DNA from: Candidatus Giovannonibacteria bacterium RIFCSPLOWO2_02_FULL_43_54
GTDB taxonomy: Bacteria; Patescibacteriota; Minisyncoccia; UBA11713; 2-01-FULL-45-33
NCBI GenBank assembly: GCA_001778875.1
Contig: MFIK01000041.1
Coordinates: 2,033-66,032, forward strand
DNA: 64,000 nt
Direction: 5' to 3'
In this document: positions 1 to 64,000 of the stretch, in pieces
How positions within the stretch are numbered: position 1 is the first letter of the stretch
Layout: each line of letters begins with the position of its first letter
Position numbers and translations under genes: made by a program
Notes under the pieces: generated by a model
Told to the model about the DNA's origin: nothing
The model's database searches: none
The model's input: the letters and a program-made list of their open reading frames with translations, nothing else

Positions 1-1725
1 AAGTATTACAAAAACTTTAGGTTTGATCTAGATTCAGTTTCCAGTATCAAAGCACTGCTTGATAGCGATCTGGCTTTTGCCGTCGAGTTATTCAAGGTAC
101 TTATCACAAGCGACTATATAAAAAATGGGAAGAGCGACCATTTCGGTGCGTACACTGTCGCGGCGTTGTTAAACGAGATCATCAGAAGAAATTATGCTAT
201 GGGATTGTCTATACTTCGCCTACTGGAGAAGGAAGAGAAGTTGAGCGATGACCAGCAAATTATTTATTCATTCAGCTTGTTCAATCATCACGGGAACGAT
301 GACTCGGACGATCAGGAATTGTTACTGAAGGTATATAACGAGGTAGTTAACCCATTCTTAAAAAAACACGGTGATGATATTGGTAAAATCTGCCAAAGAC
401 TAACAGACGCCAACTGTCGTGAAGCTTTTGTCCAGTTTGCGGCCAGACTAGCGGTCAAGAAAAAAATGGCCGATGCGTTAAGGATTATCCGTATTTTCGT
501 AAATGATCCTGATCCATATCTCCCAGGCAAAGACCCTCATGACCCCGAAGATAAATATAATGAACACAAGAGTGTTCTGGAAGGTAAGGAGCCAAGCTCG
601 ATTAGGTCGGTTCGTGGTTGGTGCGGTTGGGTTCTTATGAAATGCTCCGTTCTTGATGGACGGGATCAAGTTCCTGAAGTGATCGAGCTTACCAAAAAGT
701 TAATCAACGATGAAAATTACTATGCGATTCACATGGCCTGTTTTGCCCTCGGTCAAATAGCAAGAAATCGTCTTACTGTTTTGCCCTCTGACAAAAACAC
801 ACTCTTTTTTAACGATGAAAAAGAGAAAGCCCTGCGTATGGCAAAAGAAGTTGAAGCAATAGCCTTCGGGCTTTTAGACAGGCTTATTTCATGGCCAGCA
901 TTAGTGCAAAAAGCTATGACTAAAAGTATTCTGCATGTATTTGACCCACTCAGGGCACTTAATGAGAAAGACTCGCTTAAACTCATTACCACTCTCGCCA
1001 AGCTTCCAGCAGATGTAACAGAGGAATCTGCGCCGTTGTTTATTTATTGTGCCGAGTTCAGAAAGAATGCTTATAAGAATTGGCGATTCGGTATGCCTGG
1101 GCTATATGACGATCTCGGCCCGGAAAAGTATGACGAGGAAAGGTTTAAAAAAATCCTGATTGAGACGATCCAAGAACTGCAGAAAGAAGATCCTGATAGT
1201 TGTTTTCGGTTTGCGTCATCGGTTGAACATGCGATGCGAGAAGCATCGGGTGACGAGATCGAAAGGAATACTGAATTAGCGCTCGAATATCTCAATCTAC
1301 TTTCAAGCGTCTATGCCCACAATATTTTTACCCTGATTTATCAAGTTGCCGAAAGGAAACTCGGGAGCCCAGATAAATATATTAATAGATGGTTTGTTTT
1401 ATTTAACAAATGTCTTGAAATAGAAAAGGGATTTTACGAGAAACAGGTAAAGAGTGGCAATGTAGCAAATGTCCGTTGGTACCCAACTTTATATCACTCG
1501 AGAATTATGGAGTTAATTAATGAGAAATTGGGACAAGACAAATTTATGCAGGCCGCTAAAATATTTTTCGCGTTTCCGAAAGAAATTGACCTTCATGAGT
1601 CAACGGGGTTAGTATCTGCTATTGAAGAAATCGCGAAAACCGACAAAGATGCTAAAAAGATAATTTCTTCACTACTGGATAAGAATCCAAGTAAGTATTG
1701 GCACCTGAAGAATAAAATGAAATGA
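1..1725 (+). CDS. Large all-alpha repeat protein (HEAT/ARM-like), 5-prime partial; the reading frame stays open upstream of the listed TTG at 166 all the way to the window edge
   Basis: 519-aa ORF in the track; in-frame translation upstream of 166 has no stop back to position 1; helix-rich, acidic and Lys-rich composition; 4-nt overlap (ATGA) with the next gene. Confidence 0.5.
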   Translation, partial: KYYKNFRFDLDSVSSIKALLDSDLAFAVELFKVLITSDYIKNGKSDHFGAYTVAALLNEIIRRNYAMGLSILRLLEKEEKLSDDQQIIYSFSLFNHHGNDDSDDQELLLKVYNEVVNPFLKKHGDDIGKICQRLTDANCREAFVQFAARLAVKKKMADALRIIRIFVNDPDPYLPGKDPHDPEDKYNEHKSVLEGKEPSSIRSVRGWCGWVLMKCSVLDGRDQVPEVIELTKKLINDENYYAIHMACFALGQIARNRLTVLPSDKNTLFFNDEKEKALRMAKEVEAIAFGLLDRLISWPALVQKAMTKSILHVFDPLRALNEKDSLKLITTLAKLPADVTEESAPLFIYCAEFRKNAYKNWRFGMPGLYDDLGPEKYDEERFKKILIETIQELQKEDPDSCFRFASSVEHAMREASGDEIERNTELALEYLNLLSSVYAHNIFTLIYQVAERKLGSPDKYINRWFVLFNKCLEIEKGFYEKQVKSGNVANVRWYPTLYHSRIMELINEKLGQDKFMQAAKIFFAFPKEIDLHESTGLVSAIEEIAKTDKDAKKIISSLLDKNPSKYWHLKNKMK

Positions 1726-2372
1726 TGGAAATAGCCGCGATAATTTTATCAATAATTGCCCTCATTCCCTTCTGCGCATATCTCTGGTTGAGATGGTTTT
1801 ATTCGCCGAAAATTATTATCAAAGTTGGCGGAGACCAACAGGGCATGGAGCCGATACAACTATCAGAAAAAGGCAATGTACCATTTGGGATTTCTACGAG
1901 ATCAAAGTTAAAAACATTTATTTCCGAAGTATGGGTGAGTTTTGATGATGACTGTGTTGATTTATCTAAGACAAAAGGTGGTGAAAAAAGAATTACTACA
2001 GACAATCAATTCCCAATGGCTATTCTTTTTTCTGAAAGACGCACAGTAAAACAGGGTTACTTACAAACGAACTATTTTGATTATGAGCCGAAGATCGATA
2101 ACTTTTCTGTGAAAATTATTGTAGGGGCAGAGACCGATGAAACAGAGTTGCCATTCCTGTTAAATATGTTCCCAGCGCCGAGGGTTACCGCAGAACGCCT
2201 TATTAGGTTTAAGGTTGCGAAAGGGATGGGACACGACTTGAAAAAGCTTGGACTAACAATTGGGCCTGGCGAATCAATACAAAGTGAAGGCATTCAGTCG
2301 CAAGGATCATTCTGGGCGGTTGCTGACAAGGGTGTAGTACAAGTAAAAGTTCGCGAAATAATCAAAGATTAA
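1722..2372 (+). CDS. Membrane-anchored hypothetical protein (N-terminal transmembrane helix plus soluble domain)
   Basis: 216-aa ORF; N-terminal hydrophobic helix IAAIILSIIALIPFCAYLWL; start overlaps the upstream stop, so translationally coupled. Confidence 0.5.
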   Translation: MMEIAAIILSIIALIPFCAYLWLRWFYSPKIIIKVGGDQQGMEPIQLSEKGNVPFGISTRSKLKTFISEVWVSFDDDCVDLSKTKGGEKRITTDNQFPMAILFSERRTVKQGYLQTNYFDYEPKIDNFSVKIIVGAETDETELPFLLNMFPAPRVTAERLIRFKVAKGMGHDLKKLGLTIGPGESIQSEGIQSQGSFWAVADKGVVQVKVREIIKD

Positions 2373-2376
2373 AGTC

Positions 2377-2559
2377 ATGCTTCCACAAAAGGCAATTGAA
2401 GAATTTAAGAAGATTTATAAAAAATCCTACGGAGTGGAGCTTTCGGATGAGGAAGCCACGGATAAGGCCAACAGGTTGGTAAATTTGTATAAGGCGGTTT
2501 ACTCTGACGAGGTGTGGAAATTGCCGAAAGATTTGAACGGGGAAATACCAAAGAAGTGA
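2377..2559 (+). CDS. Small hypothetical protein (60 aa)
   Basis: ORF directly follows the upstream gene; no recognisable motif. Confidence 0.3.
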   Translation: MLPQKAIEEFKKIYKKSYGVELSDEEATDKANRLVNLYKAVYSDEVWKLPKDLNGEIPKK

Positions 2560-2597
2560 TTTGACCAGTGGTTGTCGCAAGGTAATATACCCCCGCT

Positions 2598-2750
2598 ATG
2601 AAAAAAACGGATTTCGGGGATATTATCGAAGTGGTTATTCTCTTGGCAGTTCTTGTTGTCGGGTTTTTCTACACCGCTTATGGCCTCTTTGATACGGGTT
2701 CTATTTCGGGTTCTCGTAGTCGCTACTACGAAGCGCGCGAGAACTTCTAA
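2598..2750 (+). CDS. Possible 50-aa single-helix membrane microprotein (MKKTDFGDIIEVVILLAVLVVGFFYTAYGLF...)
   Basis: ATG-initiated ORF with one clear hydrophobic helix; below the 60-aa track cutoff, so translated by hand; its 3-prime end contains nested hairpins, so it may instead be part of a non-coding element. Confidence 0.25.
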   Translation: MKKTDFGDIIEVVILLAVLVVGFFYTAYGLFDTGSISGSRSRYYEARENF

Positions 2751-3040
2751 CAAGCTCTCACAAATCGTCAAAACTGGGTCAATCTGGCGACAGTGGTACA
2801 AAGCTCTGGCCCGTGGGCAATCGCTCGCCACGGGGGCAAAAACAGGGCAACCCGCTTGGGTTGAGTGGGTCAGTGCCTTAACATTCGGCAGAAATTCGGC
2901 AATAATGGTTATGCTGGTTGGCTTGCGTAGTATTTCATGGTTTCCGAGTTGATAAGGATGTGCCAATCGTACAATTCCTTGAGAACCCGGTTCCACTGGG
3001 TTCGCATTAAGTCCACCATAAGATACTCTGTTAAAACTTT
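2751..3040. other. GC-rich (~50%) non-coding island with several hairpins; candidate structured RNA or gene remnant
   Basis: Local GC well above surroundings; the only ORFs through it are low-complexity overlapping ones; hairpins such as CCCGTGG(gcaatcgctcg)CCACGGG; no RNase P, SRP or tmRNA signature recognisable. Confidence 0.25.
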
Positions 3041-3042
3041 GT

Positions 3043-3573
3043 ATGAACAAAACAAATCTTGAACTAAAACACCATTGCTCTGACTTTGTAAGCGTAAGAA
3101 AAGTTTTGAGTAAGATAGGGGCGAAAAAAGAAGTTGTAAAAAGACAAGTAGATTACTTTTTTGAGTTACCCAATAAACGTGGAGGCACTTCTCCGCGACT
3201 GAAGTTACGCGTAGAAGGAAAAGTAAAAACTCTGATTTATTACGAGAGACCAGATTTTGTGAAAGCAAAGGACACGACTTCTGATATAAAGCTATATGAT
3301 GTAAAAGATAATAACTTGCTTCCGTTCTTGAAACGGTCACTTGGTACAAAAGCAGTCGTTGATAAAAAACGTGAGGTGTGGAGAAAAACGAATACTGTTT
3401 TTCATATAGACAATGTAAAAGGTGTTGGTGGTATTTTTGAAATAGAATTGCAAAAGAAGGGTAAAATAACCGAAAACGACAGGAAACTATTTGCTTATTA
3501 TCAAAAAGAGTTACTTCCATATTTGGGTAAAGTGATAAAAGGTTCTAATGTTGACCTAGTGCCAAAGAAGTAA
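3043..3573 (+). CDS. CYTH-domain protein (CyaB-like class IV adenylyl cyclase / triphosphatase fold)
   Basis: 176 aa; N-terminal ExExK-type motif (LELKHH), central basic residues (RLKLRVEGK), C-terminal acidic strand (IFEIELQ), matching the CYTH family pattern and size. Confidence 0.6.
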   Translation: MNKTNLELKHHCSDFVSVRKVLSKIGAKKEVVKRQVDYFFELPNKRGGTSPRLKLRVEGKVKTLIYYERPDFVKAKDTTSDIKLYDVKDNNLLPFLKRSLGTKAVVDKKREVWRKTNTVFHIDNVKGVGGIFEIELQKKGKITENDRKLFAYYQKELLPYLGKVIKGSNVDLVPKK

Positions 3574-3685
3574 GTTCAAGTCGTAGCTCATTCCACAACC
3601 TGAGTTCGGCTACTAAAGAGTTCCAACTAAACCTAATGTAGTCCAAAACATCGTAATTACATCAATTTTATGTTATTATCTCAAT

Positions 3686-4021
3686 ATGAAATATAAAAAT
3701 ACCCTCAAAAAAGGCTCTGTGCGTTTTTTGATTTTTCGCGACGGGGAATCCTATTTTGGGGTCGCTTTGGAATTTAATGTTGTTGTTGAAGCGGCAAATC
3801 CCCAGGAAGCATACATTTTCTTAAATGAGGCGGCCTCGGGTTATTTGGAATCCGCAAGAAAAGCTAAATTAAGACCGATTGTTTTAAACCAAAAACCGGA
3901 GGTTGAATACGAAAAAATGTGGCAGGCAAATCAGGATACTAAATTGAAAGCAAAATACGAAAAGATAGTAAACAACTTGCCGATTTTTAGTTCGGGCGTG
4001 CTGGATCTTGCAGTAAGATAG
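3686..4021 (+). CDS. hicB: HicB-family antitoxin (UPF0150-like)
   Basis: 111 aa; pattern DGESYFGVALEFNVVVEAANPQEA...AASGYLE fits the HicB N-terminal domain; immediately upstream of the hicA-like reading frames. Confidence 0.5.
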   Translation: MKYKNTLKKGSVRFLIFRDGESYFGVALEFNVVVEAANPQEAYIFLNEAASGYLESARKAKLRPIVLNQKPEVEYEKMWQANQDTKLKAKYEKIVNNLPIFSSGVLDLAVR

Positions 4022-4024
4022 ATT

Positions 4025-4268
4025 ATGCCGCGAGGACTCAACAATTGGACATTTAAAGATATCGTAGATTTTCTAAAGAGAAATGGTTTCCGGCAGGCTC
4101 ATTCTCGCGGAAGCCATTTTTATTATGTCGGCCGTTCCGGCGGCGAACTACGCCAGACGCATATTCAATATCATGGCCAAAAATCTATTCACCCCCCGCA
4201 CACTTAAAGCGGTTATCAAACAATCTGGCATTCCGCAATCGGAATGGATTAAATGGGGAAACGGATAA
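4025..4268 (+). pseudogene. hicA: HicA-family toxin gene disrupted by a +1 frameshift in an A5 tract (about 4179-4183)
   Basis: N-terminal half (FKDIVDFLKRNGFRQAHSRGSHFYYVG...) in the frame of ORF 4025..4207; conserved HicA C-terminus (FTPRTLKAVIKQSGI) in the frame of ORF 4083..4268; A4 or A7 at the A5 run would restore one ~80-aa HicA. Confidence 0.55.
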
Positions 4269-4281
4269 ATATAAATAATTT

Positions 4282-4434
4282 ATGCTAAAAAAAATAATCG
4301 GAGTACTTGCAATCATTGTCGGCGTTTTGGCTTTGGTTACGCCTTTCACGCCCGGCGCATGGCTTATTATTATCGGTCTTGGAATTCTCGGTTTCAGAAT
4401 GTTATTTTGGGAAAAAATTAAAAAACGCGTTTAG
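4282..4434 (+). CDS. Small two-helix membrane protein (50 aa; PGPGW-like motif TPFTPGAWLIIIGLGILG)
   Basis: Hand-translated ATG ORF below the track cutoff; two hydrophobic segments. Confidence 0.3.
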   Translation: MLKKIIGVLAIIVGVLALVTPFTPGAWLIIIGLGILGFRMLFWEKIKKRV

Positions 4435-4516
4435 CCAAAATTTTCGAGTTGATTTCGTCCGGAATTAGCGCTACCATTTTTAGAGTTATTTTTTGCGTGT
4501 TAAAAGGGGGCTAAAA

Positions 4517-4819
4517 TTGAAAAGCGAAAGAAAAAGAATAAAGAAAGAAACAAAAAATGCCCAAAAAATAAAAGCCACAGAAATTTCCGCAAAAGAAAAA
4601 GACGCCGAAGAAAAGGCATGGGACGCGGTTTGGGAAGCGAAAAAAAGGCAAAACGAGGCCACGGCTGAATATCGGAAAAGCCGAGGCACGAATGAGTTTT
4701 TGGATAATTTGCAAAAAGTGCAAAAAGCGGCTGATGATTTTATAAAAGCACACTCCGCGTGGGAGGCAGAAGTAAGAGAAAAGAAGATGCGGCAAAACAT
4801 ATACGGTCCCGCCAACTAA
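4517..4819 (+). CDS. Lys/Glu-rich coiled-coil-like hypothetical protein
   Basis: ORF 4493..4819 in the track; TTG at 4517 is preceded by a strong Shine-Dalgarno AAGGGGG; highly charged low-complexity protein. Confidence 0.4.
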   Translation: MKSERKRIKKETKNAQKIKATEISAKEKDAEEKAWDAVWEAKKRQNEATAEYRKSRGTNEFLDNLQKVQKAADDFIKAHSAWEAEVREKKMRQNIYGPAN

Positions 4820-4830
4820 AAAGCGGGACC
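4805..4830 (+). terminator. Stem-loop GGTCCCGC(caactaaaaa)GCGGGACC at the end of the upstream gene, just before tig
   Basis: Perfect 8-bp inverted repeat; no clear T-run, so attenuator or processing site rather than a strong terminator. Confidence 0.3.
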
Positions 4831-4842
4831 ATTCATCAAAAC

Positions 4843-5802
4843 ATGACAAACATAAAAAAAATAGGAGATTCTCAAGTTGAAATAGAGCACGAAGTGCCGG
4901 CGGAAGAATTCGACCGGTTTTTTAAGCTGGCGCTCAAAGATTTTCGGGAAAAAGTCGAATTGCCGGGCTTCAGAAAAGGAACGGTACCCGAGCGCATGGT
5001 TTTAGAAAAGATCGGGGATGCTATGGTTTTGGAGAGCGCGGCGGAACTTGCAATCAAAGATCTTTGGCCAAAAATTCTTCTGGAAGAAAAAATAGAGGCG
5101 ATAGGGCGGCCTGAATTTAGCATTACAAAGTTGGCCAAGGGAAATCCGCTGGGGCTGAAAATAAAAACTTCGGTGCTCCGGCCCATCGAATTGGCGGATT
5201 ATAAAAATATCGCAAAGGAAGCTAACTCGGCGAAAATCGAAGAAGCGGACATAAGCGACGCGGAGATAATTGAAACACTCGAGATGCTTAAAAAAAATAA
5301 TCCGGCGAGGCAGGTAGATGAAGAAAAAATGAAGGATGCCGTCCGCAAAAATCTGGAACTTGAGAAAAAAAGAAAGGCAAAAGACAAGCACCGCATGGAT
5401 CTTTTGGATAAAATAGTTAACAATTCAAAAATTATTGTTCCCGACATACTCGCTATTTCGGAACTGGAAAAAATGGAGCTTGAACTGAAAAACTCGTTAA
5501 AAGATATGGGGCTTAAATGGGAAGATTATCTGGCTCATGTTAAAAAAACAGAGACCGAACTGAAAGACGGCTGGAAAGACGATGCCCTAAAACGAGCAAA
5601 ATTCGGGTTGGTTTTGAGGGAGATCGCCTCACGCGAAAACCTTGTTACGCCGGAAAAAGACCTTGATTCGCAGGTTGATAAGATATTGCTCGAGGCTAGC
5701 GAGGAGGACAGAAAAAAAACATCGCGCGCCGACTTGAAAGAGCACATTTTCGGGAGACTCCAAAACGAGATGGTTCTTGCTTTGTTGGAAAATTTGAAGT
5801 AG
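4843..5802 (+). CDS. tig: Trigger factor, short form (ribosome-binding N domain plus C-terminal arm domain; PPIase domain apparently absent)
   Basis: Conserved N-domain motif LPGFRKGTVPERMVLEKIG (the GFRxGxxP signature); classic tig-clpP synteny; 320 aa versus ~430 aa typical. Confidence 0.8.
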   Translation: MTNIKKIGDSQVEIEHEVPAEEFDRFFKLALKDFREKVELPGFRKGTVPERMVLEKIGDAMVLESAAELAIKDLWPKILLEEKIEAIGRPEFSITKLAKGNPLGLKIKTSVLRPIELADYKNIAKEANSAKIEEADISDAEIIETLEMLKKNNPARQVDEEKMKDAVRKNLELEKKRKAKDKHRMDLLDKIVNNSKIIVPDILAISELEKMELELKNSLKDMGLKWEDYLAHVKKTETELKDGWKDDALKRAKFGLVLREIASRENLVTPEKDLDSQVDKILLEASEEDRKKTSRADLKEHIFGRLQNEMVLALLENLK

Positions 5803-5810
5803 AATTGTTT

Positions 5811-5850
5811 TAATTAGTATATTAGTAGCTTATTTGTAATTAGTATATTA
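5811..5850 (+). promoter_or_regulatory. Two direct copies of TAATTAGTATATTA (5811-5824 and 5837-5850) abutting the first ATG of clpP; candidate operator or promoter element
   Basis: Exact 14-bp direct repeat separated by 12 bp in the tig-clpP intergenic region. Confidence 0.35.
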
Positions 5851-6470
5851 TGGAAGATGAAATGTACAATACTTACTTAATACCGACGGTCATCGAAAAA
5901 GAGCAAGGCGGGGAAAGAGCTTATGATATTTATTCCAGACTTTTGAAAGATAGGATAGTTTTTTTGGGCGGCCCGATCATGGACCCCGTCGCGAATACGG
6001 TTATCGCCCAATTATTGTTTTTGGAATTACAGGATCAGAAAAAAGATATCTGGCTATATATAAATTCCCCCGGCGGTTCGGTTTCGGCAACTTTGGCGAT
6101 CTATGACACTATGCAACACATCAAGCCGGACGTGGCGACGCTTTGCGTGGGTTTCGCCGCATCGGGCGCCGCCATCTTGCTTACGGGAGGCGCGAAAGGC
6201 AAACGCTTCGCGCTCCCAAATGCCGAAGTAATGATTCACCAGGTTTTAGGTGGCACGGAAGGCCAGGCTTCGGATATCGCGATAGACGCGAAGCATATAG
6301 TTCATGTCAAGGAAAAAATAAGTAAAATTTTAGCCAAACATACCGGGAAGCCGTTGTCCGAGATCGAGCGCGACTCCGACCGCAATTTTTATATGGATGC
6401 GGAAGACGCGAAAAAATACGGTCTGGTGGACGAGATAGTGAAATCGAAGAACGGAATACACAAAAAATAA
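5850..6470 (+). CDS. clpP: ATP-dependent Clp protease proteolytic subunit
   Basis: Full-length homology including YINSPGGSV and catalytic Ser/His/Asp context; 206 aa. Confidence 0.95.
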
Positions 6471-6476
6471 CGCGAT

Positions 6477-6510
6477 AAAAAAATCTCTCAGTTGGCTTGA
6501 GAGATTTTAA
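6477..6510. terminator. Bidirectional intrinsic terminator between convergent clpP and ftsH
   Basis: AAATCTCTCA(gttggct)TGAGAGATTT, a 10-bp stem, flanked by an A-run and a T-run. Confidence 0.6.
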
Positions 6511-8356
6511 ATTGTTTAACTATATTGTTTACTTCCTCTCCAGTGAGAGTTTCTTTTTCTAAAAGCGCGCTTGCAAGCGCTTCCAAAATATTCCGGTTTG
6601 CGGCCAAAACATCCGTTGCTTTGCGATAAGCCTTGTCAATGATTTGTTTTTTTTCTTCATCGATCGTTTGAGCGGTTTTTTCGGAATAATCCTGGGCACC
6701 CTGTATTTGAAATCCTAAATATTCATGTTCTCTGTCCTTACCATAATTTAACGGGCCGAGTTTTTCGGACATTCCCCATTTTTTTACCATATTGGACGCA
6801 AGTTCAGTCGCTCTCTCAATATCGTTGCGAGCTCCGGTGGAAATGTCTTTGAAAACAAGTTCTTCCGCGCATCTTCCTCCCATCATCATCGGAAGCAACG
6901 CTTCCAGATACGATTTTGTGTAGTTGTGCCGTTCCTCTTCTGGTAATGTGCCGGTAAGACCCAAACTCATGCCGCGCGGGATAATCGTAACTTTATGGAC
7001 AGGATCGTTTCCTGGCACGAATTTCGCGACCAATGTGTGTCCCGCTTCGTGATAAGCGGTAACTTTTTTTACGGCCGGAGACATAACCATCGATTTTCTT
7101 TCGGCACCGCCCATTATGATCTTGTCTTTTGCTTCCTCAAGATCACTATTGGTTATGGTTTCCTGCTCTTTTTGAGCGGCTTTAAGCGCAGCTTCGTTTA
7201 AAAGATTTTCCAAGTCAGCCCCGACAAACCCCGGCGTGCCTTTTGCGATGGCAGTCAGATTTGCGTTTTCCGCGAGAGGTTTTTTTCTTGCGTGGACTTT
7301 CAAAATTTCTTCTCTTCCCTTAACATCCGGCCGTGGCACGACCACATGCCTATCGAATCTGCCCGGGCGCAATAGCGCGAAATCAAGTGTTTCCGGGCGG
7401 TTAGTTGCCGCCATAATAATTATTCCCACGTTTGGATCAAACCCGTCCATCTCGACCATCAGCTGGTTTAGTGTCTGCTCCTGTTCAGTATGCCCTCCGC
7501 CAATTATCATTCCACGTTTTCCTCCTATGGCGTCGATTTCATCGATGAAAATAATTGAAGGGGCGTTTTTTTTCGCGTTCTCGAAAAGGTCGCGCACCCG
7601 GCTTGCGCCTACTCCCACGAACATCTCGACAAACTCGGAGCCAGATAAGCTAAAAAATGCTACGCCCGCTTCTCCTGCAACCGCGCGCGCGAGAAGGGTT
7701 TTCCCCGTTCCAGGGGGCCCGATGAGCAAGACTCCTTTCGGCATCCGGCCGCCCAATCTGGTAAATTTTTTTGGGTCTTTGAGAAAATTAATCATTTCAA
7801 CAAGCTCTTCTTTTGATTCATCCACTCCGGCAACGTCCGCGAAAGTTACTTGGTGCCCCACGCTCATCTTTGCTTTGCTTTTTCCAAAATTCATGATCCC
7901 GCCAATACCGCCAGCACTCACACCTCCGCCCATTTTACGCATAAAGAAAATCCATATGAAGATGAAAAGCAACATCGGCGCCCAATTTATTAGTATGGAC
8001 ATGAGCCACGATGTTTCCCGAATCGGCCTCGGAAATATTTTGATCTTCGGTTTAGCGCGCAAGATATCCATAAATGCCGGGAGTGCGGCGTTGTTTACAA
8101 AAACATTATACGACGCATCTTTGCCGTCCTTGTCTTTCACACAGCAGCCTGTTATTTCGCTTCCGCCTTTTTCCGTAGATTGTATGACAATGGACTGAAA
8201 TTTATCGCTTTCCACCGTGCGGAGAAATTCATTGTAGTCTATGGATATTGGAGAATCGGTTTGAGATTGCTGGACGAAAGCATTCCAGATTATTAATGCG
8301 AACAAAATAAACAAGATGTATGACAACAGGCCGGATTTCTTCGGCTGATCATTCAT
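6488..8356 (-). CDS. ftsH: ATP-dependent zinc metalloprotease FtsH
   Basis: N-terminal transmembrane segments; AAA Walker A GPPGTGKT; second-region-of-homology; HEAGH zinc motif; 622 aa. Confidence 0.95.
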
Positions 8357-8437
8357 TTAAATACAAAGAACCTCCCTGATTTGTATCAGGATGAGAGAAA
8401 AAAATCAAGGAAACCCCGCAACAATGAGCGGGACAGG

Positions 8438-10006
8438 TCAGAGGATTTTCGGAAGAAGATCTATGCCTGACATCTCTTCTTTTTTAGGAAGCGCTAACAA
8501 TCCGAGAACCGACGGAGCAACGTCCGAAAGCACTCCGCGCACTTCGCCGTAGCGCGCTGCGATTTCAGGATCCGTCCTCGGCTCCTTATTTTTTACGTCA
8601 TTGGAAATTATATAAAATGGAACGGGATTGGCGGTGTGTTTTGTCCTTTTTTCTCCAGAACTTGCGTAAATTTTTTCTTCGGCGTTTCCGTGGTCCGCCG
8701 TAACTATCATGGCGCCGCCCATTTTAAGGATTTCAGGATAAATTTTCGCGATCGCGCCATCAAGCGTTTCTATCGCTTTTACTGTCGCGTCAAAATTGCC
8801 GGTATGCCCGATCATGTCGCCGTTCGCGAAATTCGCGAGAATAAAATCATATTTCACAAGCCCATTCAAAATTTCTTCGGTAATTTTGCCGATCGACATC
8901 TCCGGCACCGAATCAAGCTTCGGTGTTTTTGGCGACGGAACAAGAATCCGCTCCTCGCCTTTGTAAGGAGTTTCTTTTCCGCCGTTAAAAAAATAAGTAA
9001 TATGGGCATATTTTTCAGTTTCCGCGATATGAATCTGTGATAGCCCCGCTTCTGAAATTATTCTGGAGAGAGGCCACGGAACATCCAACGGCGGGAATGC
9101 GACCCGTGCCGGAATTTTGCCGTCATATTCAGTCATCGTGACCGTAAAAATATCCGAAAGCTTATCTCTTGCGAATCCGAAAAAAACGTCTGCGGTGAAA
9201 GAATAGACAAGCTCGCGCATGGAATCTTCCCTAAAATTGAAAAATATCAATGAATCTCCTGAAGATATTTTGCCCTCTCCGCCCTTTAACATCGCGGGTT
9301 CAATGAATTCATCGGAAATTTCTTTTTCGTAAGATTCAGCGATATATTTTGACGCCTTATTAAATTCATTGTGGCAGACGCCTATCATGCATTTGTATGT
9401 TTTTTCAACGCGGTCCCAATTTTCATCTCTATCCATCGCGAAATCTCTACCGGAAACGCTCCCAATCTTTGCATACGGATAAAGAGTCTGAATCCTATTT
9501 TCCAACTGTTGAATGAATTTTGCCCCTTCTTTCATCTGCGTATCCCTGCCGTCGGTAAAAAGATGCAAATATACGTTTTTCAGGCCTTCTTTTCCGGCAA
9601 GCTCCAAAAGCGCGTATAGGTGCTCGACATACGCGTGCACCGAACCGCTTGAAAAAAGCCCAGCTATATGCAGTTTGCTATTATTTGTTTTAACGAAAGC
9701 CACGGCATCTAAAAATGCTTTATTTGTGAAAAAAGAACCGTCGTGGATAGACATGATTATTCTCGGAAAGTGGTGAAAAATCGGACGCCCCGCGCCGATA
9801 GTTAAGTGGCCGACCTCGGAATTTCCTTCTTCACCCCAAGGCAGGCCCGTCGCGGTACCGGAAGCCTGCAAGGTCGTGAACGGGAAAAATTTTTCAATTT
9901 CACGAAATGCGGGCATTTTTGCGTATTTCCAGGTTGAATTTGGAGTTTTGCTTACCCCGAACCCATCCAGAATCAGCAACACCACCGGCTTGTATCGTTT
10001 AGCCAT
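8438..10006 (-). CDS. gpmI: 2,3-bisphosphoglycerate-independent phosphoglycerate mutase
   Basis: 522 aa; N-terminal VVLLILDGFG and conserved metal-binding regions typical of iPGM. Confidence 0.9.
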   Translation of the reverse strand: MAKRYKPVVLLILDGFGVSKTPNSTWKYAKMPAFREIEKFFPFTTLQASGTATGLPWGEEGNSEVGHLTIGAGRPIFHHFPRIIMSIHDGSFFTNKAFLDAVAFVKTNNSKLHIAGLFSSGSVHAYVEHLYALLELAGKEGLKNVYLHLFTDGRDTQMKEGAKFIQQLENRIQTLYPYAKIGSVSGRDFAMDRDENWDRVEKTYKCMIGVCHNEFNKASKYIAESYEKEISDEFIEPAMLKGGEGKISSGDSLIFFNFREDSMRELVYSFTADVFFGFARDKLSDIFTVTMTEYDGKIPARVAFPPLDVPWPLSRIISEAGLSQIHIAETEKYAHITYFFNGGKETPYKGEERILVPSPKTPKLDSVPEMSIGKITEEILNGLVKYDFILANFANGDMIGHTGNFDATVKAIETLDGAIAKIYPEILKMGGAMIVTADHGNAEEKIYASSGEKRTKHTANPVPFYIISNDVKNKEPRTDPEIAARYGEVRGVLSDVAPSVLGLLALPKKEEMSGIDLLPKIL

Positions 10007-10023
10007 AAAATTATTTTAGCATA

Positions 10024-10052
10024 TTGACACTCGAAACCTATTCTGATAAACT
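10024..10052 (+). promoter_or_regulatory. Sigma70-like promoter for rny (TTGACA-N17-TAAACT)
   Basis: Consensus -35 with 17-bp spacer in the divergent gpmI/rny intergenic region. Confidence 0.4.
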
Positions 10053-10105
10053 GTTATTATATTTAATGTATATGTTACCAATTTTAATCGAATTTAAACA
10101 AATAT

Positions 10106-11632
10106 ATGGATTTTCTCACGCTCATCAAGGCGGCGGCGGCTTTATTAGTTGGTACGGCAGTTGGTTATTTTCTCCGTCAATTCATCGCGCTCAAACAAAA
10201 CGATTCGCTCGAACTCAAGGCTAAGCGAATTTTATTGGACGCCAAAGAATCCGCCCAGAAAGTTTTGGACGATGCCAAGTCGCGTGCCGAGAAGGTTTTG
10301 GAGGGGGCAAAGGACGAGCAAAAAGAGCGCGAACGCGACTTAAGAAGGCTGGAAGAAAGGATAACGCACAAAGACGAAACCCTGGAAAGGCGCTCGCAGG
10401 AGCTTGATAAGGAGACCAACGCGATAAAGGAAAAAGTCGAGAAATTGAGGGCGATGAAGGAGAATTTTGAGAAGATTGACGCGGAGAAGCGCCTTGAACT
10501 TGAGAAGGTCGCGAAACTGTCGACTGAGGAGGCAAAAGAAAAACTCATCACGGAAGTCGAGAAAAAATACGAATCAGATATTTTGGCCAGAGTCCAGAAG
10601 ATGGAAAGGTTCGGCCTGGAAGAGTTAGAAAGAAAGGCCCGTGATATTTTGGCCTCAACCATCCAGCGTATCGCGTCATCTACCGCGTCTGAAGTGACGG
10701 TTACTTCGGTTACTATTCCTTCGGATGATTTGAAAGGGAAAATTATCGGGAAAGAAGGCAGAAATATCCGCGCGCTTGAGCGCGCGGCCGGAGTAGAGAT
10801 AATTGTGGACGATACCCCGGGGGCGATATTAATTTCGAGCTTTGATCCTGTACGGAGGCAGATCGCAAGGGTTGCGCTGGAAAATTTGATTTTGGATGGC
10901 AGGATACAGCCTGCAAAGATAGAAGAAATGGTTGAGAAGGCAAAGACAGAAATTGAAAAAATTATCAAAGACGCCGGAGAAAAAGCCATTTACGAGATCG
11001 GCGTTTTTGACATAGATCCAAGACTCATCATGCTTTTGGGGAGATTGAAATTCAGGACATCCTACGGCCAAAATGTTCTTCAGCACTCGATTGAAATGGC
11101 TCATGTCGCGGGAATGCTGGCAAGCGAATTAAAAGCCGATGTAAATATTGCCAAAAAGGGATCCTTGCTCCATGACATAGGAAAAGCGGTTGATCACGAG
11201 ATCCAGGGAACGCACGTTGAGATTGGACGCCGAATTTTGCAGAAATTCAATGTGGATGTCCGCATCATTCAGGCAATGCAGTCGCACCATGAGGAATATC
11301 CTTATGAAACATTGGAATCCATTATCGTCCAGACCGCGGATGCGATTTCCGCATCACGTCCGGGTGCGCGAAGGGACTCGGTTGAAAATTATGTAAAGCG
11401 GCTGGAGGATCTCGAAGGCATCGCGACATCATTCAAAGGAGTTGAGAAAGCATATGCGATCCAGGCGGGACGCGAAATAAGAGTATTTGTTACTCCTGAA
11501 AACTTGTCCGATCTCGAAGCCAAAAAAATGGCCCGCGACATCGCGGACCGGATTGAGAACGAATTAAAATACCCCGGAGAGATCAAAGTGAATGTGATTC
11601 GGGAAATGCGTGCGATTGAATACGCGAGGTAG
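10106..11632 (+). CDS. rny: Ribonuclease Y (N-terminal transmembrane helix, coiled-coil, KH and HD domains)
   Basis: KH segment IIGKEGRNIRALE; HD-domain segment LLHDIGKAVDHE; 508 aa. Confidence 0.9.
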   Translation: MDFLTLIKAAAALLVGTAVGYFLRQFIALKQNDSLELKAKRILLDAKESAQKVLDDAKSRAEKVLEGAKDEQKERERDLRRLEERITHKDETLERRSQELDKETNAIKEKVEKLRAMKENFEKIDAEKRLELEKVAKLSTEEAKEKLITEVEKKYESDILARVQKMERFGLEELERKARDILASTIQRIASSTASEVTVTSVTIPSDDLKGKIIGKEGRNIRALERAAGVEIIVDDTPGAILISSFDPVRRQIARVALENLILDGRIQPAKIEEMVEKAKTEIEKIIKDAGEKAIYEIGVFDIDPRLIMLLGRLKFRTSYGQNVLQHSIEMAHVAGMLASELKADVNIAKKGSLLHDIGKAVDHEIQGTHVEIGRRILQKFNVDVRIIQAMQSHHEEYPYETLESIIVQTADAISASRPGARRDSVENYVKRLEDLEGIATSFKGVEKAYAIQAGREIRVFVTPENLSDLEAKKMARDIADRIENELKYPGEIKVNVIREMRAIEYAR

Positions 11633-11795
11633 AAAAAGTCTAAATAAAAAAATGGGAGCGAAAGAAAACTATCAACGCCACAAAAAGGGCACTTTATCAT
11701 TATACGCTCCTTAAAAAGTTATTATCTGATGTGAAACTAACATATTGTTTTGTGCTTGTAAATAGCAGTATAAAACGCTATGATGAAAAACTAAC

Positions 11796-12812
11796 ATGAA
11801 ACTTCTAATCTATGGGGACGTGGTCGGGAAACTTGGCAGAGAAGGTGTAAAACATACACTATCTTTTTGGCGTGAAAAATATTCTCCGGATGTTGTTATT
11901 GCGAACGTAGAAAATATAATGCATGGGAAAGGGATAGGCCCGGCGCAGATCCGGGAATTGCGCGACGCGGGCGTAAATATTTTTACCGGAGGGAATCATT
12001 CTGTTGAAGGAAAAGATGTTGAGAAAATTTTGAACGATGAAACCATTGCGATTACGCGCCCCGCTAACATGCGCGAAGATCTTCCCGGCAGGGGAGCGGT
12101 GCTTTACCAAATCCGAAACCAGAAATCCGACTCGCCTGCCGGACGGGCAGGAATCCGAAACGAAGGTAGGGTTTCACTCGAAAGCGAAACAGCTGAGTCG
12201 AAGGCAGAGGTTTTTCAAGACTTTTCGCAGTCCCGCCACGGCGGGACGAGACTTAGCAATTCGCCAGCAGGCGAATATGCGGGTCTTGAAAAATCTGCTG
12301 CCGAGACGAAGCTTCTTGTCATCAACCTCATCGGGCAGGTTTTCATGCATCAGGAATATGCCTCCCCTTTTATCGCGATAGACAAAATTTTGGAAGAGTA
12401 CAAGGGAAAAACACCGTTCATTATTTTAGACTGGCACGCGGACGCAACGTCCGAAAAAACTATCATGGGAAGGTATTTGGACGGAAAAGTTTCCGCCGTA
12501 TTCGGAACGCATACTCACGTACCGACCGCGGACGCGAAAATTTTACCCAAGGGTACGGCATATATTTCCGACATAGGAATGGTCGGCCCTTATGAGTCAA
12601 TTATCGGCGTTGAAATTGAACCATCAATCGAAAGATTCGTAAAAAACATCAAGACTCCGAAAAATCCGGTTGAAACCGGACCTATAGAAGTGAACGCGAT
12701 TTTGCTGGAGTTGAGTGATGGAATTAGCAAACCAGCCTCCGCTAAAGCTACGGCGGGTAAAGCTGTGGATATCAGGCATTTGCGGGAAATCGTTACAGAG
12801 TATAAAATTTGA
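11796..12812 (+). CDS. ymdB: YmdB-family calcineurin-like metallophosphoesterase (2',3'-cyclic nucleotide phosphodiesterase) carrying a ~65-aa low-complexity insertion
   Basis: Colinear with B. subtilis YmdB (GDVVGKLGR, RPANMREDLPG, ILDWHADATSEK, GTHTHVPTAD, KGTAYISDIGMVGP); rny-ymdB synteny; the segment between GRGAVLYQ and KLLVINL has no counterpart in YmdB. Confidence 0.8.
   Translation: MKLLIYGDVVGKLGREGVKHTLSFWREKYSPDVVIANVENIMHGKGIGPAQIRELRDAGVNIFTGGNHSVEGKDVEKILNDETIAITRPANMREDLPGRGAVLYQIRNQKSDSPAGRAGIRNEGRVSLESETAESKAEVFQDFSQSRHGGTRLSNSPAGEYAGLEKSAAETKLLVINLIGQVFMHQEYASPFIAIDKILEEYKGKTPFIILDWHADATSEKTIMGRYLDGKVSAVFGTHTHVPTADAKILPKGTAYISDIGMVGPYESIIGVEIEPSIERFVKNIKTPKNPVETGPIEVNAILLELSDGISKPASAKATAGKAVDIRHLREIVTEYKI
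12111..12315 (+). repeat. GC-rich hairpin-rich in-frame insertion within ymdB
   Basis: Three perfect hairpins (CCTGCC/GGCAGG at 12135-12151; GTCCCGCC/GGCGGGAC at 12230-12247; TTCGCC/GGCGAA at 12260-12275) and flanking direct repeats (AATCCGAAAC twice, AGACTT twice); local GC well above the gene average. Confidence 0.45.
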
Positions 12813-12837
12813 GCATTACTAATAATTATTAAAAACA

Positions 12838-13128
12838 ATGAATAAAGCGGAGTTAGGAGAGAAACTGCACGAAATGCACGCCAAGAAAGGCGTTGACGTT
12901 TCGAAAAAACACGCGGATGAAGTAGTCGATTTTATTTTCGACACCATTACAAGCTGTCTTAAAAAAGGAGACGAAGTTTCCATCGCCGGTTTCGGCGCTT
13001 TCATTGTGAAGCAGCGCAAGGCCCGCACTGCGAGAAACCCGAGAACCGGAGAAATGGTCCAGGTTCCCGCGACCACAGTCCCCCGCTTTAAGGCCGGGAA
13101 AGCCTTGAAAGAGGCGGTGAAAGCTTAG
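12838..13128 (+). CDS. hup: HU-family DNA-binding protein
   Basis: 96 aa; motifs GFGAFIVKQRKARTARNPRTGE and the arm region are typical of HU/IHF. Confidence 0.9.
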   Translation: MNKAELGEKLHEMHAKKGVDVSKKHADEVVDFIFDTITSCLKKGDEVSIAGFGAFIVKQRKARTARNPRTGEMVQVPATTVPRFKAGKALKEAVKA

Positions 13129-13133
13129 CTTTC

Positions 13134-13169
13134 ATCCCGCCATTGGCGGGGATCATTGCTAAAGCAATG
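13134..13169 (+). terminator. Two adjacent small hairpins downstream of hup (CCCGCC att GGCGGG, then CATTGC taaa GCAATG)
   Basis: Inverted repeats right after the hup stop; no strong T-run. Confidence 0.3.
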
Positions 13170-13223
13170 AATAGACATTAATTCAAATTATGCTAAGATG
13201 CCACCAGACTTTCTGGGGGCATT

Positions 13224-13775
13224 TTGCTCTTAAAATTTGCCGTATTTATAAAAAACTGGTTTGGCACGTTTATAAAAAACCTGCTGATTTTGGCGATAAC
13301 ATATAAATTTTTCTTATGGCTTTACGGGATAGTATATGATTTTGTCATGCAAACGCACGCGCTCTTTGTGAGGTTTTCCGCATTCAATGATTTTGTATTT
13401 GTTGTGATGGCGGTCATTGTGGCCACAATAACTGTTTTGCTGGGGCTTTACCCGGTTACCAGATTTTGGATATTTAGGCTGAAGAAAGTAGCGGATGAGC
13501 AATCATATTTTCCGATAAAATGCCCGGCAGAAGGCGGAGGATGGATGTACGGATTTTCCAATCACAATTATTTGAGCGGCGGAGAAAGACTATACGATGC
13601 GGTCGTTTTTTGGGGAGGTTTCTCAAGAAAATTTGGCCTCAAAGCAAGCGAATTTAAACGGTTAAACATGACTATTCCTGAAGTAATTATGCTTGCTTAT
13701 GTTACACCGTGGATACCATTCCTCACAAAAGTTTTACCGCACGACGAAGAAAAACAAAACTCTGCCGAAAAGTAG
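13224..13775 (+). CDS. Hypothetical polytopic membrane protein
   Basis: 183 aa with several hydrophobic helices; no recognisable family. Confidence 0.4.
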   Translation: MLLKFAVFIKNWFGTFIKNLLILAITYKFFLWLYGIVYDFVMQTHALFVRFSAFNDFVFVVMAVIVATITVLLGLYPVTRFWIFRLKKVADEQSYFPIKCPAEGGGWMYGFSNHNYLSGGERLYDAVVFWGGFSRKFGLKASEFKRLNMTIPEVIMLAYVTPWIPFLTKVLPHDEEKQNSAEK

Positions 13776-13788
13776 AGTTTTTATTTTG

Positions 13789-13860
13789 TGCGAGCGGCGG
13801 GAGTCGGACCCGCGTCTGCTGCTTGGAAGGCAGCCATAATAGCCGTTATACTACGCTCGC
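13789..13860 (-). tRNA. tRNA-Gly (anticodon TCC)
   Basis: Manual fold: 7-bp acceptor GCGAGCG/CGCTCGC, anticodon stem GCTGC/GCAGC with loop CTTCCAA, T-arm CGGG.TCCGACT.CCCG; unusual T-loop TCCGAYT shared with the neighbouring tRNA. Confidence 0.75.
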
Positions 13861-13879
13861 AAGATTATATTATGCTCTG

Positions 13880-13953
13880 TGGTCGGGGTGCCGAGAATCG
13901 GACTCGGCCTTCGTGCTCCCAAAGCACGCGTACTACCAATATACTACACCCCG
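13880..13953 (-). tRNA. tRNA-Pro (anticodon TGG), CCA encoded
   Basis: Manual fold: acceptor CGGGGTG/CACCCCG, D-arm GTAT.ATTGGTA.GTAC, anticodon stem CGTGC/GCACG with loop TTTGGGA (G37), T-arm CCGAG.TCCGATT.CTCGG, then A-CCA. Confidence 0.75.
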
Positions 13954-14033
13954 CTCTTAACAAAATACTAGCTTTTTTAGGCGCAAAATAAAAGCCCCGA
14001 TCCTTATCAATAGGGTCAGGGGTTATTAAAATT

Positions 14034-15512
14034 TTACAATTCTTGGCGGTAAAGCATTCCTTCCAGTTTACGGAGATCGGAATGAAGTGAGCGGTCTTTG
14101 TCTATGAACGGAATATTCACGGCAAGATTTTCAAAAAAGTTTCTTGTCGGAGGCGAGAGTTTGTCCTCGATCTTCAGCAATGAAACGGCTTGTCTTGTGG
14201 TAATCGCTAGCGCGGCGATAATGGTCCGCAACAAATCATTCATCCGCGTGGCGGAAAGCGCGCTGTTCATCCCCATGCTGACAATATCCTGATTACTAGC
14301 CTCGCCATCGCTCATCGTAAACAGCGATTCCGCAATTGCCTCTTTGCACAGGGAATTATAGACCGATTCTATCGAAAGCCCCGTAAGCCCTTGTAAGCCG
14401 TTGTGTAAACTATCGTTTCCCGCAACCAAATACATCGGCAATGTGTCGTGATTCAGCTTCGAATCGGTCGTACTTCTGATGTATGCACGGGCGATTTCTC
14501 CGGTTCTTTTCATTGAAAGCTTGAGGCAATTCATCGCATCCGCGACGTAAGACCCGTCAAAATGCCCGCCATGCCCTATATCGTTTCCTATGATGACTGG
14601 GTTATCGGAAACGCTGTTTAATTCATCTTCAACCATATGCGCCGAATCTCTGATTCTATGCACAATTGGCCCCAAAATTTGCGGCAGGCATCTTAAAGAA
14701 TATCTGTCCTGAATCGGATCGGTTTCTTTCAGCTCTGTCGGCGACAGATTTATCACGTCTTCAATCTTTCTCAAAGATTTGCTGCCTTCCAGGGCGCGCG
14801 TGAAAATTTCCGCAATCTCCCTTTGCTCTTTGTGCTTCTTTAGCAAGTGAAGTTTTTTAGCAAAAACATTTTCGATACCTCTGTGGCACTGGAACAAAAT
14901 TGCAATCAGTTCCTGTAATATGCTTAGGATATAAGTAAAATCTATCAAAGCCAGAGCGGAAATGCCTGTCATAAAATGGGTGCCGTTCACAAGAGCCAAC
15001 CCTTCTCTTCCTTCAAGCACAAGTTTTTCCATAAATTGCATCGGGATATAGGAAGAAGGCACAAGATCTCCGCTGTTTCCGATGGATCCAAGCGACGGAA
15101 TTTCAGGAATAGAATTCTGATTGAGCATGTCGGTCAAAACGTCTAAAATTTCCATTCTTACGCCGGAATGTCCCTGTCCCAAAACCAAAAGACGCACGAA
15201 TATCGCTGCGCGAACCTGATCTGCTACAAGATTCGGCCCCGACCCGCAATTTAAGGAAAATACCAAATTCCTCTGCTTCTCTTTGTCTTTTTCGGGCGGA
15301 ACATAAAACCGGACCCGCTCACCGTACCCGGTGCCGTCACCGTAAATAATCTTTACTACGCGCATGCGCATATAATTCGCATGGGCTGTGTATATTTTTT
15401 GAGCGCGCGCTCCGTCTTTTTTTAGAAGGATTTTTTCCAATTTTCTAGCCACATCAAAAACATCAAGCAAAGAAATGCGGCCGGCCGGAGGAACGATCAT
15501 TGAAGACTCCAT
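14034..15512 (-). CDS. Aromatic amino acid ammonia-lyase family protein (HAL/PAL/TAL-like) with NSG in place of the canonical ASG MIO-forming triad
   Basis: Colinear with histidine ammonia-lyase (GSIGNSGDLVPSSY vs GSVGASGDLAPLAH; QDRYSLRCLPQILG vs QDPYSLRCQPQVMG; SDNPVII vs SDNPLVF); 492 aa. Confidence 0.75.
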   Translation of the reverse strand: MESSMIVPPAGRISLLDVFDVARKLEKILLKKDGARAQKIYTAHANYMRMRVVKIIYGDGTGYGERVRFYVPPEKDKEKQRNLVFSLNCGSGPNLVADQVRAAIFVRLLVLGQGHSGVRMEILDVLTDMLNQNSIPEIPSLGSIGNSGDLVPSSYIPMQFMEKLVLEGREGLALVNGTHFMTGISALALIDFTYILSILQELIAILFQCHRGIENVFAKKLHLLKKHKEQREIAEIFTRALEGSKSLRKIEDVINLSPTELKETDPIQDRYSLRCLPQILGPIVHRIRDSAHMVEDELNSVSDNPVIIGNDIGHGGHFDGSYVADAMNCLKLSMKRTGEIARAYIRSTTDSKLNHDTLPMYLVAGNDSLHNGLQGLTGLSIESVYNSLCKEAIAESLFTMSDGEASNQDIVSMGMNSALSATRMNDLLRTIIAALAITTRQAVSLLKIEDKLSPPTRNFFENLAVNIPFIDKDRSLHSDLRKLEGMLYRQEL

Positions 15513-15531
15513 AAGTCTATCTCCAGATTAC

Positions 15532-15559
15532 TTGTCAAAATATCTGCTTTGACTATACT
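15532..15559 (+). promoter_or_regulatory. Candidate promoter for the acyl-CoA ligase gene (TTGTCA-N16-TATACT), followed by Shine-Dalgarno TAGGAGGA
   Basis: Near-consensus hexamers in the divergent intergenic region. Confidence 0.4.
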
Positions 15560-15583
15560 ACCGGTAGGAGGAATTGCAATCCT

Positions 15584-17071
15584 ATGGAACCCTTGACAAT
15601 TTGGGAAACTTTTGAGAGAAGTAAAAGTTTTTTTTCCGATAAAACCGCGATACTTTTTGTTAACGCAGAAGGCAAAGAAGAGGCATATTCTTACCACAAA
15701 CTTTCTTATGATACAGAAGTTTTTGCGCGTGGCTTAAAAGAGAGCGGTATAGGCAAGGGAGATAATGTTTGTCTGTGTTTGTCCAATTCCCCGCTTATGA
15801 TAACAGCTTATCTGGCCCTATCTAAATTGGGAGCGGTATCGGTGTTGATTAATCCGGTCTTGCCCAAAAACCGCGTTAAGAAAATCGTTGAAGATGTTTC
15901 CGCCAAATTACTGATAGACCAAAATGGAGCAGGAGAAGTATTTTCTAAAGCGCATTCTCTCGTGGCTTTGACTTGCGGCGCGACGAAAGCGGATTGCGGT
16001 CCGTTGGACACCGCGGCTATCCTTTATTCTTCGGGAACAACCGGCGAACAAAAAGGCGCCGAGCTTACGGTAAGCAATATTCACAGCAATATCAGCTACA
16101 CAAGCGCGCTTACAGGAATGACCCCCGAAGACAGAATGATTTGTTTTCTTCCTCTTACCCATTGCTTCGGGCTCAATTTTATTTTGGGAGCTTGCTTGTA
16201 TACCGGCGCTACTTTGGTGCTCCACGAAAAATTCGATTTGTCGCTGGTTTTGGATTCGCTCGTCAAAAATAAAGTCACCATGTTTTTCGCGGTTCCGCAG
16301 ATTTACAACATGATGCTGAAACAAAAGATTGGTCCGTTTTATTTTTCTTCCGTCAGATACTTTTTCTACGCCGCGGATTCAATGTCCGTCGATTCAATTC
16401 TGGCGTGGGAACAAGAATATGGCAGGAAAATTTATACAGGCTGGGGGCTTACGGAAACCTCACCTTTTGCAACTTCAAATCACGAAGTAATCTATAAGCT
16501 TGGCAGCGTCGGCAAGCAGATTCCCGGAGTTGATGTGAAAGTTGTTGATGAACACAGCGCCGAGTTAAAGATGAAAAAAGCGACAGATATCGAAAACAAG
16601 AGCGGTTTCTTTGGTGAAATATGCGTAAAAGGGCATAACGTGATGAAAGGTTATTGGAACCGTCCGCAAGAAACGGCGGAGGCCATTGATCGCGAAGTAT
16701 GGTTTCACACAGGAGACATCGGGTATATTGATCATGAAGGGTATCTTTTCATCGTTGACCGCCTGAAAGACATGATTAATGTCGGCGGTGAAAAAGCATG
16801 GCCCGCGGAAATTGAAAAGATAATTTTACAGCACCCGGAAGTGGCCGAAGTCGGAGTTGTTGGCGTACCCAATGAAAAAATGGGAGAGGTGCCGAAAGCT
16901 TTCGTGGTCGCCAAAAATCCTGCATTAACCGCGGAAGAAATACATTTTTTTCTGAATCATCCAGAGCCGCAATTATCCAAGCACGAATTCCCGCGTGAGA
17001 TCGAATTCATAGACAAGCTCCCGCGCAATCCGTCAGGAAAAATTTTGCGGAGAGAGTTAAGGGGCAAGTAG
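15584..17071 (+). CDS. AMP-dependent acyl-CoA ligase (4-coumarate/aryl-CoA or fatty-acid CoA ligase family)
   Basis: AMP-binding motif YSSGTTGEQKG; GWGLTETS; C-terminal GDIGYIDHEGYLFIVDRLKDMINVGGEKAWP; 495 aa. Confidence 0.85.
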   Translation: MEPLTIWETFERSKSFFSDKTAILFVNAEGKEEAYSYHKLSYDTEVFARGLKESGIGKGDNVCLCLSNSPLMITAYLALSKLGAVSVLINPVLPKNRVKKIVEDVSAKLLIDQNGAGEVFSKAHSLVALTCGATKADCGPLDTAAILYSSGTTGEQKGAELTVSNIHSNISYTSALTGMTPEDRMICFLPLTHCFGLNFILGACLYTGATLVLHEKFDLSLVLDSLVKNKVTMFFAVPQIYNMMLKQKIGPFYFSSVRYFFYAADSMSVDSILAWEQEYGRKIYTGWGLTETSPFATSNHEVIYKLGSVGKQIPGVDVKVVDEHSAELKMKKATDIENKSGFFGEICVKGHNVMKGYWNRPQETAEAIDREVWFHTGDIGYIDHEGYLFIVDRLKDMINVGGEKAWPAEIEKIILQHPEVAEVGVVGVPNEKMGEVPKAFVVAKNPALTAEEIHFFLNHPEPQLSKHEFPREIEFIDKLPRNPSGKILRRELRGK

Positions 17072-17102
17072 CCCCTTTTTGTTATATTGTTATAATGAAA
17101 TT

Positions 17103-17510
17103 ATGAAAATCATCAAGATCATTTTTATAGTAATTGCTTTTTTGATAGCCGCATTGGTTGCTTTTTGGCGTTTTGCTCCGACTCGGATGATAGAAAAAGC
17201 AGCTGACAACATCGGATCTGCGGCAACCACACTTTGCCAATATCCGGTCAGGGTTAGTGGCGATGCAATGATGCCTATTTTCCAAAATGGGCAACTAGCC
17301 ATATTTTCTAAATGCATAGAAGACCGTAACAATATCGCGCCTGATGCTATAATTTTATATGAACGACCGGGAGGAACATTGCGCATTTCAGTAGTCCGCG
17401 AGCAAATCAGAGACACGAACGGCATTATGTACCGCGTTTCACAAGAAGCGCGCCAAAATGAAATTGACGAAACGCGTTCTGACAGAATCGTCGCGATTTA
17501 TAATAAATAA
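17103..17510 (+). CDS. Membrane-anchored S24/S26-family serine peptidase (LexA/signal-peptidase-like fold)
   Basis: N-terminal transmembrane helix; VRVSGDAMMPIFQNGQLAIF resembles the S24 nucleophile region; start taken at the internal ATG after the upstream stop. Confidence 0.45.
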   Translation: MKIIKIIFIVIAFLIAALVAFWRFAPTRMIEKAADNIGSAATTLCQYPVRVSGDAMMPIFQNGQLAIFSKCIEDRNNIAPDAIILYERPGGTLRISVVREQIRDTNGIMYRVSQEARQNEIDETRSDRIVAIYNK

Positions 17511-17526
17511 ACGGGATAAATTAGCA

Positions 17527-18594
17527 ATGGATCAGAAATTAGGTCTTATGCCAATAGCGCTCTTAATTTTAGTTCTCGCTGTTCTAGGAGTTGGCGGTGC
17601 GACCCTCTTTTATCCTAAAAAGCGCGTGTTTGCGCCACCGCAAATTTTTCAAGAGCAACAAGAAAAAACGAACACGTACCCAAACCAACTTGAAAATAAT
17701 ATTACCGCGCCAACGCCTTCTACGGCTCCAGCCGCAAAACCATCTGAAAATCAGCCAAGCAAACCAAAACCGTTGCCGCCTCTACCGCCAAAACCCGCAA
17801 CACCAAATTCTCTGACGCCAACTCCAAATCCCTCGACGCCAAGCGTGCCGGCTTATACACTCGTGGCGCATACAGGTGAAGTATTTGGCGCCAAAATTCC
17901 GCGTGGCTGGCGGGTAGAATCAAACCAAAGCGGGATAGATATTATTGATCCCGCCGACGCGGACACAGGAGTATCCGGAGTAGTCGCTGTAGGCTGGTTC
18001 GGCACTCAAACGCCGGACGGCTTCATTGATTTTTTGCTTCAATCCATAGGAGCATCAAATATTAAAACCGAAAACGAATCTACCGAGGCGGTTTACAATG
18101 ATCAGTCAACCGGTCTTCCTTGGGTTGTAAAAACCAGAACATTTACTTTTGTAAAAGGTGGAAAGACGCTGAAAGCCAAAGCAAGCGCCGGCGTTATGAA
18201 TGGTTACGGCCAATATATTGCCTTGATGACAGCATTCCAAACAACGCCGGAAAAATGGAGCCAATGGGCGCCGACACTTGAACGCATCGCGAAATCAATC
18301 ACTATAATCAACCCATCTATGGCCGGAGGTGCACACACCGTTCGTCTTCCTACAGCAGCAGACCTCGCAAACGATTCATCGCCACTGATGGAAGCGTGGG
18401 AATACCGAAATCGCTCGGAAGCGCAAACGTCTCACGAGTTTTCCGATGCTATCATGGGACAGGAAACCGATTTGATTTCTCCTTCGACCGGTCAAATCTA
18501 TACAGTGCCTTTTAGCGCGTATGACCCGACTAAAGGCGGATATCATAACCCAAATAATTACGGTGAAATCCTTGTTGATCCGTATCAGAAATAA
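17527..18594 (+). CDS. Membrane-anchored protein with a Pro/Thr-rich linker and a C-terminal globular domain
   Basis: Transmembrane helix LMPIALLILVLAVLGVGG followed by PTPSTAPAAKPSENQPSKPKPLPPLPPKP; start at the internal ATG after the upstream stop. Confidence 0.5.
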   Translation: MDQKLGLMPIALLILVLAVLGVGGATLFYPKKRVFAPPQIFQEQQEKTNTYPNQLENNITAPTPSTAPAAKPSENQPSKPKPLPPLPPKPATPNSLTPTPNPSTPSVPAYTLVAHTGEVFGAKIPRGWRVESNQSGIDIIDPADADTGVSGVVAVGWFGTQTPDGFIDFLLQSIGASNIKTENESTEAVYNDQSTGLPWVVKTRTFTFVKGGKTLKAKASAGVMNGYGQYIALMTAFQTTPEKWSQWAPTLERIAKSITIINPSMAGGAHTVRLPTAADLANDSSPLMEAWEYRNRSEAQTSHEFSDAIMGQETDLISPSTGQIYTVPFSAYDPTKGGYHNPNNYGEILVDPYQK

Positions 18595-18599
18595 AAAAA

Positions 18600-18624
18600 T
18601 TGACGATCCGGGATCGTCAATTTT
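18600..18624. terminator. Bidirectional intrinsic terminator (TTGACGATC-cgg-GATCGTCAA flanked by A7 and T4)
   Basis: 21-nt near-perfect palindrome between convergent genes. Confidence 0.6.
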
Positions 18625-19024
18625 GAATACGTTTCTTGCTTATCCATGCCGGAGTACGGCAATTTTCAATTTGATCTTTCGGATGTCCGGTATAAGGTTT
18701 TATATCAAGCACAGGGCTTCCTTTATACGCATCAATGCCGTCGATTTTTAAAAAATTTCCATGGCGCCTGATTAATTTCACAATGCTTAATCCTATCGGA
18801 TTCGGGCGATATGGCATGCGCGTAGCGAGCACTCCCTTTAATTGATTTATATTACACGGCTTTGCTCTTTTCATCCAACGTTTTTCCGGAGTCACTTCGT
18901 GCATCCAGTATAAAACGATGATATGTGAAAATCCGCTTATGCCGTCAAGCGCCTCATTCCATTCATGCGCAACCTCGATCGTCGACTTATCAAGAACAAC
19001 GCCTATCGGTTTCAAAGATATCAT
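18617..19024 (-). CDS. trmO: TsaA/YaeB-family tRNA methyltransferase (TrmO-like)
   Basis: MISLKPIGVV...GVLATRMPYRPNPIGLSIVKL matches the TsaA family core; start taken at the internal ATG whose codon overlaps the stop of the upstream SDR gene. Confidence 0.65.
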   Translation of the reverse strand: MISLKPIGVVLDKSTIEVAHEWNEALDGISGFSHIIVLYWMHEVTPEKRWMKRAKPCNINQLKGVLATRMPYRPNPIGLSIVKLIRRHGNFLKIDGIDAYKGSPVLDIKPYTGHPKDQIENCRTPAWISKKRIQN

Positions 19025-19794
19025 GCCAGAAATCCCCCATCGACGCGGATGACTTCTCCGGTCAAAAATTGCGGGGCAGATGTTGCGAGCCAATAAATAA
19101 CTTCGGCAATCTCTTCGGGTTTTCCCAGGCGGCCGAATGGAGTGGCAAGCTTATATCCAGCCACCATTTTTTCAGAAAGCTGTTTCGCCATATCCGTATC
19201 AACAATTCCAGGCGCCACAGCATTCACCGCGATATCGTGCGGCGGGCCGTTTTTATTGAACGGCGCTTCTTTTGCAAGAGCTCTCGTAAGCTGTACGACA
19301 GCTGCTTTGGATGCGGAATAAATCATGTTTCCGGGGTCGGCCATGAAAGCAGAAATTGAAGCTACATTAACGATTCGCCCGTAGCCGTTTGCCTGCATGA
19401 ACGGTAATACGGACTGGCACAACTTTGCGGTACCCCAGAAATTCACGGCCATTATTTTATGCACAGCGTCAAGGTCGGTCTTTATGAGCGGGGTCATAAT
19501 TTGCGGTGCGATACCCGCGACATTGATCAAGATATCTATTTTATTACATACAATGATAAGAGACCTAAACCATTGGTTAGCATTTAAATCGGTTAAGTCA
19601 AAACAATAATTCAAAAATCTCTCGCGCTTTATGGATGTTGGAAGTGATGCAATAAATACGTCTAAATATTCGCGTTTGTTTGGCTGATCAATCAATACAA
19701 GTTTTTGAAAATTTTTATCGTCGGCAAAACACTTGACGACCGCTTGTCCTATTCCTCCCGCTGCTCCGGTTATCAAAACGGTTTTTTGGGCCAT
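19021..19794 (-). CDS. Short-chain dehydrogenase/reductase (3-oxoacyl-reductase-like)
   Basis: Rossmann motif VLITGAAGGIGQAV; NVAGIA; catalytic YSASKAA; 257 aa. Confidence 0.8.
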   Translation of the reverse strand: MAQKTVLITGAAGGIGQAVVKCFADDKNFQKLVLIDQPNKREYLDVFIASLPTSIKRERFLNYCFDLTDLNANQWFRSLIIVCNKIDILINVAGIAPQIMTPLIKTDLDAVHKIMAVNFWGTAKLCQSVLPFMQANGYGRIVNVASISAFMADPGNMIYSASKAAVVQLTRALAKEAPFNKNGPPHDIAVNAVAPGIVDTDMAKQLSEKMVAGYKLATPFGRLGKPEEIAEVIYWLATSAPQFLTGEVIRVDGGFLA

Positions 19795-19885
19795 GTTATT
19801 CTCCTCTCAAGGTTATTTTCGTCTATTGGAGTTTTAGCTTATTTGCGCTAGCTTGTAAAGAGATTTGAGAATTATTGGTGTTTTT

Positions 19886-21034
19886 ATGGCTAAGGCGCGA
19901 AAAAACGACTCGTTCATTATAGCGGCGAAACGACTGCCTATCGGCAAACGAAAAGGAATGTTCAAAAAATTTACCGCGGAAACTCTCGCGGCGGCAGTCA
20001 TCAGGAGCATTATCAGAATAGATCATGGCTATATTGATGATGTTATTATCGGTAATTATGGCGGTGTTTATGAATTACCTGATGGAACACTGTGTCTTAA
20101 ACAAAATCCTGCGAAGCAGGCGGTAACGGAAGCGGGTTTCGGATCTCTCAACGCATGGACTCTCAACAAAGTTTGTAGTTCGGGACTCCGGTCCGTAATG
20201 CTTGCGGACTCGATGATACGCGCGGGGCATGCTAAGTGCGTGCTTGCCGGCGGGATGGAAAGTTTGAGCGGATTTTCAAAAGAAAATATTTTGGCGCTTC
20301 TTCGCGACCCTTTTGACGGCTATATGGCATATGAAGCCGGCGAATGGTGTGCGGAAAAATTCGGCATTGGAAGAGATGAACAGGACGATTGGGCAATAGA
20401 AAGCTACAAAAAAGCGCGCTTCGCCGTAAATTCAGATATTTTCCAAGAAGAGATATTGTCGTTTAACGGAATGTATAAAGATGAAGAGCCGCTCATCGGT
20501 CCGGATGAAAAATATATTCTTTCCGATAAAACTATTTTTGAAATATTGAACAAAACTGTCGGCGGGACAATCACCGCAAGTAATGCCTCAAAAAACGCTG
20601 ACGGAACAGCGATGTGTTTAGTGGCAAACGAAACAATCGCGAAAATGCCGGGGCTTCAGCCCCTCGGCAGAATTTTGGAACATGCTTCATATGCTCACCA
20701 TGGAGATACCAAGAGTTTTACTATCGCTCCGCCGTTCGCTATCCGCCTTGCGGTTGAAAAAGCCGGCTTGAAGATTAGCGACATTGATTTTTTTGAAATA
20801 AACGCCGCTTTTGCTTCCGTAGTGCTTTACGCGATGTGCGCGCTCAAACTTCCGGCAGAAAAAGTTAATGTAAATGGAGATGCGATTTCTTTTGGGCACC
20901 CTATCGGCGCGACCGGGACAATTTTGCTGATCAAAATGCTATATTTTTTAAAACACAGTGGCGCGAGATATGGCGTTGTCAGTCTTTGTAATGCCGGAGG
21001 CGAAGCCACAGCTATGGTGGTTGAAAGCTTTTGA
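19886..21034 (+). CDS. Thiolase (acetyl-CoA C-acyltransferase family)
   Basis: Active-site Cys region NKVCSSGLRSVMLA; C-terminal GHPIGATG and CNAGGEATA motifs; start at the ATG inside the listed ORF. Confidence 0.85.
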   Translation: MAKARKNDSFIIAAKRLPIGKRKGMFKKFTAETLAAAVIRSIIRIDHGYIDDVIIGNYGGVYELPDGTLCLKQNPAKQAVTEAGFGSLNAWTLNKVCSSGLRSVMLADSMIRAGHAKCVLAGGMESLSGFSKENILALLRDPFDGYMAYEAGEWCAEKFGIGRDEQDDWAIESYKKARFAVNSDIFQEEILSFNGMYKDEEPLIGPDEKYILSDKTIFEILNKTVGGTITASNASKNADGTAMCLVANETIAKMPGLQPLGRILEHASYAHHGDTKSFTIAPPFAIRLAVEKAGLKISDIDFFEINAAFASVVLYAMCALKLPAEKVNVNGDAISFGHPIGATGTILLIKMLYFLKHSGARYGVVSLCNAGGEATAMVVESF

Positions 21035-21087
21035 GCACAAAACAAAAAACCTGTCCTGATTATGGATCGGCTTTTTTTTATTAATTT

Positions 21088-21119
21088 CCTCACTTAGCAA
21101 TCCGATTGCTAAGTGAGGA
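21088..21119. repeat. 32-nt perfect palindrome CCTCACTTAGCAATC-cg-GATTGCTAAGTGAGG overlapping the yraN stop codon
   Basis: 15-bp arms; related to the second palindrome inside yraN. Confidence 0.6.
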
Positions 21120-21498
21120 TAATATTTTCCAGCATCCGGATTCTAGCCTTTTTACGCTCAAAATCAAGGAAAACGGCGGCGATGTCGATTTGGAAATCGG
21201 TTTCATCAGGAATCTTTCTGTCCAATAGATATGTCTTGATCGCGCGCGTTAGCCTTTGTTTTTTCCATAATCTCATATTGGCCTCCGGCATATATTCGCT
21301 CACTTGGAAACCCGGTTTCCAAGTGAGCGATTTCACCTCAATAAAGTGCAATCCGTCCTTATTTTGAGCCACAATATCGATTTCTCCCCATTTCTTCAAA
21401 TAGTTTCTTTCAACAATTTTATATCCCCTACCCTTCAGAAATCGGCAAGTGAATTCTTCCCCAATATCTCCTATTTTTCGTTTTTCTGATTTCGGCAT
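21109..21498 (-). CDS. yraN: YraN/UPF0102-family endonuclease-like protein
   Basis: GEEFTCRFLKGRGYKIVERNYLKKWGEIDIVAQ...HFIEVKS fits the YraN family; 129 aa. Confidence 0.65.
   Translation of the reverse strand: MPKSEKRKIGDIGEEFTCRFLKGRGYKIVERNYLKKWGEIDIVAQNKDGLHFIEVKSLTWKPGFQVSEYMPEANMRLWKKQRLTRAIKTYLLDRKIPDETDFQIDIAAVFLDFERKKARIRMLENIILT
21297..21329. repeat. 33-nt perfect palindrome CGCTCACTTGGAAAC-ccg-GTTTCCAAGTGAGCG, in-frame inside yraN (encodes SLTWKPGFQVSE)
   Basis: 15-bp arms with a 3-nt loop; about 70% identical to the palindrome at the gene 3-prime end. Confidence 0.6.
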
Positions 21499-21500
21499 TA

Positions 21501-22238
21501 TTAATCCTTAGCATTATCCCAGCTCATTTTCCAAATATTGCGGAACGTATCGGACAAATCTTTGTTTTCTATGATTAAACCTATTTCGTCTTTGCTCGAA
21601 AAAATGGCTATTTTATCGTCATAAATCATGATTTCGTTGGTTATATGATACTTATTTTCCGGAAAAATCCTCGCATTTCTCAAAACTAGTTCACCAATTT
21701 CTTGAGCGTGCTTACCTGCGGGGTTATCCGGCGCTAAGCCGCGAACCGATATTTTGCGTCGAGCTCGTTCGTAAACATATCGGTCAACATATTTTTTGCC
21801 CAAAACCGACTCAATATCTTCAGGATTCGTAAATGTCAAAATCTCGCTTTTTGAGTTTAACGAATCGTCATAGATTGATTTAATCCCACCAATCCCTTCA
21901 AAAAAGTAGATTTTTGGTTTTTTGGCTATTTTGTTTGCGCCAGCCAAAAATTCTGGAACAGCCGCCTCGGCTAGAGCCAGTTTTTCTTTGACTTGTTTCA
22001 CAATAATACGCGGATCTACTGCCACAAAATGTTTTTTTTTCTTTTTTAAAAATATCCGCACAATACCACGCTTTTCCAGCCGCTTCAAAATCTCGTAATT
22101 TGTGATCCTATTTAATCTTGTCCGATTGGAAATTTGGGTATTTGAGCCGTCATCAAGCTCCAAGCAAGCCAAATATACAGTAGCTTCTTTGTCGTCAAAC
22201 CCAATCCCTTCAAGTATTTTTTGTAAATTTTCAGCCAT
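21501..22238 (-). CDS. TrmB-family transcriptional regulator (N-terminal wHTH plus C-terminal sensor domain)
   Basis: N-terminus LEGIGFDDKEATVYLACLELDDGSNTQISNRTRLNRITNYEILKRLEKRGIV matches the TrmB HTH; 245 aa. Confidence 0.6.
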   Translation of the reverse strand: MAENLQKILEGIGFDDKEATVYLACLELDDGSNTQISNRTRLNRITNYEILKRLEKRGIVRIFLKKKKKHFVAVDPRIIVKQVKEKLALAEAAVPEFLAGANKIAKKPKIYFFEGIGGIKSIYDDSLNSKSEILTFTNPEDIESVLGKKYVDRYVYERARRKISVRGLAPDNPAGKHAQEIGELVLRNARIFPENKYHITNEIMIYDDKIAIFSSKDEIGLIIENKDLSDTFRNIWKMSWDNAKD

Positions 22239-22327
22239 TGTCGTAAATTATTTCTACAATATTTAGTATATATTATCCTTATAAAATAAGCAAGTTTTGA
22301 TATGCGAACCAATTTTAGTAAAAGATA

Positions 22328-22356
22328 TTGACCTAATTTAAATTTTAAGCTAAGAT
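22328..22356 (+). promoter_or_regulatory. Candidate promoter TTGACC-N17-TAAGAT with downstream Shine-Dalgarno GGAGG for ORF 22390
   Basis: Consensus-like hexamers in the divergent intergenic region. Confidence 0.35.
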
Positions 22357-22389
22357 ATAGCCAGAAGAATCTGAAATGGAGGAAAAACA

Positions 22390-22839
22390 ATGACCGGACA
22401 ATACTTGTTGGATTTAACTTCAAATTTTGGCGATCCTTTTCCATTCCATAATGTGATGCCGATGCATCCTTTTGACAAAATAAATTGGCAAACCACTATG
22501 CGCTGGGCAAATATATATTTAGTTGCTTACAAGACTAAACAAACTAATAAAAAGGTTATGCATGATTTTGTTAAATTTGCTAGAGGCATGGCAGAAAAGC
22601 CACCGCATCATAGCCTCAAGTCACTATGGAATCTGCGTGAATATTTTGGAATATTAGAACAACACCCTCGTTGTAAAGAATGTGGCCTGGAGATCGCAGG
22701 AACCTCTAGTTTATGGGATCTGGATTATTTTGAAAGAGTTCTTCTTAAACAGCCTAAAAAATATGATTATTTTTTCGAGAATTATCTTTTACCTGAAAAA
22801 TGGGTTTTGTATTATATAAAAAGCCGATCTATAGGCTAA
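22390..22839 (+). CDS. Hypothetical protein (149 aa) containing a CxxC pair
   Basis: ORF with upstream Shine-Dalgarno; no recognisable family. Confidence 0.4.
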   Translation: MTGQYLLDLTSNFGDPFPFHNVMPMHPFDKINWQTTMRWANIYLVAYKTKQTNKKVMHDFVKFARGMAEKPPHHSLKSLWNLREYFGILEQHPRCKECGLEIAGTSSLWDLDYFERVLLKQPKKYDYFFENYLLPEKWVLYYIKSRSIG

Positions 22840-22844
22840 ATACA

Positions 22845-22890
22845 AAAACTCCGATATGAATCGGAGTTTTCTTGTTTCATATGAAACAAG
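22845..22890. terminator. Two adjacent hairpins between convergent genes: AAAACTCCGA(tatgaa)TCGGAGTTTT and the 20-nt palindrome CTTGTTTCATATGAAACAAG
   Basis: Perfect inverted repeats with an A-run and T-run on either side; likely bidirectional terminator. Confidence 0.55.
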
Positions 22891-22909
22891 GGCTTTTCTT
22901 TTACACTTG

Positions 22910-24328
22910 TCAAAGCGTGTTCCAAATCAGTTTGTACAGATTATCAAATCCACGGCAGGACATGATACAAATCGCGTCCCCAGGCTTAATTTGACGTTTC
23001 ATGTGTAACAACATTGGCTTAATATCTTCAAAATTCCATGATTTCACCTGCCTACCGGTAGACAAGGCGTGTAACTTATTAAGCTGGGATGATACATATT
23101 TACCATTAAACGTTTCACGCTTTTTAAGAGAGTTGGCTTTAAAAGGCTTGTAAAGATAAACTAAATCGGCACGTTTGAAAGATTCAATGTATTGTTTCTC
23201 GAACACCCTTCGCTTCGATGAAGCAGAGCCGGGTTCAAACACACAGATAATACGTTTCATGGGAAACTTTTCTCGTACGGCATCGAGCGTAAGGCGTACG
23301 GCAGTTGGGTGATGCGCATAATCATCAATTATAGTTATTCCGTTTTTCTCTCCAATAATTTCTTGTCTGCGTTTTACGCCTTCAAATGATTCAATGGCTT
23401 TTTTAATTTTCGCATCCGGAATTTTTAAGAACTTGGCAATCGCAATCGCCCCAAGAATATTTGAGATATTGTACTTACCGATCAGCTTTGTTCGTATGTC
23501 CGATAGTGCGTGTCCATTATAATGGACATCGAAAGAAATATAATCGCCGGTAAATTTAATATTTCTTGCTTTATAATCTCCGCTTTTTACCCCATAGGTT
23601 GCGATAGGGGATTTGGCCATTTTTTGGCTTAAAATAAGGGTGTTTTTGTTTTCACATGAAACAGCTATCAGGCCGTTTTGAGGTATTAAATTTATGAATC
23701 TTCCGAATGCAAATTTGATGGCATCAAGGTCTTTATAAATATCTACATGGTCTAATTCGATATTATTTACTAAACCAATGAATGGGCGGTAATGCCAGAA
23801 TTTAGGACCTTTATCAAAAAATGCCGTATCGTATTCATCGCCTTCCAAAACAACGTATTTTCCTTTGCCCAATTTAAAACTTGAGTTAAAGTTTTTTGCC
23901 AAACCGCCAACAAAAACTGTTGGATCCAACTTTGCATATTCCAATATCCAACTCACTAAAGCCGTGATGGTTGTTTTGCCATGCGTGCCAGCAATCACAA
24001 TAGATTTTTTACCCTCAATAAATTCAGATCGAAGTATATCGGACATTGACCGATAGAGAAGTCCGTTAGAAATTGCTAATTCAAGTTCCGGATTTCCTCT
24101 GCCTATTGCGTTACCTACAACTACGATGTCCGGCTTCCAGCGTTTCATATGAAACCCATTATATGGTGTAAATACAGGTATTTTTAAGGATCTCAACATA
24201 TCTGACATTGGTGGGTAGACATCCTGATCGGATCCAGCAACCTCATATCCTTTCTTTTTCAAGAGCCCTGCAAGGCTGGCCATGGCAACGCCAGCAATTC
24301 CAATCAAATAATATTTTTTCTTCTGCAT
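22910..24328 (-). CDS. mpl: Mur ligase family protein, Mpl-like (UDP-N-acetylmuramate:L-Ala-D-Glu-meso-DAP ligase) or MurC
   Basis: N-terminus YYLIGIAGVAMASLAGLLKKKGYEVAGSDQDVYPPMSDML (Mpl signature DxNVYPPMS); ATP site GTHGKTT; 472 aa. Confidence 0.7.
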   Translation of the reverse strand: MQKKKYYLIGIAGVAMASLAGLLKKKGYEVAGSDQDVYPPMSDMLRSLKIPVFTPYNGFHMKRWKPDIVVVGNAIGRGNPELELAISNGLLYRSMSDILRSEFIEGKKSIVIAGTHGKTTITALVSWILEYAKLDPTVFVGGLAKNFNSSFKLGKGKYVVLEGDEYDTAFFDKGPKFWHYRPFIGLVNNIELDHVDIYKDLDAIKFAFGRFINLIPQNGLIAVSCENKNTLILSQKMAKSPIATYGVKSGDYKARNIKFTGDYISFDVHYNGHALSDIRTKLIGKYNISNILGAIAIAKFLKIPDAKIKKAIESFEGVKRRQEIIGEKNGITIIDDYAHHPTAVRLTLDAVREKFPMKRIICVFEPGSASSKRRVFEKQYIESFKRADLVYLYKPFKANSLKKRETFNGKYVSSQLNKLHALSTGRQVKSWNFEDIKPMLLHMKRQIKPGDAICIMSCRGFDNLYKLIWNTL

Positions 24329-24378
24329 TACAAAATGATAGCACTCTAGGCATAATTTAGAATAGTTTTGTTATAAAA

Positions 24379-24404
24379 AAAGCACAGATTTTACTCTGTG
24401 CTTT
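24379..24404 (-). terminator. Intrinsic terminator AAAGCACAGA(ttttac)TCTGTGCTTT with a T-run on the minus strand
   Basis: 10-bp perfect stem downstream of the LysM protein gene. Confidence 0.55.
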
Positions 24405-24494
24405 GTGTAATACCGCATTTTATCAAGCTTTGGCTCTTTTCGGGCCTCCGCTTAATCTTGTTATTTTTTCCTTTGACTTTCTCGCCGGAAAAAA

Positions 24495-25421
24495 TTATGC
24501 GTTATCTACAGTTTCTTTTAGTTCTGATTCCTTTGTTTTTCCGTGTTGTTGGAAATAATGTGAAAGAGCGTTTTGTGGCGAAACTTCGGTATTGCAGTCC
24601 TTGAATTTACATCTCACCTTGACCGTGTCGAACATTATGTATTGACCGCTTCGAGTCTTAAATCGTGGCATATATGCGGCGGTAGCAAGCTCTACGTATA
24701 GCGCCCCTCTTTCAATGCGAGTGCGGTCCAATTCCGTCATACATTCATTAAGTTTTAAAACCAAGCTGTCATTTTCAGTTTTCAGTCTTTTAATTTCATC
24801 ACATGAGCCTTCCTGCAGGCTCAATTCCTCGGTTTTTAGACTTAATTTGGTTTTTAGATTATTTATTTGGTTTACGGCGCCATCTCTCCAAAGCTCCAGT
24901 CCTTTCAGGGCCGTTTCTTTTTCTTTCAGGGCCACATCTTTTTCTTCTAAGTCTTTTTCCATTCCGTCTTTAAATGCTGCAGTACGGATCATTATGACGA
25001 GCAGTCCTATGAAGAGAAATCCGGCTATAATACCCACTCCGCCAAGCAAAAATGATTTTTTGGAATTTGCTTTTGTTAATTCAGCGTTTTTCTGCTTCAC
25101 CGCAATCGCTTTACGGCTTTCTTCGTTTAAAACCCTTAAAGCTTCTTTTACGGAAACGATATCGGGTATAGTGATTTTGCATCCTCTCAAAATAAGATTT
25201 TCATTTTTAATGCAACGACTGCCCTCGTTGGCCCACAAAAGCCTTTCTTTGGTGGTATCAAACCGCTTCGCGATGCGAGGCAGATTATCACCCCTTTGGA
25301 TATTATATTTGAATGTTCTTAATATGACTTGACCTCGTTCCTCAGCAAAAGACGCATCGTTATAACCAACGCTTATTACAAAACCCAAAACCACCAAAAC
25401 CGCTAAAATAATCTTTTTCAT
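24495..25421 (-). CDS. LysM-domain membrane protein with a coiled-coil and a C-terminal C2H2-type zinc-finger-like motif
   Basis: Signal/transmembrane MKKIILAVLVVLGFV; LysM YNIQRGDNLPRIAKRFDTTKERLLWAN; second transmembrane segment; C-terminal C-X4-C-X12-H-X4-H (RCKFKDCNTEVSPQNALSHYFQQH). Confidence 0.5.
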   Translation of the reverse strand: MKKIILAVLVVLGFVISVGYNDASFAEERGQVILRTFKYNIQRGDNLPRIAKRFDTTKERLLWANEGSRCIKNENLILRGCKITIPDIVSVKEALRVLNEESRKAIAVKQKNAELTKANSKKSFLLGGVGIIAGFLFIGLLVIMIRTAAFKDGMEKDLEEKDVALKEKETALKGLELWRDGAVNQINNLKTKLSLKTEELSLQEGSCDEIKRLKTENDSLVLKLNECMTELDRTRIERGALYVELATAAYMPRFKTRSGQYIMFDTVKVRCKFKDCNTEVSPQNALSHYFQQHGKTKESELKETVDNA

Positions 25422-25465
25422 TGTCAAAACCCTCCAAAATCGAAAAATAATCTGTACAAACCTTA

Positions 25466-25494
25466 ACAAAAAAGCCGCCTTTTTGCAAGGCGGC
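25466..25494 (-). terminator. Intrinsic terminator GCCGCCTT(tttgc)AAGGCGGC with a T6 run on the minus strand, downstream of the acyl-CoA dehydrogenase gene
   Basis: 8-bp perfect stem plus T-run. Confidence 0.6.
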
Positions 25495-25500
25495 AGGGTT

Positions 25501-27006
25501 TTACCTGCTTTGAAGCAGATATTCTTTGGCGCTTTCCAGCAAATGTTCCGTTTCCGCGTGGTATTTATTTGGCCACTTTAGGCGGATTTGATCGAAAATA
25601 AGATCACGCAAAAGTTCCGAATTTTGGAAAATCATAAATTCTTTAGGCCATTCCTTGGAAAACTCGCTTTTTATGAGATCCCATGCGGCCACCAAAGGCA
25701 TGATATTCGCGGTTTTTGCAGAAAGCCTTTGGTTTTTGAGTTTTAAGAAATTTCCGCCTCCCATTTCGACTTTAAGCCTGTGTTTCAGCTCCATAAGCTC
25801 CAAATGCTCCACATAAGCAGAAAACAAAAATTTGTTTTTGAACCATGCGTCTAAAATAACGCCGATCTGGACTTCCGACGCGCCTTCATAAATGTCAAAA
25901 ACAAGACTGTCCGCGACAAGCGGCGTTATCGGAGTTTCCATAACATATCCAGATCCTCCAAAAATTCGGTTTACCGCCTGAATTCTCTTTCTCGCGGCTT
26001 GCGATGCGTAAAGCTTAGCCAGCGATGCGTAATGATAAAATTCCTTGCCTTCGTCCTCCAGTTTTGCCGAATAGAAAAGTAAAATTTTGGAAATATCTAT
26101 ATCTCGCGCCAGCTCGCTGATCTCATCATAAATTTTTGAATGATTAATCAGGGGCTCTCCGAAAGTTGTGCGAAGCTGCGCGTATTCTAAAGCCAGTTCC
26201 ATGGCGTGTTCCATAACGCCGATGGCCTGCGCCGCGATCCAGTTTCTTCCATGCGCGAGTGTTGACATTGCGATTTTGAAACCATTTTCGTATTCGCCGA
26301 AAAGATTACTCTCAAACAGATGATAATTATCAAAGAAAATTTTTCCCATATGCGCGGCGTGATTTCCTAGCTTGTGGTCCGGTAATGGAATGGTCAAACT
26401 TGGAGGAGTAGGCCTAAGAAGATGTGGCAAAAAAGCTGTAATGCCTTTGGGGCCCGGCTTATTACGATTGGTGCGGGCAAACAGGATAATAAACTCTGCG
26501 ACCGGTATGTTTGTGATGAATTGTTTTTGTCCGCTTGCCAGCCATCCTCCCACAACTTTTTCCGCGAAAGTTTTGATGCCTCCCGCGTCTGATCCGTAAT
26601 CCGGCTCCGTTAGCCCAAAGGAACCCAAAATTTTCCCCACAGCAAGACGCGGAAGATATGCTTCTTTTTGGCTCTTGCTTCCGAATTTTGAAAGGGGATA
26701 GCTGACAAGAGAATTTCCGACAGCAAGTATCAATGATCCGCCCGACCAAACTCTTGCCATCTCAATCATGGCAAGCACGCCGGACAAATTGTCCGCACCC
26801 TGCCCGCCAAATTCTTCCGGAATATTTATCCCGGTCAGCCCGAGCTCTGCCATCGCATGCACAAATTCCCATGGAAAAGGCGCCCCGTGAAATTCGTATT
26901 TTATGATCATTTCTTTGATGTCTTTTCGTATATTTTGCGTCTTTTCATCCCAAAGCCGGTGTCTGACGTTATTCCTCACCATCAGATGCTCTTCGGAAAA
27001 CTTCAT
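25501..27006 (-). CDS. Acyl-CoA dehydrogenase family protein with a ~100-aa C-terminal extension
   Basis: ACAD N/M/C-domain motifs (GLTEPDYGSDAGGIKT, QKQFITN, IFGGSGYVMETPI); 501 aa. Confidence 0.85.
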   Translation of the reverse strand: MKFSEEHLMVRNNVRHRLWDEKTQNIRKDIKEMIIKYEFHGAPFPWEFVHAMAELGLTGINIPEEFGGQGADNLSGVLAMIEMARVWSGGSLILAVGNSLVSYPLSKFGSKSQKEAYLPRLAVGKILGSFGLTEPDYGSDAGGIKTFAEKVVGGWLASGQKQFITNIPVAEFIILFARTNRNKPGPKGITAFLPHLLRPTPPSLTIPLPDHKLGNHAAHMGKIFFDNYHLFESNLFGEYENGFKIAMSTLAHGRNWIAAQAIGVMEHAMELALEYAQLRTTFGEPLINHSKIYDEISELARDIDISKILLFYSAKLEDEGKEFYHYASLAKLYASQAARKRIQAVNRIFGGSGYVMETPITPLVADSLVFDIYEGASEVQIGVILDAWFKNKFLFSAYVEHLELMELKHRLKVEMGGGNFLKLKNQRLSAKTANIMPLVAAWDLIKSEFSKEWPKEFMIFQNSELLRDLIFDQIRLKWPNKYHAETEHLLESAKEYLLQSR

Positions 27007-27122
27007 TTTTTGGTCCTTTCAATCTGCAAAAAATATAGCACCAGTTAGCATCAAGTACTATTGACAAGATTTATATACTATGATATTCTCAAAATAGAAA
27101 ATTTTCCCTACCGACAGGGCTC

Positions 27123-27310
27123 AATCCGAACACCTTAAATCTTGTTGTAGGATAAGGAATTTCCTGTAGAGGAACGGAGAAAGCGTAGAATTTTGTTGTA
27201 TTTTATACGTTTTCTTCGTTCCTTGAAAATTAGGAATGGTTGAATTTAGCTTGCAGAATTGGTCTGCAAGTGTTCGGATTCAAATGAGACATAAGGTTTC
27301 AGGAGGAAAA
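27123..27310 (+). ncRNA. Candidate structured 5-prime leader or cis-regulatory RNA upstream of a small ORF
   Basis: 10-nt long-range complementarity ATCCGAACAC (27123-27132) with GTGTTCGGAT (27270-27279) enclosing several local hairpins (TTCCTgtagAGGAA; GCAGAattggTCTGC); an AGGAGG Shine-Dalgarno follows; no match to a riboswitch class I can recognise. Confidence 0.25.
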
Positions 27311-27526
27311 ATGAAAATCGTTAATATCCGAATATACGATTTAACTGTGTTTATGAAAGAAGATTTTTTAGAAGTACCAAACAACCTGAATGTTAGTAAA
27401 GAAAAAAAAGATTGGCAAAAATCGCAAAAGGGTTTCAATTGTCAGTCTTTTGCAGATTATTTAATCAGTAGACGAGGAGCCAAAAGAGTGAACTTAGAAG
27501 TTTATTCAACTGAATATAAACGATGA
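27311..27526 (+). CDS. Small hypothetical protein (71 aa)
   Basis: Strong Shine-Dalgarno (CAGGAGGAAAA) 6 nt upstream of the ATG; followed by a terminator. Confidence 0.4.
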   Translation: MKIVNIRIYDLTVFMKEDFLEVPNNLNVSKEKKDWQKSQKGFNCQSFADYLISRRGAKRVNLEVYSTEYKR

Positions 27527-27555
27527 GCCTCCAAATGAGGCTTTTTTGTTTTTTT
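27526..27555 (+). terminator. Intrinsic terminator AGCCTC(caaat)GAGGCT plus T-run
   Basis: Hairpin followed by TTTTTGTTTTTTT. Confidence 0.6.
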
Positions 27556-27620
27556 AACTTAAATAAACAATCTTATCCGATCGGTTGCGTTTGTTTAGTT
27601 TGATCGGATATAGTTTGATT

Positions 27621-27662
27621 AAAAAAACGGCTAAGTGGCAGGCTTAGCCGTTTGTTTTTTTT
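27621..27662. terminator. Bidirectional terminator CGGCTAAG(tggcagg)CTTAGCCG flanked by A7 and T-rich runs; overlaps the meaB stop codon
   Basis: 8-bp perfect stem with flanking homopolymers. Confidence 0.55.
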
Positions 27663-28374
27663 CTATAAATTTTTTATGGATAAAAAGTCCTTCAACGACC
27701 TCTGTGATACCCGAACCGGTTTCGGCGTTCGCAAGATATACTTTCTTTCGCCAGCCGTCATCCAGACATTGTTCGCCGAGAACCAGCTTTGCCGAGGCAA
27801 AGAATTTTTTGCCTGATCTGAAATCTTCGCGGTCGTTAACCACAAAAATATTCGCTTCTTCGCTCTGTCCGGCCTTTTCCAGATTTAAGGAGTCTCCCAG
27901 AGGCTCTATTACCTGGACGAGCGTATCAACGTGTTCGCGTATTTCAACATCGGTTTGTCCCGCTCCAGCGGTTTCGACGATAACGACATCGGAGAATAAT
28001 TTTGAATAAGCGATGATCTTGGAAAAGGAATCTGTGAGAGCAAACCCTTCTCCTCTTGTCGCGAGGCTTCTGATAAATAGTCCTTTGTCACAATCCAATT
28101 CGTCACTCCTTAAATTCCTGCGGTCTCCCAGTATTGCCCATCCTCTTTTTTTTGAGCTTGGATCAATAAGCAGAGCGACTACTCGCATGCCCTTTTTTCT
28201 GAATGATGGGATAAGCCGGCCGATAAGGGTGCTTTTCCCTGCGCCGGTAACGCCCGTGACGCCGATGACCCAGGTATCCGAGCTGTCGATATGCATTTCC
28301 ATAGTCGGATATTTTTGGAAGCAGCCGATAATATAAGCCAAAGCTTGCCTTTCAAGTATTCCTATTTTTTTCAT
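27631..28374 (-). CDS. meaB: MeaB/ArgK-type G-protein chaperone of methylmalonyl-CoA mutase
   Basis: P-loop GVTGVTGAGKSTL; LIDPSS; ETAGAGQ; 1-nt overlap (TAATG) with the mutase gene. Confidence 0.85.
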   Translation of the reverse strand: MKKIGILERQALAYIIGCFQKYPTMEMHIDSSDTWVIGVTGVTGAGKSTLIGRLIPSFRKKGMRVVALLIDPSSKKRGWAILGDRRNLRSDELDCDKGLFIRSLATRGEGFALTDSFSKIIAYSKLFSDVVIVETAGAGQTDVEIREHVDTLVQVIEPLGDSLNLEKAGQSEEANIFVVNDREDFRSGKKFFASAKLVLGEQCLDDGWRKKVYLANAETGSGITEVVEGLFIHKKFIEKKQTAKPAT

Positions 28375-30413
28375 TATTCGGCCCTCTTTTTCATGTTTTG
28401 GATGATCTCGCCGAAATCAGACGATCCCGGGACATAAATATTTTTTATTCCGAGATTTTCTTTGATATATTTTTCGTGCGCGGGAAGCATGATACCCCCG
28501 CCGATTATTTCGATGTCCGAGCCGCCGTAAGACTTCAGAGAATTTTTGAGGTCTTCAAAAAATCCGGGAACATATCCTATCAGCGCGGACAAACCGATAA
28601 AATCAACTCCTTCCTCAACCGCCGCTTTGGCTACCGCTTCGGGGGTTGTCCGAAATCCCAAATGAATGACTTCCGCTCCCATTGCCTGGAAAATATCACG
28701 GAGAATATAAAATCCGACAGTATGGCCGTCATGTCCGCCTTTTGCAAGCAAAACCCGTACCGGTCTCGGAAACCTATATCCTTTTGTAAATTTCAAAGCT
28801 TTTTTATGTGAAAAGGACGATGAAACGCCAGCAGATTCCTTTGCGGAACCCCAGACATCGCGAAGCGCTCCGCAAATTTCCCCGAGCGTTGCCGAAAATT
28901 CAACGGCTTCCTGCAAGACGGGCATCAGGCTCTCTTTTTTTTCGGCGGCTCTCCGCACTTTATCCAACGCTTTCAAAGCGCCGGTCTGATATCTTTGTTT
29001 CTTAAATTTAGACAGCCTGTCCTTTTGTTCGCTTTCGTATCCGTGCCGTTTTTCCACTTCTTCGGAAATTTCGGCCAGATCTTCATTCGCCGTGTCATCC
29101 TGTTCAAAAAAATATTTCTTATTCGGATCATTTTTCCATTGTTCAAAGGTTTCGCGGTCTGCGATGGCGTTTTCGTGGATCTTTTTTTGCGGATACAATT
29201 CTTCGATTGCCTGCACCATTCCCCCGAAACTCTCGATAACCGAAATTTCTTTTTTCGCTTCTTCGTAGATCTTTTCGGTAAGAAATTCTACCTGATAGGA
29301 GCCTGCCAGCGGGTCAACCCAGTTCGTGATGTTCGTTTCTTCAAGCAATATCTGCTGTGTGCGGATGGCCATTCGAACGCCTTTCTCCGTCGGAACGCAC
29401 AAAACCTCGTCATAAGAGTTGGTATGTATGCTCTGAACTCCTCCCAAAAGTGCGGCAAGCGCTTGATTATTTATCCGCATTAGATTTGTCAGTGGTTGAT
29501 TGCGGGTTAAGGTACATCCGGCCGTTTGAGCGTGCATCCGGCACCATAGCGACTGAAGCTTCGTGTCCTTCAAATTGTAATTTTCAGGAATCGGCATGTG
29601 GAATCTTTTATGCATGATCTCCGCCCAGAGCCTCCGCGCCGCGCGGAACTTCGCGATTTCTTCAAAAAAATCATTATGCGAATCAAAGAAAAAAGAAAAT
29701 CTCGGAGCGAATTCCTCGACCTTCAAGTCTCTTTTTAAAAGCTCCTCAACATACGCAATACCGTCCGCAAGCGTGTATGCAACTTCTTGAACCGCGGACG
29801 AACCTGCTTCGCGGATGTGATATCCGCTGATGGAAACTTTATGAAAATTAGAAGGCATCGCCATAAGATCGACCGCAAGCCGGACACCATGCTTTAGAAG
29901 ATACAAAACTTCGTTTTGGGCGATATGTTCTTTAAAAATATCGTTTTGAATAGTACCGCCCAAAGAGGAAAGTGGGATGCCGCGTTTTTTCGCAACGGCA
30001 ATATACATTGCCATGATCACGGCGGCAGGCGCGTTGATAGTCATGGAAACCGTAAGCTTGTTTATCGGTATTCCTGAAAATAATTCATCCATGTCTTCGA
30101 TCGTGTCTATTGCAACGCCGTCCCAGCCGACTTCGTGCCGCGAGAGCGGCGCATCGGAGTCGTCTCCGTATAGCGTCGGCAGGTCGAAGGCGGTTGAAAG
30201 TCCCGTGCCTCCCAAAGAAATGATTTTCTTGAATCTTTCGTTTGTGTGCCGCGCGCACCCATGCCCGGCAAATTGTCTTACCGTCGGTTTTTTATTCCGA
30301 TACATTTCCGGGAAAATCCCGCGCGTAAAAGGATATTTGCCCGGGTCGTTCAGCTTTGTCAAATAATCTATAAGCACTTCCGCCGGCCCGAAAAATCCAT
30401 TTTCAAGGGACAT
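28374..30413 (-). CDS. Methylmalonyl-CoA mutase large subunit (substrate-binding barrel plus C-terminal B12-binding domain)
   Basis: N-terminal FTRGIFPEMYRNKKPTVRQFAG...; C-terminal DxHxxG-type B12 motif LAKGGHDGHTVGF; 679 aa. Confidence 0.85.
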   Translation of the reverse strand: MSLENGFFGPAEVLIDYLTKLNDPGKYPFTRGIFPEMYRNKKPTVRQFAGHGCARHTNERFKKIISLGGTGLSTAFDLPTLYGDDSDAPLSRHEVGWDGVAIDTIEDMDELFSGIPINKLTVSMTINAPAAVIMAMYIAVAKKRGIPLSSLGGTIQNDIFKEHIAQNEVLYLLKHGVRLAVDLMAMPSNFHKVSISGYHIREAGSSAVQEVAYTLADGIAYVEELLKRDLKVEEFAPRFSFFFDSHNDFFEEIAKFRAARRLWAEIMHKRFHMPIPENYNLKDTKLQSLWCRMHAQTAGCTLTRNQPLTNLMRINNQALAALLGGVQSIHTNSYDEVLCVPTEKGVRMAIRTQQILLEETNITNWVDPLAGSYQVEFLTEKIYEEAKKEISVIESFGGMVQAIEELYPQKKIHENAIADRETFEQWKNDPNKKYFFEQDDTANEDLAEISEEVEKRHGYESEQKDRLSKFKKQRYQTGALKALDKVRRAAEKKESLMPVLQEAVEFSATLGEICGALRDVWGSAKESAGVSSSFSHKKALKFTKGYRFPRPVRVLLAKGGHDGHTVGFYILRDIFQAMGAEVIHLGFRTTPEAVAKAAVEEGVDFIGLSALIGYVPGFFEDLKNSLKSYGGSDIEIIGGGIMLPAHEKYIKENLGIKNIYVPGSSDFGEIIQNMKKRAE

Positions 30414-30508
30414 TTTTGACTGTATATTCTGCCAAAACTATAGCACCAGAACGCTTATTTGCAATAAGTGTTTTTTTGTGCTTTTCTGAAAGAAGATAGG
30501 TTCAAAAA

Positions 30509-30898
30509 ATGAGAACGATTACCAAGCATGTTCCCGCGAAAACAATCACATCGTATCAGTGTAGCAGATGTAAAACCAAATATCGGAGCAAAGCAAAGGC
30601 ACTACAATGTGAAGCCCAGATTACGGAAGAAAAAGTATTCAAAATTGGGGAGAGGGTGACTTGGTGTGAGCCTCGTCATTGCCAAAGCTATGATAAGTAT
30701 TACAAGCTTGACGGCAAAGTGAGGAAAATTCTCGGCCCAACGTTACCGGACGAGGAATATAATCTTAAATGGCTCGGTGGTAGGCTTACCGGAAAACATG
30801 TCTTTATATATAATGTTAGTTGGCGATGTCCGCATTGCAAAGAGGTTTTCGACGGCCAATTTTACTCGGCCGAACTAAAAAAAATCAAAACCCGCTAA
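30509..30898 (+). CDS. Hypothetical zinc-ribbon protein (two CxxC pairs)
   Basis: CSRCK...C and CPHCK motifs; 129 aa. Confidence 0.4.
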   Translation: MRTITKHVPAKTITSYQCSRCKTKYRSKAKALQCEAQITEEKVFKIGERVTWCEPRHCQSYDKYYKLDGKVRKILGPTLPDEEYNLKWLGGRLTGKHVFIYNVSWRCPHCKEVFDGQFYSAELKKIKTR

Positions 30899-30913
30899 GC
30901 GTAGCGGGTTTTT
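30889..30913. terminator. Hairpin AACCCGCT(aagcgt)AGCGGGTT plus T5; overlaps the stop codon of the upstream gene
   Basis: 8-bp perfect stem and T-run between convergent genes. Confidence 0.5.
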
Positions 30914-31595
30914 ATGTAAAGTTTTCTATTTTTGCTTTGAGCAAGCCAAGAAACTTGGCTGGGTCTTTTCCATCAAGCGGGCGATGATCAAAAGTTATTT
31001 TAACGTTCATCATTGGCCTTATTACAACCTGCCCCTTGTAAACGACCGGAATTTCTGTAATTCTAAACGCGCTTATCATAAATGTGTGCTCTGCGAGCAG
31101 GGCCGGCGAACCGTTGACGATGTTCGGATACACTCCTATATTATTAAAAATAATGTTTGGTTTCGGCTCAAAGTGCTGGGTTTTCAATTTACCCTCTGTG
31201 GCGATGATTGAAAGCTCTTTTATCTCCGCATTCAATTGCCAAACATTTTTGTGCTCCACATCTTTTATCGTCACAACAGTAAGGCCGTTTTTGGATTCCA
31301 TCGCGAGCCCGAAATTCAATTCGTCGTATAAAAATATTTTTGGCTCCGCCTCCTTTTTAGTAATAGGATCTTTTTTGCCATCTATCCAGACAATGTTCAT
31401 CTGGGGCATTTTACAATAAACTATTTCAGCCATCGCTGAAAGGAATATAGCGTCAATTTTAAACCCATATTGCTTTATTTCAAGGATCGCCCTTGCGTCA
31501 ACGGATACTTCGCATGATGGTCTTGGTATTGCGCCCCCCTTCATCAAGTTCCGCGCCACGGCTTTTCGAAGCTGGGAGACTTTTATTTCTCTCAT
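30912..31595 (-). CDS. 2-oxoacid dehydrogenase E2 catalytic (acyltransferase) domain protein; no lipoyl or subunit-binding domain
   Basis: Catalytic motif DHRPLDG (canonical DHRxxDG) and the CAT-like fold; 227 aa. Confidence 0.8.
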   Translation of the reverse strand: MREIKVSQLRKAVARNLMKGGAIPRPSCEVSVDARAILEIKQYGFKIDAIFLSAMAEIVYCKMPQMNIVWIDGKKDPITKKEAEPKIFLYDELNFGLAMESKNGLTVVTIKDVEHKNVWQLNAEIKELSIIATEGKLKTQHFEPKPNIIFNNIGVYPNIVNGSPALLAEHTFMISAFRITEIPVVYKGQVVIRPMMNVKITFDHRPLDGKDPAKFLGLLKAKIENFT

Positions 31596-31632
31596 GGAGC
31601 TTTTTCGTCTGCCGCAATACTAGCGCTTCCTG

Positions 31633-31663
31633 TTAAAAAATAAAACCCCGCTATTTAGCGGGG
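31633..31663 (-). terminator. Strong intrinsic terminator (CCCCGCT attt AGCGGGG plus TTTTATTTTTT on the minus strand) between the lipoyl-protein gene and the E2 catalytic-domain gene
   Basis: 7-bp GC-rich stem followed by an 11-nt T-rich tract on the coding strand of both flanking genes. Confidence 0.6.
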
Positions 31664-31921
31664 TCACTTTTCTTCAATTATACAGATAACGGCATCGTAT
31701 TTGGCCTTGTCGCCGACCTTCATAAGAATTTCAACTATTTCTCCGGTTGCGGAAGAATATATTTCAACGGCTGCTTTTGCGGTTTCAACAATAGCTATTG
31801 TCTCGTCTTTTTTTACATTTGATCCAATGCCGACCAACAAATCAACCAACTCAAATTCTTGCTCTTCTTTTCCCTCTGAACTGTCTTGCCACTCTGCCTT
31901 TATCTCAATTTTCTTTCCCAT
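31664..31921 (-). CDS. Free-standing lipoyl-domain protein (lipoyl-Lys in ETAKA)
   Basis: 85 aa; VETAKAAVEI lipoyl attachment motif; gene overlaps the E1 gene end by 22 nt. Confidence 0.7.
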   Translation of the reverse strand: MGKKIEIKAEWQDSSEGKEEQEFELVDLLVGIGSNVKKDETIAIVETAKAAVEIYSSATGEIVEILMKVGDKAKYDAVICIIEEK

Positions 31922-33963
31922 AATACGACTCCTTTTGCTGCTTTCACTATATCTTCAACTTGCGGCAGGCGCAATATTTCCAATTCTTGCCGCGCTGTTG
32001 CTGGTCCTTCTTTTGCGCCTAGACGCTCAACCGGCGCCCAGAGTTTATCAAATAGTTCCCGATTAATCAAGTCGGAAATTTCTGCCCCGACTCCAAAATC
32101 TTTTTTCGCTTCATGGATGATCAGAGCTCGCGACGTTTTATCCACGGATTCTAAAACAGCCTCTTTGTCCATCGGGACGATTGTTCTTAAGTCTAGAATT
32201 TCTGCATTTATATTATGGCTTGTTTTCAGAATTTCCGCCGCTTTTAGCGTTCGTTCAACCATTAACGCGCCGTAAGTAATCAAAGAAATATCTTCGCCGT
32301 TTTTGCGAAGAGCCGCTTTTCCGATCGGAACATAATATGGTTCTATGGGAACCAGCCCCTTTTTTGTGTAATGTTCTATTTGTTCGCAAAAAATTACTGG
32401 ATTTCCGTCAGATAGTGAGGATAGGAGCAGTCCTTTGGCGTCAAAAGCGGTTGAAGGAAAAACAATTTTCAGCCCGCCAGCATGAGCCAAAGACGATTCA
32501 ATCATTTTTTGATGTTCTTCATTTGATACGAACCCTCCTCCGCATGGCGCACGGAGAACCATTCGCAAATTTTCTCCTGTTACTGCAAAATGCGTTCCGG
32601 CAAATCTTGTGAGAAAAGCTAACCCGTATTCGGTAAACGGGAAAAATTGAATTTCGCCACAGGGAACAACACCGCTTAATGCCTGCCCAATCATAAACGC
32701 GACAATACAATTTTCATCTAACGGCATATTAAATATACGCTCGCTTCCAAATTTTTCAAATATTTTTTTGGTAATTCCGTGCACGCCGCCAAGCTCGACA
32801 TCTTCCCCGAAAATTCTGATTTTTGGATTTATATCCATGGCTTGACAAAGCGCTTCCGTAATGGCGTCCCCGTAGCGAAGCTCTCTTTCGACGCTTGCAG
32901 GCGTTGCCGGGACTTGAATGGACGGCTTGAAAGTAGGCCGGAGTTTTGATGGCGCGGTAAATTTTTTCTTAATTTCAAATGCTTTTTCTATTTTTTCTTT
33001 GGCGGCAGACAAAAGTTCCTGTTTTTTCTTTTCGTTAAAAACATCTTCTTTTTGTGAAAGAAGCAATAAAGAAAAAAGTTCCAAAGGGTTTCGGCCTTCC
33101 CATTCTCTTTTAAGTTCGCGCGGAAAATATTTCCACATTTCACCTGTTTCGTGCGCGTTGTGTCCCGACACGCGCACCGTCTGGCATTCAATAAAGTGCG
33201 GCGGATGCGGGTCTTTGGCGCTTCTGATCCGGTGCGCGGCCTCTTTGACTGTCCGCCAGACCAAAACCGTGTCATTGCCGAAAATAGTTCTGGTATGCAT
33301 CCCGTAACCGGCGGCTCTTTTGGCAAATTCCGGCTCAGGATTTTGATACTCATTCGGCGTTCGTATTGCCAGACAGTTATTGTTTAAAATAAAAATTACC
33401 GGAAGGTGTCTAGTTGAGGCCAGCTCAAAGGCCGAATGGATGTTTCCGTGCGACATTGCCCCATCACCAAAAAATGCAAGTAGAATTGGATTTTCATCGG
33501 CGCCGTTTTTATCAATATAATCGCGCAGATAATAAATTCCATCAATTACACCGGCGCCTATCGTTGTATTCGCTCCCATATCGGAAATAAATCTGATGGT
33601 GCGACGCTTGATGTCGCCGATATGAATCCCGAAGTCGTACCCGCCGTAAAGCGACTCGGCATATGCGCCATATTGAGCGATTATTTCTTCTTCGGTAATT
33701 CCCCAGATGGGAAGAGCGCAGGTTGAGCGGTGGTCTGGAGCCAACAGGTCGTAAGACGATTCCGCCGCCAACATTGCGCCGACATAGATCGCTTCTTGGC
33801 CGAGGCCTGTAAAAACTTTCAGTGGCTTGAATTCCTCTTTTCGTTCGTCGAGCATTTTTCCGAAATAGGTCATCTCGGCGAGCCGGCGATACATCAACAA
33901 ATATTCTTCAGGAGTCGGAATAAAAATCTTCCGTCTCGGGGTAAAATCCCGTGAGTGCGGCAT
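31900..33963 (-). CDS. Fused E1 alpha-beta component of a 2-oxoacid (pyruvate / branched-chain) dehydrogenase
   Basis: TPP-binding GDGAMSHGNIHSAFELA...NN in the N-terminal half; transketolase-like beta half (FGEDVELGGVHGITKK, IQFFPFTEYG); 687 aa. Confidence 0.85.
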   Translation of the reverse strand: MPHSRDFTPRRKIFIPTPEEYLLMYRRLAEMTYFGKMLDERKEEFKPLKVFTGLGQEAIYVGAMLAAESSYDLLAPDHRSTCALPIWGITEEEIIAQYGAYAESLYGGYDFGIHIGDIKRRTIRFISDMGANTTIGAGVIDGIYYLRDYIDKNGADENPILLAFFGDGAMSHGNIHSAFELASTRHLPVIFILNNNCLAIRTPNEYQNPEPEFAKRAAGYGMHTRTIFGNDTVLVWRTVKEAAHRIRSAKDPHPPHFIECQTVRVSGHNAHETGEMWKYFPRELKREWEGRNPLELFSLLLLSQKEDVFNEKKKQELLSAAKEKIEKAFEIKKKFTAPSKLRPTFKPSIQVPATPASVERELRYGDAITEALCQAMDINPKIRIFGEDVELGGVHGITKKIFEKFGSERIFNMPLDENCIVAFMIGQALSGVVPCGEIQFFPFTEYGLAFLTRFAGTHFAVTGENLRMVLRAPCGGGFVSNEEHQKMIESSLAHAGGLKIVFPSTAFDAKGLLLSSLSDGNPVIFCEQIEHYTKKGLVPIEPYYVPIGKAALRKNGEDISLITYGALMVERTLKAAEILKTSHNINAEILDLRTIVPMDKEAVLESVDKTSRALIIHEAKKDFGVGAEISDLINRELFDKLWAPVERLGAKEGPATARQELEILRLPQVEDIVKAAKGVVLWERKLR

Positions 33964-34075
33964 ATGCTGTCAAAGTGTATCTAAGGCCATCTTAATCCGA
34001 TAATGCGCGTCCGCAAGGATTGACTTGCAATAATATTTATGCTCTACTAATGAGAGACAGAATAAGGAGGTTTAC

Positions 34076-34813
34076 ATGAAGGATTTGTTGCTTAGAATGC
34101 TGCCTGCTCCTATAATCGTCTATATGGCAAGGAAAATGGAAAAATTACTTCCAAGCGAAAGGCTCGTTCAAAATAGATATTTTGAGGGCCTGAGAGTTCC
34201 TGAAAGGAAAACTCGGCATTCGGTAATTGTTGCTGCGATCGGGCTTGTCGGCTCTGGTAAGAGTACGGTTGCAAAATACCTAGCGGATTTGATTGGTGCG
34301 GTAGTAATTTCCGGAGACGAGATCCGGATTCTCCTAAGAAATGAGGGCGTTGGATATGATAAGGCGCGCCTAATCGGAGAAAATGTTTTGCGCGCTGTGA
34401 TTACTGCCGGTGGAAGTATCGTGCTCGACTCCGATTTTGTAGATAAAAATAAGCGGGAAAGTTTGCGGCAAATCGCTAAAAAAGCAGGCGCGAAGCTTTA
34501 TTTTGTCCGTACGATCTGCGATTTTGATGTGCTTTCGCAGAGAATCAGAGAAAATGATCCTGGAGAATTTTTTAATGAGGCAGAGACAAAATCGGCGTCG
34601 GTAAATCATGGCAGAGACGTGAAATTTCGTGAAATGCTTCGCCGCCTGCCTCAGCATTATAAATGGCAAAATATAAGCGGCGGAAAATTGGCCTTAAGGA
34701 AATTTCCATTTGTAACTTTCGAAACAGTTGATACAACTACGGATGCATGGAAAGACAGTATTAATTCAATTGCTGTAAGTATTTTACACGAATTACAAAA
34801 AAAGAGCGGGTAG
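34076..34813 (+). CDS. P-loop NTPase / small-molecule kinase-like protein (zeta-toxin / AAA_33-like fold)
   Basis: Walker A GLVGSGKST; 245 aa. Confidence 0.5.
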   Translation: MKDLLLRMLPAPIIVYMARKMEKLLPSERLVQNRYFEGLRVPERKTRHSVIVAAIGLVGSGKSTVAKYLADLIGAVVISGDEIRILLRNEGVGYDKARLIGENVLRAVITAGGSIVLDSDFVDKNKRESLRQIAKKAGAKLYFVRTICDFDVLSQRIRENDPGEFFNEAETKSASVNHGRDVKFREMLRRLPQHYKWQNISGGKLALRKFPFVTFETVDTTTDAWKDSINSIAVSILHELQKKSG

Positions 34814-34849
34814 GTTTCTGAAAAAAAGAAACCGCCCGCTTTTTATTTT
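34806..34849 (+). terminator. Intrinsic terminator (long bulged stem GCGGGTAGGTTTCT...AGAAACCGCCCGC plus TTTTTATTTT)
   Basis: Extended inverted repeat and T-run at the 3-prime end of the kinase-like gene. Confidence 0.6.
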
Positions 34850-35694
34850 GTATAAACCTTTGAATTATTTTTTATGAAATCAATCATCTCGTTTCGCGAG
34901 ATGAGGCCGTTTTTTTCGATCATATTTTTTAATGAGCCTGTTTGCGCGGCTTCCGTCAGGATCGACTCGAAATATTTGAGCGTGAGGCGCAAAGGTGTCA
35001 CGGGAATAAGGACGATTTGATAGCCCAAAACAAAAAGTTTTTCCGCGGTAAGATCAGACGGGGATTTTCCTCCCTCGGCCATATTTGCAGCGAGCGGGAT
35101 ATTTATGACATCTCTCCCGAATATCCGAAATTCATCTTCCGACTCCAGCGCTTCAGGGAATATTATGTCCGCTCCGGCTTGTTTGTATCCATAACCGCGC
35201 CATTTTGCTTCGGAGAGGCCGTCTGTCGCTCTTGAATCAGTTCTTGCGACAATAAGAAAATCCTGATTTTTTCTGGCGGATACCGCGGCCTTGATCTTCT
35301 TTTCCATCTCGTCTATTGGAATGATTTTTTTTGCGTCCAAATGCCCGCATCTTTTTTCTGAAGGAACTTGATCTTCTATTTGAACAGCGCTTGCTCCGGA
35401 GGCTTCAAGCGCTTTAACGGTTTTTGCGATCGATTGAAAGCCTGTATCGCAATCAACCAAAAGAGGCATATCGCTCGCGCGTCTTATTTCGCGGACTAGG
35501 CTTGTTATTCTTGCGAGCGTTATTTTCCCTTCGTCCAAAAAACCCAAAGAAGTGGAGAGCGCTGCGCCAGAAATATAACACGCCTTAAAATCTGCCTTTT
35601 CCGCAAGCAACGCTTCGATAGGGGACAAAATTCCCGGCAGGATAAGATTTTCATTCTCCGATAACAGCTCGCGGAGAGTTTTTCTTCCGGCCAT
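34843..35694 (-). CDS. Isocitrate lyase / PEP mutase family protein, 2-methylisocitrate lyase (PrpB)-like
   Basis: ILPGILSPIEALLAEKADFKACYISGAA, DCDTGF, SAVQIEDQVPSEKRCGHL motifs; start at the internal ATG (MAGRKTL). Confidence 0.7.
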   Translation of the reverse strand: MAGRKTLRELLSENENLILPGILSPIEALLAEKADFKACYISGAALSTSLGFLDEGKITLARITSLVREIRRASDMPLLVDCDTGFQSIAKTVKALEASGASAVQIEDQVPSEKRCGHLDAKKIIPIDEMEKKIKAAVSARKNQDFLIVARTDSRATDGLSEAKWRGYGYKQAGADIIFPEALESEDEFRIFGRDVINIPLAANMAEGGKSPSDLTAEKLFVLGYQIVLIPVTPLRLTLKYFESILTEAAQTGSLKNMIEKNGLISRNEMIDFIKNNSKVYTK

Positions 35695-35767
35695 TTTTAA
35701 TCTCGCAATCTGACAAAAAGAATAGCATAGCAATAATAAGAAAATCAAAAACCCGGCGGATGCCGGG

Positions 35768-36289
35768 TTATTTTTTCGGCGGATAGAGCAGTGCGTGTAT
35801 TTCATTTGGATCAGGTTCGACTCTGACTGCAAAAAATCTTGCCTCCGCGCAAATCACGCCTTTTACAACAAGTTCTGCAAAAATAGTGCAACGCCTGCTT
35901 TCTGTTTTCAGCTCTTCAACTCTGGCAAGAACAGTGATTATTTCCGAGTCAATCGGTATCGGCTTTAAATATTTTACGTAGTCGGAACCGCCGGTTACAT
36001 ACATAATGACGGGGTCGCTTGCAAAAGGACGTTTTTCAAAATCGTACCTTGCCGCAATCGCCGTCCAGATGGAATGACAGTCCATCAATGCGTATTGGAT
36101 GGCGCCATTGATTCTGCCCCTGGTAGTCGCGGTGCAAAATTTTCTAATTCGCCAATTGCAAATGGTTTCTTTGTGGTCAGGACCCACCCAATAGCTTTTT
36201 GTGACGTGAATGCCTCTTTTGTTCGCCGGTCCGCAACCAAAACAGATATTGCCCGGAAAATGTTCCTGAAAGGATTTTTCTTTTTTCAT
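35768..36289 (-). CDS. Hotdog-fold thioesterase (PaaI/4HBT family)
   Basis: INGAIQYALMDCHSIWTAIA and the C-terminal hotdog-helix region; 173 aa. Confidence 0.6.
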   Translation of the reverse strand: MKKEKSFQEHFPGNICFGCGPANKRGIHVTKSYWVGPDHKETICNWRIRKFCTATTRGRINGAIQYALMDCHSIWTAIAARYDFEKRPFASDPVIMYVTGGSDYVKYLKPIPIDSEIITVLARVEELKTESRRCTIFAELVVKGVICAEARFFAVRVEPDPNEIHALLYPPKK

Positions 36290-36298
36290 GCCGACACC

Positions 36299-36853
36299 TC
36301 AATCCACCGGCACCCATGCTAGATCAAGGATGGTGTAAGTCGGGTTTCGTCTCCGAAAGACCGGCTTGACCGGCATTCCTATGTAAGGCTCATCTTCGGC
36401 AAATTTTGAAAGATAGCTCATTGGCCGTGTCCACACTTTTGGTATTTCAAGCGATATCAAGGGACACGGGACTGTTCCCTTAAATCCTGCTCCCGGCAAA
36501 TTTGTTGTTGAGTGGCTGTAAATTTTAGCACCCGTCGGATCAATGGTCATCCAAGTCATCTTGCGCCAGCAGTCCGGACAATGAACCCGGGGAGGCAGCC
36601 AAATATTTCCTTCCGGCCCTCCGCAATTCCAGCATTTAGTTCCCAAAAGCGCGCCTTCCGTAAGTCCTTTGAAAAATTTGGAAAGGCCTCCATAAGTATG
36701 TACGTGGACGATCTCCCGCGGATTGAATCTCACCAGTAAATCGTCCGGAATTTTTTCCTTGAACCATTCTTTGGCAAGTTTCGGCGCGCCGTCCGACGGT
36801 ATCATTACATGTTGTCTTATTTTTCTGTTATTCATTTTACCAGCCCCTTTCAA
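36299..36853 (-). CDS. DUF35 OB-fold / rubredoxin-like zinc-ribbon protein (partner subunit of SCP2-type thiolases)
   Basis: Cys-rich CWNCG...CPDC zinc ribbon plus OB fold; sits directly downstream of the SCP2-thiolase gene, as in known thiolase/DUF35 pairs. Confidence 0.65.
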   Translation of the reverse strand: MKGAGKMNNRKIRQHVMIPSDGAPKLAKEWFKEKIPDDLLVRFNPREIVHVHTYGGLSKFFKGLTEGALLGTKCWNCGGPEGNIWLPPRVHCPDCWRKMTWMTIDPTGAKIYSHSTTNLPGAGFKGTVPCPLISLEIPKVWTRPMSYLSKFAEDEPYIGMPVKPVFRRRNPTYTILDLAWVPVD

Positions 36854-38216
36854 GGATCAGTGCGGTTACGTGCGAGCCGGTTCCTGCGTGGCTGATTGCC
36901 ATTCCGCGCGTCGCGTTCGGCACCTGAAGACTTTTGAAATCTTTCGGCTTTGTTTTGCCATATTTATTCCAATATTTTTCGTCCGCGTGGAATTTTTCCC
37001 ATTCATTGCGGATTTGCCAAAAAATTTCCGCGATCTGGAAAATTCCGGTGGCTCCAACCGAATGCATCGAGCCGATAAGGCCGCCAGAAAGATTTGTCGG
37101 CAATTTGCGTTCTGACGGCAGATCACTTTCCAGATATGCCTCACCCGACTCAATAAATTCGGCGCCTCTGCCATAGGGGCGCAACCCGATATCTTCGTAG
37201 GTTATGATGTCTGAAACCGTGAACGCGTCGTGCGTTTCAAGCAGGTCAAGTTCGCGGATTGGATTATGAATTCCTGCCATATTATACGCCTGCCAGGCGG
37301 CGAAACGGGCTGCAAGAAAGCTTATAAAACCTGGCCAATCTCTTTCTGGCCAATCTTTATACATCTCCGGTGTTTCGCTTGGGAGAAGCAAGATCGGCAT
37401 GTTCCTGCGATCTGCCGTGCGCAATGTGTGCGATCCCGCGCCCATTCCCAAAACGCGCACTGGCTTGTCTGTAAACCGGAACGCGGTTTCTTCGTCCGCA
37501 ATTATCACGGATGCCGCTCCCGTGCTCATTACGCAGCACTCTGGAAATGTAAGCGGGTCTGAAACTATCTGCGAGTTCAGTATCTCTTCAATCGTATAAT
37601 CTTTCGGCGACTGCGAATACGGAGAGAAGCGCGCGTAATGATGGTTTTTTTGTGCGATCTTTGCAAGCGTTTCTCGTAGCGGCTTGTTTTCGTGGATATA
37701 TCTTTGCATTGGCAAACCGTAATAAGTTGTGTAGCTTCTGCCAAGTTCGTATTCAAAATCTTTGCACGCGGCGGATGCGATGTATGAGTTGCCTTGCCTG
37801 GTCGAAACTTCATCCATTCTCTCCCAGCCGATTACAGGCACGCAAGAAGCAACGCCTGACGCAACAGCCATTATGGCTGCCTGCGCTGCCGAACCGCCTG
37901 TTGCTCCACCTGTTTTCACCTCGATATTTCCGAGAGGATCAAATCCAGCATAGTCATGCACTTTTGCTGCGGCAAGCAATTGGTCGCCGAAATGGTCGGC
38001 AAATTGCGAATGCACGCAATAATTCGGCTCTTCCAGAAATTTTTTAGGTTCCATCCCGAGGCCATCCATAACGGCCATTCTTATTGCTTCAAGGCACAAT
38101 TCAACGGTCTGCTTTTCCGGATAAAATTTCCTGAAATCCGTCATCCCAGCGGCTACAATATAAACATTCCGCGATAGCTTAGGCACCCTCAAATTTCCTT
38201 TGCCGAATGTTAGCAT
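36837..38216 (-). CDS. SCP2/thiolase-like 3-ketoacyl-CoA thiolase
   Basis: Thiolase fold throughout (VYIVAAGMTDFRKF, catalytic Cys region, C-terminal HAGTGSH); 459 aa. Confidence 0.8.
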   Translation of the reverse strand: MLTFGKGNLRVPKLSRNVYIVAAGMTDFRKFYPEKQTVELCLEAIRMAVMDGLGMEPKKFLEEPNYCVHSQFADHFGDQLLAAAKVHDYAGFDPLGNIEVKTGGATGGSAAQAAIMAVASGVASCVPVIGWERMDEVSTRQGNSYIASAACKDFEYELGRSYTTYYGLPMQRYIHENKPLRETLAKIAQKNHHYARFSPYSQSPKDYTIEEILNSQIVSDPLTFPECCVMSTGAASVIIADEETAFRFTDKPVRVLGMGAGSHTLRTADRRNMPILLLPSETPEMYKDWPERDWPGFISFLAARFAAWQAYNMAGIHNPIRELDLLETHDAFTVSDIITYEDIGLRPYGRGAEFIESGEAYLESDLPSERKLPTNLSGGLIGSMHSVGATGIFQIAEIFWQIRNEWEKFHADEKYWNKYGKTKPKDFKSLQVPNATRGMAISHAGTGSHVTALILERGW

Positions 38217-38357
38217 TTATGCTCCTTTTCCTGTTTTCAATCCCGCCTTAGGCGGGTAAATCTATTCAAAAGCTAGCAAAAGAAAATTCTGACGTAAAGT
38301 CGATTGCCGGTTTGCAGATAGAAAATAACTCCCTTCTATTTTTCTACTTTTCATACA

Positions 38358-38393
38358 TTGATCAACTTTACGCGATCGCGTAAAGTTGAACCA
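38358..38393 (+). promoter_or_regulatory. Candidate autoregulated promoter: TTGATC (-35), 17-bp spacer that is the core of the perfect palindrome CAACTTTACGCGATCGCGTAAAGTTG (38363-38388), TAAAGT (-10), then the ATG 7 nt downstream (leaderless-type)
   Basis: 26-nt perfect palindrome overlapping consensus-like promoter hexamers immediately upstream of the ATG at 38394. Confidence 0.45.
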
Positions 38394-38951
38394 ATGGCAA
38401 AGTATTATTATAGCCCGATAAAACAGCGCGTTGTTATGCTTCTCGCGGCAGGTTTCATGCTTGGTTTTTCAAAGTCGCCGCGCACCCACGCAAAAATATG
38501 GAAAAGCCTTCCGAAAGTATGGAAAGAAATAGGGCGTATTACGCTCCGGCGCATCATTAAAGAATTTAAATATAAACGGTTAGTTGATTTCAAAGAAGAA
38601 AAAGACGGCACAGTGTCGGTCGTATTAACGAAACTCGGACAACATCATGCCTTAAAATATAATCCGGAAAAGATCAAAATTTCAATTCCGACGAAATGGG
38701 ACGGAAAATGGAGAGTTGTTATTTTTGATATACCGGAGAAGAAAAAGAAGGCAAGGGACGCTTTGCGTTGGGAACTCAAGAAAATAGGTTTTATAGAGCT
38801 TCAAAAAAGCGCCTGGATTTTCCCTTACGAATGCGAAAACGCGATTGATTTTATTGTTGAGTTATTTGATGTCCGCAATTATGTGCGGATATTGGAAGTA
38901 GCAAGCATGAATCATGATGCCGATTTGCTATTGGATTTTGATCTCACATAA
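38394..38951 (+). CDS. Predicted transcriptional regulator: N-terminal winged-helix-like region plus C-terminal Cas2/VapD-fold-like domain (PaaX-like architecture)
   Basis: C-terminal KWRVVIFDIPEKKKKARDALRWELKKIGFIELQKSAWIFP follows the Cas2 beta1-alpha1-beta2 pattern; flanked by two related palindromes; start at the ATG inside the listed ORF. Confidence 0.5.
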   Translation: MAKYYYSPIKQRVVMLLAAGFMLGFSKSPRTHAKIWKSLPKVWKEIGRITLRRIIKEFKYKRLVDFKEEKDGTVSVVLTKLGQHHALKYNPEKIKISIPTKWDGKWRVVIFDIPEKKKKARDALRWELKKIGFIELQKSAWIFPYECENAIDFIVELFDVRNYVRILEVASMNHDADLLLDFDLT

Positions 38952-38976
38952 TACTATAAACAGTAATGTAACTAGT

Positions 38977-39004
38977 CCAACTTTCCGCGGTCGCGAGAAG
39001 TTGG
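38977..39004. promoter_or_regulatory. Second, imperfect copy of the palindromic site (CCAACTTTCCGCGGTCGCGAGAAGTTGG) downstream of the regulator gene
   Basis: 22 of 26 positions identical to the upstream palindrome; no T-run, so unlikely to be a simple terminator. Confidence 0.4.
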
Positions 39005-39039
39005 ACGGATAGGTTTAAAGAAAATAAAAATCTAAAAAA

Positions 39040-39636
39040 TTATTTACAAGAATGAGAAGTGTGGAGTGCAGAAATAACTCCAGAAAAATTTGTACTGTCT
39101 GCACAATAATATTCTCCACTATATAGTTTGGCTGATACTGCGTAGGACTCTCCATCAGTACAACGAAATGGTTGACTCCCTAATTTTTCTTTTATCTCTG
39201 CCAACGTTCTATGTGCGGGCTCTTCTTTTGTATTACAAAAACCTGCATAATTTGGATGGGAATCCCTGTACATTTCAGCTGAAGGACGTGTGGTCGCTAT
39301 TAAGTTTAAGAGAGCAAGATCATCTTGGACTCTGTCTTTTTGAGTTTCCGCTGTCGCGCTCTTGCTCTGATCAATAATCATCGTCAAAGTTGCTTTGTAT
39401 CCTTGCGAGAGCCACTCGTCTGAACCATCTCGAGCTACCACAGAAATAACAATGAATTTGTTGTTATTTAGTGGTATAACATATGAGTCGCTTTTAGCTT
39501 TGGTTTCTTTGTAAATTATTTGTTTGGAATCAATCCCACTTATTTTTACTTTTTCTTCAACATAAGGACGACCTGAATATTCTGCCATACCTCTTGCCTC
39601 TATTGCCGGGTCTTTATCGACAAGATAAATTCCCAT
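39040..39636 (-). CDS. Hypothetical secreted or membrane-associated protein; possibly the C-terminal part of a frameshifted gene continuing from ORF 39695..39994
   Basis: 198-aa ORF; the upstream ORF lies in a different frame (offset 1 mod 3), separated by 58 nt. Confidence 0.35.
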   Translation of the reverse strand: MGIYLVDKDPAIEARGMAEYSGRPYVEEKVKISGIDSKQIIYKETKAKSDSYVIPLNNNKFIVISVVARDGSDEWLSQGYKATLTMIIDQSKSATAETQKDRVQDDLALLNLIATTRPSAEMYRDSHPNYAGFCNTKEEPAHRTLAEIKEKLGSQPFRCTDGESYAVSAKLYSGEYYCADSTNFSGVISALHTSHSCK

Positions 39637-39694
39637 CTCATGATCAAAGTAAGTATAATTTGAGGTGTATCCAATCGGTTCCTTTTTTCCAAGA

Positions 39695-39994
39695 TCAGAA
39701 AAAGGCTACTCCTTCTCTTACATCACTGACAATCCAATTTGATGGAATTGAGATATTATATAACCCTGATGGATGGCGATATGTTTTATTAGAAATTGAT
39801 TTCGCTGTCGCTGGCGAGGATGGTGTAGAAACTTCCAAATTAGTGTCCTCTATTTTCGAAGATTCGGATTTATTTTCAGATTTTGTAATTCCTTTATTTA
39901 AATAAATATATGTTCCTCCTCCAATCAAAACTAAACCTACAATGATTGCTATTGCCAAACCAATAAAACCTTGCTGTGAGTTTTTCATATTCAT
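39695..39994 (-). CDS. Hypothetical protein with an N-terminal transmembrane anchor (possible N-terminal part of a split gene)
   Basis: FIGLAIAIIVGLVLIGGGTYIY helix followed by a Ser/Thr-rich linker. Confidence 0.35.
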   Translation of the reverse strand: MNMKNSQQGFIGLAIAIIVGLVLIGGGTYIYLNKGITKSENKSESSKIEDTNLEVSTPSSPATAKSISNKTYRHPSGLYNISIPSNWIVSDVREGVAFF

Positions 39995-40095
39995 ATCATA
40001 TTCTTATTTTAGCAATTTATCAACCGAAACTCCAAGCGATTGAGCTAAACAGATTTCAGGCCAGAGTGCAGGAGAAAATAAAAGCCGCCTCTTTA

Positions 40096-40605
40096 TTAGA
40101 AGGCGGACAGTTCTTTTTTTTCGATCTGTTTCAATTTTTCTTCCCAAAGTACGGCAGGCCGGACGGCGTAATGAAAAATATATTGAGCTTTTAGAGTATG
40201 CGGCCGGCTGACATTGTTTAGATTTTTTACCTCAACGGCCACCGAAATGAGGTCCGGTTTAGCAAGCCTGTCATTTATGACGCGCGCGTTTATTCTCAAA
40301 CCTCTTTCGGCCTGGATGGTCGGGGCGTATAGTTTGCCCTTTTCGGTCTTTATATAAAGAACATATTCCTCGGGAGTTGTTAAAGTCATCGCGGCATAGA
40401 TGCCGACCATTACTGCGAAATCTTCGATTCTTTTTCCGCGCACCATCGGAAAGTTGTGCATTGTAAGGATTTCTTTGTTGCCCTCGAGTTCGAGAATGGC
40501 GTAAGCCTTTCCTGTCAGCAGAAGCCGTAATTTTAAATGATTTTCTTTCGCCGAATACAATTCTCCAAAAGACCTTTCAAGCTCAAGAATCCGCCCCACC
40601 GACAC
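40096..40605 (-). CDS. Hypothetical protein (169 aa)
   Basis: ORF with coherent coding statistics; no recognisable motif. Confidence 0.4.
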   Translation of the reverse strand: MSVGRILELERSFGELYSAKENHLKLRLLLTGKAYAILELEGNKEILTMHNFPMVRGKRIEDFAVMVGIYAAMTLTTPEEYVLYIKTEKGKLYAPTIQAERGLRINARVINDRLAKPDLISVAVEVKNLNNVSRPHTLKAQYIFHYAVRPAVLWEEKLKQIEKKELSAF

Positions 40606-40657
40606 TCCTTTTTTAAATTTAATCTATCCGGATACTAGCAAAATAAAAACGCCGGTG

Positions 40658-42364
40658 TCAAGGCACTGGCATTTTTTTATCAATAATTTTCTGCGCGATT
40701 TCCGCCATTTTCTTCCGGCTTTTTTTGCCGGTGTCTCCGAGTTCTATCTTTTCAATAAAAATTATTTCTTTTATTTTGATATGTTTTTCGAGTTTTTCGT
40801 TTTTCCGTCCGGCTTCGAAAAAATTGAGCAGGTCGGTTTTAGCCTCGCCCTCCTCGAAATCCTTCCCTGGCGAGGTTTTAAGAACAACACAAACAGCTGT
40901 CTCCGTTTCTCCGTCCATGTTAACCGGCACAGCCATCGCATCGTCCACAGACTCATGGGTTTTGGCACATTCGTCTATCGCGGGTCCTTGCACGAATTCT
41001 CCGCGCACTTTCCAGGCATCGGCGGACGCGCGCCAGCCGAAATAAAAAACATTTTTTGTTTCGAAAGGTTTTCGGCAGGTATCTCCCGTGTCAAACCATT
41101 TTCCTCCCCAGCGTTCGGACGGTGCGAAAGCTTTCCTTGTTGCTTCGGGGTTTTTAAAATATTCCCTGAAAACATTGTCTCCGCTGACGATAAGCCTGCC
41201 CCATTTTCCACCCTTTATTTCTTCCCAATTATTTTCCGGATCAACTATTTTAATATTGTCGTGAGAGAGCGCCGTGCCGATGGAGCCCCAATATATCGGG
41301 TCATCAATGTCCGTGCCCGTGCACCAGCAAAGAGTTTCGGTAAGGCCATAGCCCGGGCGGACCTGGATGCCGGTAAACGACATGAATCTTTTGTGTAGTT
41401 CCGGAGAAAGTATGTCGGCGCCGACTATCAGGAAGCGCATATCTTTTCGATGCTCTGCCGGAGGGATGCGGTGCGCGAGCACGTATTTGAGGAACGGGGG
41501 GATGACACTCGAATAAGTAATGTTCCAATCTCCAAGCGTTTTCAAAAATGTTTTCGGATTAGGAGAAGCGAGCACGGTCGTGCCGCCAAGTAGCGTCATC
41601 GCAAACACGTTGGTAACCTGCGCGTTAACGTGAAAAAGCTTATTTATCAGAAGACTTCTGTCATTTTCCGTAAGGCGGTAAGTTTTTATGATGTCCCTCA
41701 CGTTCGGCTCAAACATCCCGCAATGTTGAACTACGGCTTTGGGCTTTCCCGTCGTTCCAGAAGTGCAAATAAGCTGGAAAGGGTCATCTAATGTACGGTG
41801 AACTAGACGATAGTACGGTCGAATAAATTGTTTTAGAATATTCCAGGTGTAAGTTCCAGGATAGCCCTGTCCAATACGCTGCTTGTGGCTTTCAAATCTT
41901 TCGGCATCGTGCATTACAACGATGCGCAATCCGGGGAATTGTTTTAGTAAAAGTTCCAGGAGTAGCGACGGCTTGTTATTTATTTTATCCCAAACGTAGC
42001 GCTCTTGCGTGACCAAAAGTTTTGTTTCGCAAAGTTCCAGTGCGTAGAGCACCTGTTCCGACGTGTATAGGCAATTGACCGGATGGACTTTCGCTCCGAT
42101 GCGCATTGCGCCGATCCACGGCATGAAAAAGTGGAGGCCGTTTTCCAAAAGCAGGCTTACGGTGTCTCCCGGCTCTACGTAGAACGATTTGAGAAGTCCG
42201 GCCGCAAGCGCGGTTTCATCTTCCATTTGAGAATAAGTAAAGGCGCGGCAGGTGTCGGAATCTACCAAGCACAGTTTATTTTTTAAAAGAGGGTCCCGAA
42301 ACATAGTTACAAGGAGATCTGCCGGCGTGCGTCTGCCTGCCGATAAGCAGGATATTTTTTCCAT
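40658..42364 (-). CDS. AMP-forming acyl-CoA synthetase
   Basis: TSGTTGKPKAV, GYGLTET, GDTCRK... motifs of the ANL superfamily; 568 aa. Confidence 0.85.
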   Translation of the reverse strand: MEKISCLSAGRRTPADLLVTMFRDPLLKNKLCLVDSDTCRAFTYSQMEDETALAAGLLKSFYVEPGDTVSLLLENGLHFFMPWIGAMRIGAKVHPVNCLYTSEQVLYALELCETKLLVTQERYVWDKINNKPSLLLELLLKQFPGLRIVVMHDAERFESHKQRIGQGYPGTYTWNILKQFIRPYYRLVHRTLDDPFQLICTSGTTGKPKAVVQHCGMFEPNVRDIIKTYRLTENDRSLLINKLFHVNAQVTNVFAMTLLGGTTVLASPNPKTFLKTLGDWNITYSSVIPPFLKYVLAHRIPPAEHRKDMRFLIVGADILSPELHKRFMSFTGIQVRPGYGLTETLCWCTGTDIDDPIYWGSIGTALSHDNIKIVDPENNWEEIKGGKWGRLIVSGDNVFREYFKNPEATRKAFAPSERWGGKWFDTGDTCRKPFETKNVFYFGWRASADAWKVRGEFVQGPAIDECAKTHESVDDAMAVPVNMDGETETAVCVVLKTSPGKDFEEGEAKTDLLNFFEAGRKNEKLEKHIKIKEIIFIEKIELGDTGKKSRKKMAEIAQKIIDKKMPVP

Positions 42365-42428
42365 TATTTCAAAACGAATCTAGCAAAAAATTAGCATAAA
42401 AAAACAGCCCGCACAACAATGCGAGCCG

Positions 42429-42797
42429 TTAACGGAACGGGATGAACCAGCCAAAATATTTCACCGGCACCCTGTCGTAACCATAAACAGTAAACGTTGC
42501 CGGCGGCGTGCATTGTGAATCCCGCCTGCATCCGGCATAGATCATTTCCATGCCGGGAACACGCAACATCACAAAGGTGCTTTTCGGATTCCACATAACG
42601 AACGGCTCCGTAAAAGCGATATTCTTAATTCCATCGCGCAACATTTCTGCGGATGTTGCGTGCTCGCACATCTGGTCGAGAGCGATTTTTAGGTTTTGGC
42701 GAGCAAGCGCTTTGCAATCTATCGGTATTTCTTGCGGCACCGTTTCCTTTTCCATGTTTTCCGGTTCAAACCATTTACGCCAATTAAAAAAAATCAT
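42429..42797 (-). CDS. Hypothetical protein (122 aa)
   Basis: ORF; 4-nt overlap with the upstream gene. Confidence 0.35.
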   Translation of the reverse strand: MIFFNWRKWFEPENMEKETVPQEIPIDCKALARQNLKIALDQMCEHATSAEMLRDGIKNIAFTEPFVMWNPKSTFVMLRVPGMEMIYAGCRRDSQCTPPATFTVYGYDRVPVKYFGWFIPFR

Positions 42798-43174
42798 CGG
42801 TCTCTCCTTTTATTGGATTCGGACAACACCGTCTTTACTATGGAGAATTTCACCCCCCGGACCGTGCCAAGAAAAATCGTTCCACACCGCTCGCACTCAA
42901 ACGCTTTTTCATTAAAGCCGGTGTGATAGCCGATTTCTTTGGCCTCGTCTTCGGCATAAATGCCGCACTTCGGACATATTCTTCTGGCGATATCAAAGAT
43001 TTCGTCATCCGACGGCGCGTCTTCCACAAAATCATCTTTCCAATTAAATATGTCTTTGCCGGTAAAGATGACGGCAACATGGCGAATCGCCAAGAGGAAG
43101 AACCACATTGTCCCAAAGATTAGGTTTGTGATGATTGCCACGATATTATTACATGCATATCTTTTCATTGCCAT
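42794..43174 (-). CDS. Membrane protein with a cytoplasmic zinc ribbon (CPKCG...CERCG)
   Basis: N-terminal transmembrane helix plus two CxxC pairs; 126 aa. Confidence 0.4.
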   Translation of the reverse strand: MAMKRYACNNIVAIITNLIFGTMWFFLLAIRHVAVIFTGKDIFNWKDDFVEDAPSDDEIFDIARRICPKCGIYAEDEAKEIGYHTGFNEKAFECERCGTIFLGTVRGVKFSIVKTVLSESNKRRDR

Positions 43175-43213
43175 AATTTTCTCCTTCTGGTTTTTTCCTT
43201 ATTTATTTTTTTC

Positions 43214-43650
43214 AAACTACTCCCATCGCAAGATTCGTTCGCTCATGAGAACAAATCCTCGGATGGAAATTTGACTATTTTAGAGTCAATTTGCTACATT
43301 ATATGCATGCGATCGGATGCTTACTCGCGCACATTTTCTGAGTTTTTTCTTGACGGCGCCAAGATTATTTTCGGCTCTGTTTTTTTATACACTTGCCAGC
43401 ATTTTCGGTTTAACTGTGCTGGTTTGGCTTTTTATTACCCAAAATAAACACCGATAATTATGAACATTCAAGATTTAATTCCTTATATTCCCGTAACTTT
43501 GGTGCTTTTGCTCGGCTTTATTCTTGCATATCTGCTTTCTAAAAAAACCCGCTAAATTTTCAAAAGAACATCCCTTCGGTTTCGATTTTTAAATCTACTC
43601 CCATCGCAGAGCCCGAACTTGCTTCAGGCTCTCTGATGGAAGGGGAAATT
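43214..43650 (+). ncRNA. Intergenic region with two copies of a conserved motif, CTACTCCCATCGCA-(hairpin)-GATGGAA (about 43216-43270 and 43596-43640), flanking a 31-aa transmembrane microprotein ORF (43449-43544); candidate small RNAs or cis-elements
   Basis: Two ~50-nt segments with identical 14-nt 5-prime boxes, internal hairpins and complementary 3-prime boxes; the second is followed by a GGGGAAATTATTTTTTCCCC stem. Confidence 0.25.
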
Positions 43651-43895
43651 ATTTTTTCCCCCGTTTCCGAAGCAATCGTTTGATTGTTTTGGAGAGGCTT
43701 GCACCTCCGCCAATTGGCATATACTTCATAACAACCTCCCGCTTTCATCCAATAAATTTTTCTAAAGAACTCCCAAGCCTCAATCCATGGATACAAATCT
43801 TACGGCGTAATTATAGCACCTAAATAGGAAAAAGTCAATAGCATAGCAAAAAACGGCATGGTCAGGCCGTATTTTGGGTTGGCACGCTTATTTTT

Positions 43896-45923
43896 CTATA
43901 AAAACGGTATCAGCAAAAGCGCCACAATATTCACCACTTTTATCATCGGGTTGATCGCGGGGCCGGCGGTATCTTTGTACGGGTCTCCGACGGTATCGCC
44001 GGTGACGGCGGCTTTGTGCGCGTCGGAACCTTTTCCTCCGTAATTTCCTTCTTCAATGAATTTTTTGGCATTATCCCACGCGGCCCCTCCCGAAGTCATT
44101 GAGATGGCGACGAAAAATCCTGTGAGAATTGTTCCGATAAGCAATCCGCCGAGCGCTTTTGGTCCTAACCAAAGGCCCACGACGAGCGTTACTAAAATCG
44201 GAAGTAGTGCCGGCAATATCATTTCGCGCAGTGCCGCTTTCGTTACAATATCCACGGTGGCGGCATAGTCCGGCTTTGCTTCGCCTGTCATAATTCCTTT
44301 AATCTCCTTAAATTGCCTTCTTACTTCAAGCACCACTCCGCCGGCACTGTTGCCGACAGCTTTCATCGCGAGCGAAGCGAAAACATATGGGAGCATTCCT
44401 CCGAGAAAAAGTCCGGTAACGACTAAAGGATCTGAAAGATCAAAAACGGCAGCCAATCCTCGGGCAACGAGGTCCGTAGTATATGCGGCGAACAAAACCA
44501 TTGCGGCGAGTCCCGCGGAGGCGATAGCATAACCTTTTGTAATAGCTTTTGTCGTGTTGCCGACTGCGTCCAGCGGATCGGTAATTGCGCGGACACTTTT
44601 TGAAAGCCCCGCCATTTCAGCAATCCCGCCGGCATTGTCGGTTATCGGCCCGAACGAATCTATCGCAACAATTATCCCGGCCATTGAAAGCATTGAAACT
44701 GCGGCCAAAGCCACGCCGTAGAGCCCCGCGAATTGGAATGCGGCGTACGCGCCGAAGGCGATGACGAGCGAAGGGAGAGCGGTGGATTCCAAAGACATCG
44801 CAAGTCCCATGATAACGTTTGTGCCGTGTCCGGATTCGGAACTTTTTGCTATTGATTTAACGGGCCTGAATTTTTTTGAAGTGTAGTATTCCGTAATGAG
44901 CACTATCGCTAAAACTACAACAAGTCCGACAAGCGAGGCCAAAAAATAATCCATAGGTTTCCCGGGAATTTTTACTATATTCGTAAAAAAATCTGTTCCG
45001 CCATTTCCTGGGCTTGAGACAAGCCGTGAAATTCCCCAATAAAAACCGAGAGCGGATAATATTCCGGAAGCAATGAGCCCTTTATATAATCCCCACATTA
45101 TTTTTGTTTCGTCTGCTACCCTTACGAAATAAAAACCTATGATAGACGCCCAAATCGCAGTACCTCCCAAAAGAATCGGCAGAAGTATCGCGGCGTTTGA
45201 GCCCATAAATATCGCTCCTCCTAAAAGCATTCCGGCGATAAGCGTTACAGTGTATGTTTCAAAAAGATCCGCTGCCATTCCCGCGCAATCTCCCACGTTG
45301 TCTCCGACATTGTCCGCGATAACCGCCGGATTTCTCGGGTCGTCCTCGGGAATTCCTGCTTCGGTTTTTCCGACAAGGTCCGCGCCGACATCAGCAGCTT
45401 TTGTATAAATTCCTCCGCCTAAGCGTGAAAAAACGGAGATCAGTGATCCTCCGAACCCCAAACCTATTAAGGCTCGAAGATTTTCCGTTGTACTCCAGAA
45501 TCCTGCGACAACCAAAAGCCCCAAACCGACGACAAGAAATCCGGTAACCGCGCCTCCGCGGAACGCGAGCTGGAAAGCGGGCCGCAAACCGCGCTTCGCG
45601 GCTTCTGTAACGCGTGAATTTGCCATGACCGCAGTTTGCATTCCCAAAAACGCGGCGAGGGATGATGCGAGCGCGCCTACGATAAATCCAGAGGTAACCG
45701 TTAAATCAAATGCCCACCAAAGAGCAAGCGCGATGACAGCGCCTACTACGAAGATCGATTTAAATTGTCTTTTTAAAAAAGCTTTAGAACCCTCGCGGAT
45801 AGCTTCCGCTATCTCTTTCATTTTCTCGTCTCCTTCCGACTGTTTTTTTACCCCGCGCCTTAACCAGAGCGCGAAAACTATGGAAACGACGGCGGTGGCC
45901 AGCGCAAAATTTTCAATTGTCAT
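43896..45923 (-). CDS. hppA: Membrane-bound proton/sodium-translocating pyrophosphatase
   Basis: 675 aa, polytopic; conserved [12 protein letters not shown] motifs of V-type H+-PPase. Confidence 0.95.
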
Positions 45924-45990
45924 AATGGTTTTTAGTATAATAAATTAAACAAATTTAGGCACCATTGACAAATATTATAAATCTAAGTGG

Positions 45991-47253
45991 TTACTCTGCC
46001 GCTATGCCATCCCCCGAAACATCGCCTTCGGTGGTTGCTTCGGCTACAACTTCGCCGCCGCGAGAGCGGATGTCTATTTTATAACCGGTTAGTTTCGCGG
46101 CAAGACGCACATTTTGTCCGCCTTTGCCGATAGCTAATGATAACTGGTCTTCGGCAACCGTCACTTTGGCGTGTTTTCTTTCTTCGTCAATGTCCACTTC
46201 CAAAATTTTCGCCGGGGAGAGCGAGGACGAAATATATTTTTCCGCGTTATCGTTAAATTGGATAATATCGATCTTCTCGCCTCCCAATTCCGATATCACG
46301 GTGCTGACCCTGACGCCTTTCTGTCCGACGCAGGAGCCGACCGGGTCGATGTTGTCTTCGTGCGACGAGACCGCGATCTTTGTCCTGGAACCGGCTTCTC
46401 TCGCGATATTTTTTATTTCAACGACGCCTGACGCGATTTCCGGCACCTCCATTTCAAATAGTTTTGCCACGAATTTCGGGTGGGATCTCGAAAGATATAT
46501 ATTAGGGCCGCGTTGCGATTTATCAACCGTAAGAAGCAGAGTTTTTATCCGCTCTCCTATCCTGTATCTTTCGCCTCTTACTTGTTCATCCGGAGGCAGG
46601 AGGCCTATGGCGCGGACAAGATCCAAAAATACCAGCCTTCCTTCCACTCTTTGGACGATTCCGCTCACGATTTCGCCTTCTTTGCCGGAAAATTCATCGT
46701 AAATTGAATCTCTTTCCGCCTCTCTTATTCTCTGCAGAATTACCTGCTTGGCTGTTTGCGCGGCTATGCGCCCGTAATCCTCTTTTGTTTCCAAAGGAAA
46801 AGTCAGCTCCTCCCCGAGTTTAACGCCTTTTTTGAGCGCTTTCGCTTCATCGATCATAATATGCCGGTCGGGGTTGAAGCGCACTTTTTTTACTTCTCCC
46901 TCGGCCAGACTTTCTCCCATTTCTTCCCTGGCCGCTTCTCTTGCTTCTTCGCGCTCGCTTTTGTATTCGGAAACATATGCACCGCCCGCGGCTTCACGCG
47001 CGGCTTCCTCGGCGGCGATTTCTTCCTCGGATTTGATCATTGATTCATCTACCACAGTTTTTACCTGCCAAAAAGCGGCGCCGCCGGTTGAGGCGTCGAA
47101 TTTTGACCGAACAATCTGGGTTTTCTTGCCGTAGTCTTTTTTATATGCCGCGGCCAAAGCCATCTCGATGGTCTCGATTATTTTTTCCTTTGAAATTCCT
47201 TTATCCTGGGCCAATTGGTCCAGCGCGGCGTTCAAGTTTTTGAGGTCTAACAT
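45991..47253 (-). CDS. nusA: Transcription termination/antitermination factor NusA
   Basis: N-terminal domain, S1 and two KH regions recognisable (RAIGLLPPDEQVRGERYRIGERI; KH GQKGVRV...); 420 aa with an acidic tail. Confidence 0.9.
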   Translation of the reverse strand: MLDLKNLNAALDQLAQDKGISKEKIIETIEMALAAAYKKDYGKKTQIVRSKFDASTGGAAFWQVKTVVDESMIKSEEEIAAEEAAREAAGGAYVSEYKSEREEAREAAREEMGESLAEGEVKKVRFNPDRHIMIDEAKALKKGVKLGEELTFPLETKEDYGRIAAQTAKQVILQRIREAERDSIYDEFSGKEGEIVSGIVQRVEGRLVFLDLVRAIGLLPPDEQVRGERYRIGERIKTLLLTVDKSQRGPNIYLSRSHPKFVAKLFEMEVPEIASGVVEIKNIAREAGSRTKIAVSSHEDNIDPVGSCVGQKGVRVSTVISELGGEKIDIIQFNDNAEKYISSSLSPAKILEVDIDEERKHAKVTVAEDQLSLAIGKGGQNVRLAAKLTGYKIDIRSRGGEVVAEATTEGDVSGDGIAAE

Positions 47254-47285
47254 AAAATACTAATTACTAATAAAATACGAATATA

Positions 47286-47330
47286 CTAATAAATTTTGAA
47301 TACCAATTTGTATATTCGTACGATATTAGT
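47286..47330. promoter_or_regulatory. 11-bp inverted repeat TACGAATATAC ... GTATATTCGTA (24-nt spacer) in the nusA / histidine-kinase intergenic region
   Basis: Perfect inverted repeat within an AT-rich region that also has TACTAAT repeats. Confidence 0.35.
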
Positions 47331-47472
47331 AATTGGTACTCGGTAACAAAAAATCCATGCTAATCATGGACATTATCAAGTCTAGCGCAAAGTAAACAAG
47401 ATGTCAAGCCAGCCAGCTTATTCCCAATCTAGAATTATGTATAAACCAATAAATTTAATATAATAGGTAAAT

Positions 47473-48426
47473 ATGGAGAATAAGTGGTATGACGGGTTAA
47501 ATTTGAGAAAGATTTGCGGAAAATACAGGGTAAGCGTGTTGCAATGCCCGCAATTCCTGTTTTTAGTAATGGGCCTCATTATTATTGTGACAGTTTTGGC
47601 GGCCTATGTGGCGGCAAGCGCCTATGATCAGCCGGAGCTTGCCGCCTTGTCGGTCTTGATCTTAGCTTCAGTGCTCTTTGTTATCGGTCACATGATTATT
47701 TCCGCTTTCGAAAAAGTGGCGCTGTCTTCGCTTTCAAAATCCGAATTCATAAGTATAATGTCGCACCAGCTCCGCTCGCCGTTATCCGCGGTAAAATGGC
47801 AATTAAACGTAATGCTGTCAGAGGATGCGAAGCAGGAAGACAAATTGAACGACCGCGCGCGCGCGTATCTGGAGGCAATCTACGGACAAAATGAAAGAAT
47901 GATAAGGGCGGTAAATGACTTGCTGGAGGTAAATCGCATCGAGGACCGCGATCTTATTCTGCGGCCGACGGCCTTTTCTTTGCGCGCACTTACCGAGCGG
48001 GTCATGAAAAATTACGAAAAATTTTCTTCGGCCAATAATGTGCAGATAGGCGTTTTTGCACAGGACGACTTGCCGATGGTCCTGGCCGATGAAGAACGGA
48101 TAAAAAGGGTGATCGAGCATTTGACGGATAACGCGGTAAGGTATTCGACAAAAAAGAGCGAAATAAAAATAAGCATAAAAAATTACGGGGACAGGATCGA
48201 TTGGAAAATAATCGACCAGGGCGCAGGAATACCGGACACTGACAAGCCGAGAATATTCGATAAATTTTTCCGCTCCGTGAATGCAAGCCGTTATCAAACT
48301 GAAGGTTCAGGAGTTGGATTATTTATCGCGAAATCTATAATAAAAATGCACGGGGGAGTTATCGGATTTTCCTCCGAATTAGAAAAAGGGTCGACATTTT
48401 GGTTTTCCCTTCCAATTAAGAAATGA
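47473..48426 (+). CDS. Sensor histidine kinase (membrane-anchored; HisKA plus HATPase_c)
   Basis: H-box SHQLRSPLSAV; N, G1 (DQGAGIP) and G2 (GSGVGL) boxes; 317 aa. Confidence 0.8.
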   Translation: MENKWYDGLNLRKICGKYRVSVLQCPQFLFLVMGLIIIVTVLAAYVAASAYDQPELAALSVLILASVLFVIGHMIISAFEKVALSSLSKSEFISIMSHQLRSPLSAVKWQLNVMLSEDAKQEDKLNDRARAYLEAIYGQNERMIRAVNDLLEVNRIEDRDLILRPTAFSLRALTERVMKNYEKFSSANNVQIGVFAQDDLPMVLADEERIKRVIEHLTDNAVRYSTKKSEIKISIKNYGDRIDWKIIDQGAGIPDTDKPRIFDKFFRSVNASRYQTEGSGVGLFIAKSIIKMHGGVIGFSSELEKGSTFWFSLPIKK

Positions 48427-48490
48427 GGAGGCCAGCCTCGCCGAGTCTAGGCGGGCAAACATTATAAATTTATTAATTAAATAAAAAAAT

Positions 48491-48862
48491 ATGAAAAAGA
48501 TTTTATTTATCGAGGACGAGGAATCTCTGCAGCGGGCTATGGGCTCGATGTTGGAGCAGAAAAAAATGCAGATATTAAAAGCGCTTAACGGCGAGGATGG
48601 GCTTAATATCGCAAAAAAAGAAACGCCCGACCTCATTCTGTTAGACCTTATTTTGCCGAAGAAAAACGGTTTCGAGGTGCTTGGGGAATTAAAAAAAGAT
48701 CCGGGAACGAAAGATATACCGATAATAGTGCTCACCAATCTTGAGGGAAGCACTGACATTGAGCGCGCCTTGGCTTTGGGTGCAACGACCTATCTTGTTA
48801 AGGCAAATTACACACTCGAAGACATAATGGCCAAGATCGAGAGCGTTTTGGAGCATAAGTAA
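48491..48862 (+). CDS. Receiver-domain-only response regulator (CheY-like)
   Basis: DLILLDLILP phospho-acceptor Asp context, T and K residues; 123 aa with no output domain. Confidence 0.8.
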   Translation: MKKILFIEDEESLQRAMGSMLEQKKMQILKALNGEDGLNIAKKETPDLILLDLILPKKNGFEVLGELKKDPGTKDIPIIVLTNLEGSTDIERALALGATTYLVKANYTLEDIMAKIESVLEHK

Positions 48863-48923
48863 AAATGGATCTAAAAAAACTTGTATTTGTTGATTAACAG
48901 TCATTTCATGCTATTATCCGAAT

Positions 48924-49151
48924 ATGGAAACAATGATACAAAAAGGATATAAAGAGATTTTACGCAGACAAAATAAGCTCGAAATGGAATTGGCATTGAT
49001 TAAAAAAACCGTTTTGGCGAATGATGAATCAAACATAAAACCTTCTGTTTTAAAGCGCTGGGAAAGGATTAGTCGCGATATGGATCGAGGCAAAGCGGCG
49101 CGCGCGTTTAATTCTGTGCAAGAGATGAAAAAATGGCTTAAGAATTTGTAA
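48924..49151 (+). CDS. Putative antitoxin partner of the downstream RelE/ParE-like toxin
   Basis: 75-aa ORF immediately upstream of the toxin gene with a 1-nt spacer. Confidence 0.4.
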   Translation: METMIQKGYKEILRRQNKLEMELALIKKTVLANDESNIKPSVLKRWERISRDMDRGKAARAFNSVQEMKKWLKNL

Positions 49152-49152
49152 G

Positions 49153-49440
49153 GTGTTTGAAAAACAATCAAGCGCGATAAACAAAATTACTAATTCTCAA
49201 GAATTTGAGAAAGTTATTATCAAATTAAAAAAGAAAGACGATTCTCTTTTTGATCAGCTTACCGTCCAAATGGAAAAAGCAGTAAGAATTCCAAATATTG
49301 GAAAACCTCTTCGCTATACATTAAAGAATCGCAGGCGTCTGCATGTCGGTTCTTTTGTTTTGGTTTATGAATTTTTTAACGGAGAATTGAAATTTTTAGA
49401 TTTCGACCATCATGATAAGATTTATAAAAAGTATAAATAA
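49153..49440 (+). CDS. RelE/ParE-family toxin
   Basis: C-terminal GKPLRYTLKNRRRLHVGSFVLVYEFFNGELKFLDFDHHDKIY fits the RelE/ParE core pattern (R...R.hvG.YRhlY...h.hl.h.HR...Y); 95 aa. Confidence 0.55.
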   Translation: MFEKQSSAINKITNSQEFEKVIIKLKKKDDSLFDQLTVQMEKAVRIPNIGKPLRYTLKNRRRLHVGSFVLVYEFFNGELKFLDFDHHDKIYKKYK

Positions 49441-49468
49441 CAAAATTATTTTGTAATTTTTTAACGGA

Positions 49469-51220
49469 ATGAAAATTGAACAGCAACAATTAAAGGCTTT
49501 TTTGCTTGATTCGGAGCTGGTAAGCAAAGCGGATATCGAGAAGGCGGAAAAAGAGGCGAAAACATCCGGGAAAAAGATCGACGACGTTCTTTTGGCCCAA
49601 AAAAAAGTATCTGAAGCGGATATTACGCGCGTTAAAGCCTATATTTTAGGCATACCGTTCGTAAATCTTGAAGGGGAAAAGATCGACCCGAAAATTTTAG
49701 GGATAATTCCGGAACCGATCGCTAAAAAAAATAATATCGTGGCTTTCAAAAAAAACGGACCAAACCTTGAGGTCGCCATGCTCGATCCCGAGGACCTCGG
49801 GACAATAGAATTTATCAAGAAAAAAGCCGACCTCAAAATTCTGCCGAGGTTAACCAGTATCGCGTCTATAAAATATGTTTTGGCGCAGTATCAGAAAAGC
49901 CTCGAGGCTGAATTTGGAGATATCATTAAGGGCGAAACCGAAACTTTAGCAAAAGTTGCGAAAGATTCCGGCGCGGTTGCGGATGCCGGGGAATTAAAAA
50001 AGATTGCTGAAGACCTCCCGATTATAAGGATAGTAGATACCTTGATCCGCCACGCTATTCTTGGAAGAGCATCGGACATTCATATCGAGCCGATGGAGAA
50101 GGAAGTTTTGGTCCGTTATAGAATAGACGGGATTCTCCATGACGCGATGGTTTTGCCGGCACAAGTCGCCGCCGGCATCGTGGCCCGCATAAAAGTACTT
50201 TCAAATTTAAAGTTAGATGAACATAGGCTGCCACAAGATGGGCGGTTTAAAATTGAGACTCCGGAATACAAGATATCTTTTCGTGTCTCGGTGCTTCCAG
50301 TATTTGACGGCGAAAAAGTCGTAATGAGGCTCCTTCCCGAAGATTCCAAAGGATTCGGACTTGAGGATCTTGGCTTTCACGGAGAGGCGCTTGAACTTTT
50401 GTATAAAAATATAAAAAAACCGGTCGGTATGATCTTGGCTACCGGTCCTACCGGTTCCGGGAAAACAACGACGCTCTATTCAATCCTTGCCATACTTAAC
50501 GTGCCGGGAGTAAATATTTCCACGATTGAAGACCCTATTGAATACAGGATGCCGCGAGTAAATCAAACGCAGGTTCGTCCGGACATCGGTTTTACTTTCG
50601 CAACCGGGTTGAGGTCTTTGGTTCGTCAGGATCCGGACATCATAATGGTAGGAGAGATCAGAGACAGAGAGACCGTTGATCTTGCTATAAACGCCGCGTT
50701 GACAGGACATCTCGTGCTTTCAACCTTGCATACGAATTCCGCCGCGGGCGCGCTGCCAAGAATGCTCGACATGGGTGTGGAACCGTTTTTGATAGTTTCT
50801 ACCGTGAATATAATGATCGGCCAGAGGCTGGTAAGGAGACTGGCAAAAGAAAAAACCGCATACAATCTTTCGGATACCGAATTCAAAGAATTGGGCAAAG
50901 AAGTGGATCTAGACCGGGTTTTGGCCGTTTTAAAAAAAGAAAAAATAATTTCCCCGAAAGCGTCCTGGAAAGATGTAAGTTTTTACAAGCCAAAGCCGTC
51001 GTCTGACACGGAAGACGGCTACTTGAGCCGGATAGGAATACATGAGGTTTTGGCTGTTACTCCAACTATCAAGGAGCTTGTGATGAAGGGTGCTACAGCT
51101 GACACTATTGAAGCGCAGGCGAAATCGGAAGGAATGATGACGATGCTGGAAGACGGCATTTTCAAATGCGTTCAAGGTATTACTACTATTGAAGAGATAT
51201 TGAGGGTTACGAGGGAATAG
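49469..51220 (+). CDS. pilB: Type IV pilus assembly ATPase PilB (GspE family)
   Basis: Walker A GPTGSGKTTT, Asp box, His box, tetracysteine-less T2SS-E architecture; 583 aa. Confidence 0.9.
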   Translation: MKIEQQQLKAFLLDSELVSKADIEKAEKEAKTSGKKIDDVLLAQKKVSEADITRVKAYILGIPFVNLEGEKIDPKILGIIPEPIAKKNNIVAFKKNGPNLEVAMLDPEDLGTIEFIKKKADLKILPRLTSIASIKYVLAQYQKSLEAEFGDIIKGETETLAKVAKDSGAVADAGELKKIAEDLPIIRIVDTLIRHAILGRASDIHIEPMEKEVLVRYRIDGILHDAMVLPAQVAAGIVARIKVLSNLKLDEHRLPQDGRFKIETPEYKISFRVSVLPVFDGEKVVMRLLPEDSKGFGLEDLGFHGEALELLYKNIKKPVGMILATGPTGSGKTTTLYSILAILNVPGVNISTIEDPIEYRMPRVNQTQVRPDIGFTFATGLRSLVRQDPDIIMVGEIRDRETVDLAINAALTGHLVLSTLHTNSAAGALPRMLDMGVEPFLIVSTVNIMIGQRLVRRLAKEKTAYNLSDTEFKELGKEVDLDRVLAVLKKEKIISPKASWKDVSFYKPKPSSDTEDGYLSRIGIHEVLAVTPTIKELVMKGATADTIEAQAKSEGMMTMLEDGIFKCVQGITTIEEILRVTRE

Positions 51221-51246
51221 CGGCTATATTATGTTAAAATATAGTC

Positions 51247-52485
51247 ATGCCGGTTTTTCATTATAAAGCGAGGGATACGCAGGGCGCGGAGCTCGAGGGA
51301 GACAGGGAAGCGAAAGATCAGTATGAACTTGCAAAGGCGCTTAGGGCGGAGAATCTCCAGCCGGTTTTTATCACGGATCAGAAAAACGCAAAAAGGGGGA
51401 TTTTTTCTGCAAATATTAAACTGAATCATTATACCCCATCTTTCTTGGCGCGGATTAGTTTGGAGGAAAAAATGAATTTCGCGAGGAATGCCGCCGTTAT
51501 GATCGGAGCGGGACTATCGCTGTCCAAGGCGCTCGATGTAATGACCAGGCAGACCACGAATGAAAAATTCAAAGGAATAATTTTTGCGATGGTAGATACG
51601 ATCAAGCGGGGAAAAACATTTGCCGAGGCCTTGGAAGAATATCCGAATGTTTTTCCGGGCTATTTTCGGGAAATGGTGAGGGCCGGAGAAAAATCCGGAA
51701 AATTGGAAGACTCGCTGAAGCTGGTTGCGATGCAATTAAAGAAAGATTACACGCTCCGCAGGAAGATCAGAAGCGCCATGATCTATCCGGCGATAATTAT
51801 TCTTGCGATGATCGGCATCGGCATTTTGATGCTGATCTACGTGGTTCCGACGCTTGTGCAGACTTTCGGCGAATTAAAAGTCGAACTTCCTGCCTCAACG
51901 AAGTTTATTGTTTTCTTAAGCCAGGCTCTCGTTGACAGCTGGTATTTAATGCTGTTGGGGGCAGCTGTTATAGGATATGGCGCGTTTCGGGCGATTAAAA
52001 CTGCGGCGGGGAAAATGGTCGCTGATTGGGCATTCATACATGCCCCGGTGATCAAGGGTATTAATCAAAAATTCAACGCCGCGCGCACATGCAGGACATT
52101 ATCATCGCTGCTTTCTTCCGGAGTCGATGTTCTCGAGGCTCTTTCCATAACCAAAGGGGTTTTACAAAACAGCTATTATCAGGCGGTGCTGGAAAACGCA
52201 CGCGGCCTGATCCAAAAAGGAGAAACTATCTCCAAAGCTTTTGTCGCGGCTGAAGGCCTTTTTCCACCGCTTGTCGGAGAGATGATGTCGGTTGGCGAAG
52301 AGACTGGTGAACTTTCAAATATGCTTTTGAGGCTTTCGATCTTTTATGAAAATGAAGTTTCCGTGGCCACAAAAGACCTTTCCACGATAATCGAACCGCT
52401 GCTTATGATAATTATAGGTATTGTCGTCGGTTTTTTCGCGATATCGATGATTTCGCCGATGTATAACTTGGTAGGAGCTTTCTAA
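51247..52485 (+). CDS. pilC: Type IV pilus platform protein PilC (GspF family)
   Basis: Two GspF repeats, polytopic; 412 aa. Confidence 0.9.
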   Translation: MPVFHYKARDTQGAELEGDREAKDQYELAKALRAENLQPVFITDQKNAKRGIFSANIKLNHYTPSFLARISLEEKMNFARNAAVMIGAGLSLSKALDVMTRQTTNEKFKGIIFAMVDTIKRGKTFAEALEEYPNVFPGYFREMVRAGEKSGKLEDSLKLVAMQLKKDYTLRRKIRSAMIYPAIIILAMIGIGILMLIYVVPTLVQTFGELKVELPASTKFIVFLSQALVDSWYLMLLGAAVIGYGAFRAIKTAAGKMVADWAFIHAPVIKGINQKFNAARTCRTLSSLLSSGVDVLEALSITKGVLQNSYYQAVLENARGLIQKGETISKAFVAAEGLFPPLVGEMMSVGEETGELSNMLLRLSIFYENEVSVATKDLSTIIEPLLMIIIGIVVGFFAISMISPMYNLVGAF

Positions 52486-52490
52486 CGGCG

Positions 52491-52937
52491 ATGCGTGGAA
52501 TAACCTTATTGGAAATGCTTGTGGCGATGGGAATATTGATTATTGCCGCCACGATGATCGAAAGCGTTTTTTCGAATTTTTCGGACTCTGGCAAATTGAT
52601 CGAAGCGCATTCCGGCCTAATCGGAGTATTAAGGGACGCGAGAAGCAGGACGCTCGCGTCAGAATCATCTTCAAATTACGGAGTGCATTTCCAATCCGAC
52701 AGGGCCATACTCTTTCGCGGAAACACATATAATGCCGCCGACCCGGCGAATGAAGCTTATGTTTTGTCCGGCCGCTCCGAGATAGGCGCGATCGCGCTAT
52801 CCGGCGGCGCGAGCGACCTGATCTTTACCCGCTTGCATGGCACAACCACCGCGTCGGGCACGATAACGATAAGATCGACAAATAATCCGTCAAAAACCCG
52901 CATAATTACGATCTTGCCTTCAGGAGGAGTTCAGTAG
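52491..52937 (+). CDS. Type IV pilin / pseudopilin
   Basis: Class III signal MRGITLLEMLVAMGILIIAA (G-1, E+5). Confidence 0.7.
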   Translation: MRGITLLEMLVAMGILIIAATMIESVFSNFSDSGKLIEAHSGLIGVLRDARSRTLASESSSNYGVHFQSDRAILFRGNTYNAADPANEAYVLSGRSEIGAIALSGGASDLIFTRLHGTTTASGTITIRSTNNPSKTRIITILPSGGVQ

Positions 52938-52964
52938 GGGCGTAAATATGTTAAAATAATAGTA

Positions 52965-53459
52965 ATGCGAATTGTCAAAAAAATCACCGGTTTCGGGGTG
53001 ATCGAGATCCTAATCGCTTCAGGAATCATTGGGGCTACGCTTTTTTCCTTATATTATGTTTTTGCGCTTGGAACACGCCTCTCTTCGGACGCCGGCAGCA
53101 AGGTCAGCGGAAATTTTTTGGCGGAAGAAGGCCTGGAAGCGGCAAGGTTTTTGCGCGATTCAAGCTGGCAGGCGAATATTTCAGGTTTAACTCCCGGAAT
53201 AAATTATTATATTTTATTCGATAAAATAAATTCCGCGTGGAGCATAGCAGCTTCTGCACCGGCGCCGATCGACGGCGTGTTTTACAGGACATTAACGGTG
53301 GAAAATGTTTTCCGCGATTCAGACGATAATATCGTAAGCTCCGGCGGAACAGTCGATCCAGACACAAAAAAAATAAATATCGAAATTGCGTGGCAGGGCA
53401 GGGGGGCGACTTCCACAATACTGCTTAGCACTTATTTAGCGGATTTATTCGAAAACTGA
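52965..53459 (+). CDS. Pilin-like (minor pilin) protein
   Basis: N-terminal GFGVIEILIASGIIGATLFSL prepilin-type helix. Confidence 0.55.
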   Translation: MRIVKKITGFGVIEILIASGIIGATLFSLYYVFALGTRLSSDAGSKVSGNFLAEEGLEAARFLRDSSWQANISGLTPGINYYILFDKINSAWSIAASAPAPIDGVFYRTLTVENVFRDSDDNIVSSGGTVDPDTKKINIEIAWQGRGATSTILLSTYLADLFEN

Positions 53460-53460
53460 C

Positions 53461-53943
53461 GTGAAAAAAAGTGGCTATTCATTATTAGAGGCGGTCATCT
53501 ATATTGCAATACTTTCCGTTGTCGCAATCGTTGTGGTCGAGTCGGTTTTTGTGCTCTACAAAGCTTATGGAAGGTCCCGTGTTGAACGGCGACTGAATCT
53601 AAATGGAGATCACGCGATCGAAAGAATCATAAGAGAGATCCGCCAGGCTACTTCCACGGACCTTGCCGGAAGCAGCTTTGGAACGAGCCCCGGAGTTCTT
53701 TTGGTCGGAGGCAAAACTTTTTCATTGGTCGGGCCCAACGGGCCGCTGCAAGCGGAGGAACAAGGAGGAGTCGCGGAAGCGATCACTTCCGATGTTGATG
53801 TTGTATCGCTTTATTTTTACCGGCAATCTACCTCTACTCCGTCAGAGATCATTAAAGCGGAAATTACGCTATCTGCCGGCGAAGGTTCGTTTTCTAAAAC
53901 AAAAAATTTTTATGGAAGCGCCGTTTTAAGAAAAAAATACTAA
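53461..53943 (+). CDS. Pilin-like (minor pilin) protein
   Basis: N-terminal SGYSLLEAVIYIAILSVVAIVVV prepilin-type helix. Confidence 0.55.
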   Translation: MKKSGYSLLEAVIYIAILSVVAIVVVESVFVLYKAYGRSRVERRLNLNGDHAIERIIREIRQATSTDLAGSSFGTSPGVLLVGGKTFSLVGPNGPLQAEEQGGVAEAITSDVDVVSLYFYRQSTSTPSEIIKAEITLSAGEGSFSKTKNFYGSAVLRKKY

Positions 53944-53974
53944 GCACTAAATTCTAAATACTAAACAAATCATA

Positions 53975-55795
53975 ATGACCAAAATCTCAAAATTTAAAAC
54001 ATTAGAATTTAGAATTTTGAATTTATTTAGGGTTTGGTGCTTAGGATTTAGGATTTCCGCGCAGAAGCGCGGCCAGGCTGCGTTGATTGCCGTAGTATTC
54101 ATGCTCGCAATAACTTTATCCGCAGTTTTTGGGATAGTTGGTTTAGCTTTCAGGGAGATCAGGGTCTCAAGCGAGAATAATAAGGCGAAAAATTCGTATT
54201 TTACAGCGGAGGCAGGCATCGAGGATGCGGTTTACCGCCTAATGCGAGGTAAAAATTTGAGTTCTTCGTATTCCGTTACGCTAAATAATGCTACCGCGAA
54301 TATCGAGGTTACTGATATTGCTGCTTCACAAAAAGAAATCAATGCTTCCGGAGATTTTTCCGGCGCGCAACGAATTCTCAAAGCTTCTTTACTCACAGGA
54401 ACGGATTCCGCAAGTTTTTTTTACGGAGTGCAAGTGGGCGACGGAGGCCTAGAGATGGAAAATAATTCAATAGTCAATGGAAATGTTTATTCAAACGGCA
54501 GTATTGAGGGCGAAAATGGAGCGCACATAACAGGGGACGTGGTTGTTGCCGGCGGAATAACAATTCTGCCGAGCGTTGAGTGGGCGACTCATAACACAGA
54601 CCAGTTTTTTGCAACAGCTTCTTCGAATAGAGACATAGCGCAGTCTTTCACGGCGGCTTCCGAAGGAAATTTGGCTAAAGTGTCGGTTTATTTGGGAAAA
54701 GTCGGCGCTCCCTCCGGAAATATTACTTTGAAAATTGCCAATGATAATTCCGGAAAACCGTCTACCGGCAATATAGCTAGTGCGACAATCCCGAATTCTT
54801 CCGTCGGAGCGACTCCGTCATGGATAGATGTTTCTTTTTCTTCTTCTCCAAATCTCACTAACGGAAATAAATATTGGATAGTTTTGGATTATGGCTCGAA
54901 TTCAGCAACTAATTATTGGAATTGGAGGAAAGATAATACAGATGCTTACGCGAATAATACCGGAAAATATACAAGCAATTGTTGTTCAGGAAGCCCGACT
55001 TGGATCAACGCTGGCGGCGATTTGGCATTCAAGGTTTGGATAGGCGGGGTTAATACATCTATCGATGGTTTAACAATCGGCGACAGTATTAGCGGCAGCG
55101 GACGGGCGAATCTTTTCATAAACACAACAATACATGGTTCAGTCTGCCCTAACCAATATTGCATTACGGACAATCCATCGAAAGAAAATATGCCGATATC
55201 TGATGGTTTAGTTCAGGACTGGAAGAACGCTGCTTTGGCCGGCGGCACATGCGCGCCTCCAACTTGCTCAAGCTCGGGAGATTACACATTAGACAATTTT
55301 ACCTCCGGAAGTTTGGGCCCCATTAAAATACCCGGAAGCATGACTATTAGCAATGGGGCAACACTTACTGTGACCGGCACCATATGGGTGCAAGGCACGA
55401 TTTCACTTTCGAATAATGCGATTATACGGCTAGATCCTTCTTATAGCGAAAATTCAGGTTTAATTATTGCGGACGGAGACATCTCCGTCAGTAATGGCGT
55501 TACATTTTTTGGATCCGGACAGGCAGGAAGTTATTTCATGCTTTTATCGGCTCAAAATGATCCGAATGGCGTTGTAATAAATATCAGCAACAACGCGTTG
55601 GGTGTGATATATTATGCCAATAATGGTAAAATACATTTTTCAAATAATGCAACGGCGAAGGAAGCAACAGGATACGGGATAGAGCTTGATAATAATGCTT
55701 CTATTACTTATGAATCAGGCCTTGCAAATATAAATTTTTCTTCCGGCCCTTCGGGCGGGTGGGATATTAGAAGCTGGCAGGAAGTAATTCCTTAA
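53975..55795 (+). CDS. Large pilus-associated protein (PilX/minor-pilin-like N-terminus plus Asn/Gly/Ser-rich beta-rich body)
   Basis: KRGQAALIAVVFMLAITLSAVFGIV anchor; 606 aa with repetitive NxS/T-rich segments; embedded in the pilus gene cluster. Confidence 0.5.
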   Translation: MTKISKFKTLEFRILNLFRVWCLGFRISAQKRGQAALIAVVFMLAITLSAVFGIVGLAFREIRVSSENNKAKNSYFTAEAGIEDAVYRLMRGKNLSSSYSVTLNNATANIEVTDIAASQKEINASGDFSGAQRILKASLLTGTDSASFFYGVQVGDGGLEMENNSIVNGNVYSNGSIEGENGAHITGDVVVAGGITILPSVEWATHNTDQFFATASSNRDIAQSFTAASEGNLAKVSVYLGKVGAPSGNITLKIANDNSGKPSTGNIASATIPNSSVGATPSWIDVSFSSSPNLTNGNKYWIVLDYGSNSATNYWNWRKDNTDAYANNTGKYTSNCCSGSPTWINAGGDLAFKVWIGGVNTSIDGLTIGDSISGSGRANLFINTTIHGSVCPNQYCITDNPSKENMPISDGLVQDWKNAALAGGTCAPPTCSSSGDYTLDNFTSGSLGPIKIPGSMTISNGATLTVTGTIWVQGTISLSNNAIIRLDPSYSENSGLIIADGDISVSNGVTFFGSGQAGSYFMLLSAQNDPNGVVINISNNALGVIYYANNGKIHFSNNATAKEATGYGIELDNNASITYESGLANINFSSGPSGGWDIRSWQEVIP

Positions 55796-55799
55796 AAAT

Positions 55800-56852
55800 A
55801 TGCAACTGCCAAATTTTTTAAAACTGCCGGTTTATGCGTTCGATATTTCGGACCAGTCTTATAAGTATTTATTGTTAAAAGAAGAGAAAGAAGGAGTTGT
55901 CGTGGATGATTTTGGCGGCGCGAATATTCCAAACGGGGTTATTGAGAGGGGGGAGATCAAAAAACCTGATGTTCTTGTCGCTCAGCTTCGCGCGCTTTTC
56001 CTGCTTCGGGGAATAAAATATGCCGCGCTTGCGTTGCCGGAGGAAAAAGGATTTTTAAGAACGGTAAAGCTATCGGGCATTAAAGAGGAAGAAGTTGGCC
56101 GGGCGCTTGAATTTCAATTGGAAGAGCATATTCCGCTTTCCGCGGCCGACGCGGTTTTTAATTACACGATAAGCAAAAGAGAAAAAGACCATTTAGACGT
56201 AGTTCTTTCCGCGTTCCCGAAAATAACGGTTGAATCGTATCTCGATGTTTTTTCGAAGGCAGGCGCTTTGCCGGTATATATTGAATCGGAGCTCAACGCC
56301 TCGGTCGCCGCGGTTATTCCCGTGGATTTCAAAAAAACCGCGATGCTCATCAATTGGGGGCATACGCGGACAAGCTTTTCCATAGTAGATAGCGGTGTTT
56401 TGGGGTTTACCACGACAGTTCCGATAGGCGGGTCGGGGCTCGATGAGGTGATCGCGAAGAGTCTAAATGTCGGTTTAGCAAAAGCGGAGCTGTTAAAGAA
56501 GGAAAAAGGATTCATAAAAAGCGCGTCTTCGGCGGATGTTTTTGAGGCAATGATTCCGTTTATAACGGCTTTTAGCGAAGAAGTTGAAAAGTACATCAAT
56601 TATTGGCAGACGCATTCAGAAACAAAAGAAGCTCCAGAGAGGATATTTCTTTACGGCGGAGAAGCCAATCTTGCGGGTTTTAAAGAATATTTATCAAAAC
56701 AGCTTAATATTGAGGTGTCTTTAGCTGATCCATGGGTAAATATGCGTTTTCCCGGGCATTATTTGCCGGAGATAGAATTAAAAGATTCATTGCGTTTTGC
56801 CACCTCGATCGGATTATCCCTAAACGCATTAAGAGAAAATAAATTTTTATAA
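55800..56852 (+). CDS. pilM: Type IV pilus assembly protein PilM (actin-like ATPase fold)
   Basis: 350 aa; PilM-like N-terminus and ASKHA-fold regions. Confidence 0.75.
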   Translation: MQLPNFLKLPVYAFDISDQSYKYLLLKEEKEGVVVDDFGGANIPNGVIERGEIKKPDVLVAQLRALFLLRGIKYAALALPEEKGFLRTVKLSGIKEEEVGRALEFQLEEHIPLSAADAVFNYTISKREKDHLDVVLSAFPKITVESYLDVFSKAGALPVYIESELNASVAAVIPVDFKKTAMLINWGHTRTSFSIVDSGVLGFTTTVPIGGSGLDEVIAKSLNVGLAKAELLKKEKGFIKSASSADVFEAMIPFITAFSEEVEKYINYWQTHSETKEAPERIFLYGGEANLAGFKEYLSKQLNIEVSLADPWVNMRFPGHYLPEIELKDSLRFATSIGLSLNALRENKFL

Positions 56853-56853
56853 A

Positions 56854-57408
56854 ATGTTGCTTGCGGAAAATTACAAAAAGCTGGTCAGGCGTGAAAAAAT
56901 ATTGCGGCTTTCGGCGTATTTTTTCTTTATGCTTTCCGCCGCAGGCATTCTTGGCCTTGCTCTTATGCTGCCATCTTATTTTTTACTGATATTTTCCAAG
57001 GATGATCATTTAAGGACGCTCCGTATCGAAGAAGAGATATTGGCCAGAAAAGAGCTCGGTAAATTGGAGGGGGAGATATCAAAAGTGAACGAAGCTATTG
57101 ATGCGTTCGAGCGAAACGAAAAAAAACGTCGCTCTATTTCAGGCGTTCTTATCCGCCTTTTTAGAACAACTCCATCCGCCGGGATCCGGATATTCAGCCT
57201 GAATTTGAAACGGGAAAAGACCGGCGAGTTTTTGCTCGCGATCCAGGGAAGCGCCGATCGAAGAGAGGATTTTCTTAAATACAAGGCCGCTCTCGAGGCT
57301 TCCCCGGATTTCTCCGGCGTGATCTCACCGATAAAGAATCTACTTTCAGAATTTAACCTTGAATTCAACATCGAGCTTAAAATTAAGCCGGAAATATACG
57401 GTATATGA
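56854..57408 (+). CDS. pilN: PilN-like bitopic protein
   Basis: Single transmembrane helix plus coiled-coil; 1-nt intergenic spacing; position after pilM. Confidence 0.6.
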   Translation: MLLAENYKKLVRREKILRLSAYFFFMLSAAGILGLALMLPSYFLLIFSKDDHLRTLRIEEEILARKELGKLEGEISKVNEAIDAFERNEKKRRSISGVLIRLFRTTPSAGIRIFSLNLKREKTGEFLLAIQGSADRREDFLKYKAALEASPDFSGVISPIKNLLSEFNLEFNIELKIKPEIYGI

Positions 57409-57929
57409 GGAAGCTCAACGGAAAAACATTATGGGTCGTGATTGCGGGGATCTTTATGCTCGGAATAATATCCTCGGCTGTTTGGTTCTTAAATTCGGAG
57501 ATCAACGAGACAAGCAGAGTGATCAGCGAGGCATCGATAAGTCTCGCCATGCTCCGGGAGAAAGAGCGGGAATTTGAAGAATCCTCGGCTAATTTGAAAA
57601 AATTTTCATTAGAGATAGCGAATTTGAACAAGGCATTTTTGAGCGAAGAAACATTTGTTGATCTTTTGAGACTCTTTGAAGATCTTGCGAGATCAGCCGG
57701 CGTGAAGTTCAAGGCGCAGAGCGCGAAAGTGCCGACAGCCTCGGATGATAAGGCGAGCTTGTCATTCGAGCTGGAAGGAGAAAAAGAATCGCTGGTCAGA
57801 TTTTTCATACTGCTTGATAGAATGCCTTATTCCGGCATCGCGGATAACATAAATTGGAGCCAACAAGGCAAAGAGCCGGATAATATAAAAGTAAACGCAA
57901 ATTACATAATTTTTAATTACGTGAAATAA
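57405..57929 (+). CDS. pilO: PilO-like bitopic protein
   Basis: Single transmembrane helix plus coiled-coil plus C-terminal domain; 4-nt overlap with pilN. Confidence 0.55.
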   Translation: MRKLNGKTLWVVIAGIFMLGIISSAVWFLNSEINETSRVISEASISLAMLREKEREFEESSANLKKFSLEIANLNKAFLSEETFVDLLRLFEDLARSAGVKFKAQSAKVPTASDDKASLSFELEGEKESLVRFFILLDRMPYSGIADNINWSQQGKEPDNIKVNANYIIFNYVK

Positions 57930-57933
57930 TATT

Positions 57934-58221
57934 ATGAAAATAAATTTTATTCCAAAAATACCAAAATTCGAATCCAACAATATCCAAAAAATTTGGAAAT
58001 ACGAATTAATATTGACGGCGCTTTTGCTGGCGGTGTTTTTGGGCTGGGATCTCTGGATATATTATAAAAAGGCGGAAGCAAACAGAAACATATCGGCTTC
58101 CCCCGACACATCCAAAGTCGTTTCCCTAAAAAAAGAAAGCCTTTTGGCAATAGATAAAAAACTGCAGGGATACAAAGACTTCCTCAAAAACCCGAAATTT
58201 ACCCCGTATGAAAATTTTTAA
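57934..58221 (+). CDS. Small membrane protein at the end of the pilus operon
   Basis: Transmembrane helix YELILTALLLAVFLGW; 95 aa. Confidence 0.4.
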   Translation: MKINFIPKIPKFESNNIQKIWKYELILTALLLAVFLGWDLWIYYKKAEANRNISASPDTSKVVSLKKESLLAIDKKLQGYKDFLKNPKFTPYENF

Positions 58222-58439
58222 TAATTTTTTGTAAGAAATAAAGTTTTCAAAAGCATGGTAGTAATTTAGGTGGTAAAAAATGTTTAAGAAATTGTACGCT
58301 AAAAACAAAAGACTGTTAATTGTAGTCGCCGAACGGACAAAAACTCATCTTAAAATCATCACAATCATAGATACTTCAAATATAAATAAACATTTATGAA
58401 AAAAATAATCCAAAAATTTCATACGACAAAGAAAGCAAA

Positions 58440-58634
58440 GTGCTTTCAGTAGAAGTAGAAAAAACAAAGAGCGCGGACTCCGACATCAGCGGTAATGTCG
58501 TTGTTGACTACGATAAAAATGGCAAAATTTCACATATTAATTTCTACGAATTTAATTTCGATAACTTCAAAAGCAACCTCAAGGCGCTGAAAGATTTTTC
58601 ACGCAATCGAGAAGTGGCTTTGTCCGTAAAATAA
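58440..58634 (+). CDS. Solitary DUF2283-family small protein
   Basis: VVVDYDKNGKISHINFYEF resembles the DUF2283 core, as does the protein at 62446. Confidence 0.45.
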   Translation: MLSVEVEKTKSADSDISGNVVVDYDKNGKISHINFYEFNFDNFKSNLKALKDFSRNREVALSVK

Positions 58635-58684
58635 AAAACCGCCGAAATTTTCCGGACGGCTTGTGAAAGATATTTTGCGTTTTT

Positions 58685-58834
58685 TTATTTAGTATCAATG
58701 GCCGCCGTAATCGCGACCAATGCCAATGCGATGCCTGTGCCCAATCTGGCTACCCACACCATCTCTGCTGGAGCGGAAACGTAGCCTAATACAATAAAAA
58801 ACACAGCACACGACCCAAAGATTATTGCAGTCAT
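58685..58834 (-). CDS. 49-aa membrane microprotein
   Basis: Hand-translated ORF MTAIIFGSCAVFFIVLGYVSAPAEMVWVARLGTGIALALVAITAAIDTK with a strong Shine-Dalgarno GGGAGG 8 nt upstream. Confidence 0.4.
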   Translation of the reverse strand: MTAIIFGSCAVFFIVLGYVSAPAEMVWVARLGTGIALALVAITAAIDTK

Positions 58835-59005
58835 TTTTAATTTCCTCCCTGCATTGAGGTTATCATATTATCCAAATCCTGTCAATACTTTGACTTTTTA
58901 GCCAAATAATATATTATTTACTCATTATTAATAACCGCGGTGGTCTTTAGATAGATAGGCTATTTAAGTAGTCTAGAATCTGGAGGGCATCGCTCATAAA
59001 ATAGT

Positions 59006-61240
59006 ATGCAAAGTAAAAAATTTACGGCGGAAGTCGGCGGAAGGACTTTAACCGCCGAGTTTACCGACATGGCACATCAGGCCAATGGTTCCTGTTTAAT
59101 AACTTACGGGGGCACGGTCATCTTGGCAACGGCGGTGCAATCCAAAAACGCCCGCGAAGGAACGGACTTTTTTCCGCTAACAGTTGACTATGAGGAAAAA
59201 TTTTACGCCGCGGGAATGATATTGGGTTCGCGTTTTATGCGAAGGGAGGGCAAGGCTTCCGACGAAGCTGTTTTGGTATCGCGGCTTATTGATCGCTCCA
59301 TCCGCCCTCTATTTTCGCAAAAAACCAGGAATGAGGTTCAGGTAATTATTTTGGCGCTCTCAATCGATGAAGATAACGATCCGGATATTTTATCTATTTT
59401 GGGCGCATCTTTGGCGCTCGGCACCTCAAATATTCCCTGGGCAGGCCCGATAGGCGCCGTAAGAATAGGAAAAAAAGATGGCAAATTGATAATCAATCCT
59501 TCCTACTCGGACAGGCTCGATGCTTCGCTAGATACAGTTATCTGCGGAAAGGACGGGAAAGTAAACATGATTGAGGCCGGCGCTCTCGAAATCTCCGAAG
59601 ACGAAATGATGGAAGCGCTAGAAACCGCGAGTCGCGAAATTGACAAGCTTTGCGATTTCCAAAAAAAGATAATTTCCGAACTTGGAGAGAAAAAAAACGA
59701 AATCAAATTGGTCGAGGCGCCAGCGGATATGAAAGAGATGTTCAAAAAAAATGTCGTAAAAAAACTCGAGGAATCTATCTATATCAAAGAAAAATTGAAT
59801 AGATACGAGGCGCTGAACCAATTAAAAAAGGGCTGGGTGGAAACCTGTGTTGAATTTTTCCCCGAAGTTTCCAAATCTATCTCCGACGGGCTTTTTGAAG
59901 AGGCGATAGATGAGATTGTGCATAAAAATATTATTGAGAAAGAAAAGAGACCGGACGGCAGGGGAACAAAGGAAATCCGCAAACTTTTTGCGAAAGCAGG
60001 ATTATTTCCAAGAACACACGGCTCGGGATTATTTTACCGCGGAGAGACGCATATATTATCTATAACAACCCTCGGCGCGCCTTCGGATGTCCAGCTTATC
60101 GAAGGAATGGAAATTCGCGCAAAAAAAAGATTCATGCACCATTACAACTTCCCGCCTTTCTCGGTCGGCGAAATCAAACCGATGAGGGGCCCAGCAAGAA
60201 GAGATATCGGACACGGCGCTTTGGCCGAGCGTGCTCTCTTGGCGATCATCCCGAAGCCGGAAGATTTTCCGTACACGATTCGCGTGGTTTCCGAAACACT
60301 TTCGTCAAATGGATCATCCTCGATGGGCTCGGTTACAGCTGGCGCCTTGTCCCTGATGGACGCGGGAGTGCCGATCAAAGCCCCGGCCGCGGGAATCGCG
60401 ATGGGATTGATGTTGAGCGAAGCGAAATCCGCCTCAGGCGGAATGGATGACTACCGCTACAAAATTCTCACCGACATCCAGGGACCGGAAGACCATCACG
60501 GGGACATGGATTTCAAAGTTGCCGGAACGAAAGACGGAATTACGGCAGTTCAAATGGACGTTAAAGTGGCAGGAATTCCTTTGAAAATAATGAAAGAGGT
60601 GTTTTTGCAGGCACGCGAGGCGCGCATCCAAATACTTGAAGTGGTTACAAAAGAGCTTCACGCGCCGAGACCGGAGCTTTCGGAATACGCTCCGCGTATT
60701 CTTACAATGCATATTAATCCTGATAAAATTAGGGACGTTATCGGACCTGGTGGTAAAATGATCCAGTCGATAATCGCGGAAACCGGCACGGAAATAGACA
60801 TTGAGCAGGACGGGACTATTTTCATTACCGCGACAAATCCTGACGGCATGAAAGCCGCGGAAGCAAAAATACAAATGCTCACGAAAGAATTCGTTGTCGG
60901 AGAAACATTTGAAGGAAAGATAACGCGCATCTTCCCGTTCGGTGCGATGGTTGAAATTGGCCCAAAACAGGAGGGCTTGGTGCATATCTCGGAGTTGGCG
61001 CCTTTTCGCGTGAATCAGGTGACAGACGTGGTTTCTCCGGGAGATGAAGTAAAAGTAAAAGTTGTCGGCATCGACGATCAGGGAAGGGTGAACCTTTCGA
61101 TCAAGGCGGCAATGGAACTCAAATTAAAATCTCCCGAAGCGCGCGCAAGCGGCGAATCGGAAGCCAGGCGTCAGCAAGACTCGCGTGAACGAAGGGACGG
61201 AGGCGGGTTTGGCGGACGAGGCGGAGGACACAGAAGATAA
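59006..61240 (+). CDS. pnp: Polyribonucleotide nucleotidyltransferase (PNPase) with a C-terminal RGG-rich tail
   Basis: Two RNase PH domains, KH (GPGGKMIQSI) and S1 domains; 744 aa. Confidence 0.95.
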   Translation: MQSKKFTAEVGGRTLTAEFTDMAHQANGSCLITYGGTVILATAVQSKNAREGTDFFPLTVDYEEKFYAAGMILGSRFMRREGKASDEAVLVSRLIDRSIRPLFSQKTRNEVQVIILALSIDEDNDPDILSILGASLALGTSNIPWAGPIGAVRIGKKDGKLIINPSYSDRLDASLDTVICGKDGKVNMIEAGALEISEDEMMEALETASREIDKLCDFQKKIISELGEKKNEIKLVEAPADMKEMFKKNVVKKLEESIYIKEKLNRYEALNQLKKGWVETCVEFFPEVSKSISDGLFEEAIDEIVHKNIIEKEKRPDGRGTKEIRKLFAKAGLFPRTHGSGLFYRGETHILSITTLGAPSDVQLIEGMEIRAKKRFMHHYNFPPFSVGEIKPMRGPARRDIGHGALAERALLAIIPKPEDFPYTIRVVSETLSSNGSSSMGSVTAGALSLMDAGVPIKAPAAGIAMGLMLSEAKSASGGMDDYRYKILTDIQGPEDHHGDMDFKVAGTKDGITAVQMDVKVAGIPLKIMKEVFLQAREARIQILEVVTKELHAPRPELSEYAPRILTMHINPDKIRDVIGPGGKMIQSIIAETGTEIDIEQDGTIFITATNPDGMKAAEAKIQMLTKEFVVGETFEGKITRIFPFGAMVEIGPKQEGLVHISELAPFRVNQVTDVVSPGDEVKVKVVGIDDQGRVNLSIKAAMELKLKSPEARASGESEARRQQDSRERRDGGGFGGRGGGHRR

Positions 61241-61266
61241 AAAGTATTTTTGGTATAATTGATATT

Positions 61267-62190
61267 ATGCCTCCTGAAGAAAATATAAAATCCGCGCCAC
61301 CTATGCCACAGGGCATTCCCAAGATCCGCACGTTCAAGTCAGATGCCCAGACCTATATGCACGAAAATCAGGTCACGCGCCTTGAGATGGACACAAAAAA
61401 TTATGTTTCGCAGACAGCAGAGCGCTGGAAGATACCAGCAGTCAATTACAAAATTTATGCTTATGTTTTGGGTGGAGTAATTTTGCTCGCAAGCGCGGGA
61501 TACTTTGGATATCAAATGTATTTGGGCAATATTTCGACTAAAGAGCCCGCCACGGAAAAACCGCGAGCTCATCCGGTTTTTCTGCAAGTTGAATCGGAAA
61601 CGGAGATAATATATTCAAAAGCCGACGGCGGGTCGCTTACCAACGCGATAAAAAACGCTCTAGGCCAGCAATATAAATTTGGAACAATAAATTATTTAAA
61701 AATCAGGCAGAACGAAAACCAGCCCTATTTGAATGCCGGAGAATTCATAAAAATAATGCTGTGGAGCCCGCCAAACAGCTTTTTGGAAAATTTGGATTCT
61801 GCGTTTAATGTGCTTGTTGTTTATCAGGGTTCTGTTTCGGCGGCAGACGGGCTCAACAACGCACCTGTTTTCGTTTTTAAAACAAAGAATTTCGCAAGCT
61901 CATATGCCGCGCTTCTCGAATGGGAAACAGGAAACGCAGAAAAAACCAATACGCTTTGGCAAGATTTAAAACCGTTCATTAATCTTCAAAATATTGATCC
62001 GGCTTCTCTTTACAGAAAAGAATTTGAGGACAATCTTATCAAAAACAATGACGCCCGCGCCTTTAGAGCAGCTGACGGCAGAATGCTTTTGGAATACGCA
62101 CTGTTCAACAAAAAATTTATTATCATAAGCCCCTCCCGCGAAGCGCTCTCCCTCGTCCTCGGCCGGTTTATTGTCCTGCCTCCGCAATAA
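61267..62190 (+). CDS. Hypothetical bitopic membrane protein
   Basis: Transmembrane helix IYAYVLGGVILLASAGYFGY; 307 aa. Confidence 0.5.
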   Translation: MPPEENIKSAPPMPQGIPKIRTFKSDAQTYMHENQVTRLEMDTKNYVSQTAERWKIPAVNYKIYAYVLGGVILLASAGYFGYQMYLGNISTKEPATEKPRAHPVFLQVESETEIIYSKADGGSLTNAIKNALGQQYKFGTINYLKIRQNENQPYLNAGEFIKIMLWSPPNSFLENLDSAFNVLVVYQGSVSAADGLNNAPVFVFKTKNFASSYAALLEWETGNAEKTNTLWQDLKPFINLQNIDPASLYRKEFEDNLIKNNDARAFRAADGRMLLEYALFNKKFIIISPSREALSLVLGRFIVLPPQ

Positions 62191-62242
62191 GCCGCACTAT
62201 CATTTTGACTAAGTGGTCGTAATCATCTAAAATTTACCGTAA

Positions 62243-62455
62243 ATGATTATTTTTACCAATCATGCGAAAAAACGCATGCGGGAGAGAAAGATATTAAAAT
62301 CGCAAATTATTGCGGCCATAGAAAATCCTGAATCTGCAGAGTCGCAAGAAAATGATCTTAAAATTCTTCGAAGAAAGTTTGGGGATAAGATTTTGGAATT
62401 AGTCATTGAAAGTGGAAAAAACAAAGTTATTGTGGTAACATTATATTGGTTATGA
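62243..62455 (+). CDS. DUF4258-family protein (predicted toxin of a DUF4258/DUF2283 pair)
   Basis: N-terminal IFTNHAKKRMRERKI matches the DUF4258 H-A-x-x-R-M-x-x-R signature; 10-nt overlap with the DUF2283 gene. Confidence 0.55.
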   Translation: MIIFTNHAKKRMRERKILKSQIIAAIENPESAESQENDLKILRRKFGDKILELVIESGKNKVIVVTLYWL

Positions 62456-62661
62456 AAATACAATACGATAAACAGGCCGATGCCTTATACATATATATTG
62501 GCAAAGGAAAAATTAAGAAAACCATAAAAGCCGGTAAAAATGCTCTTATTGATATGGGCGACAAAGACCGTGTTATTGGCGTCGAGTTTTATAAAATTTC
62601 GCTCTCTGCTTCTAAAGAAAGACTGCAAAGCGTATCAGTAGAATTACCGGTTAACGCATAA
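62446..62661 (+). CDS. DUF2283-family protein (predicted antitoxin partner)
   Basis: KIQYDKQADALYIYI ... VIGVEF matches the DUF2283 core. Confidence 0.6.
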   Translation: MVMKIQYDKQADALYIYIGKGKIKKTIKAGKNALIDMGDKDRVIGVEFYKISLSASKERLQSVSVELPVNA

Positions 62662-62664
62662 TTT

Positions 62665-63024
62665 ATGTTTATAGATACGAAATTTTTTAAAAAGCAGCTG
62701 GATGAGGAAAAGCAAAAGCTGGAGGGAGAATTGGAAACCGTTGCCAAAAGAAACCCCGACCAGCCGAAAGACTGGAACGCAACCTACCCCGACATGAATA
62801 TAATGGCCGCGGACAAAGAAGAGGTCGCCGACCAGGAAGAGGAATACGAGAACCGCGCAAGCTTCGAACTTGAGCTGGAATCGCGTCTGCGGGACATTAA
62901 TGATGCGCTGGTTCGCGTTGAAACAGGAAAATTCGGCAAATGTACCGTTGGTGGAGAAAATATCGATGAGGCGCGACTCCGCGCAAACCCGGCCGCCGCA
63001 ACATGCATCAAACACGCAGGGTAA
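62665..63024 (+). CDS. DksA/TraR-family protein with a degenerate (2-Cys plus His) zinc finger
   Basis: N-terminal coiled-coil plus C-terminal GKCTVGGENIDEARLRANPAAATCIKH (the canonical CxxC...CxxC reduced to C...C plus His). Confidence 0.6.
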   Translation: MFIDTKFFKKQLDEEKQKLEGELETVAKRNPDQPKDWNATYPDMNIMAADKEEVADQEEEYENRASFELELESRLRDINDALVRVETGKFGKCTVGGENIDEARLRANPAAATCIKHAG

Positions 63025-63076
63025 GATGCAAATCTACAAATCTAATGCGAATCCACAAATTGCGAATAAAATTCTT

Positions 63077-63121
63077 AATTAGCAATTAGCATTATTGGCA
63101 TAAAATTAGCATATTGGCATC
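63077..63121 (+). promoter_or_regulatory. Tandem direct repeats AATTAGCA(T)TATTGGCAT (three AATTAGCA boxes) abutting the peroxiredoxin start codon; candidate redox-regulator operator or promoter
   Basis: Two near-identical 17/18-nt units plus a partial third, ending 1 nt before the ATG. Confidence 0.4.
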
Positions 63122-63706
63122 ATGTATAATATTGACCAAAAATTTCCGGATTTTTCTTTGGAGATCTATGACCCTGAAAAAGACGATGTAGGGAAAATAA
63201 CCATATCTGATTTTAGCGGCAGGTGGTTGGTTTTATTTTTCTACCCGGCAGATTTTACTTTTGTCTGCCCAACTGAGCTTGTTGACCTGCAAAGGCGGTA
63301 TGACGATTTCAAAAAACTGAACGCAGAAATAGTTTCCGTTTCCACGGATACGGTCCACTCGCACAAGGCATGGGTTGAGATGGAGGAAATTTTGAAAGGA
63401 ATAAAATATAAAATGGCCGCCGACCACAATGGGAAATTTTCCAAAGATCTCGGAATTTATTATGAGGAGAGCGGGAAATCGCACCGCGCCGTGTTTATCA
63501 TCGACCCCGACGGCGTTTTAAGATCTGTCCAGATAGTCGCCGACGCAATAGGGCGCTCCGTGGGAGAAATTTTCAGACAGTTAAAAGCACTCGACTTCGT
63601 CCGTAAAAACCCTGGTCATGTTTGTCCTGCCTCCTGGGACGAGGGAGCTCAAACCCTGATACCCTCCATCAAAAAGGCGGGCAAGGTTTACAAAGACCTG
63701 AAATAA
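63122..63706 (+). CDS. 2-Cys peroxiredoxin (AhpC/TSA family)
   Basis: Peroxidatic Cys motif FTFVCPTE and resolving Cys near the C-terminus (VCP); 194 aa. Confidence 0.9.
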   Translation: MYNIDQKFPDFSLEIYDPEKDDVGKITISDFSGRWLVLFFYPADFTFVCPTELVDLQRRYDDFKKLNAEIVSVSTDTVHSHKAWVEMEEILKGIKYKMAADHNGKFSKDLGIYYEESGKSHRAVFIIDPDGVLRSVQIVADAIGRSVGEIFRQLKALDFVRKNPGHVCPASWDEGAQTLIPSIKKAGKVYKDLK

Positions 63707-63739
63707 AGATAGCCTCAAATTAGAGGCTGTTTTTAAACA

Positions 63740-63901
63740 TGGAAGAAACCTATTGCCCGTTTTGCAAGCTGGTGCATAATACGCTGGTTGAGGACTGTTG
63801 CATCTGCGGCGCAGAATTGATCTTAAAGCCAGACAGCTCGAACGGCGAAGACCACAGTTGTCCAATGTGCGTCAGCCACGATAAAATAGAAATGGCTTGA
63901 A
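63740..63901 (+). CDS. 53-aa zinc-ribbon microprotein (three CxxC-type pairs)
   Basis: Hand-translated MEETYCPFCKLVHNTLVEDCCICGAELILKPDSSNGEDHSCPMCVSHDKIEMA. Confidence 0.35.
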
Positions 63902-64000
63902 AGGAGCTATAAATGGAAAAATATGTTTTGATCCTGTTGGGATTAGGATCGATATCGCTATTTATCGCCATCTGGCTCGCAAATTTGCTTGTTTAAAAAG

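Follow-up and report, generated by a model that had tools for sequence, protein, structure and literature searches.

Our analysis suggests that the locus studied here, within a 64,000-nt stretch of DNA (hereafter the window), probably encodes a disassembled minimal 2-oxoacid dehydrogenase with pyruvate as its likeliest substrate, in which the gene for the E2 catalytic (acyltransferase) domain, E2cat, would be driven by its own promoter past an insulating terminator. The locus belongs to a small clade of CPR/Parcubacteria with tiny genomes, and its enzyme architecture is an unusual variant of which we found no published description. A preliminary description of this DNA had reported a 687-aa fused E1αβ gene overlapping the gene for an 85-aa lipoyl protein, followed by a 227-aa E2cat; these open reading frames are present exactly as claimed. 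Its view of the architecture as non-canonical is likewise borne out. The order E1αβ, lipoyl protein and bare catalytic domain recurs in every relative found and represents an old, conserved state. All features are listed in Table 1.

Table 1. Genes and predicted signals of the locus (window coordinates).
Feature	Position	Strand	Description
PrpB-like PEP-mutase/isocitrate-lyase-family gene	34843..35694	(-)	PF13714
Fused E1αβ gene	31900..33963	(-)	687 aa; TPP-dependent 2-oxoacid decarboxylase/dehydrogenase component; PF00676, PF02779, PF02780
Lipoyl carrier protein gene	31664..31921	(-)	85 aa, free-standing; PF00364 E=1e-12
Predicted terminator hairpin	31644..31665	(-)	GACCCCGCU-AAAU-AGCGGGGUU; 9 pairs (6 G-C), 4-nt loop
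Predicted terminator U-tract	31635..31643	(-)	UUAUUUUUU (TTATTTTTT)
-10-like box	31617..31624	(-)	GCTAGTAT; TAGTAT at 31622-31617
CAGA motif	31608..31611	(-)	predicted transcription start A 31610, 7 nt past the -10 box
Predicted E2cat leader	31596..31610	(-)	15 nt, A-rich, AGACGAAAAAGCUCC
E2 catalytic (acyltransferase) domain gene	30912..31595	(-)	227 aa; PF00198 E=1e-32, model positions 5-227 of 232
Predicted E2cat gene terminator	30877..30912	(-)	AAAACCCGCUACGCUUAGCGGGUUUU, then U-run; abuts stop codon

The three E1αβ domains lie in a single chain (E1_dh, residues 51-333; Transket_pyr, 362-528; Transketolase_C, 548-672; Pfam). The best PDB matches are E1beta of the Geobacillus PDH (3e-61) and E1alpha of human BCKDH (6e-25), and the protein is about as similar to PDH as to BCKDH enzymes. 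E1αβ fusions already bear a name in NCBI, 'alpha-ketoacid dehydrogenase subunit alpha/beta'. A protein identical to this one is assigned to Ca. Giovannonibacteria/Parcubacteria, and the window derives from a Ca. Giovannonibacteria-like genome. The lipoyl gene, preceded by the Shine-Dalgarno sequence AAGGAG, shares 22 nt with the E1 gene. Its predicted lipoyl-lysine is K49, within VETAKAAVEI; ETAKA aligns with GDKA in the E2p lipoyl domain of E. coli and with SAKA in that of A. vinelandii, the lysines being in register, and the residue is conserved in eight lineages. The protein is of the lipoyl type with the lysine at the hairpin turn, not of the biotinyl (MKM) type, and it also weakly matches GCV_H (E=2e-7).

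The E2cat chain carries no lipoyl domain, that domain being encoded by the separate gene. An in-frame start earlier than the ATG at 31595 is excluded by a TAG at 31622-31620. The AF2 model (pLDDT 86.7, pTM 0.84) matches E2 catalytic cores in all of the best 50 Foldseek matches listed (TM 0.69-0.76), and the DHRPLDG motif retains H204 and D208, both invariant in the two alignments made, one of which holds 14 sequences. At the position of the oxyanion Ser/Thr of canonical E2s, where the motif (S/T)N(G/L/I)G is expected, stands N151 (IIFNNIG); Asn is found here in 11 of 11 full-length family members examined, a replacement by which the acyltransferase chemistry could be changed or lost. E2cat ends at IENFT and the C-terminal inter-trimer helix (PxxLLL-type) is missing. 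In canonical E2s this helix docks into the adjacent trimer, giving rise to 24- or 60-mers. In every full-length family member examined the chain opens with the catalytic domain and its last residues are IEN(F/P)xx, whereas most of the canonical E2s aligned with them run on past this point into a hydrophobic tail, e.g. ESLLIEG or ARMLLEV. A peripheral subunit-binding domain (PSBD, PF02817) is absent from all three proteins (Pfam), and a home-made PSBD HMM did not find one in the six-frame translation of the whole window either (best E=1.2), in agreement with the preliminary description. Members of the E2cat family are rare (9 representatives among 1.8 billion).

The order E1αβ, lipoyl protein, bare E2cat is shared by 12 of 12 independent lineages examined. 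In three distant ones no hairpin separates the lipoyl and E2cat genes, which are spaced by a 3-nt gap, a 2-nt gap and a 4-nt overlap, respectively. Because all 12 lineages share the order and these three are without the hairpin, the three-gene split is, as judged from gene order, ancestral rather than a recent disruption, and the junction of hairpin and promoter is most simply read as derived. Indeed, the idea that an originally intact E2 was recently disrupted or became a pseudogene, which has nothing but the odd look of the locus in its favour, was rejected, and we give it practically no chance: no relative with an intact E2 at this locus was found in the comparison that the preliminary description had proposed, the genes are under purifying selection (pN 0.12-0.28 against pS 0.59-0.86 across six lineages), and the ends of the family are uniform.

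The hairpin between the lipoyl and E2cat genes had been called a strong intrinsic terminator, and our analysis agrees: it ranks first among the terminator-like sites in a 10-kb scan, with a folding energy of -16.0 kcal/mol, its 9-bp stem includes the 7-bp core given before, and with its U-run it has the form of a rho-independent terminator, so that termination is predicted. It is present in the MFE and centroid folds alike. The stem takes in the last two bases of the TGA stop codon of the lipoyl gene, and it starts within the stop codon in six of six close lineages. Among four sequences of equal geometry, stem pairing holds in 100% of cells, and three of the nine pairs are changed on both sides in a compensatory manner. 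Hairpin and T-tract are kept at this junction in nine lineages.

Immediately behind the U-tract we found GCTAGTAT-N6-CAGA, at 15 nt from the E2cat ATG. According to the preliminary description E2cat has no obvious promoter and no Shine-Dalgarno sequence; the latter is indeed lacking from the leader GACGAAAAAGCUCC, but the former part is not confirmed, given the conserved GCTAGTAT and CAGA. GCTARYAT-N6-CAGA or a near variant, together with hairpin and U-tract, is kept in nine lineages. GCTA..AT is invariant in the six-lineage alignment of the junction, CAGA appears in the relatives as GGCAGA, GACAGA or AACAGA, and the -10 box lies 21-24 nt ahead of the start codon in the six lineages. Synonymous sites are saturated among the six lineages compared, yet hairpin and motif are kept. 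The putative promoter in the window itself is poor by consensus standards: the -10 hexamer TAGTAT has 4 of 6 matches and no extended TG (found in four of the six lineages), TTTTAT at the -35 position has 2 of 6, and a simple sigma-70 consensus scan did not call the site. To our knowledge, promoters of CPR bacteria have not been characterised experimentally. In two relatives (L016 and L020) a TTGCCA -35 box lies 18 and 17 nt, respectively, upstream of TAATAT (TGCTAATAT). The U-tract in the window probably has a second role as A/T-rich sequence upstream of the putative promoter.

The same element recurs elsewhere. The motif GCTANNNT-N3-8-CAGA has 6 matches in the window against 1.74±1.3 expected, a number reached in none of 100 shuffles; all six matches end in CAGA and lie 13-25 nt upstream of an ORF start on the same strand. 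One of them coincides with a consensus-called promoter, TTGCAA-16-TG-TATAGT, before the MCM gene. In four related lineages (L005, L009, L016 and L027) orthologous genes carry the motif at their starts, often directly past a hairpin and T-tract, and CAGA is seen again in relatives, either exactly or in a closely similar form. A hairpin followed by the promoter motif is also found at the same-strand junction before the PrpB-like gene (35769-35709) and at the MeaB-to-ACAD junction of L005, L009 and L027. The MCM and PrpB-like genes, too, lack a Shine-Dalgarno in their A-rich leaders, which are about 15 nt long. Taken together, such modules of predicted terminators and promoters look like the normal punctuation of the gene cluster, and the hairpin at the E2cat junction looks like an ordinary terminator followed by E2cat's own promoter; as far as can be read from the motifs, the regulation of E2cat is ordinary.

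The preliminary description had instead proposed an attenuator-like arrangement with E2cat expression dependent on terminator read-through. On such a model a promoterless E2cat is made only by read-through of the hairpin, which would tune or conditionally gate the acyltransferase. The strong hairpin and U-tract on the coding strand fit this proposal, as do the weak -35 position, the missing TG extension and the lack of a Shine-Dalgarno; moreover, with the stem beginning in the stop codon, as in each of the six close lineages, a terminating ribosome could in principle hinder its folding and so couple read-through to translation. We nevertheless consider it unlikely. The promoter-like element behind the U-tract speaks against dependence on read-through: nine lineages conserve it, it is found again ahead of other genes, and L016 and L020 have canonical -35 boxes. 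No alternative antiterminator fold was found, the hairpin dominating the predicted folds, and the region holds no Rfam element. Upstream of the hairpin lies the end of the lipoyl coding sequence, and there is no conserved leader peptide, short upstream frames varying in frame and sequence among lineages. Terminators that abut stop codons are general in the window (e.g. at 30912, 35769 and 27653), the same module stands at other junctions, and the lack of a Shine-Dalgarno is common to promoter-proximal genes. Lineages without the hairpin couple the lipoyl and E2cat genes tightly instead. Some read-through may still contribute to E2cat expression.

Alternatively, the hairpin might serve mainly as an RNA 3'-end stabiliser or processing boundary within one long transcript, and GCTAnnAT...CAGA as a signal at the RNA level, for cleavage or ribosome loading. 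RNase Y is encoded in the window (10106-11632), and the position of the motif, always at most 25 nt from the start codon and before several genes without a Shine-Dalgarno, would fit a translation or processing signal. The motif is, however, shaped and spaced like an extended -10 box (TGnTAnnnT), and where no U-tract lies upstream, TTGCAA, TTGACC or TTGCCA is found at 16-18 nt. Before the MCM gene at 30444 and at 22349, for example, it is present although the gene upstream is encoded on the opposite strand, and a polycistronic processing site is therefore inapplicable there. We thus regard an RNA-level role as quite unlikely. A role of E2cat with a different acceptor, for instance an acyl carrier protein, or with an altered catalysis, so that it would not serve E1 and the lipoyl protein as their CoA acyltransferase, is in our view very unlikely. 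The Asn in place of the oxyanion Ser/Thr in all full-length members examined would suit such a role, as would the failure to find an E3 and the gene order of one relative (L024), where E2cat is immediately followed by genes for an 83-aa PP-binding protein (ACP) and a thiolase-like protein. Against it stand the strict order behind the E1 and lipoyl genes in 12 lineages, with overlap or 2-3-nt gaps in three, the retained His and Asp of DHRxxDG in a predicted E2-core fold, and the existence of E1αβ-LD-CD fusion proteins, which show that the three functions belong together.

As to the substrate, pyruvate is the most likely one, judged solely from the neighbouring genes. The PrpB-like gene scores 265 bits against TIGR02317 (prpB), under the cut-off of 354; it lies upstream of E1 in L001, L005, L009 and L023, in the last with one or two intervening genes as in the window, and this conserved neighbour is probably the supplier of pyruvate. 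Upstream genes further include prpC, prpD and prpB in L023 and a citrate-synthase-family gene with prpB in L001. A gene of the LplA/LipB (lipoate-ligase) family adjoins E2cat in six relatives (L005, L010, L027, L028, L031 and L032), whereas the window holds no lipoate-ligase-like gene, prpC or prpD. In L001 an OFOR cluster lies downstream of the E2cat gene. The preliminary description had suggested a search for an E3 elsewhere; with validated E. coli Lpd as query, tblastn found none in the 64-kb window, nor in 29 related loci that amount to about 336 kb when redundant copies are counted. Further related loci examined afterwards show no E3-type gene either, and no enzyme for the redox end of the cycle is thus apparent in the sequence covered.

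The reading we prefer, a disassembled dehydrogenase with separately transcribed E2cat, can be outlined as follows. As expected from the protein families, the fused E1αβ would decarboxylate the 2-oxoacid and reductively acylate the lipoyl-lysine K49 of the free carrier, and the bare E2cat, probably a simple trimer, would pass the acyl group on to CoA. The 85-aa carrier would shuttle among the enzymes in the manner of an H-protein rather than swing on a scaffold. The E1 and lipoyl genes, which overlap and would therefore be translationally coupled, would form one transcription unit, ended by the strong predicted terminator fused to the stop codon. E2cat would be a second unit with its own putative promoter, whose -10 box lies 10 nt past the U-tract and which would give a short leader (about 15 nt) that lacks a Shine-Dalgarno. 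With such a promoter, the hairpin would insulate the two units and permit different levels of carrier and acyltransferase instead of gating E2 by read-through. More tentatively, and with rather less confidence than the above, the locus might represent a scaffold-free 2-oxoacid dehydrogenase of this CPR clade, with a diffusing lipoyl protein, a fused E1αβ and a trimeric E2 that lacks the C-terminal knob and the PSBD and uses Asn. If so, a textbook obligate megacomplex would here have a glycine-cleavage-style organisation, the separate E2cat promoter would set a high ratio of carrier to acyltransferase, and a classical E3 may not be what re-oxidises the carrier (no E3 gene is linked, and an OFOR cluster is found in L001).

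With regard to gene punctuation, an intrinsic terminator followed by an internal promoter is a commonplace way of uncoupling adjacent genes on the same strand. The junction here shares the GC hairpin and U-run, then a -10-like box and predicted start site, with such arrangements, but is very compact, with the hairpin starting inside the stop codon, the U-tract in the -35 region and no Shine-Dalgarno in a predicted leader of only about 15 nt.

With canonical complexes that have a heterotetrameric-type E1 (Geobacillus PDH; BCKDH) the locus shares the TPP-dependent E1 alpha and beta modules, the lipoyl-lysine in the usual turn, a CAT-like E2 fold and DHRxxDG. It differs in having a fused E1 alpha and beta, a separate lipoyl domain and an E2 with neither PSBD nor inter-trimer helix; no linked E3 was found, and the oxyanion residue is Asn in place of, e.g., Ser558 of A. 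vinelandii E2p (named in the title of PDB 1dpb). In actinobacteria, the PDH/ODH has a trimeric AceF core, and OdhA carries an E2o domain fused to E1o (bioRxiv 10.1101/2020.07.24.212647; PMC8740704; PMC10415282). The actinobacterial system departs from the 24- or 60-mer E2 core, as E2cat probably does too, and in both a catalytic domain without a lipoyl domain of its own has to be served in trans. Actinobacterial AceF keeps its lipoyl domains and PSBD, however, and the OdhA catalytic domain is fused to a homodimeric-type E1o, whereas the locus here has a free lipoyl protein and no PSBD at all. The trimeric state of the actinobacterial core is reportedly kept by a C-terminal insertion; in E2cat the helix is simply absent.

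The domain order of the three genes is also found, again without a PSBD, in single-chain E1αβ-lipoyl-E2cat fusions, uncharacterised metagenomic proteins of 1019-1044 aa (P0233-P0235). These differ in being one polypeptide and in keeping the catalytic Ser (ISSLG); their catalytic domain is only distantly related to E2cat (BLASTP E=1e-4 over 32 residues), and one fusion (L030) lies among TonB-dependent receptor and aspartokinase-type neighbours, unlike the locus here. Stand-alone lipoyl carriers outside the classical complex are known from the sHdr sulfur-oxidation system, in which the GcvH-like lipoate-binding proteins LbpA work with Hdr-like enzymes and are encoded beside dedicated lipoate-ligase genes (PMC6067878); the carrier described here has an E2p-type lipoyl domain and is encoded between the E1 and E2 catalytic genes. 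By analogy, the locus would most plausibly work like the glycine cleavage system, in architecture only: in both, a small free lipoyl protein (there the H-protein) would visit separate, non-scaffolded enzymes (there P, T and L), a TPP-dependent E1 and a CAT-like acyltransferase taking the places of the PLP-dependent P-protein and the folate-dependent T-protein.

The three genes of the split 2-oxoacid dehydrogenase lie one after the other on the minus strand of the window (see table). Since the Pfam domains E1_dh, Transket_pyr and Transketolase_C occur in one ORF, this ORF encodes a fused E1 alpha-beta (E1αβ); it is followed by the gene of a free lipoyl protein, preceded by an AAGGAG Shine-Dalgarno sequence, and by that of a bare E2 catalytic domain (E2cat), with no Shine-Dalgarno sequence upstream of its ATG. 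A TAG in frame at 31622-31620, upstream of the E2cat ORF, rules out an N-terminal extension. A peripheral subunit-binding domain (PSBD) was found by Pfam in none of the three products, nor on a separate small ORF when the six-frame translation of the window was searched with a home-made HMM. The preliminary description was thus correct in every structural detail of gene layout and hairpin (ORFs, Pfam domains, spacer, terminator scan), and the missing Shine-Dalgarno sequence (from the E2cat leader) and the missing PSBD (from Pfam and the six-frame HMM) are borne out as well.

Coordinates of the features discussed, in the window and in genomic loci of relatives (L numbers)
Feature	Locus	Position	Strand	Remarks
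Fused E1αβ ORF	window	31900-33963	minus	687 aa; Pfam E1_dh, Transket_pyr, Transketolase_C
Lipoyl protein ORF	window	31664-31921	minus	85 aa; Pfam Biotin_lipoyl; 22-nt overlap with E1αβ ORF
E2cat ORF	window	30912-31595	minus	227 aa; Pfam 2-oxoacid_dh catalytic domain, profile positions 5-227/232
Motif (T)GCTAnnnT-N5-6-CAGA	window	13192-13208	plus	pattern match
Same motif	window	22349-22365	plus	pattern match
Same motif, before ACAD	window	27023-27039	minus	pattern match
Same motif, before MCM	window	30428-30444	minus	pattern match
Same motif, before E2cat	window	31608-31624	minus	pattern match
Same motif, before PrpB-like gene	window	35709-35726	minus	pattern match
Acyl-CoA and aromatic-acid metabolism island	window	14034-21034, 25501-30413, 34843-42364
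Longest ORF of PrpB-like gene	window	34843-35832	minus	TTG start at 35832
Stretch without convincing gene	window	27040-27630		~590 nt
CxxC protein gene	window	30509-30898	plus
CxxC protein gene	L005	9511-9900	minus
CxxC protein gene	L001	11764-12153	minus
CxxC protein gene	L009	9516-9914	minus
LplA/LipB-family gene	L005	8766-9428
LplA/LipB-family gene	L027	8726-9382
LplA/LipB-family gene	L028	2888-3565
LplA/LipB-family gene	L031	3872-4564
LplA/LipB-family gene	L032	12655-13308
OFOR cluster	L001	8790-11718		three genes
ACP-like and thiolase-like genes	L024	1784-3586
Split mutase gene	L009	10544-12263		products of 164 and 392 aa
Single-chain fusion gene	L030	8001-11135		neighbours: TonB-receptor and aspartokinase-type genes

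A recent disruption, with an uninterrupted E2 in relatives, had been considered in the preliminary description; no such relative was found. Every genomic context read (L001-L004, L005-L008, L009-L012, L016-L021, L023, L024, L027, L028, L031, L032) carries the order E1αβ, lipoyl protein, bare catalytic domain, with an E1αβ of 683-703 aa and a lipoyl protein of 84-90 aa whose gene overlaps that of E1 by 4-14 nt. In pairwise comparisons of six lineages pN (0.12-0.28) is far below pS (0.59-0.86, synonymous sites saturated), which indicates purifying selection, and the lipoyl-lysine is conserved in 8/8 aligned lipoyl proteins. Judged from these comparisons, the splitting of E2 goes far back, has been conserved and is no lesion. 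It is also rare: among 5.8 billion clusters we found six close homologues of E2cat (57-100% identity, all 210-248 aa), after which matches fall to canonical E2s at 25-30% identity, and when 1.84 billion representatives were searched exhaustively with a profile, nine proteins fell below E=1e-30 (110-242 aa, all stand-alone proteins or fragments), followed by a gap to canonical E2s at ~1e-23. In a scan of the GTDB representative genomes no close relative of E2cat turned up, only distant canonical E2s (21-24% identity). Identical E2 and E1 proteins have been deposited as Parcubacteria group bacterium GW2011_GWA2_44_13 and Candidatus Giovannonibacteria bacterium RIFCSPHIGHO2_02_43_13.

The non-canonical complex architecture proposed earlier is therefore supported and extended, both by the three separate genes kept in relatives and by departures of E2cat itself, which we judged on the full-length family members examined and the window protein. 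The structure model of E2cat is confident (pLDDT 86.7), and the best 50 PDB matches listed are all E2 cores. While the His and Asp of DHRxxDG are retained, the oxyanion Ser/Thr is replaced by Asn, in most members within FNN(I/V)G or LNN(L/M/V)G as compared with the canonical T(I/L)(S/T)N(G/L)G. In canonical E2s a hydrophobic C-terminal helix plugs into the neighbouring trimer; chains of the E2cat family stop at IEN(F/P)xx without this helix, and, together with established knowledge of E2 cores, this predicts that E2cat would be a free trimer. Neither a PSBD nor a lipoyl domain is present in the family. The lipoyl protein is closest to the E2p lipoyl domains of E. coli and A. vinelandii, and its Lys aligns with theirs. 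The beta half of E1 resembles Geobacillus PDH E1β (3e-61) and the alpha half human BCKDH E1α (6e-25), so that sequence by itself does not point to one E1 substrate. Literature text searches gave no description of a split three-gene system; as an architecture, it is a known kind of enzyme system in a rare variant form.

The same domain set without PSBD is found in other metagenomes as single polypeptides of 1019-1044 aa (P0233-P0235) in the order E1αβ, lipoyl domain, E2 catalytic domain, unlike the separate genes of the window. These proteins appear to be uncharacterised; they show that a PSBD is not indispensable for this combination of domains. As a direct ancestor of the split system they were rejected: their catalytic domain resembles E2cat only remotely, and we therefore regard them as an analogue outside the family.

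On the coding strand, the 68-nt spacer between the lipoyl and E2cat genes reads TGA-CCCCGCU-AAAU-AGCGGGG-UUUUAUUUUUU-AACAGGAAGC-GCUAGUAU-UGCGGCAGACGAAAAAGCUCC-AUG, and its hairpin (9 pairs, 6 of them G-C; folding energy -16 kcal/mol) is the top terminator-like site of a 10-kb scan. Nine lineages (the window, L001, L005, L009, L016, L020, L027, L031 and L032) have spacers of 39-92 nt, as genes called; for L001 and L005 we took the E2cat starts where they align with the window's MKELK N-terminus, the database starts being earlier and that of L005 lying inside the hairpin. A GC hairpin starting at or inside the stop codon and followed by a T-run is present in 9/9 of these lineages, with stems that vary by compensatory substitutions. 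Where the geometry is identical (four sequences), all cells pair (100%) and 3/9 pairs have changed on both sides, compared to 39-56% pairing in controls in which the 3' partners were slid by 1-3 columns. By this pattern of substitutions the hairpin is real and selected. It is missing in three more distant lineages, L023, L024 and L028, where the junction is a 3-nt gap, a 2-nt gap and a 4-nt overlap, respectively. The ancestral junction may therefore have been a simple co-translation of lipoyl protein and E2cat, and the terminator-promoter insert may have arisen later, within the subclade of the window.

Within the spacers of the six closest lineages, the sole other invariant block is GCTA..AT, with C(A/G)GA 6 nt further on. 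This block reads as a putative -10 box (TAGTAT, TAATAT or TAGCAT), which has a TG extension in 4/6 lineages and a putative pyrimidine-purine start site 7 nt 3' of it, leaving a leader of 15-17 nt. The longer spacers of L016 and L020 contain a clean TTGCCA 18 and 17 nt 5' of TGCTAATAT; in the shorter ones the U-tract fills the -35 region. Close variants occur in L027 (GTTAAGTT...GAGA), L031 (GCTAATAT...CAGT) and L032 (GCTAGCAT...CAGA). We found the pattern GCTANNNT-N3-8-CAGA six times in the window (1.74±1.30 in shuffles; six reached in 0/100), each time 13-25 nt 5' of a same-strand ORF start, the genes being those of the acyl-CoA dehydrogenase (ACAD), the methylmalonyl-CoA-mutase-family protein (MCM), E2cat, the PrpB-like lyase and two others. 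The MCM match coincides with a promoter from an independent consensus scan (TTGCAA-16-TG-TATAGT), and orthologous gene starts in L005, L009, L016 and L027 are marked by the same motif. It often stands directly 3' of a hairpin and T-tract, e.g. at the MeaB-to-ACAD junction and before the PrpB-like gene. The hairpin-U-tract-promoter module looks like the normal punctuation of this gene cluster, and E2cat looks like a gene with a putative promoter of its own.

The preliminary description had seen no obvious promoter for E2cat and had proposed an attenuator, with expression of the acyltransferase dependent on read-through. The first point is not confirmed, as a conserved -10/CAGA-like element, enriched upstream of genes, follows the U-tract; given this element and nothing that makes the hairpin conditional, neither the attenuator nor the dependence on read-through is supported. 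Upstream sequence, folds, short frames and Rfam yielded no sign of conditionality: the hairpin is preceded by coding sequence and dominates the folds of all lineages. A conserved upstream ORF or leader peptide was rejected, the ATG/ATT frames of the window, L005 and L009 differing in frame and sequence, as was a riboswitch or other known RNA element, with no Rfam match in the spacer (two tRNAs only over the whole window). The promoter-like element of the window's E2cat is the weakest of the set (TAGTAT, no TG, poor -35), and some read-through may add to E2cat expression. The MCM and PrpB-like genes likewise have A-rich leaders of ~15 nt without a Shine-Dalgarno sequence, so that its absence is not special to E2cat. 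We know of no characterisation of the transcription signals of this CPR lineage, for which (T)GCTAnnnT-N5-6-CAGA may be a usable promoter consensus. The regulatory feature of the locus is ordinary.

Most lineages have a PrpB-like lyase gene upstream of E1, as its direct neighbour in L001, L005 and L009; L023 has prpC and prpD in addition, and L001 a citrate-synthase-family gene upstream. The longest ORF of the window's PrpB-like gene spans the upstream terminator and promoter; its true start is probably ATG 35694 (MAGRKTL...), giving 283 aa (homologues 287-301 aa). An LplA/LipB-family gene (~220 aa) follows E2cat directly, in antisense, in six related loci. By tblastn none was found in the window, including the position after E2cat at 30877-30912; to judge from the related loci, the gene is lost from the window's locus or moved. 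This context links the system, as a candidate, to pyruvate-forming chemistry and lipoate salvage. PrpC, PrpD and 2-oxoacid:ferredoxin oxidoreductase (OFOR) were not found in the window by tblastn, and dihydrolipoamide dehydrogenase (E3) neither there nor in 29 related loci with a validated E. coli Lpd query; the sole window match of these tblastn searches was the 129-aa zinc-ribbon gene. Close 3' of E2cat and convergent with it lies the gene of a conserved 129-132-aa protein that contains two CxxC pairs and belongs to no Pfam family (window and L005 85% identical). An OFOR cluster stands directly 3' of E2cat in L001, an organism that would have lipoyl-dependent and ferredoxin-dependent routes of 2-oxoacid oxidation side by side. 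In L024 the next genes after E2cat are an 83-aa PP-binding (ACP-like) gene and a thiolase-like gene, an arrangement that may point to transfer of the acyl group to a carrier protein.

Besides a CPR-consistent gene set (FtsH, RNase Y, NusA, H+-pyrophosphatase, type IV pilus genes, Mur ligase), the window contains an island of acyl-CoA and aromatic-acid metabolism, unusual for Parcubacteria, with an aromatic amino-acid lyase, three AMP-forming ligases, an SDR, thiolases with a DUF35 protein, ACAD, a fused B12 (methylmalonyl-CoA-mutase-family) protein with MeaB, the PrpB-like lyase and a PaaX-like regulator. A related Parcubacterium (Ca. Parcunitrobacter) has an island with prpBCD and a mutase, described by Castelle et al. 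2017 (PMC5220378); E1, lipoyl and E2 genes go unmentioned in the main text and the supplements consulted. The mutase gene is split in L009 (665-687 aa in other lineages); a frameshift, pseudogenisation or misassembly may account for this. The window has a stretch without a convincing gene from the MeaB terminator (27653-27625) to the ACAD motif (27039), which may have been inserted or be left over from a lost gene; the MeaB terminator and ACAD promoter are adjacent in L005, L009 and L027.

Taken together, we propose that E1αβ would reductively acylate the free lipoyl protein, which would shuttle like the H-protein of the glycine cleavage system, and that a trimeric E2cat would hand the acyl group to CoA. 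E1 and carrier would be co-translated from a single transcript ending at the hairpin and E2cat transcribed from a separate promoter, so that the levels of carrier and acyltransferase could be set independently, which is impossible for a canonical one-chain E2. CPR bacteria are commonly described as fermenters, and the system bears on how they might oxidise pyruvate from a methylcitrate-type pathway. The regulatory part, i.e. a compact terminator-promoter module with the likely consensus TGCTAnnnT-N6-CAGA and short leaders without Shine-Dalgarno sequences, matters less. For the fields of 2-oxoacid dehydrogenase assembly and CPR metabolism the system would be of moderate interest. With a free lipoyl carrier, no PSBD and no inter-trimer helix, kept under selection in ultra-small CPR genomes, it could reveal the minimal requirements of 2-oxoacid dehydrogenase chemistry. 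In textbooks these enzymes exemplify substrate channelling, with a giant E2 as the scaffold. In 2021 the actinobacterial trimeric core was reportedly taken to break this paradigm, and a natural three-piece system would be more reduced still.

Follow-up and report, generated by a model that had tools for sequence, protein, structure and literature searches.

A small PaaX-like protein with a Cas2-like domain encoded between two related palindromes: a putative autorepressor cassette in Patescibacteria

The gene studied here encodes a small protein that joins a winged helix to a Cas2-like domain. It is bracketed by two related palindromes, termed U (upstream) and D (downstream), and lies in a 64,000-nt stretch of Candidatus Giovannonibacteria DNA (the window). 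Across homologous loci, the identity of one Cas2-like domain residue is coupled to that of the base flanking the palindrome core. We read the locus as a self-contained autorepressor cassette made up of a promoter/operator, the gene and a second operator, and give this reading a probability of roughly 70%. The features discussed below are, in window coordinates:

38358–38363, plus strand: putative -35 hexamer TTGATC, which abuts or overlaps the left end of U
38362–38389, no strand: putative upstream operator U, a 28-nt perfect palindrome, TCAACTTTACGCGATCGCGTAAAGTTGA
38381–38386, plus strand: putative -10 hexamer TAAAGT, within the right arm of U, ending 7 nt before the ATG
38394–38951, plus strand: mini-PaaX gene, ATG at 38394, TAA at 38951, 185 aa
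38415–38657: winged helix of the mini-PaaX protein, residues ~8–88
38691–38936: Cas2-like PaaX_M domain, residues 100–181
38727–38759, plus strand: codons D112-I-P-E-K-K-K118-K-A-R-D122, end of beta1 and start of alpha1 of the Cas2-like domain
38975–39006, no strand: putative downstream operator D, a 32-nt imperfect palindrome, GTCCAACTTTCCGCGGTCGCGAGAAGTTGGAC

Results

A minimal PaaX-like protein

The window protein matched PF20803 (PaaX_M) over residues 100–175 with 84.5 bits (cutoff 24). It fell just under the thresholds of the Cas2 models PF09827 (16.4 vs 23.8) and TIGR01573 (23.0 vs 24.5), reached 31.8 bits with the PaaX model TIGR02277 (cutoff 264.55) and gave no match to PaaX_C, the chain ending at residue 185. 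Searching the PDB by sequence with a profile of the family returned marginal matches only (VapD, the Cas2 protein 3exc and Rv0674), so that a fold comparison was needed. This comparison ranked E. coli PaaX (8a39) first and Cas2 proteins next, and the Cas2-like domain showed a ferredoxin-like fold with a conserved Asp closing beta1. An earlier note on this DNA had proposed a winged helix combined with a Cas2 fold in a smaller PaaX-like protein and had suggested a structural check against Cas2 and PaaX; the PF20803 score and the order of the structural matches bear the proposal out, with the Cas2-like fold found and PaaX_C absent.

D112 corresponds to the invariant Asp of Cas2 proteins. Across the family members compared, D112, P114 and R121 do not vary, and E115 is nearly invariant; K118, which is central to the analysis below, is encoded at 38745–38747. 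The exact protein also occurs in Candidatus Giovannonibacteria assemblies, and the family comprises at least 500 clusters at 50% identity. Each of 13 genomes contributed at least two loci to our set, and tblastn found no paralogue within the 64 kb window.

The upstream palindrome overlaps a conserved putative promoter

The sequence CAACTTTACGCGATCGCGTAAAGTTG at 38363–38388 is a perfect 26-nt palindrome. The dyad of U lies between 38375 and 38376, with the core GCGATCGC and the distal half-sites CAACTTT/AAAGTTG. The hexamers TTGATC and TAAAGT are separated by 17 nt, and the palindrome had been described as sitting exactly in this spacer. Its perfect symmetry and the 17-nt spacing hold, but U is not confined to the spacer and overlaps both hexamers.

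The putative promoter agrees with the sigma-70 consensus at 8 of 12 positions, and a scan for consensus promoters and terminators listed neither this promoter nor a terminator at D. Our promoter call is based on conservation among orthologues and not on the consensus match. The pattern TTGAC[CT]-17-TAAAGT is kept in eight orthologous loci from at least four unrelated contexts, with unrelated DNA further upstream; the -35 position reads TTGAC[CT] in seven orthologous loci. In six of eight orthologous loci the U dyad lies 18 nt before the ATG, and the -35 hexamer is missing from all downstream copies. Orthologues in other contexts carry the same type of palindrome upstream. Family-wide, 21 hexamers resembling a -10 element end at 5–8 nt from the ATG, the distances peaking sharply at 6 nt. 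With TAAAGT ending 7 nt from the ATG, the mRNA would be leaderless or nearly so, and the promoter geometry is compatible with this. The footprint across eight orthologous loci thus favors the autoregulated promoter of leaderless type that had been put forward for this gene. A half-site-like match, CGTAAAGTCGAT at 38293–38304, 70 nt upstream of U, was considered as well; it is missing upstream of the orthologues and is probably a chance match.

A diverged palindrome past the stop codon had also been reported, and we confirmed it: CAACTTTCCGCGGTCGCGAGAAGTTG at 38978–39003 is identical to U at 22 of 26 positions and begins at the 27th nucleotide after the stop. The dyad of D lies between 38990 and 38991, and D is devoid of promoter hexamers. 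The regulator gene and a 198-aa ORF (39040–39636, minus strand) converge on D, and the 88 nt between their 3' ends hold no other notable element.

Palindromes flank the gene across homologous loci

We scanned the 64 kb for the exact palindrome and for the relaxed pattern CAACTTNNCGCGNNCGCGNNAAGTTG with up to three mismatches. Both patterns matched U and D alone, where shuffled sequences give an expectation of 0.00. The window thus gives no sign that the palindromes are generic repeats spread over the genome, as it holds no further copies, although solo copies of the same palindrome type exist in metagenomes.

The comparison was extended to a set of 81 loci (the window and 80 homologous loci). 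A core-centred scan detected CGATCG-centred palindromes just upstream and/or downstream of the gene in 65 of these (55 with an upstream copy, 48 with a downstream copy, 38 with both), where the background is 0.011 per 260 bp; by the same scan, 16 loci have no flanking palindrome of the CGATCG type. In the 48 loci with a downstream copy, its median position relative to the stop codon is +38 nt. An unbiased palindrome scan showed a ~14-fold enrichment in the flanks, and 47 of the 71 flanking palindromes were CGATCG-centred.

The sites have a tripartite anatomy, in which a loose spacer sets the distal half-sites off from an RCGATCGY core. Each locus has arms of its own, and even paralogues of the same genome have only 42% of arm positions in common. 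Within one locus, U and D agree at positions 1–4 and 9–17 from the dyad, while positions 5–8 drift and often lose their symmetry. This is the pattern of a protein-binding site and not that of a hairpin. In some loci perfect arms reach 25 nt.

Residue 118 covaries with the base flanking the operator core

Residue 118 (DIPExx[K/R], at the start of alpha1) covaries with operator position 4, the base that flanks the core. Lysine goes with G and arginine with A or C, a rule obeyed in 60 of 64 cases (mutual information 0.82 bit, z 22), and the neighboring residues have no such link to position 4. The window conforms, since K118 meets a G at position 4 of the U core. Across the 126 branches of the family tree we counted 12 joint switches, 1 protein-only and 3 operator-only switches; all 12 K/R switches share their branch with an operator switch. 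The rule is valid for upstream and downstream half-sites separately and held in three of four out-of-sample loci. P0039, which combines R118 with GCGATCGC, is an exception. In addition, E122 always occurs with G, and R53 in helix 3 of the winged helix covaries with operator position 13.

Judged by this covariation, K118 and D122 are the probable readers of the operator core, although a link between residue 118 and the operator can also be indirect. The rule (K118/E122 with G, R118 with A/C) would make the preference for a GCGATCGC or a ACGATCGT core depend on residue 118. Together, the layout in 65 of 81 loci and the protein-DNA covariation strongly support the suggestion of the earlier note that the palindromes are operators of this gene.

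Genomic context

The neighbors of the orthologues vary (thiolase/ChsH2-like, Mfd/Pth, GyrB/SecE, PfkB/Fba). No paa genes lie near the window gene, and synteny revealed no conserved neighbor or regulon: the orientation of neighbors is random and their Pfam matches are unrelated. Cas1 was absent from the called neighbors on 10 contigs, and the 64 kb window contains neither a tandem repeat nor a CRISPR array. No family member was found on viral contigs, which indicates that the family is not phage-borne.

D occurs in 22 of 35 loci with a convergent downstream gene and in 25 of 45 with a co-directional one. Its presence is thus independent of neighbor orientation, and we rejected D as an operator of a co-directional downstream gene. 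The distance between U and D shows no helical phasing (Rayleigh p ~0.5), so that looping has no direct support from spacing.

Discussion

Proposed mechanism

We propose that the protein is a minimal PaaX-type repressor, in which a winged helix is joined to a Cas2-like dimerization domain and the ligand-binding PaaX_C is lacking. A dimer would bind the ~32-bp tripartite palindrome, with the Cas2-like dimer placed, by analogy, on the dyad. The N-terminal part of alpha1, with residues 118 and 122 beside the Cas2-type Asp pair, would read the RCGATCGY core, and the two winged helices would read the locus-specific distal half-sites 9–17 bp from the dyad. Because U reaches from the -35 through the spacer into the -10 of the promoter of its gene, a bound dimer should keep RNA polymerase out, and occupancy of U would amount to negative autoregulation of a probably leaderless mRNA. 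The same protein would also bind D, which closely follows the stop codon at a distance of ~615 bp from U. D most likely serves as an auxiliary operator, either in cooperation with U, through bridging or looping, or by separating the cassette from neighboring transcription as a roadblock or insulator. Several points count against the autorepressor cassette: a regulator that controls itself alone makes little biological sense, and perfect arms of 25 nt are longer than a dimer needs. The promoter's consensus match of 8 of 12 positions, the 16 loci with no flanking palindrome, the exception P0039, the chance that the covariation is indirect and the unphased distance between U and D also weigh against it.

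Alternative explanations

The long perfect arms would suit nucleic-acid hairpins, be they a 5' RNA stem-loop, a 3' terminator or stabilizer, or DNA cruciforms, in which case the link to the protein would be incidental or the Cas2-like domain would recognize RNA. If transcribed, U and D are predicted to fold into stable hairpins of -21.5 and -20.3/-18.8 kcal/mol, respectively (z -4 to -6), and D is placed where a terminator would be. Symmetric double changes between U and D exceed a simple expectation (48 are compensatory), and on the sense strand G-T mismatches (72) outnumber A-C mismatches (38). The G-T excess, however, follows T-richness, and 146 of the 256 mismatches are non-wobble. Positions 5–8 from the dyad are often unpaired while 9–17 are conserved, which is not stem-like, and the core with its adjoining base, the loop and closing positions of a hairpin, nevertheless covaries with a protein residue. 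Furthermore, U lies upstream of the presumed transcription start, D in the window is not followed by a U-run, and an Rfam scan of 37800–39800 gave a sub-threshold chance match only. Owing to the confounded G-T bias and the unkept pairing at positions 5–8, we rejected RNA hairpins as the main explanation and regard the hairpin reading as a whole as very unlikely.

We consider it similarly improbable that the locus is a mobile or self-excising single-gene cassette. Here, the palindromes would be recombination or cleavage sites whose CGATCG dyad is cut by the Cas2-like domain, and solo palindromes would be empty or attachment sites or excision scars. In favor of mobility, the unit is sharply bounded from the -35 to D, with unrelated DNA outside it among orthologues, and orthologues of 57–77% identity occupy at least four contexts (the four named above). 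Metagenomes hold 12 distinct solo palindromes of the same type, all intergenic and three of them between convergent genes. The invariant D112 and nearly invariant E115 would fit a nuclease-competent Cas2-like domain, and some Cas2 proteins cut dsDNA (PMC10491678). A mobile unit is at odds with the absence of near-identical copies among the loci compared, with same-genome paralogues that are only ~40% identical and differ in their arms, and with the lack of family members on viral contigs. The context is stable among several orthologues of 70–77% identity, as well as between P0019 and P0034. U and D are also functionally unlike, with a promoter at U and none at D, and where cores are asymmetric, those of U and D are direct in some loci and inverted in others. 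The mobile or duplicated cassette of the earlier note is unsupported as a recent event. There is little chance that the cassette is a minimal selfish or mobile unit of a novel type, in which a nuclease-competent Cas2 fold recognizes and cuts the CGATCG dyad of the palindromes beside its own gene. Such a unit would represent a free-living Cas2 relative with sequence-specific DNA transactions and would bear on the origin of the CRISPR adaptation module and of PaaX-type repressors.

Finally, the protein could mainly be a genome-wide, site-specific architectural or insulator factor, or the regulator of a dispersed regulon, and the flanking sites would simply be the closest among many sites. In that case, protein roadblocks or boundary elements, and not looping partners, would be formed at D and at the solo sites. 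Several observations point this way: D follows the residue-118 rule, is present irrespective of downstream gene orientation and stands alone between the convergent genes of the window. Solo sites are distributed over co-directional, divergent and convergent intergenic regions in about the proportions expected of randomly chosen intergenic DNA, and third copies lie close to some units (L019, L068). On the other hand, the 64 kb window contains no further site, and the 6.5 kb homologue loci hold few strong extra sites (~5 in 447 kb). We judge this possibility unlikely and retain the autorepressor cassette as our preferred reading.

Comparison with known systems

PaaX (PDB 8a39, 3l09 and 3kfw) is the phenylacetyl-CoA-responsive repressor of the paa operon in E. 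coli and Pseudomonas. It is the best structural match of the window protein; both proteins have a central Cas2-like domain (PF20803) and a WDGKW motif, and the N-terminal winged helix of the window protein may be of the PaaX type. The operator of E. coli PaaX is a long palindrome (TGATTC-N27-GAATCA), PaaX represses the promoter of its own gene through steric hindrance, and its central part has a role in dimerization (PMC9493321). The putative operator of the window is similar in being a long palindrome with widely spaced half-sites at the gene's own promoter, promoter occlusion being known for PaaX. The window protein differs in its length (185 aa without the PaaX_C effector domain, compared to 316 aa for PaaX) and in carrying the Cas2-like FDIPE..R where E. 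coli PaaX has SEGLD. Its putative operator adds a conserved central core, and a second putative operator follows the stop codon.

Known or proposed contacts of Cas2 proteins with duplex DNA are the basic R16 in E. coli Cas2 and, in Cas2 DNases, the beta1-alpha1 loop; an Asp pair lies at the dimer interface (PMC10491678). Unlike Cas2, the window protein is fused to a winged helix, scores under the Cas2 model thresholds and is accompanied by neither cas1 nor a CRISPR array. The cited Cas2 contacts are to the DNA backbone (PMC10491678), whereas the window protein would read the sequence of the palindrome core.

The window protein also has weak structural matches to AhbA/B and to a halophilic Lrp but no sequence relationship to the Lrp/AsnC family (no Pfam match). 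Lrp/AsnC regulators are typically autoregulated and have several binding sites, and in Lrp the RAM domain is a ligand-binding module without a part in reading DNA. Long-distance cooperation between operators is found for lambda cI (between OL and OR), lac (O1-O2) and gal (OE-OI). As in these systems, the putative promoter operator has a partner site hundreds of base pairs away, which in such systems lies beyond the transcribed region or inside it. The present second site differs in being conserved across a whole protein family, 20–100 nt after the stop. Insertion sequences and transposons differ from the present units, for which near-identical copies in different contexts were not seen and same-genome paralogues have diverged, arms included. 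REP/RAYT elements reach tens to hundreds of copies per genome; for the present palindromes, we counted two copies in the 64 kb window, ~5 strong extra sites in 447 kb of homologue loci and 12 distinct solo sites in metagenomes.

Implications

To our knowledge, gene regulation in CPR/Patescibacteria is essentially unstudied, and the literature we searched contained no paper linking PaaX with Cas2, Patescibacteria or CPR. The present family may be among the main transcription-factor families of these bacteria. Should direct contact underlie the covariation, a domain of the Cas2 fold would act as a base-specific reader of double-stranded DNA. This would be distinct from the scaffold, backbone-contact and nuclease roles of Cas2 (PMC10491678) and from the dimerization role in PaaX (PMC9493321), and it would link Cas2, VapD and PaaX mechanistically. 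Since the gene of each paralogue is flanked on either side by a putative operator specific to it, and the residue-to-base rule predicts specificity, regulons should be predictable in silico, and specificity swaps would be straightforward. The family also flags a systematic mis-annotation in CRISPR-less CPR genomes: many of its members are automatically annotated as Cas2, and some relatives have a precomputed PF09827 match.

Layout of the cassette in the window

The regulator gene lies between two related palindromes, U upstream and D downstream, as an earlier note on this DNA had proposed; their positions, their 22/26 identity and the 17-nt spacing between TTGATC and TAAAGT all read as claimed. 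The open reading frame has the expected ends, and it encodes 185 aa rather than ~186. U had been placed exactly in the promoter spacer, with 7 nt between TAAAGT and the ATG; these 7 nt stand, but U overlaps both hexamers and is not confined to the spacer.

38358-38363 (+), putative -35 hexamer TTGATC, overlapped by U
38363-38388, U, perfect palindrome CAACTTTACGCGATCGCGTAAAGTTG, read in the sequence; 28 nt when extended (38362-38389)
38381-38386 (+), putative -10 hexamer TAAAGT, overlapped by U, ending 7 nt before the ATG
38394-38951 (+), regulator ORF, ATG 38394 to TAA 38951, read in the sequence
38978-39003, D, copy of U, its first base the 27th nt past the stop; 32-nt imperfect palindrome 38975-39006
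39040-39636 (-), 198-aa ORF, no Pfam hit
39695-39994 (-), 99-aa ORF, no Pfam hit
40096-40605 (-), 169-aa ORF, no Pfam hit

Neither the exact pattern nor a relaxed one (≤3 mismatches) revealed a third site in the 64 kb window, which argues against reading the palindromes as generic repeats; shuffled sequences gave 0.00 expected matches for the U/D patterns. The regulator gene and the 198-aa ORF converge on an 88-nt gap in which D alone stands out. The 99-aa and 198-aa ORFs lie in different frames, but 6/6 independent assemblies call them as two ORFs, which gives no sign of a frameshift. The cassette falls, with the three minus-strand ORFs, within a low-GC patch (38001-40000; 0.38 vs about 0.43-0.49 around). 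The surrounding genes (34843-38216, 40658-42364) encode thiolase-like, ChsH2-like zinc-ribbon/OB-fold, PEP-mutase/isocitrate-lyase family and AMP-binding acyl-CoA synthetase proteins, with the thiolase split into ORFs of 230 aa and 208 aa in one assembly (L004).

A small PaaX-like protein often named Cas2

The proposal of a Cas2-like segment in a smaller PaaX-type architecture was borne out by domain searches. Residues 100-175 match PF20803, the Cas2-like central domain of PaaX (E 5.4e-24; 84.5 bits vs a Pfam cutoff of 24), while Cas2 models score just below threshold (PF09827, 16.4 vs 23.8; TIGR01573, 23.0 vs 24.5) and a Pfam search found no PaaX_C domain in the 185-aa protein. An AF2 model built from 101 sequences reached a mean pLDDT of 83.8, and the Cas2-type Asp that ends β1 (D112) is invariant among them. 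PaaX itself combines a winged helix with a Cas2-like domain and sterically represses its own promoter from a long palindromic operator, TGATTC-N27-GAATCA (PMC9493321), a mode of action that the window regulator putatively shares. E. coli PaaX is alignable with the window protein only in the WDGKW/β1-α1 region and has SEGLD where the window family keeps the Cas2-like FDIPE..R. Because it lacks an effector domain and paa genes and scores far below the cutoff of the PaaX equivalog model (31.8 vs 264.55), the window protein is not a PaaX equivalog; nor is it a CRISPR Cas2.

Rifle-type groundwater contigs of Candidatus Giovannonibacteria (CPR) encode identical proteins, in every case in the window's genomic context. 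A scan of species-representative genomes gave 600 candidate stretches, 497 of which encoded a relative; the best 80 loci all derive from Patescibacteria/CPR MAGs, with at least two loci from each of 13 genomes, and an exhaustive profile search yielded at least 500 clusters (50% identity) at E ≤ 1e-30. Source names range from “PaaX family regulator” and “hypothetical” to, often, “CRISPR-associated endonuclease Cas2”, a label that looks like a systematic mis-annotation. Family proteins with a winged helix and PaaX_M that carry the Cas2 name in NCBI/JGI CPR records include P0043, P0070, P0073, P0075, P0095, and P0103. Neither cas1 nor a CRISPR array turned up around the loci examined, the 64 kb window holds no CRISPR array, and no family members were found on viral contigs. 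The searchable library contained no literature linking PaaX with Cas2, Patescibacteria or CPR.

Paired palindromes across the family

An unbiased palindrome scan of the window and 80 homologue loci (flanks within 200 nt) found 34 loci with a strong palindrome upstream, 32 with one downstream and 20 with both, against a background of 0.03 per 200 bp elsewhere in the same loci. CGATCG forms the centre of 47 of the 71 flanking palindromes, and one-base variants (CTATCG, CGATAG, CGGTCG, CGACCG) that of another 15. A scan centred on this core (background 0.011 per 260 bp) detected upstream sites in 55 of the 81 loci and downstream sites in 48 (both, 38; neither, 16). Measured from the start codon, upstream dyads have a median position of -47 nt and cluster near -26 and -46; for downstream dyads the median is +38 nt past the stop. 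Palindrome arms vary between loci, whereas the two copies of one locus are alike (mean 33.4/44 identical); over arm positions 5-17, paralogues from the same genome agree at only 42%. At L019:4192-4234 and L068:2661-2705 the locus-specific palindrome occurs a third time, a few hundred bp outside the flanking pair, and some cassettes thus have more than two sites.

Counting outward from the dyad, U and D of a locus are conserved at positions 1-4 (core RCGATCGY) and 9-17, while positions 5-8 vary and often lose their symmetry. Across the family, information is confined to the core, and position 4, the base flanking CGATCG, is G or A and never T. A conserved core and positions 9-17 around a drifting 5-8 are the pattern of a predicted tripartite protein-binding site, not of a stem kept for base pairing. 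If transcribed, U and D would form stable hairpins (-19 to -21.5 kcal/mol), and both symmetric double changes between U and D and G-T mismatches (72 to 38) are in some excess; yet mismatches are mostly non-wobble, the G-T bias follows T-richness, and the frequent loss of symmetry at positions 5-8 is not what a maintained stem would display. In the protein-site reading, a conserved region of the protein would read the core and a variable region the distal half-sites.

Residue 118 covaries with the operator core

Mutual information between protein alignment columns and operator positions singled out one pair, residue 118 and operator position 4 (0.82 bit, z 22). Residue 118 lies in DIPExx[K/R] at the start of α1 of the Cas2-like domain; K118 accompanies G (GCGATCGC) in 34 loci and R118 accompanies A or C in 26; three K118/N122 proteins with A are the sole exceptions. 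On a neighbour-joining tree of 126 branches, 12/12 K/R switches share their branch with an operator switch, with 1 protein-only and 3 operator-only changes and about 1.5 joint changes expected by chance. Control residues 116, 117, 119, 120, 124, and 126 showed 1-5 joint changes among 8-35 protein-only changes. Counted by half-site, the rule holds upstream (K-G 56, R-A/C 47, exceptions 7) and downstream (K-G 48, R-A/C 43, exceptions 7); recognition therefore constrains the downstream copies in the same way.

E122, which is one turn of the helix away from residue 118, goes with G in 16/16 cases. Three of four out-of-sample R118 proteins had ACGATCGT-type cores on both sides; P0039 (locus L115) is an exception, combining R118 and E122, the latter otherwise always found with G, with GCGATCGC cores. 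L115 has its dyads at -147 and +168 from the gene, unusually distant from the gene ends. A weaker link connects R53, in the third helix of the winged helix, with operator position 13 (z 7.4; 6 joint changes on the tree vs about 1.6 expected). Cas2 dimers carry a conserved Asp pair at their interface (PMC10491678), and by analogy the data fit a Cas2-like dimer positioned over the dyad of the operator. New here are the conserved cassette of a gene between two predicted operators, the predicted tripartite operator with its RCGATCGY core, and sequence-based evidence that the Cas2-like domain reads this core.

Asymmetric cores occur almost only with K118 (22/24). CTATCG/CGATAG cores are kept in both U and D of a locus: three loci (L034, L038, L040) have them mutually inverted, and three (L045, L052, L057) have both pointing the same way.

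Promoter architecture

We compared eight orthologous loci (proteins 57-100% identical, at least four unrelated contexts). Their DNA is unrelated as far as a conserved TTGAC[CT] (TTGATC in the window) that abuts the palindrome, with TAAAGT 17 nt further, within the right arm; the dyad lies 18 nt before the ATG in 6/8. Downstream copies have no -35. Across the family, 13 loci have a -10-like hexamer ending 6 nt before the ATG and 21 have one ending 5-8 nt before it, and the upstream site lies over the -10 (dyad about -26), over the -35 (dyad about -47) or, as in the window, over the spacer. The leaderless-type autoregulated promoter suggested earlier is supported by hexamer conservation, although a consensus promoter scan did not list TTGATC/TAAAGT. 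Occupancy of U would occlude the regulator's own promoter, and the transcript would be leaderless; both are well-founded inferences, because the hexamers are conserved and overlap U, the -10 is suitably spaced from the ATG, and no Shine-Dalgarno sequence precedes it.

Downstream and solo sites

D is present in 22/35 convergent and 25/45 co-directional loci, independent of the next gene's orientation, and the distances from U to D (592-810 bp) are not helically phased. Scanning metagenomes for AACTTTNNGCGATCGCNNAAAGTT yielded 22 loci, five of which adjoin an orthologue; the other 17 represent 12 distinct “solo” sites of the window's operator type.

Solo palindromes (C/T)(C/T)AACTTTnnGCGATCGCnnAAAGTT(G/A)(G/A), metagenome loci L092-L112, e.g.
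L095:3789-3819
L099:3584-3614
L106:922-952
L107:717-747

All 12 are perfect palindromes, described as intergenic (6 co-directional, 1 divergent, 3 convergent, 1 inside an ORF, 1 unclassified) with no adjoining -35, no nearby regulator homologue and unrelated neighbour genes. Such sites might belong to a regulon, mark boundaries or be the scars of lost cassettes; together with D, they may serve as auxiliary operators, roadblocks or insulators, or regulon sites, or be relics.

Orthologues occur beside thiolase (window), Mfd/Pth, GyrB/SecE-NusG, and PfkB-Fba genes, and sub-groups with 70-77% identity each share a stable context, as do the family proteins P0019 and P0034. No near-identical copies of the cassette were seen, and paralogues are old with distinct arms. 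Recent mobility is unsupported; the unit may have originated, or occasionally moved, as a cassette. In the PfkB-Fba context, a convergent gene just downstream of the cassette (L087:4736-4999(-), L101:1390-1656(-), L091:4284-4637(-)) encodes a small protein, probably secreted, that bears the conserved motif ENCEQY...CLA(R/H)QN(K/R).

Elsewhere in the window, a weak CCGATCGG-centred palindrome (27556-27600; outer arms AAACAA...TTGTTT, 8/12 pairs) is flanked by convergent ORFs at 27236-27526 (+) and 27631-28374 (-). With its R118-type core, it might be a site of another paralogue, or might have arisen by chance.
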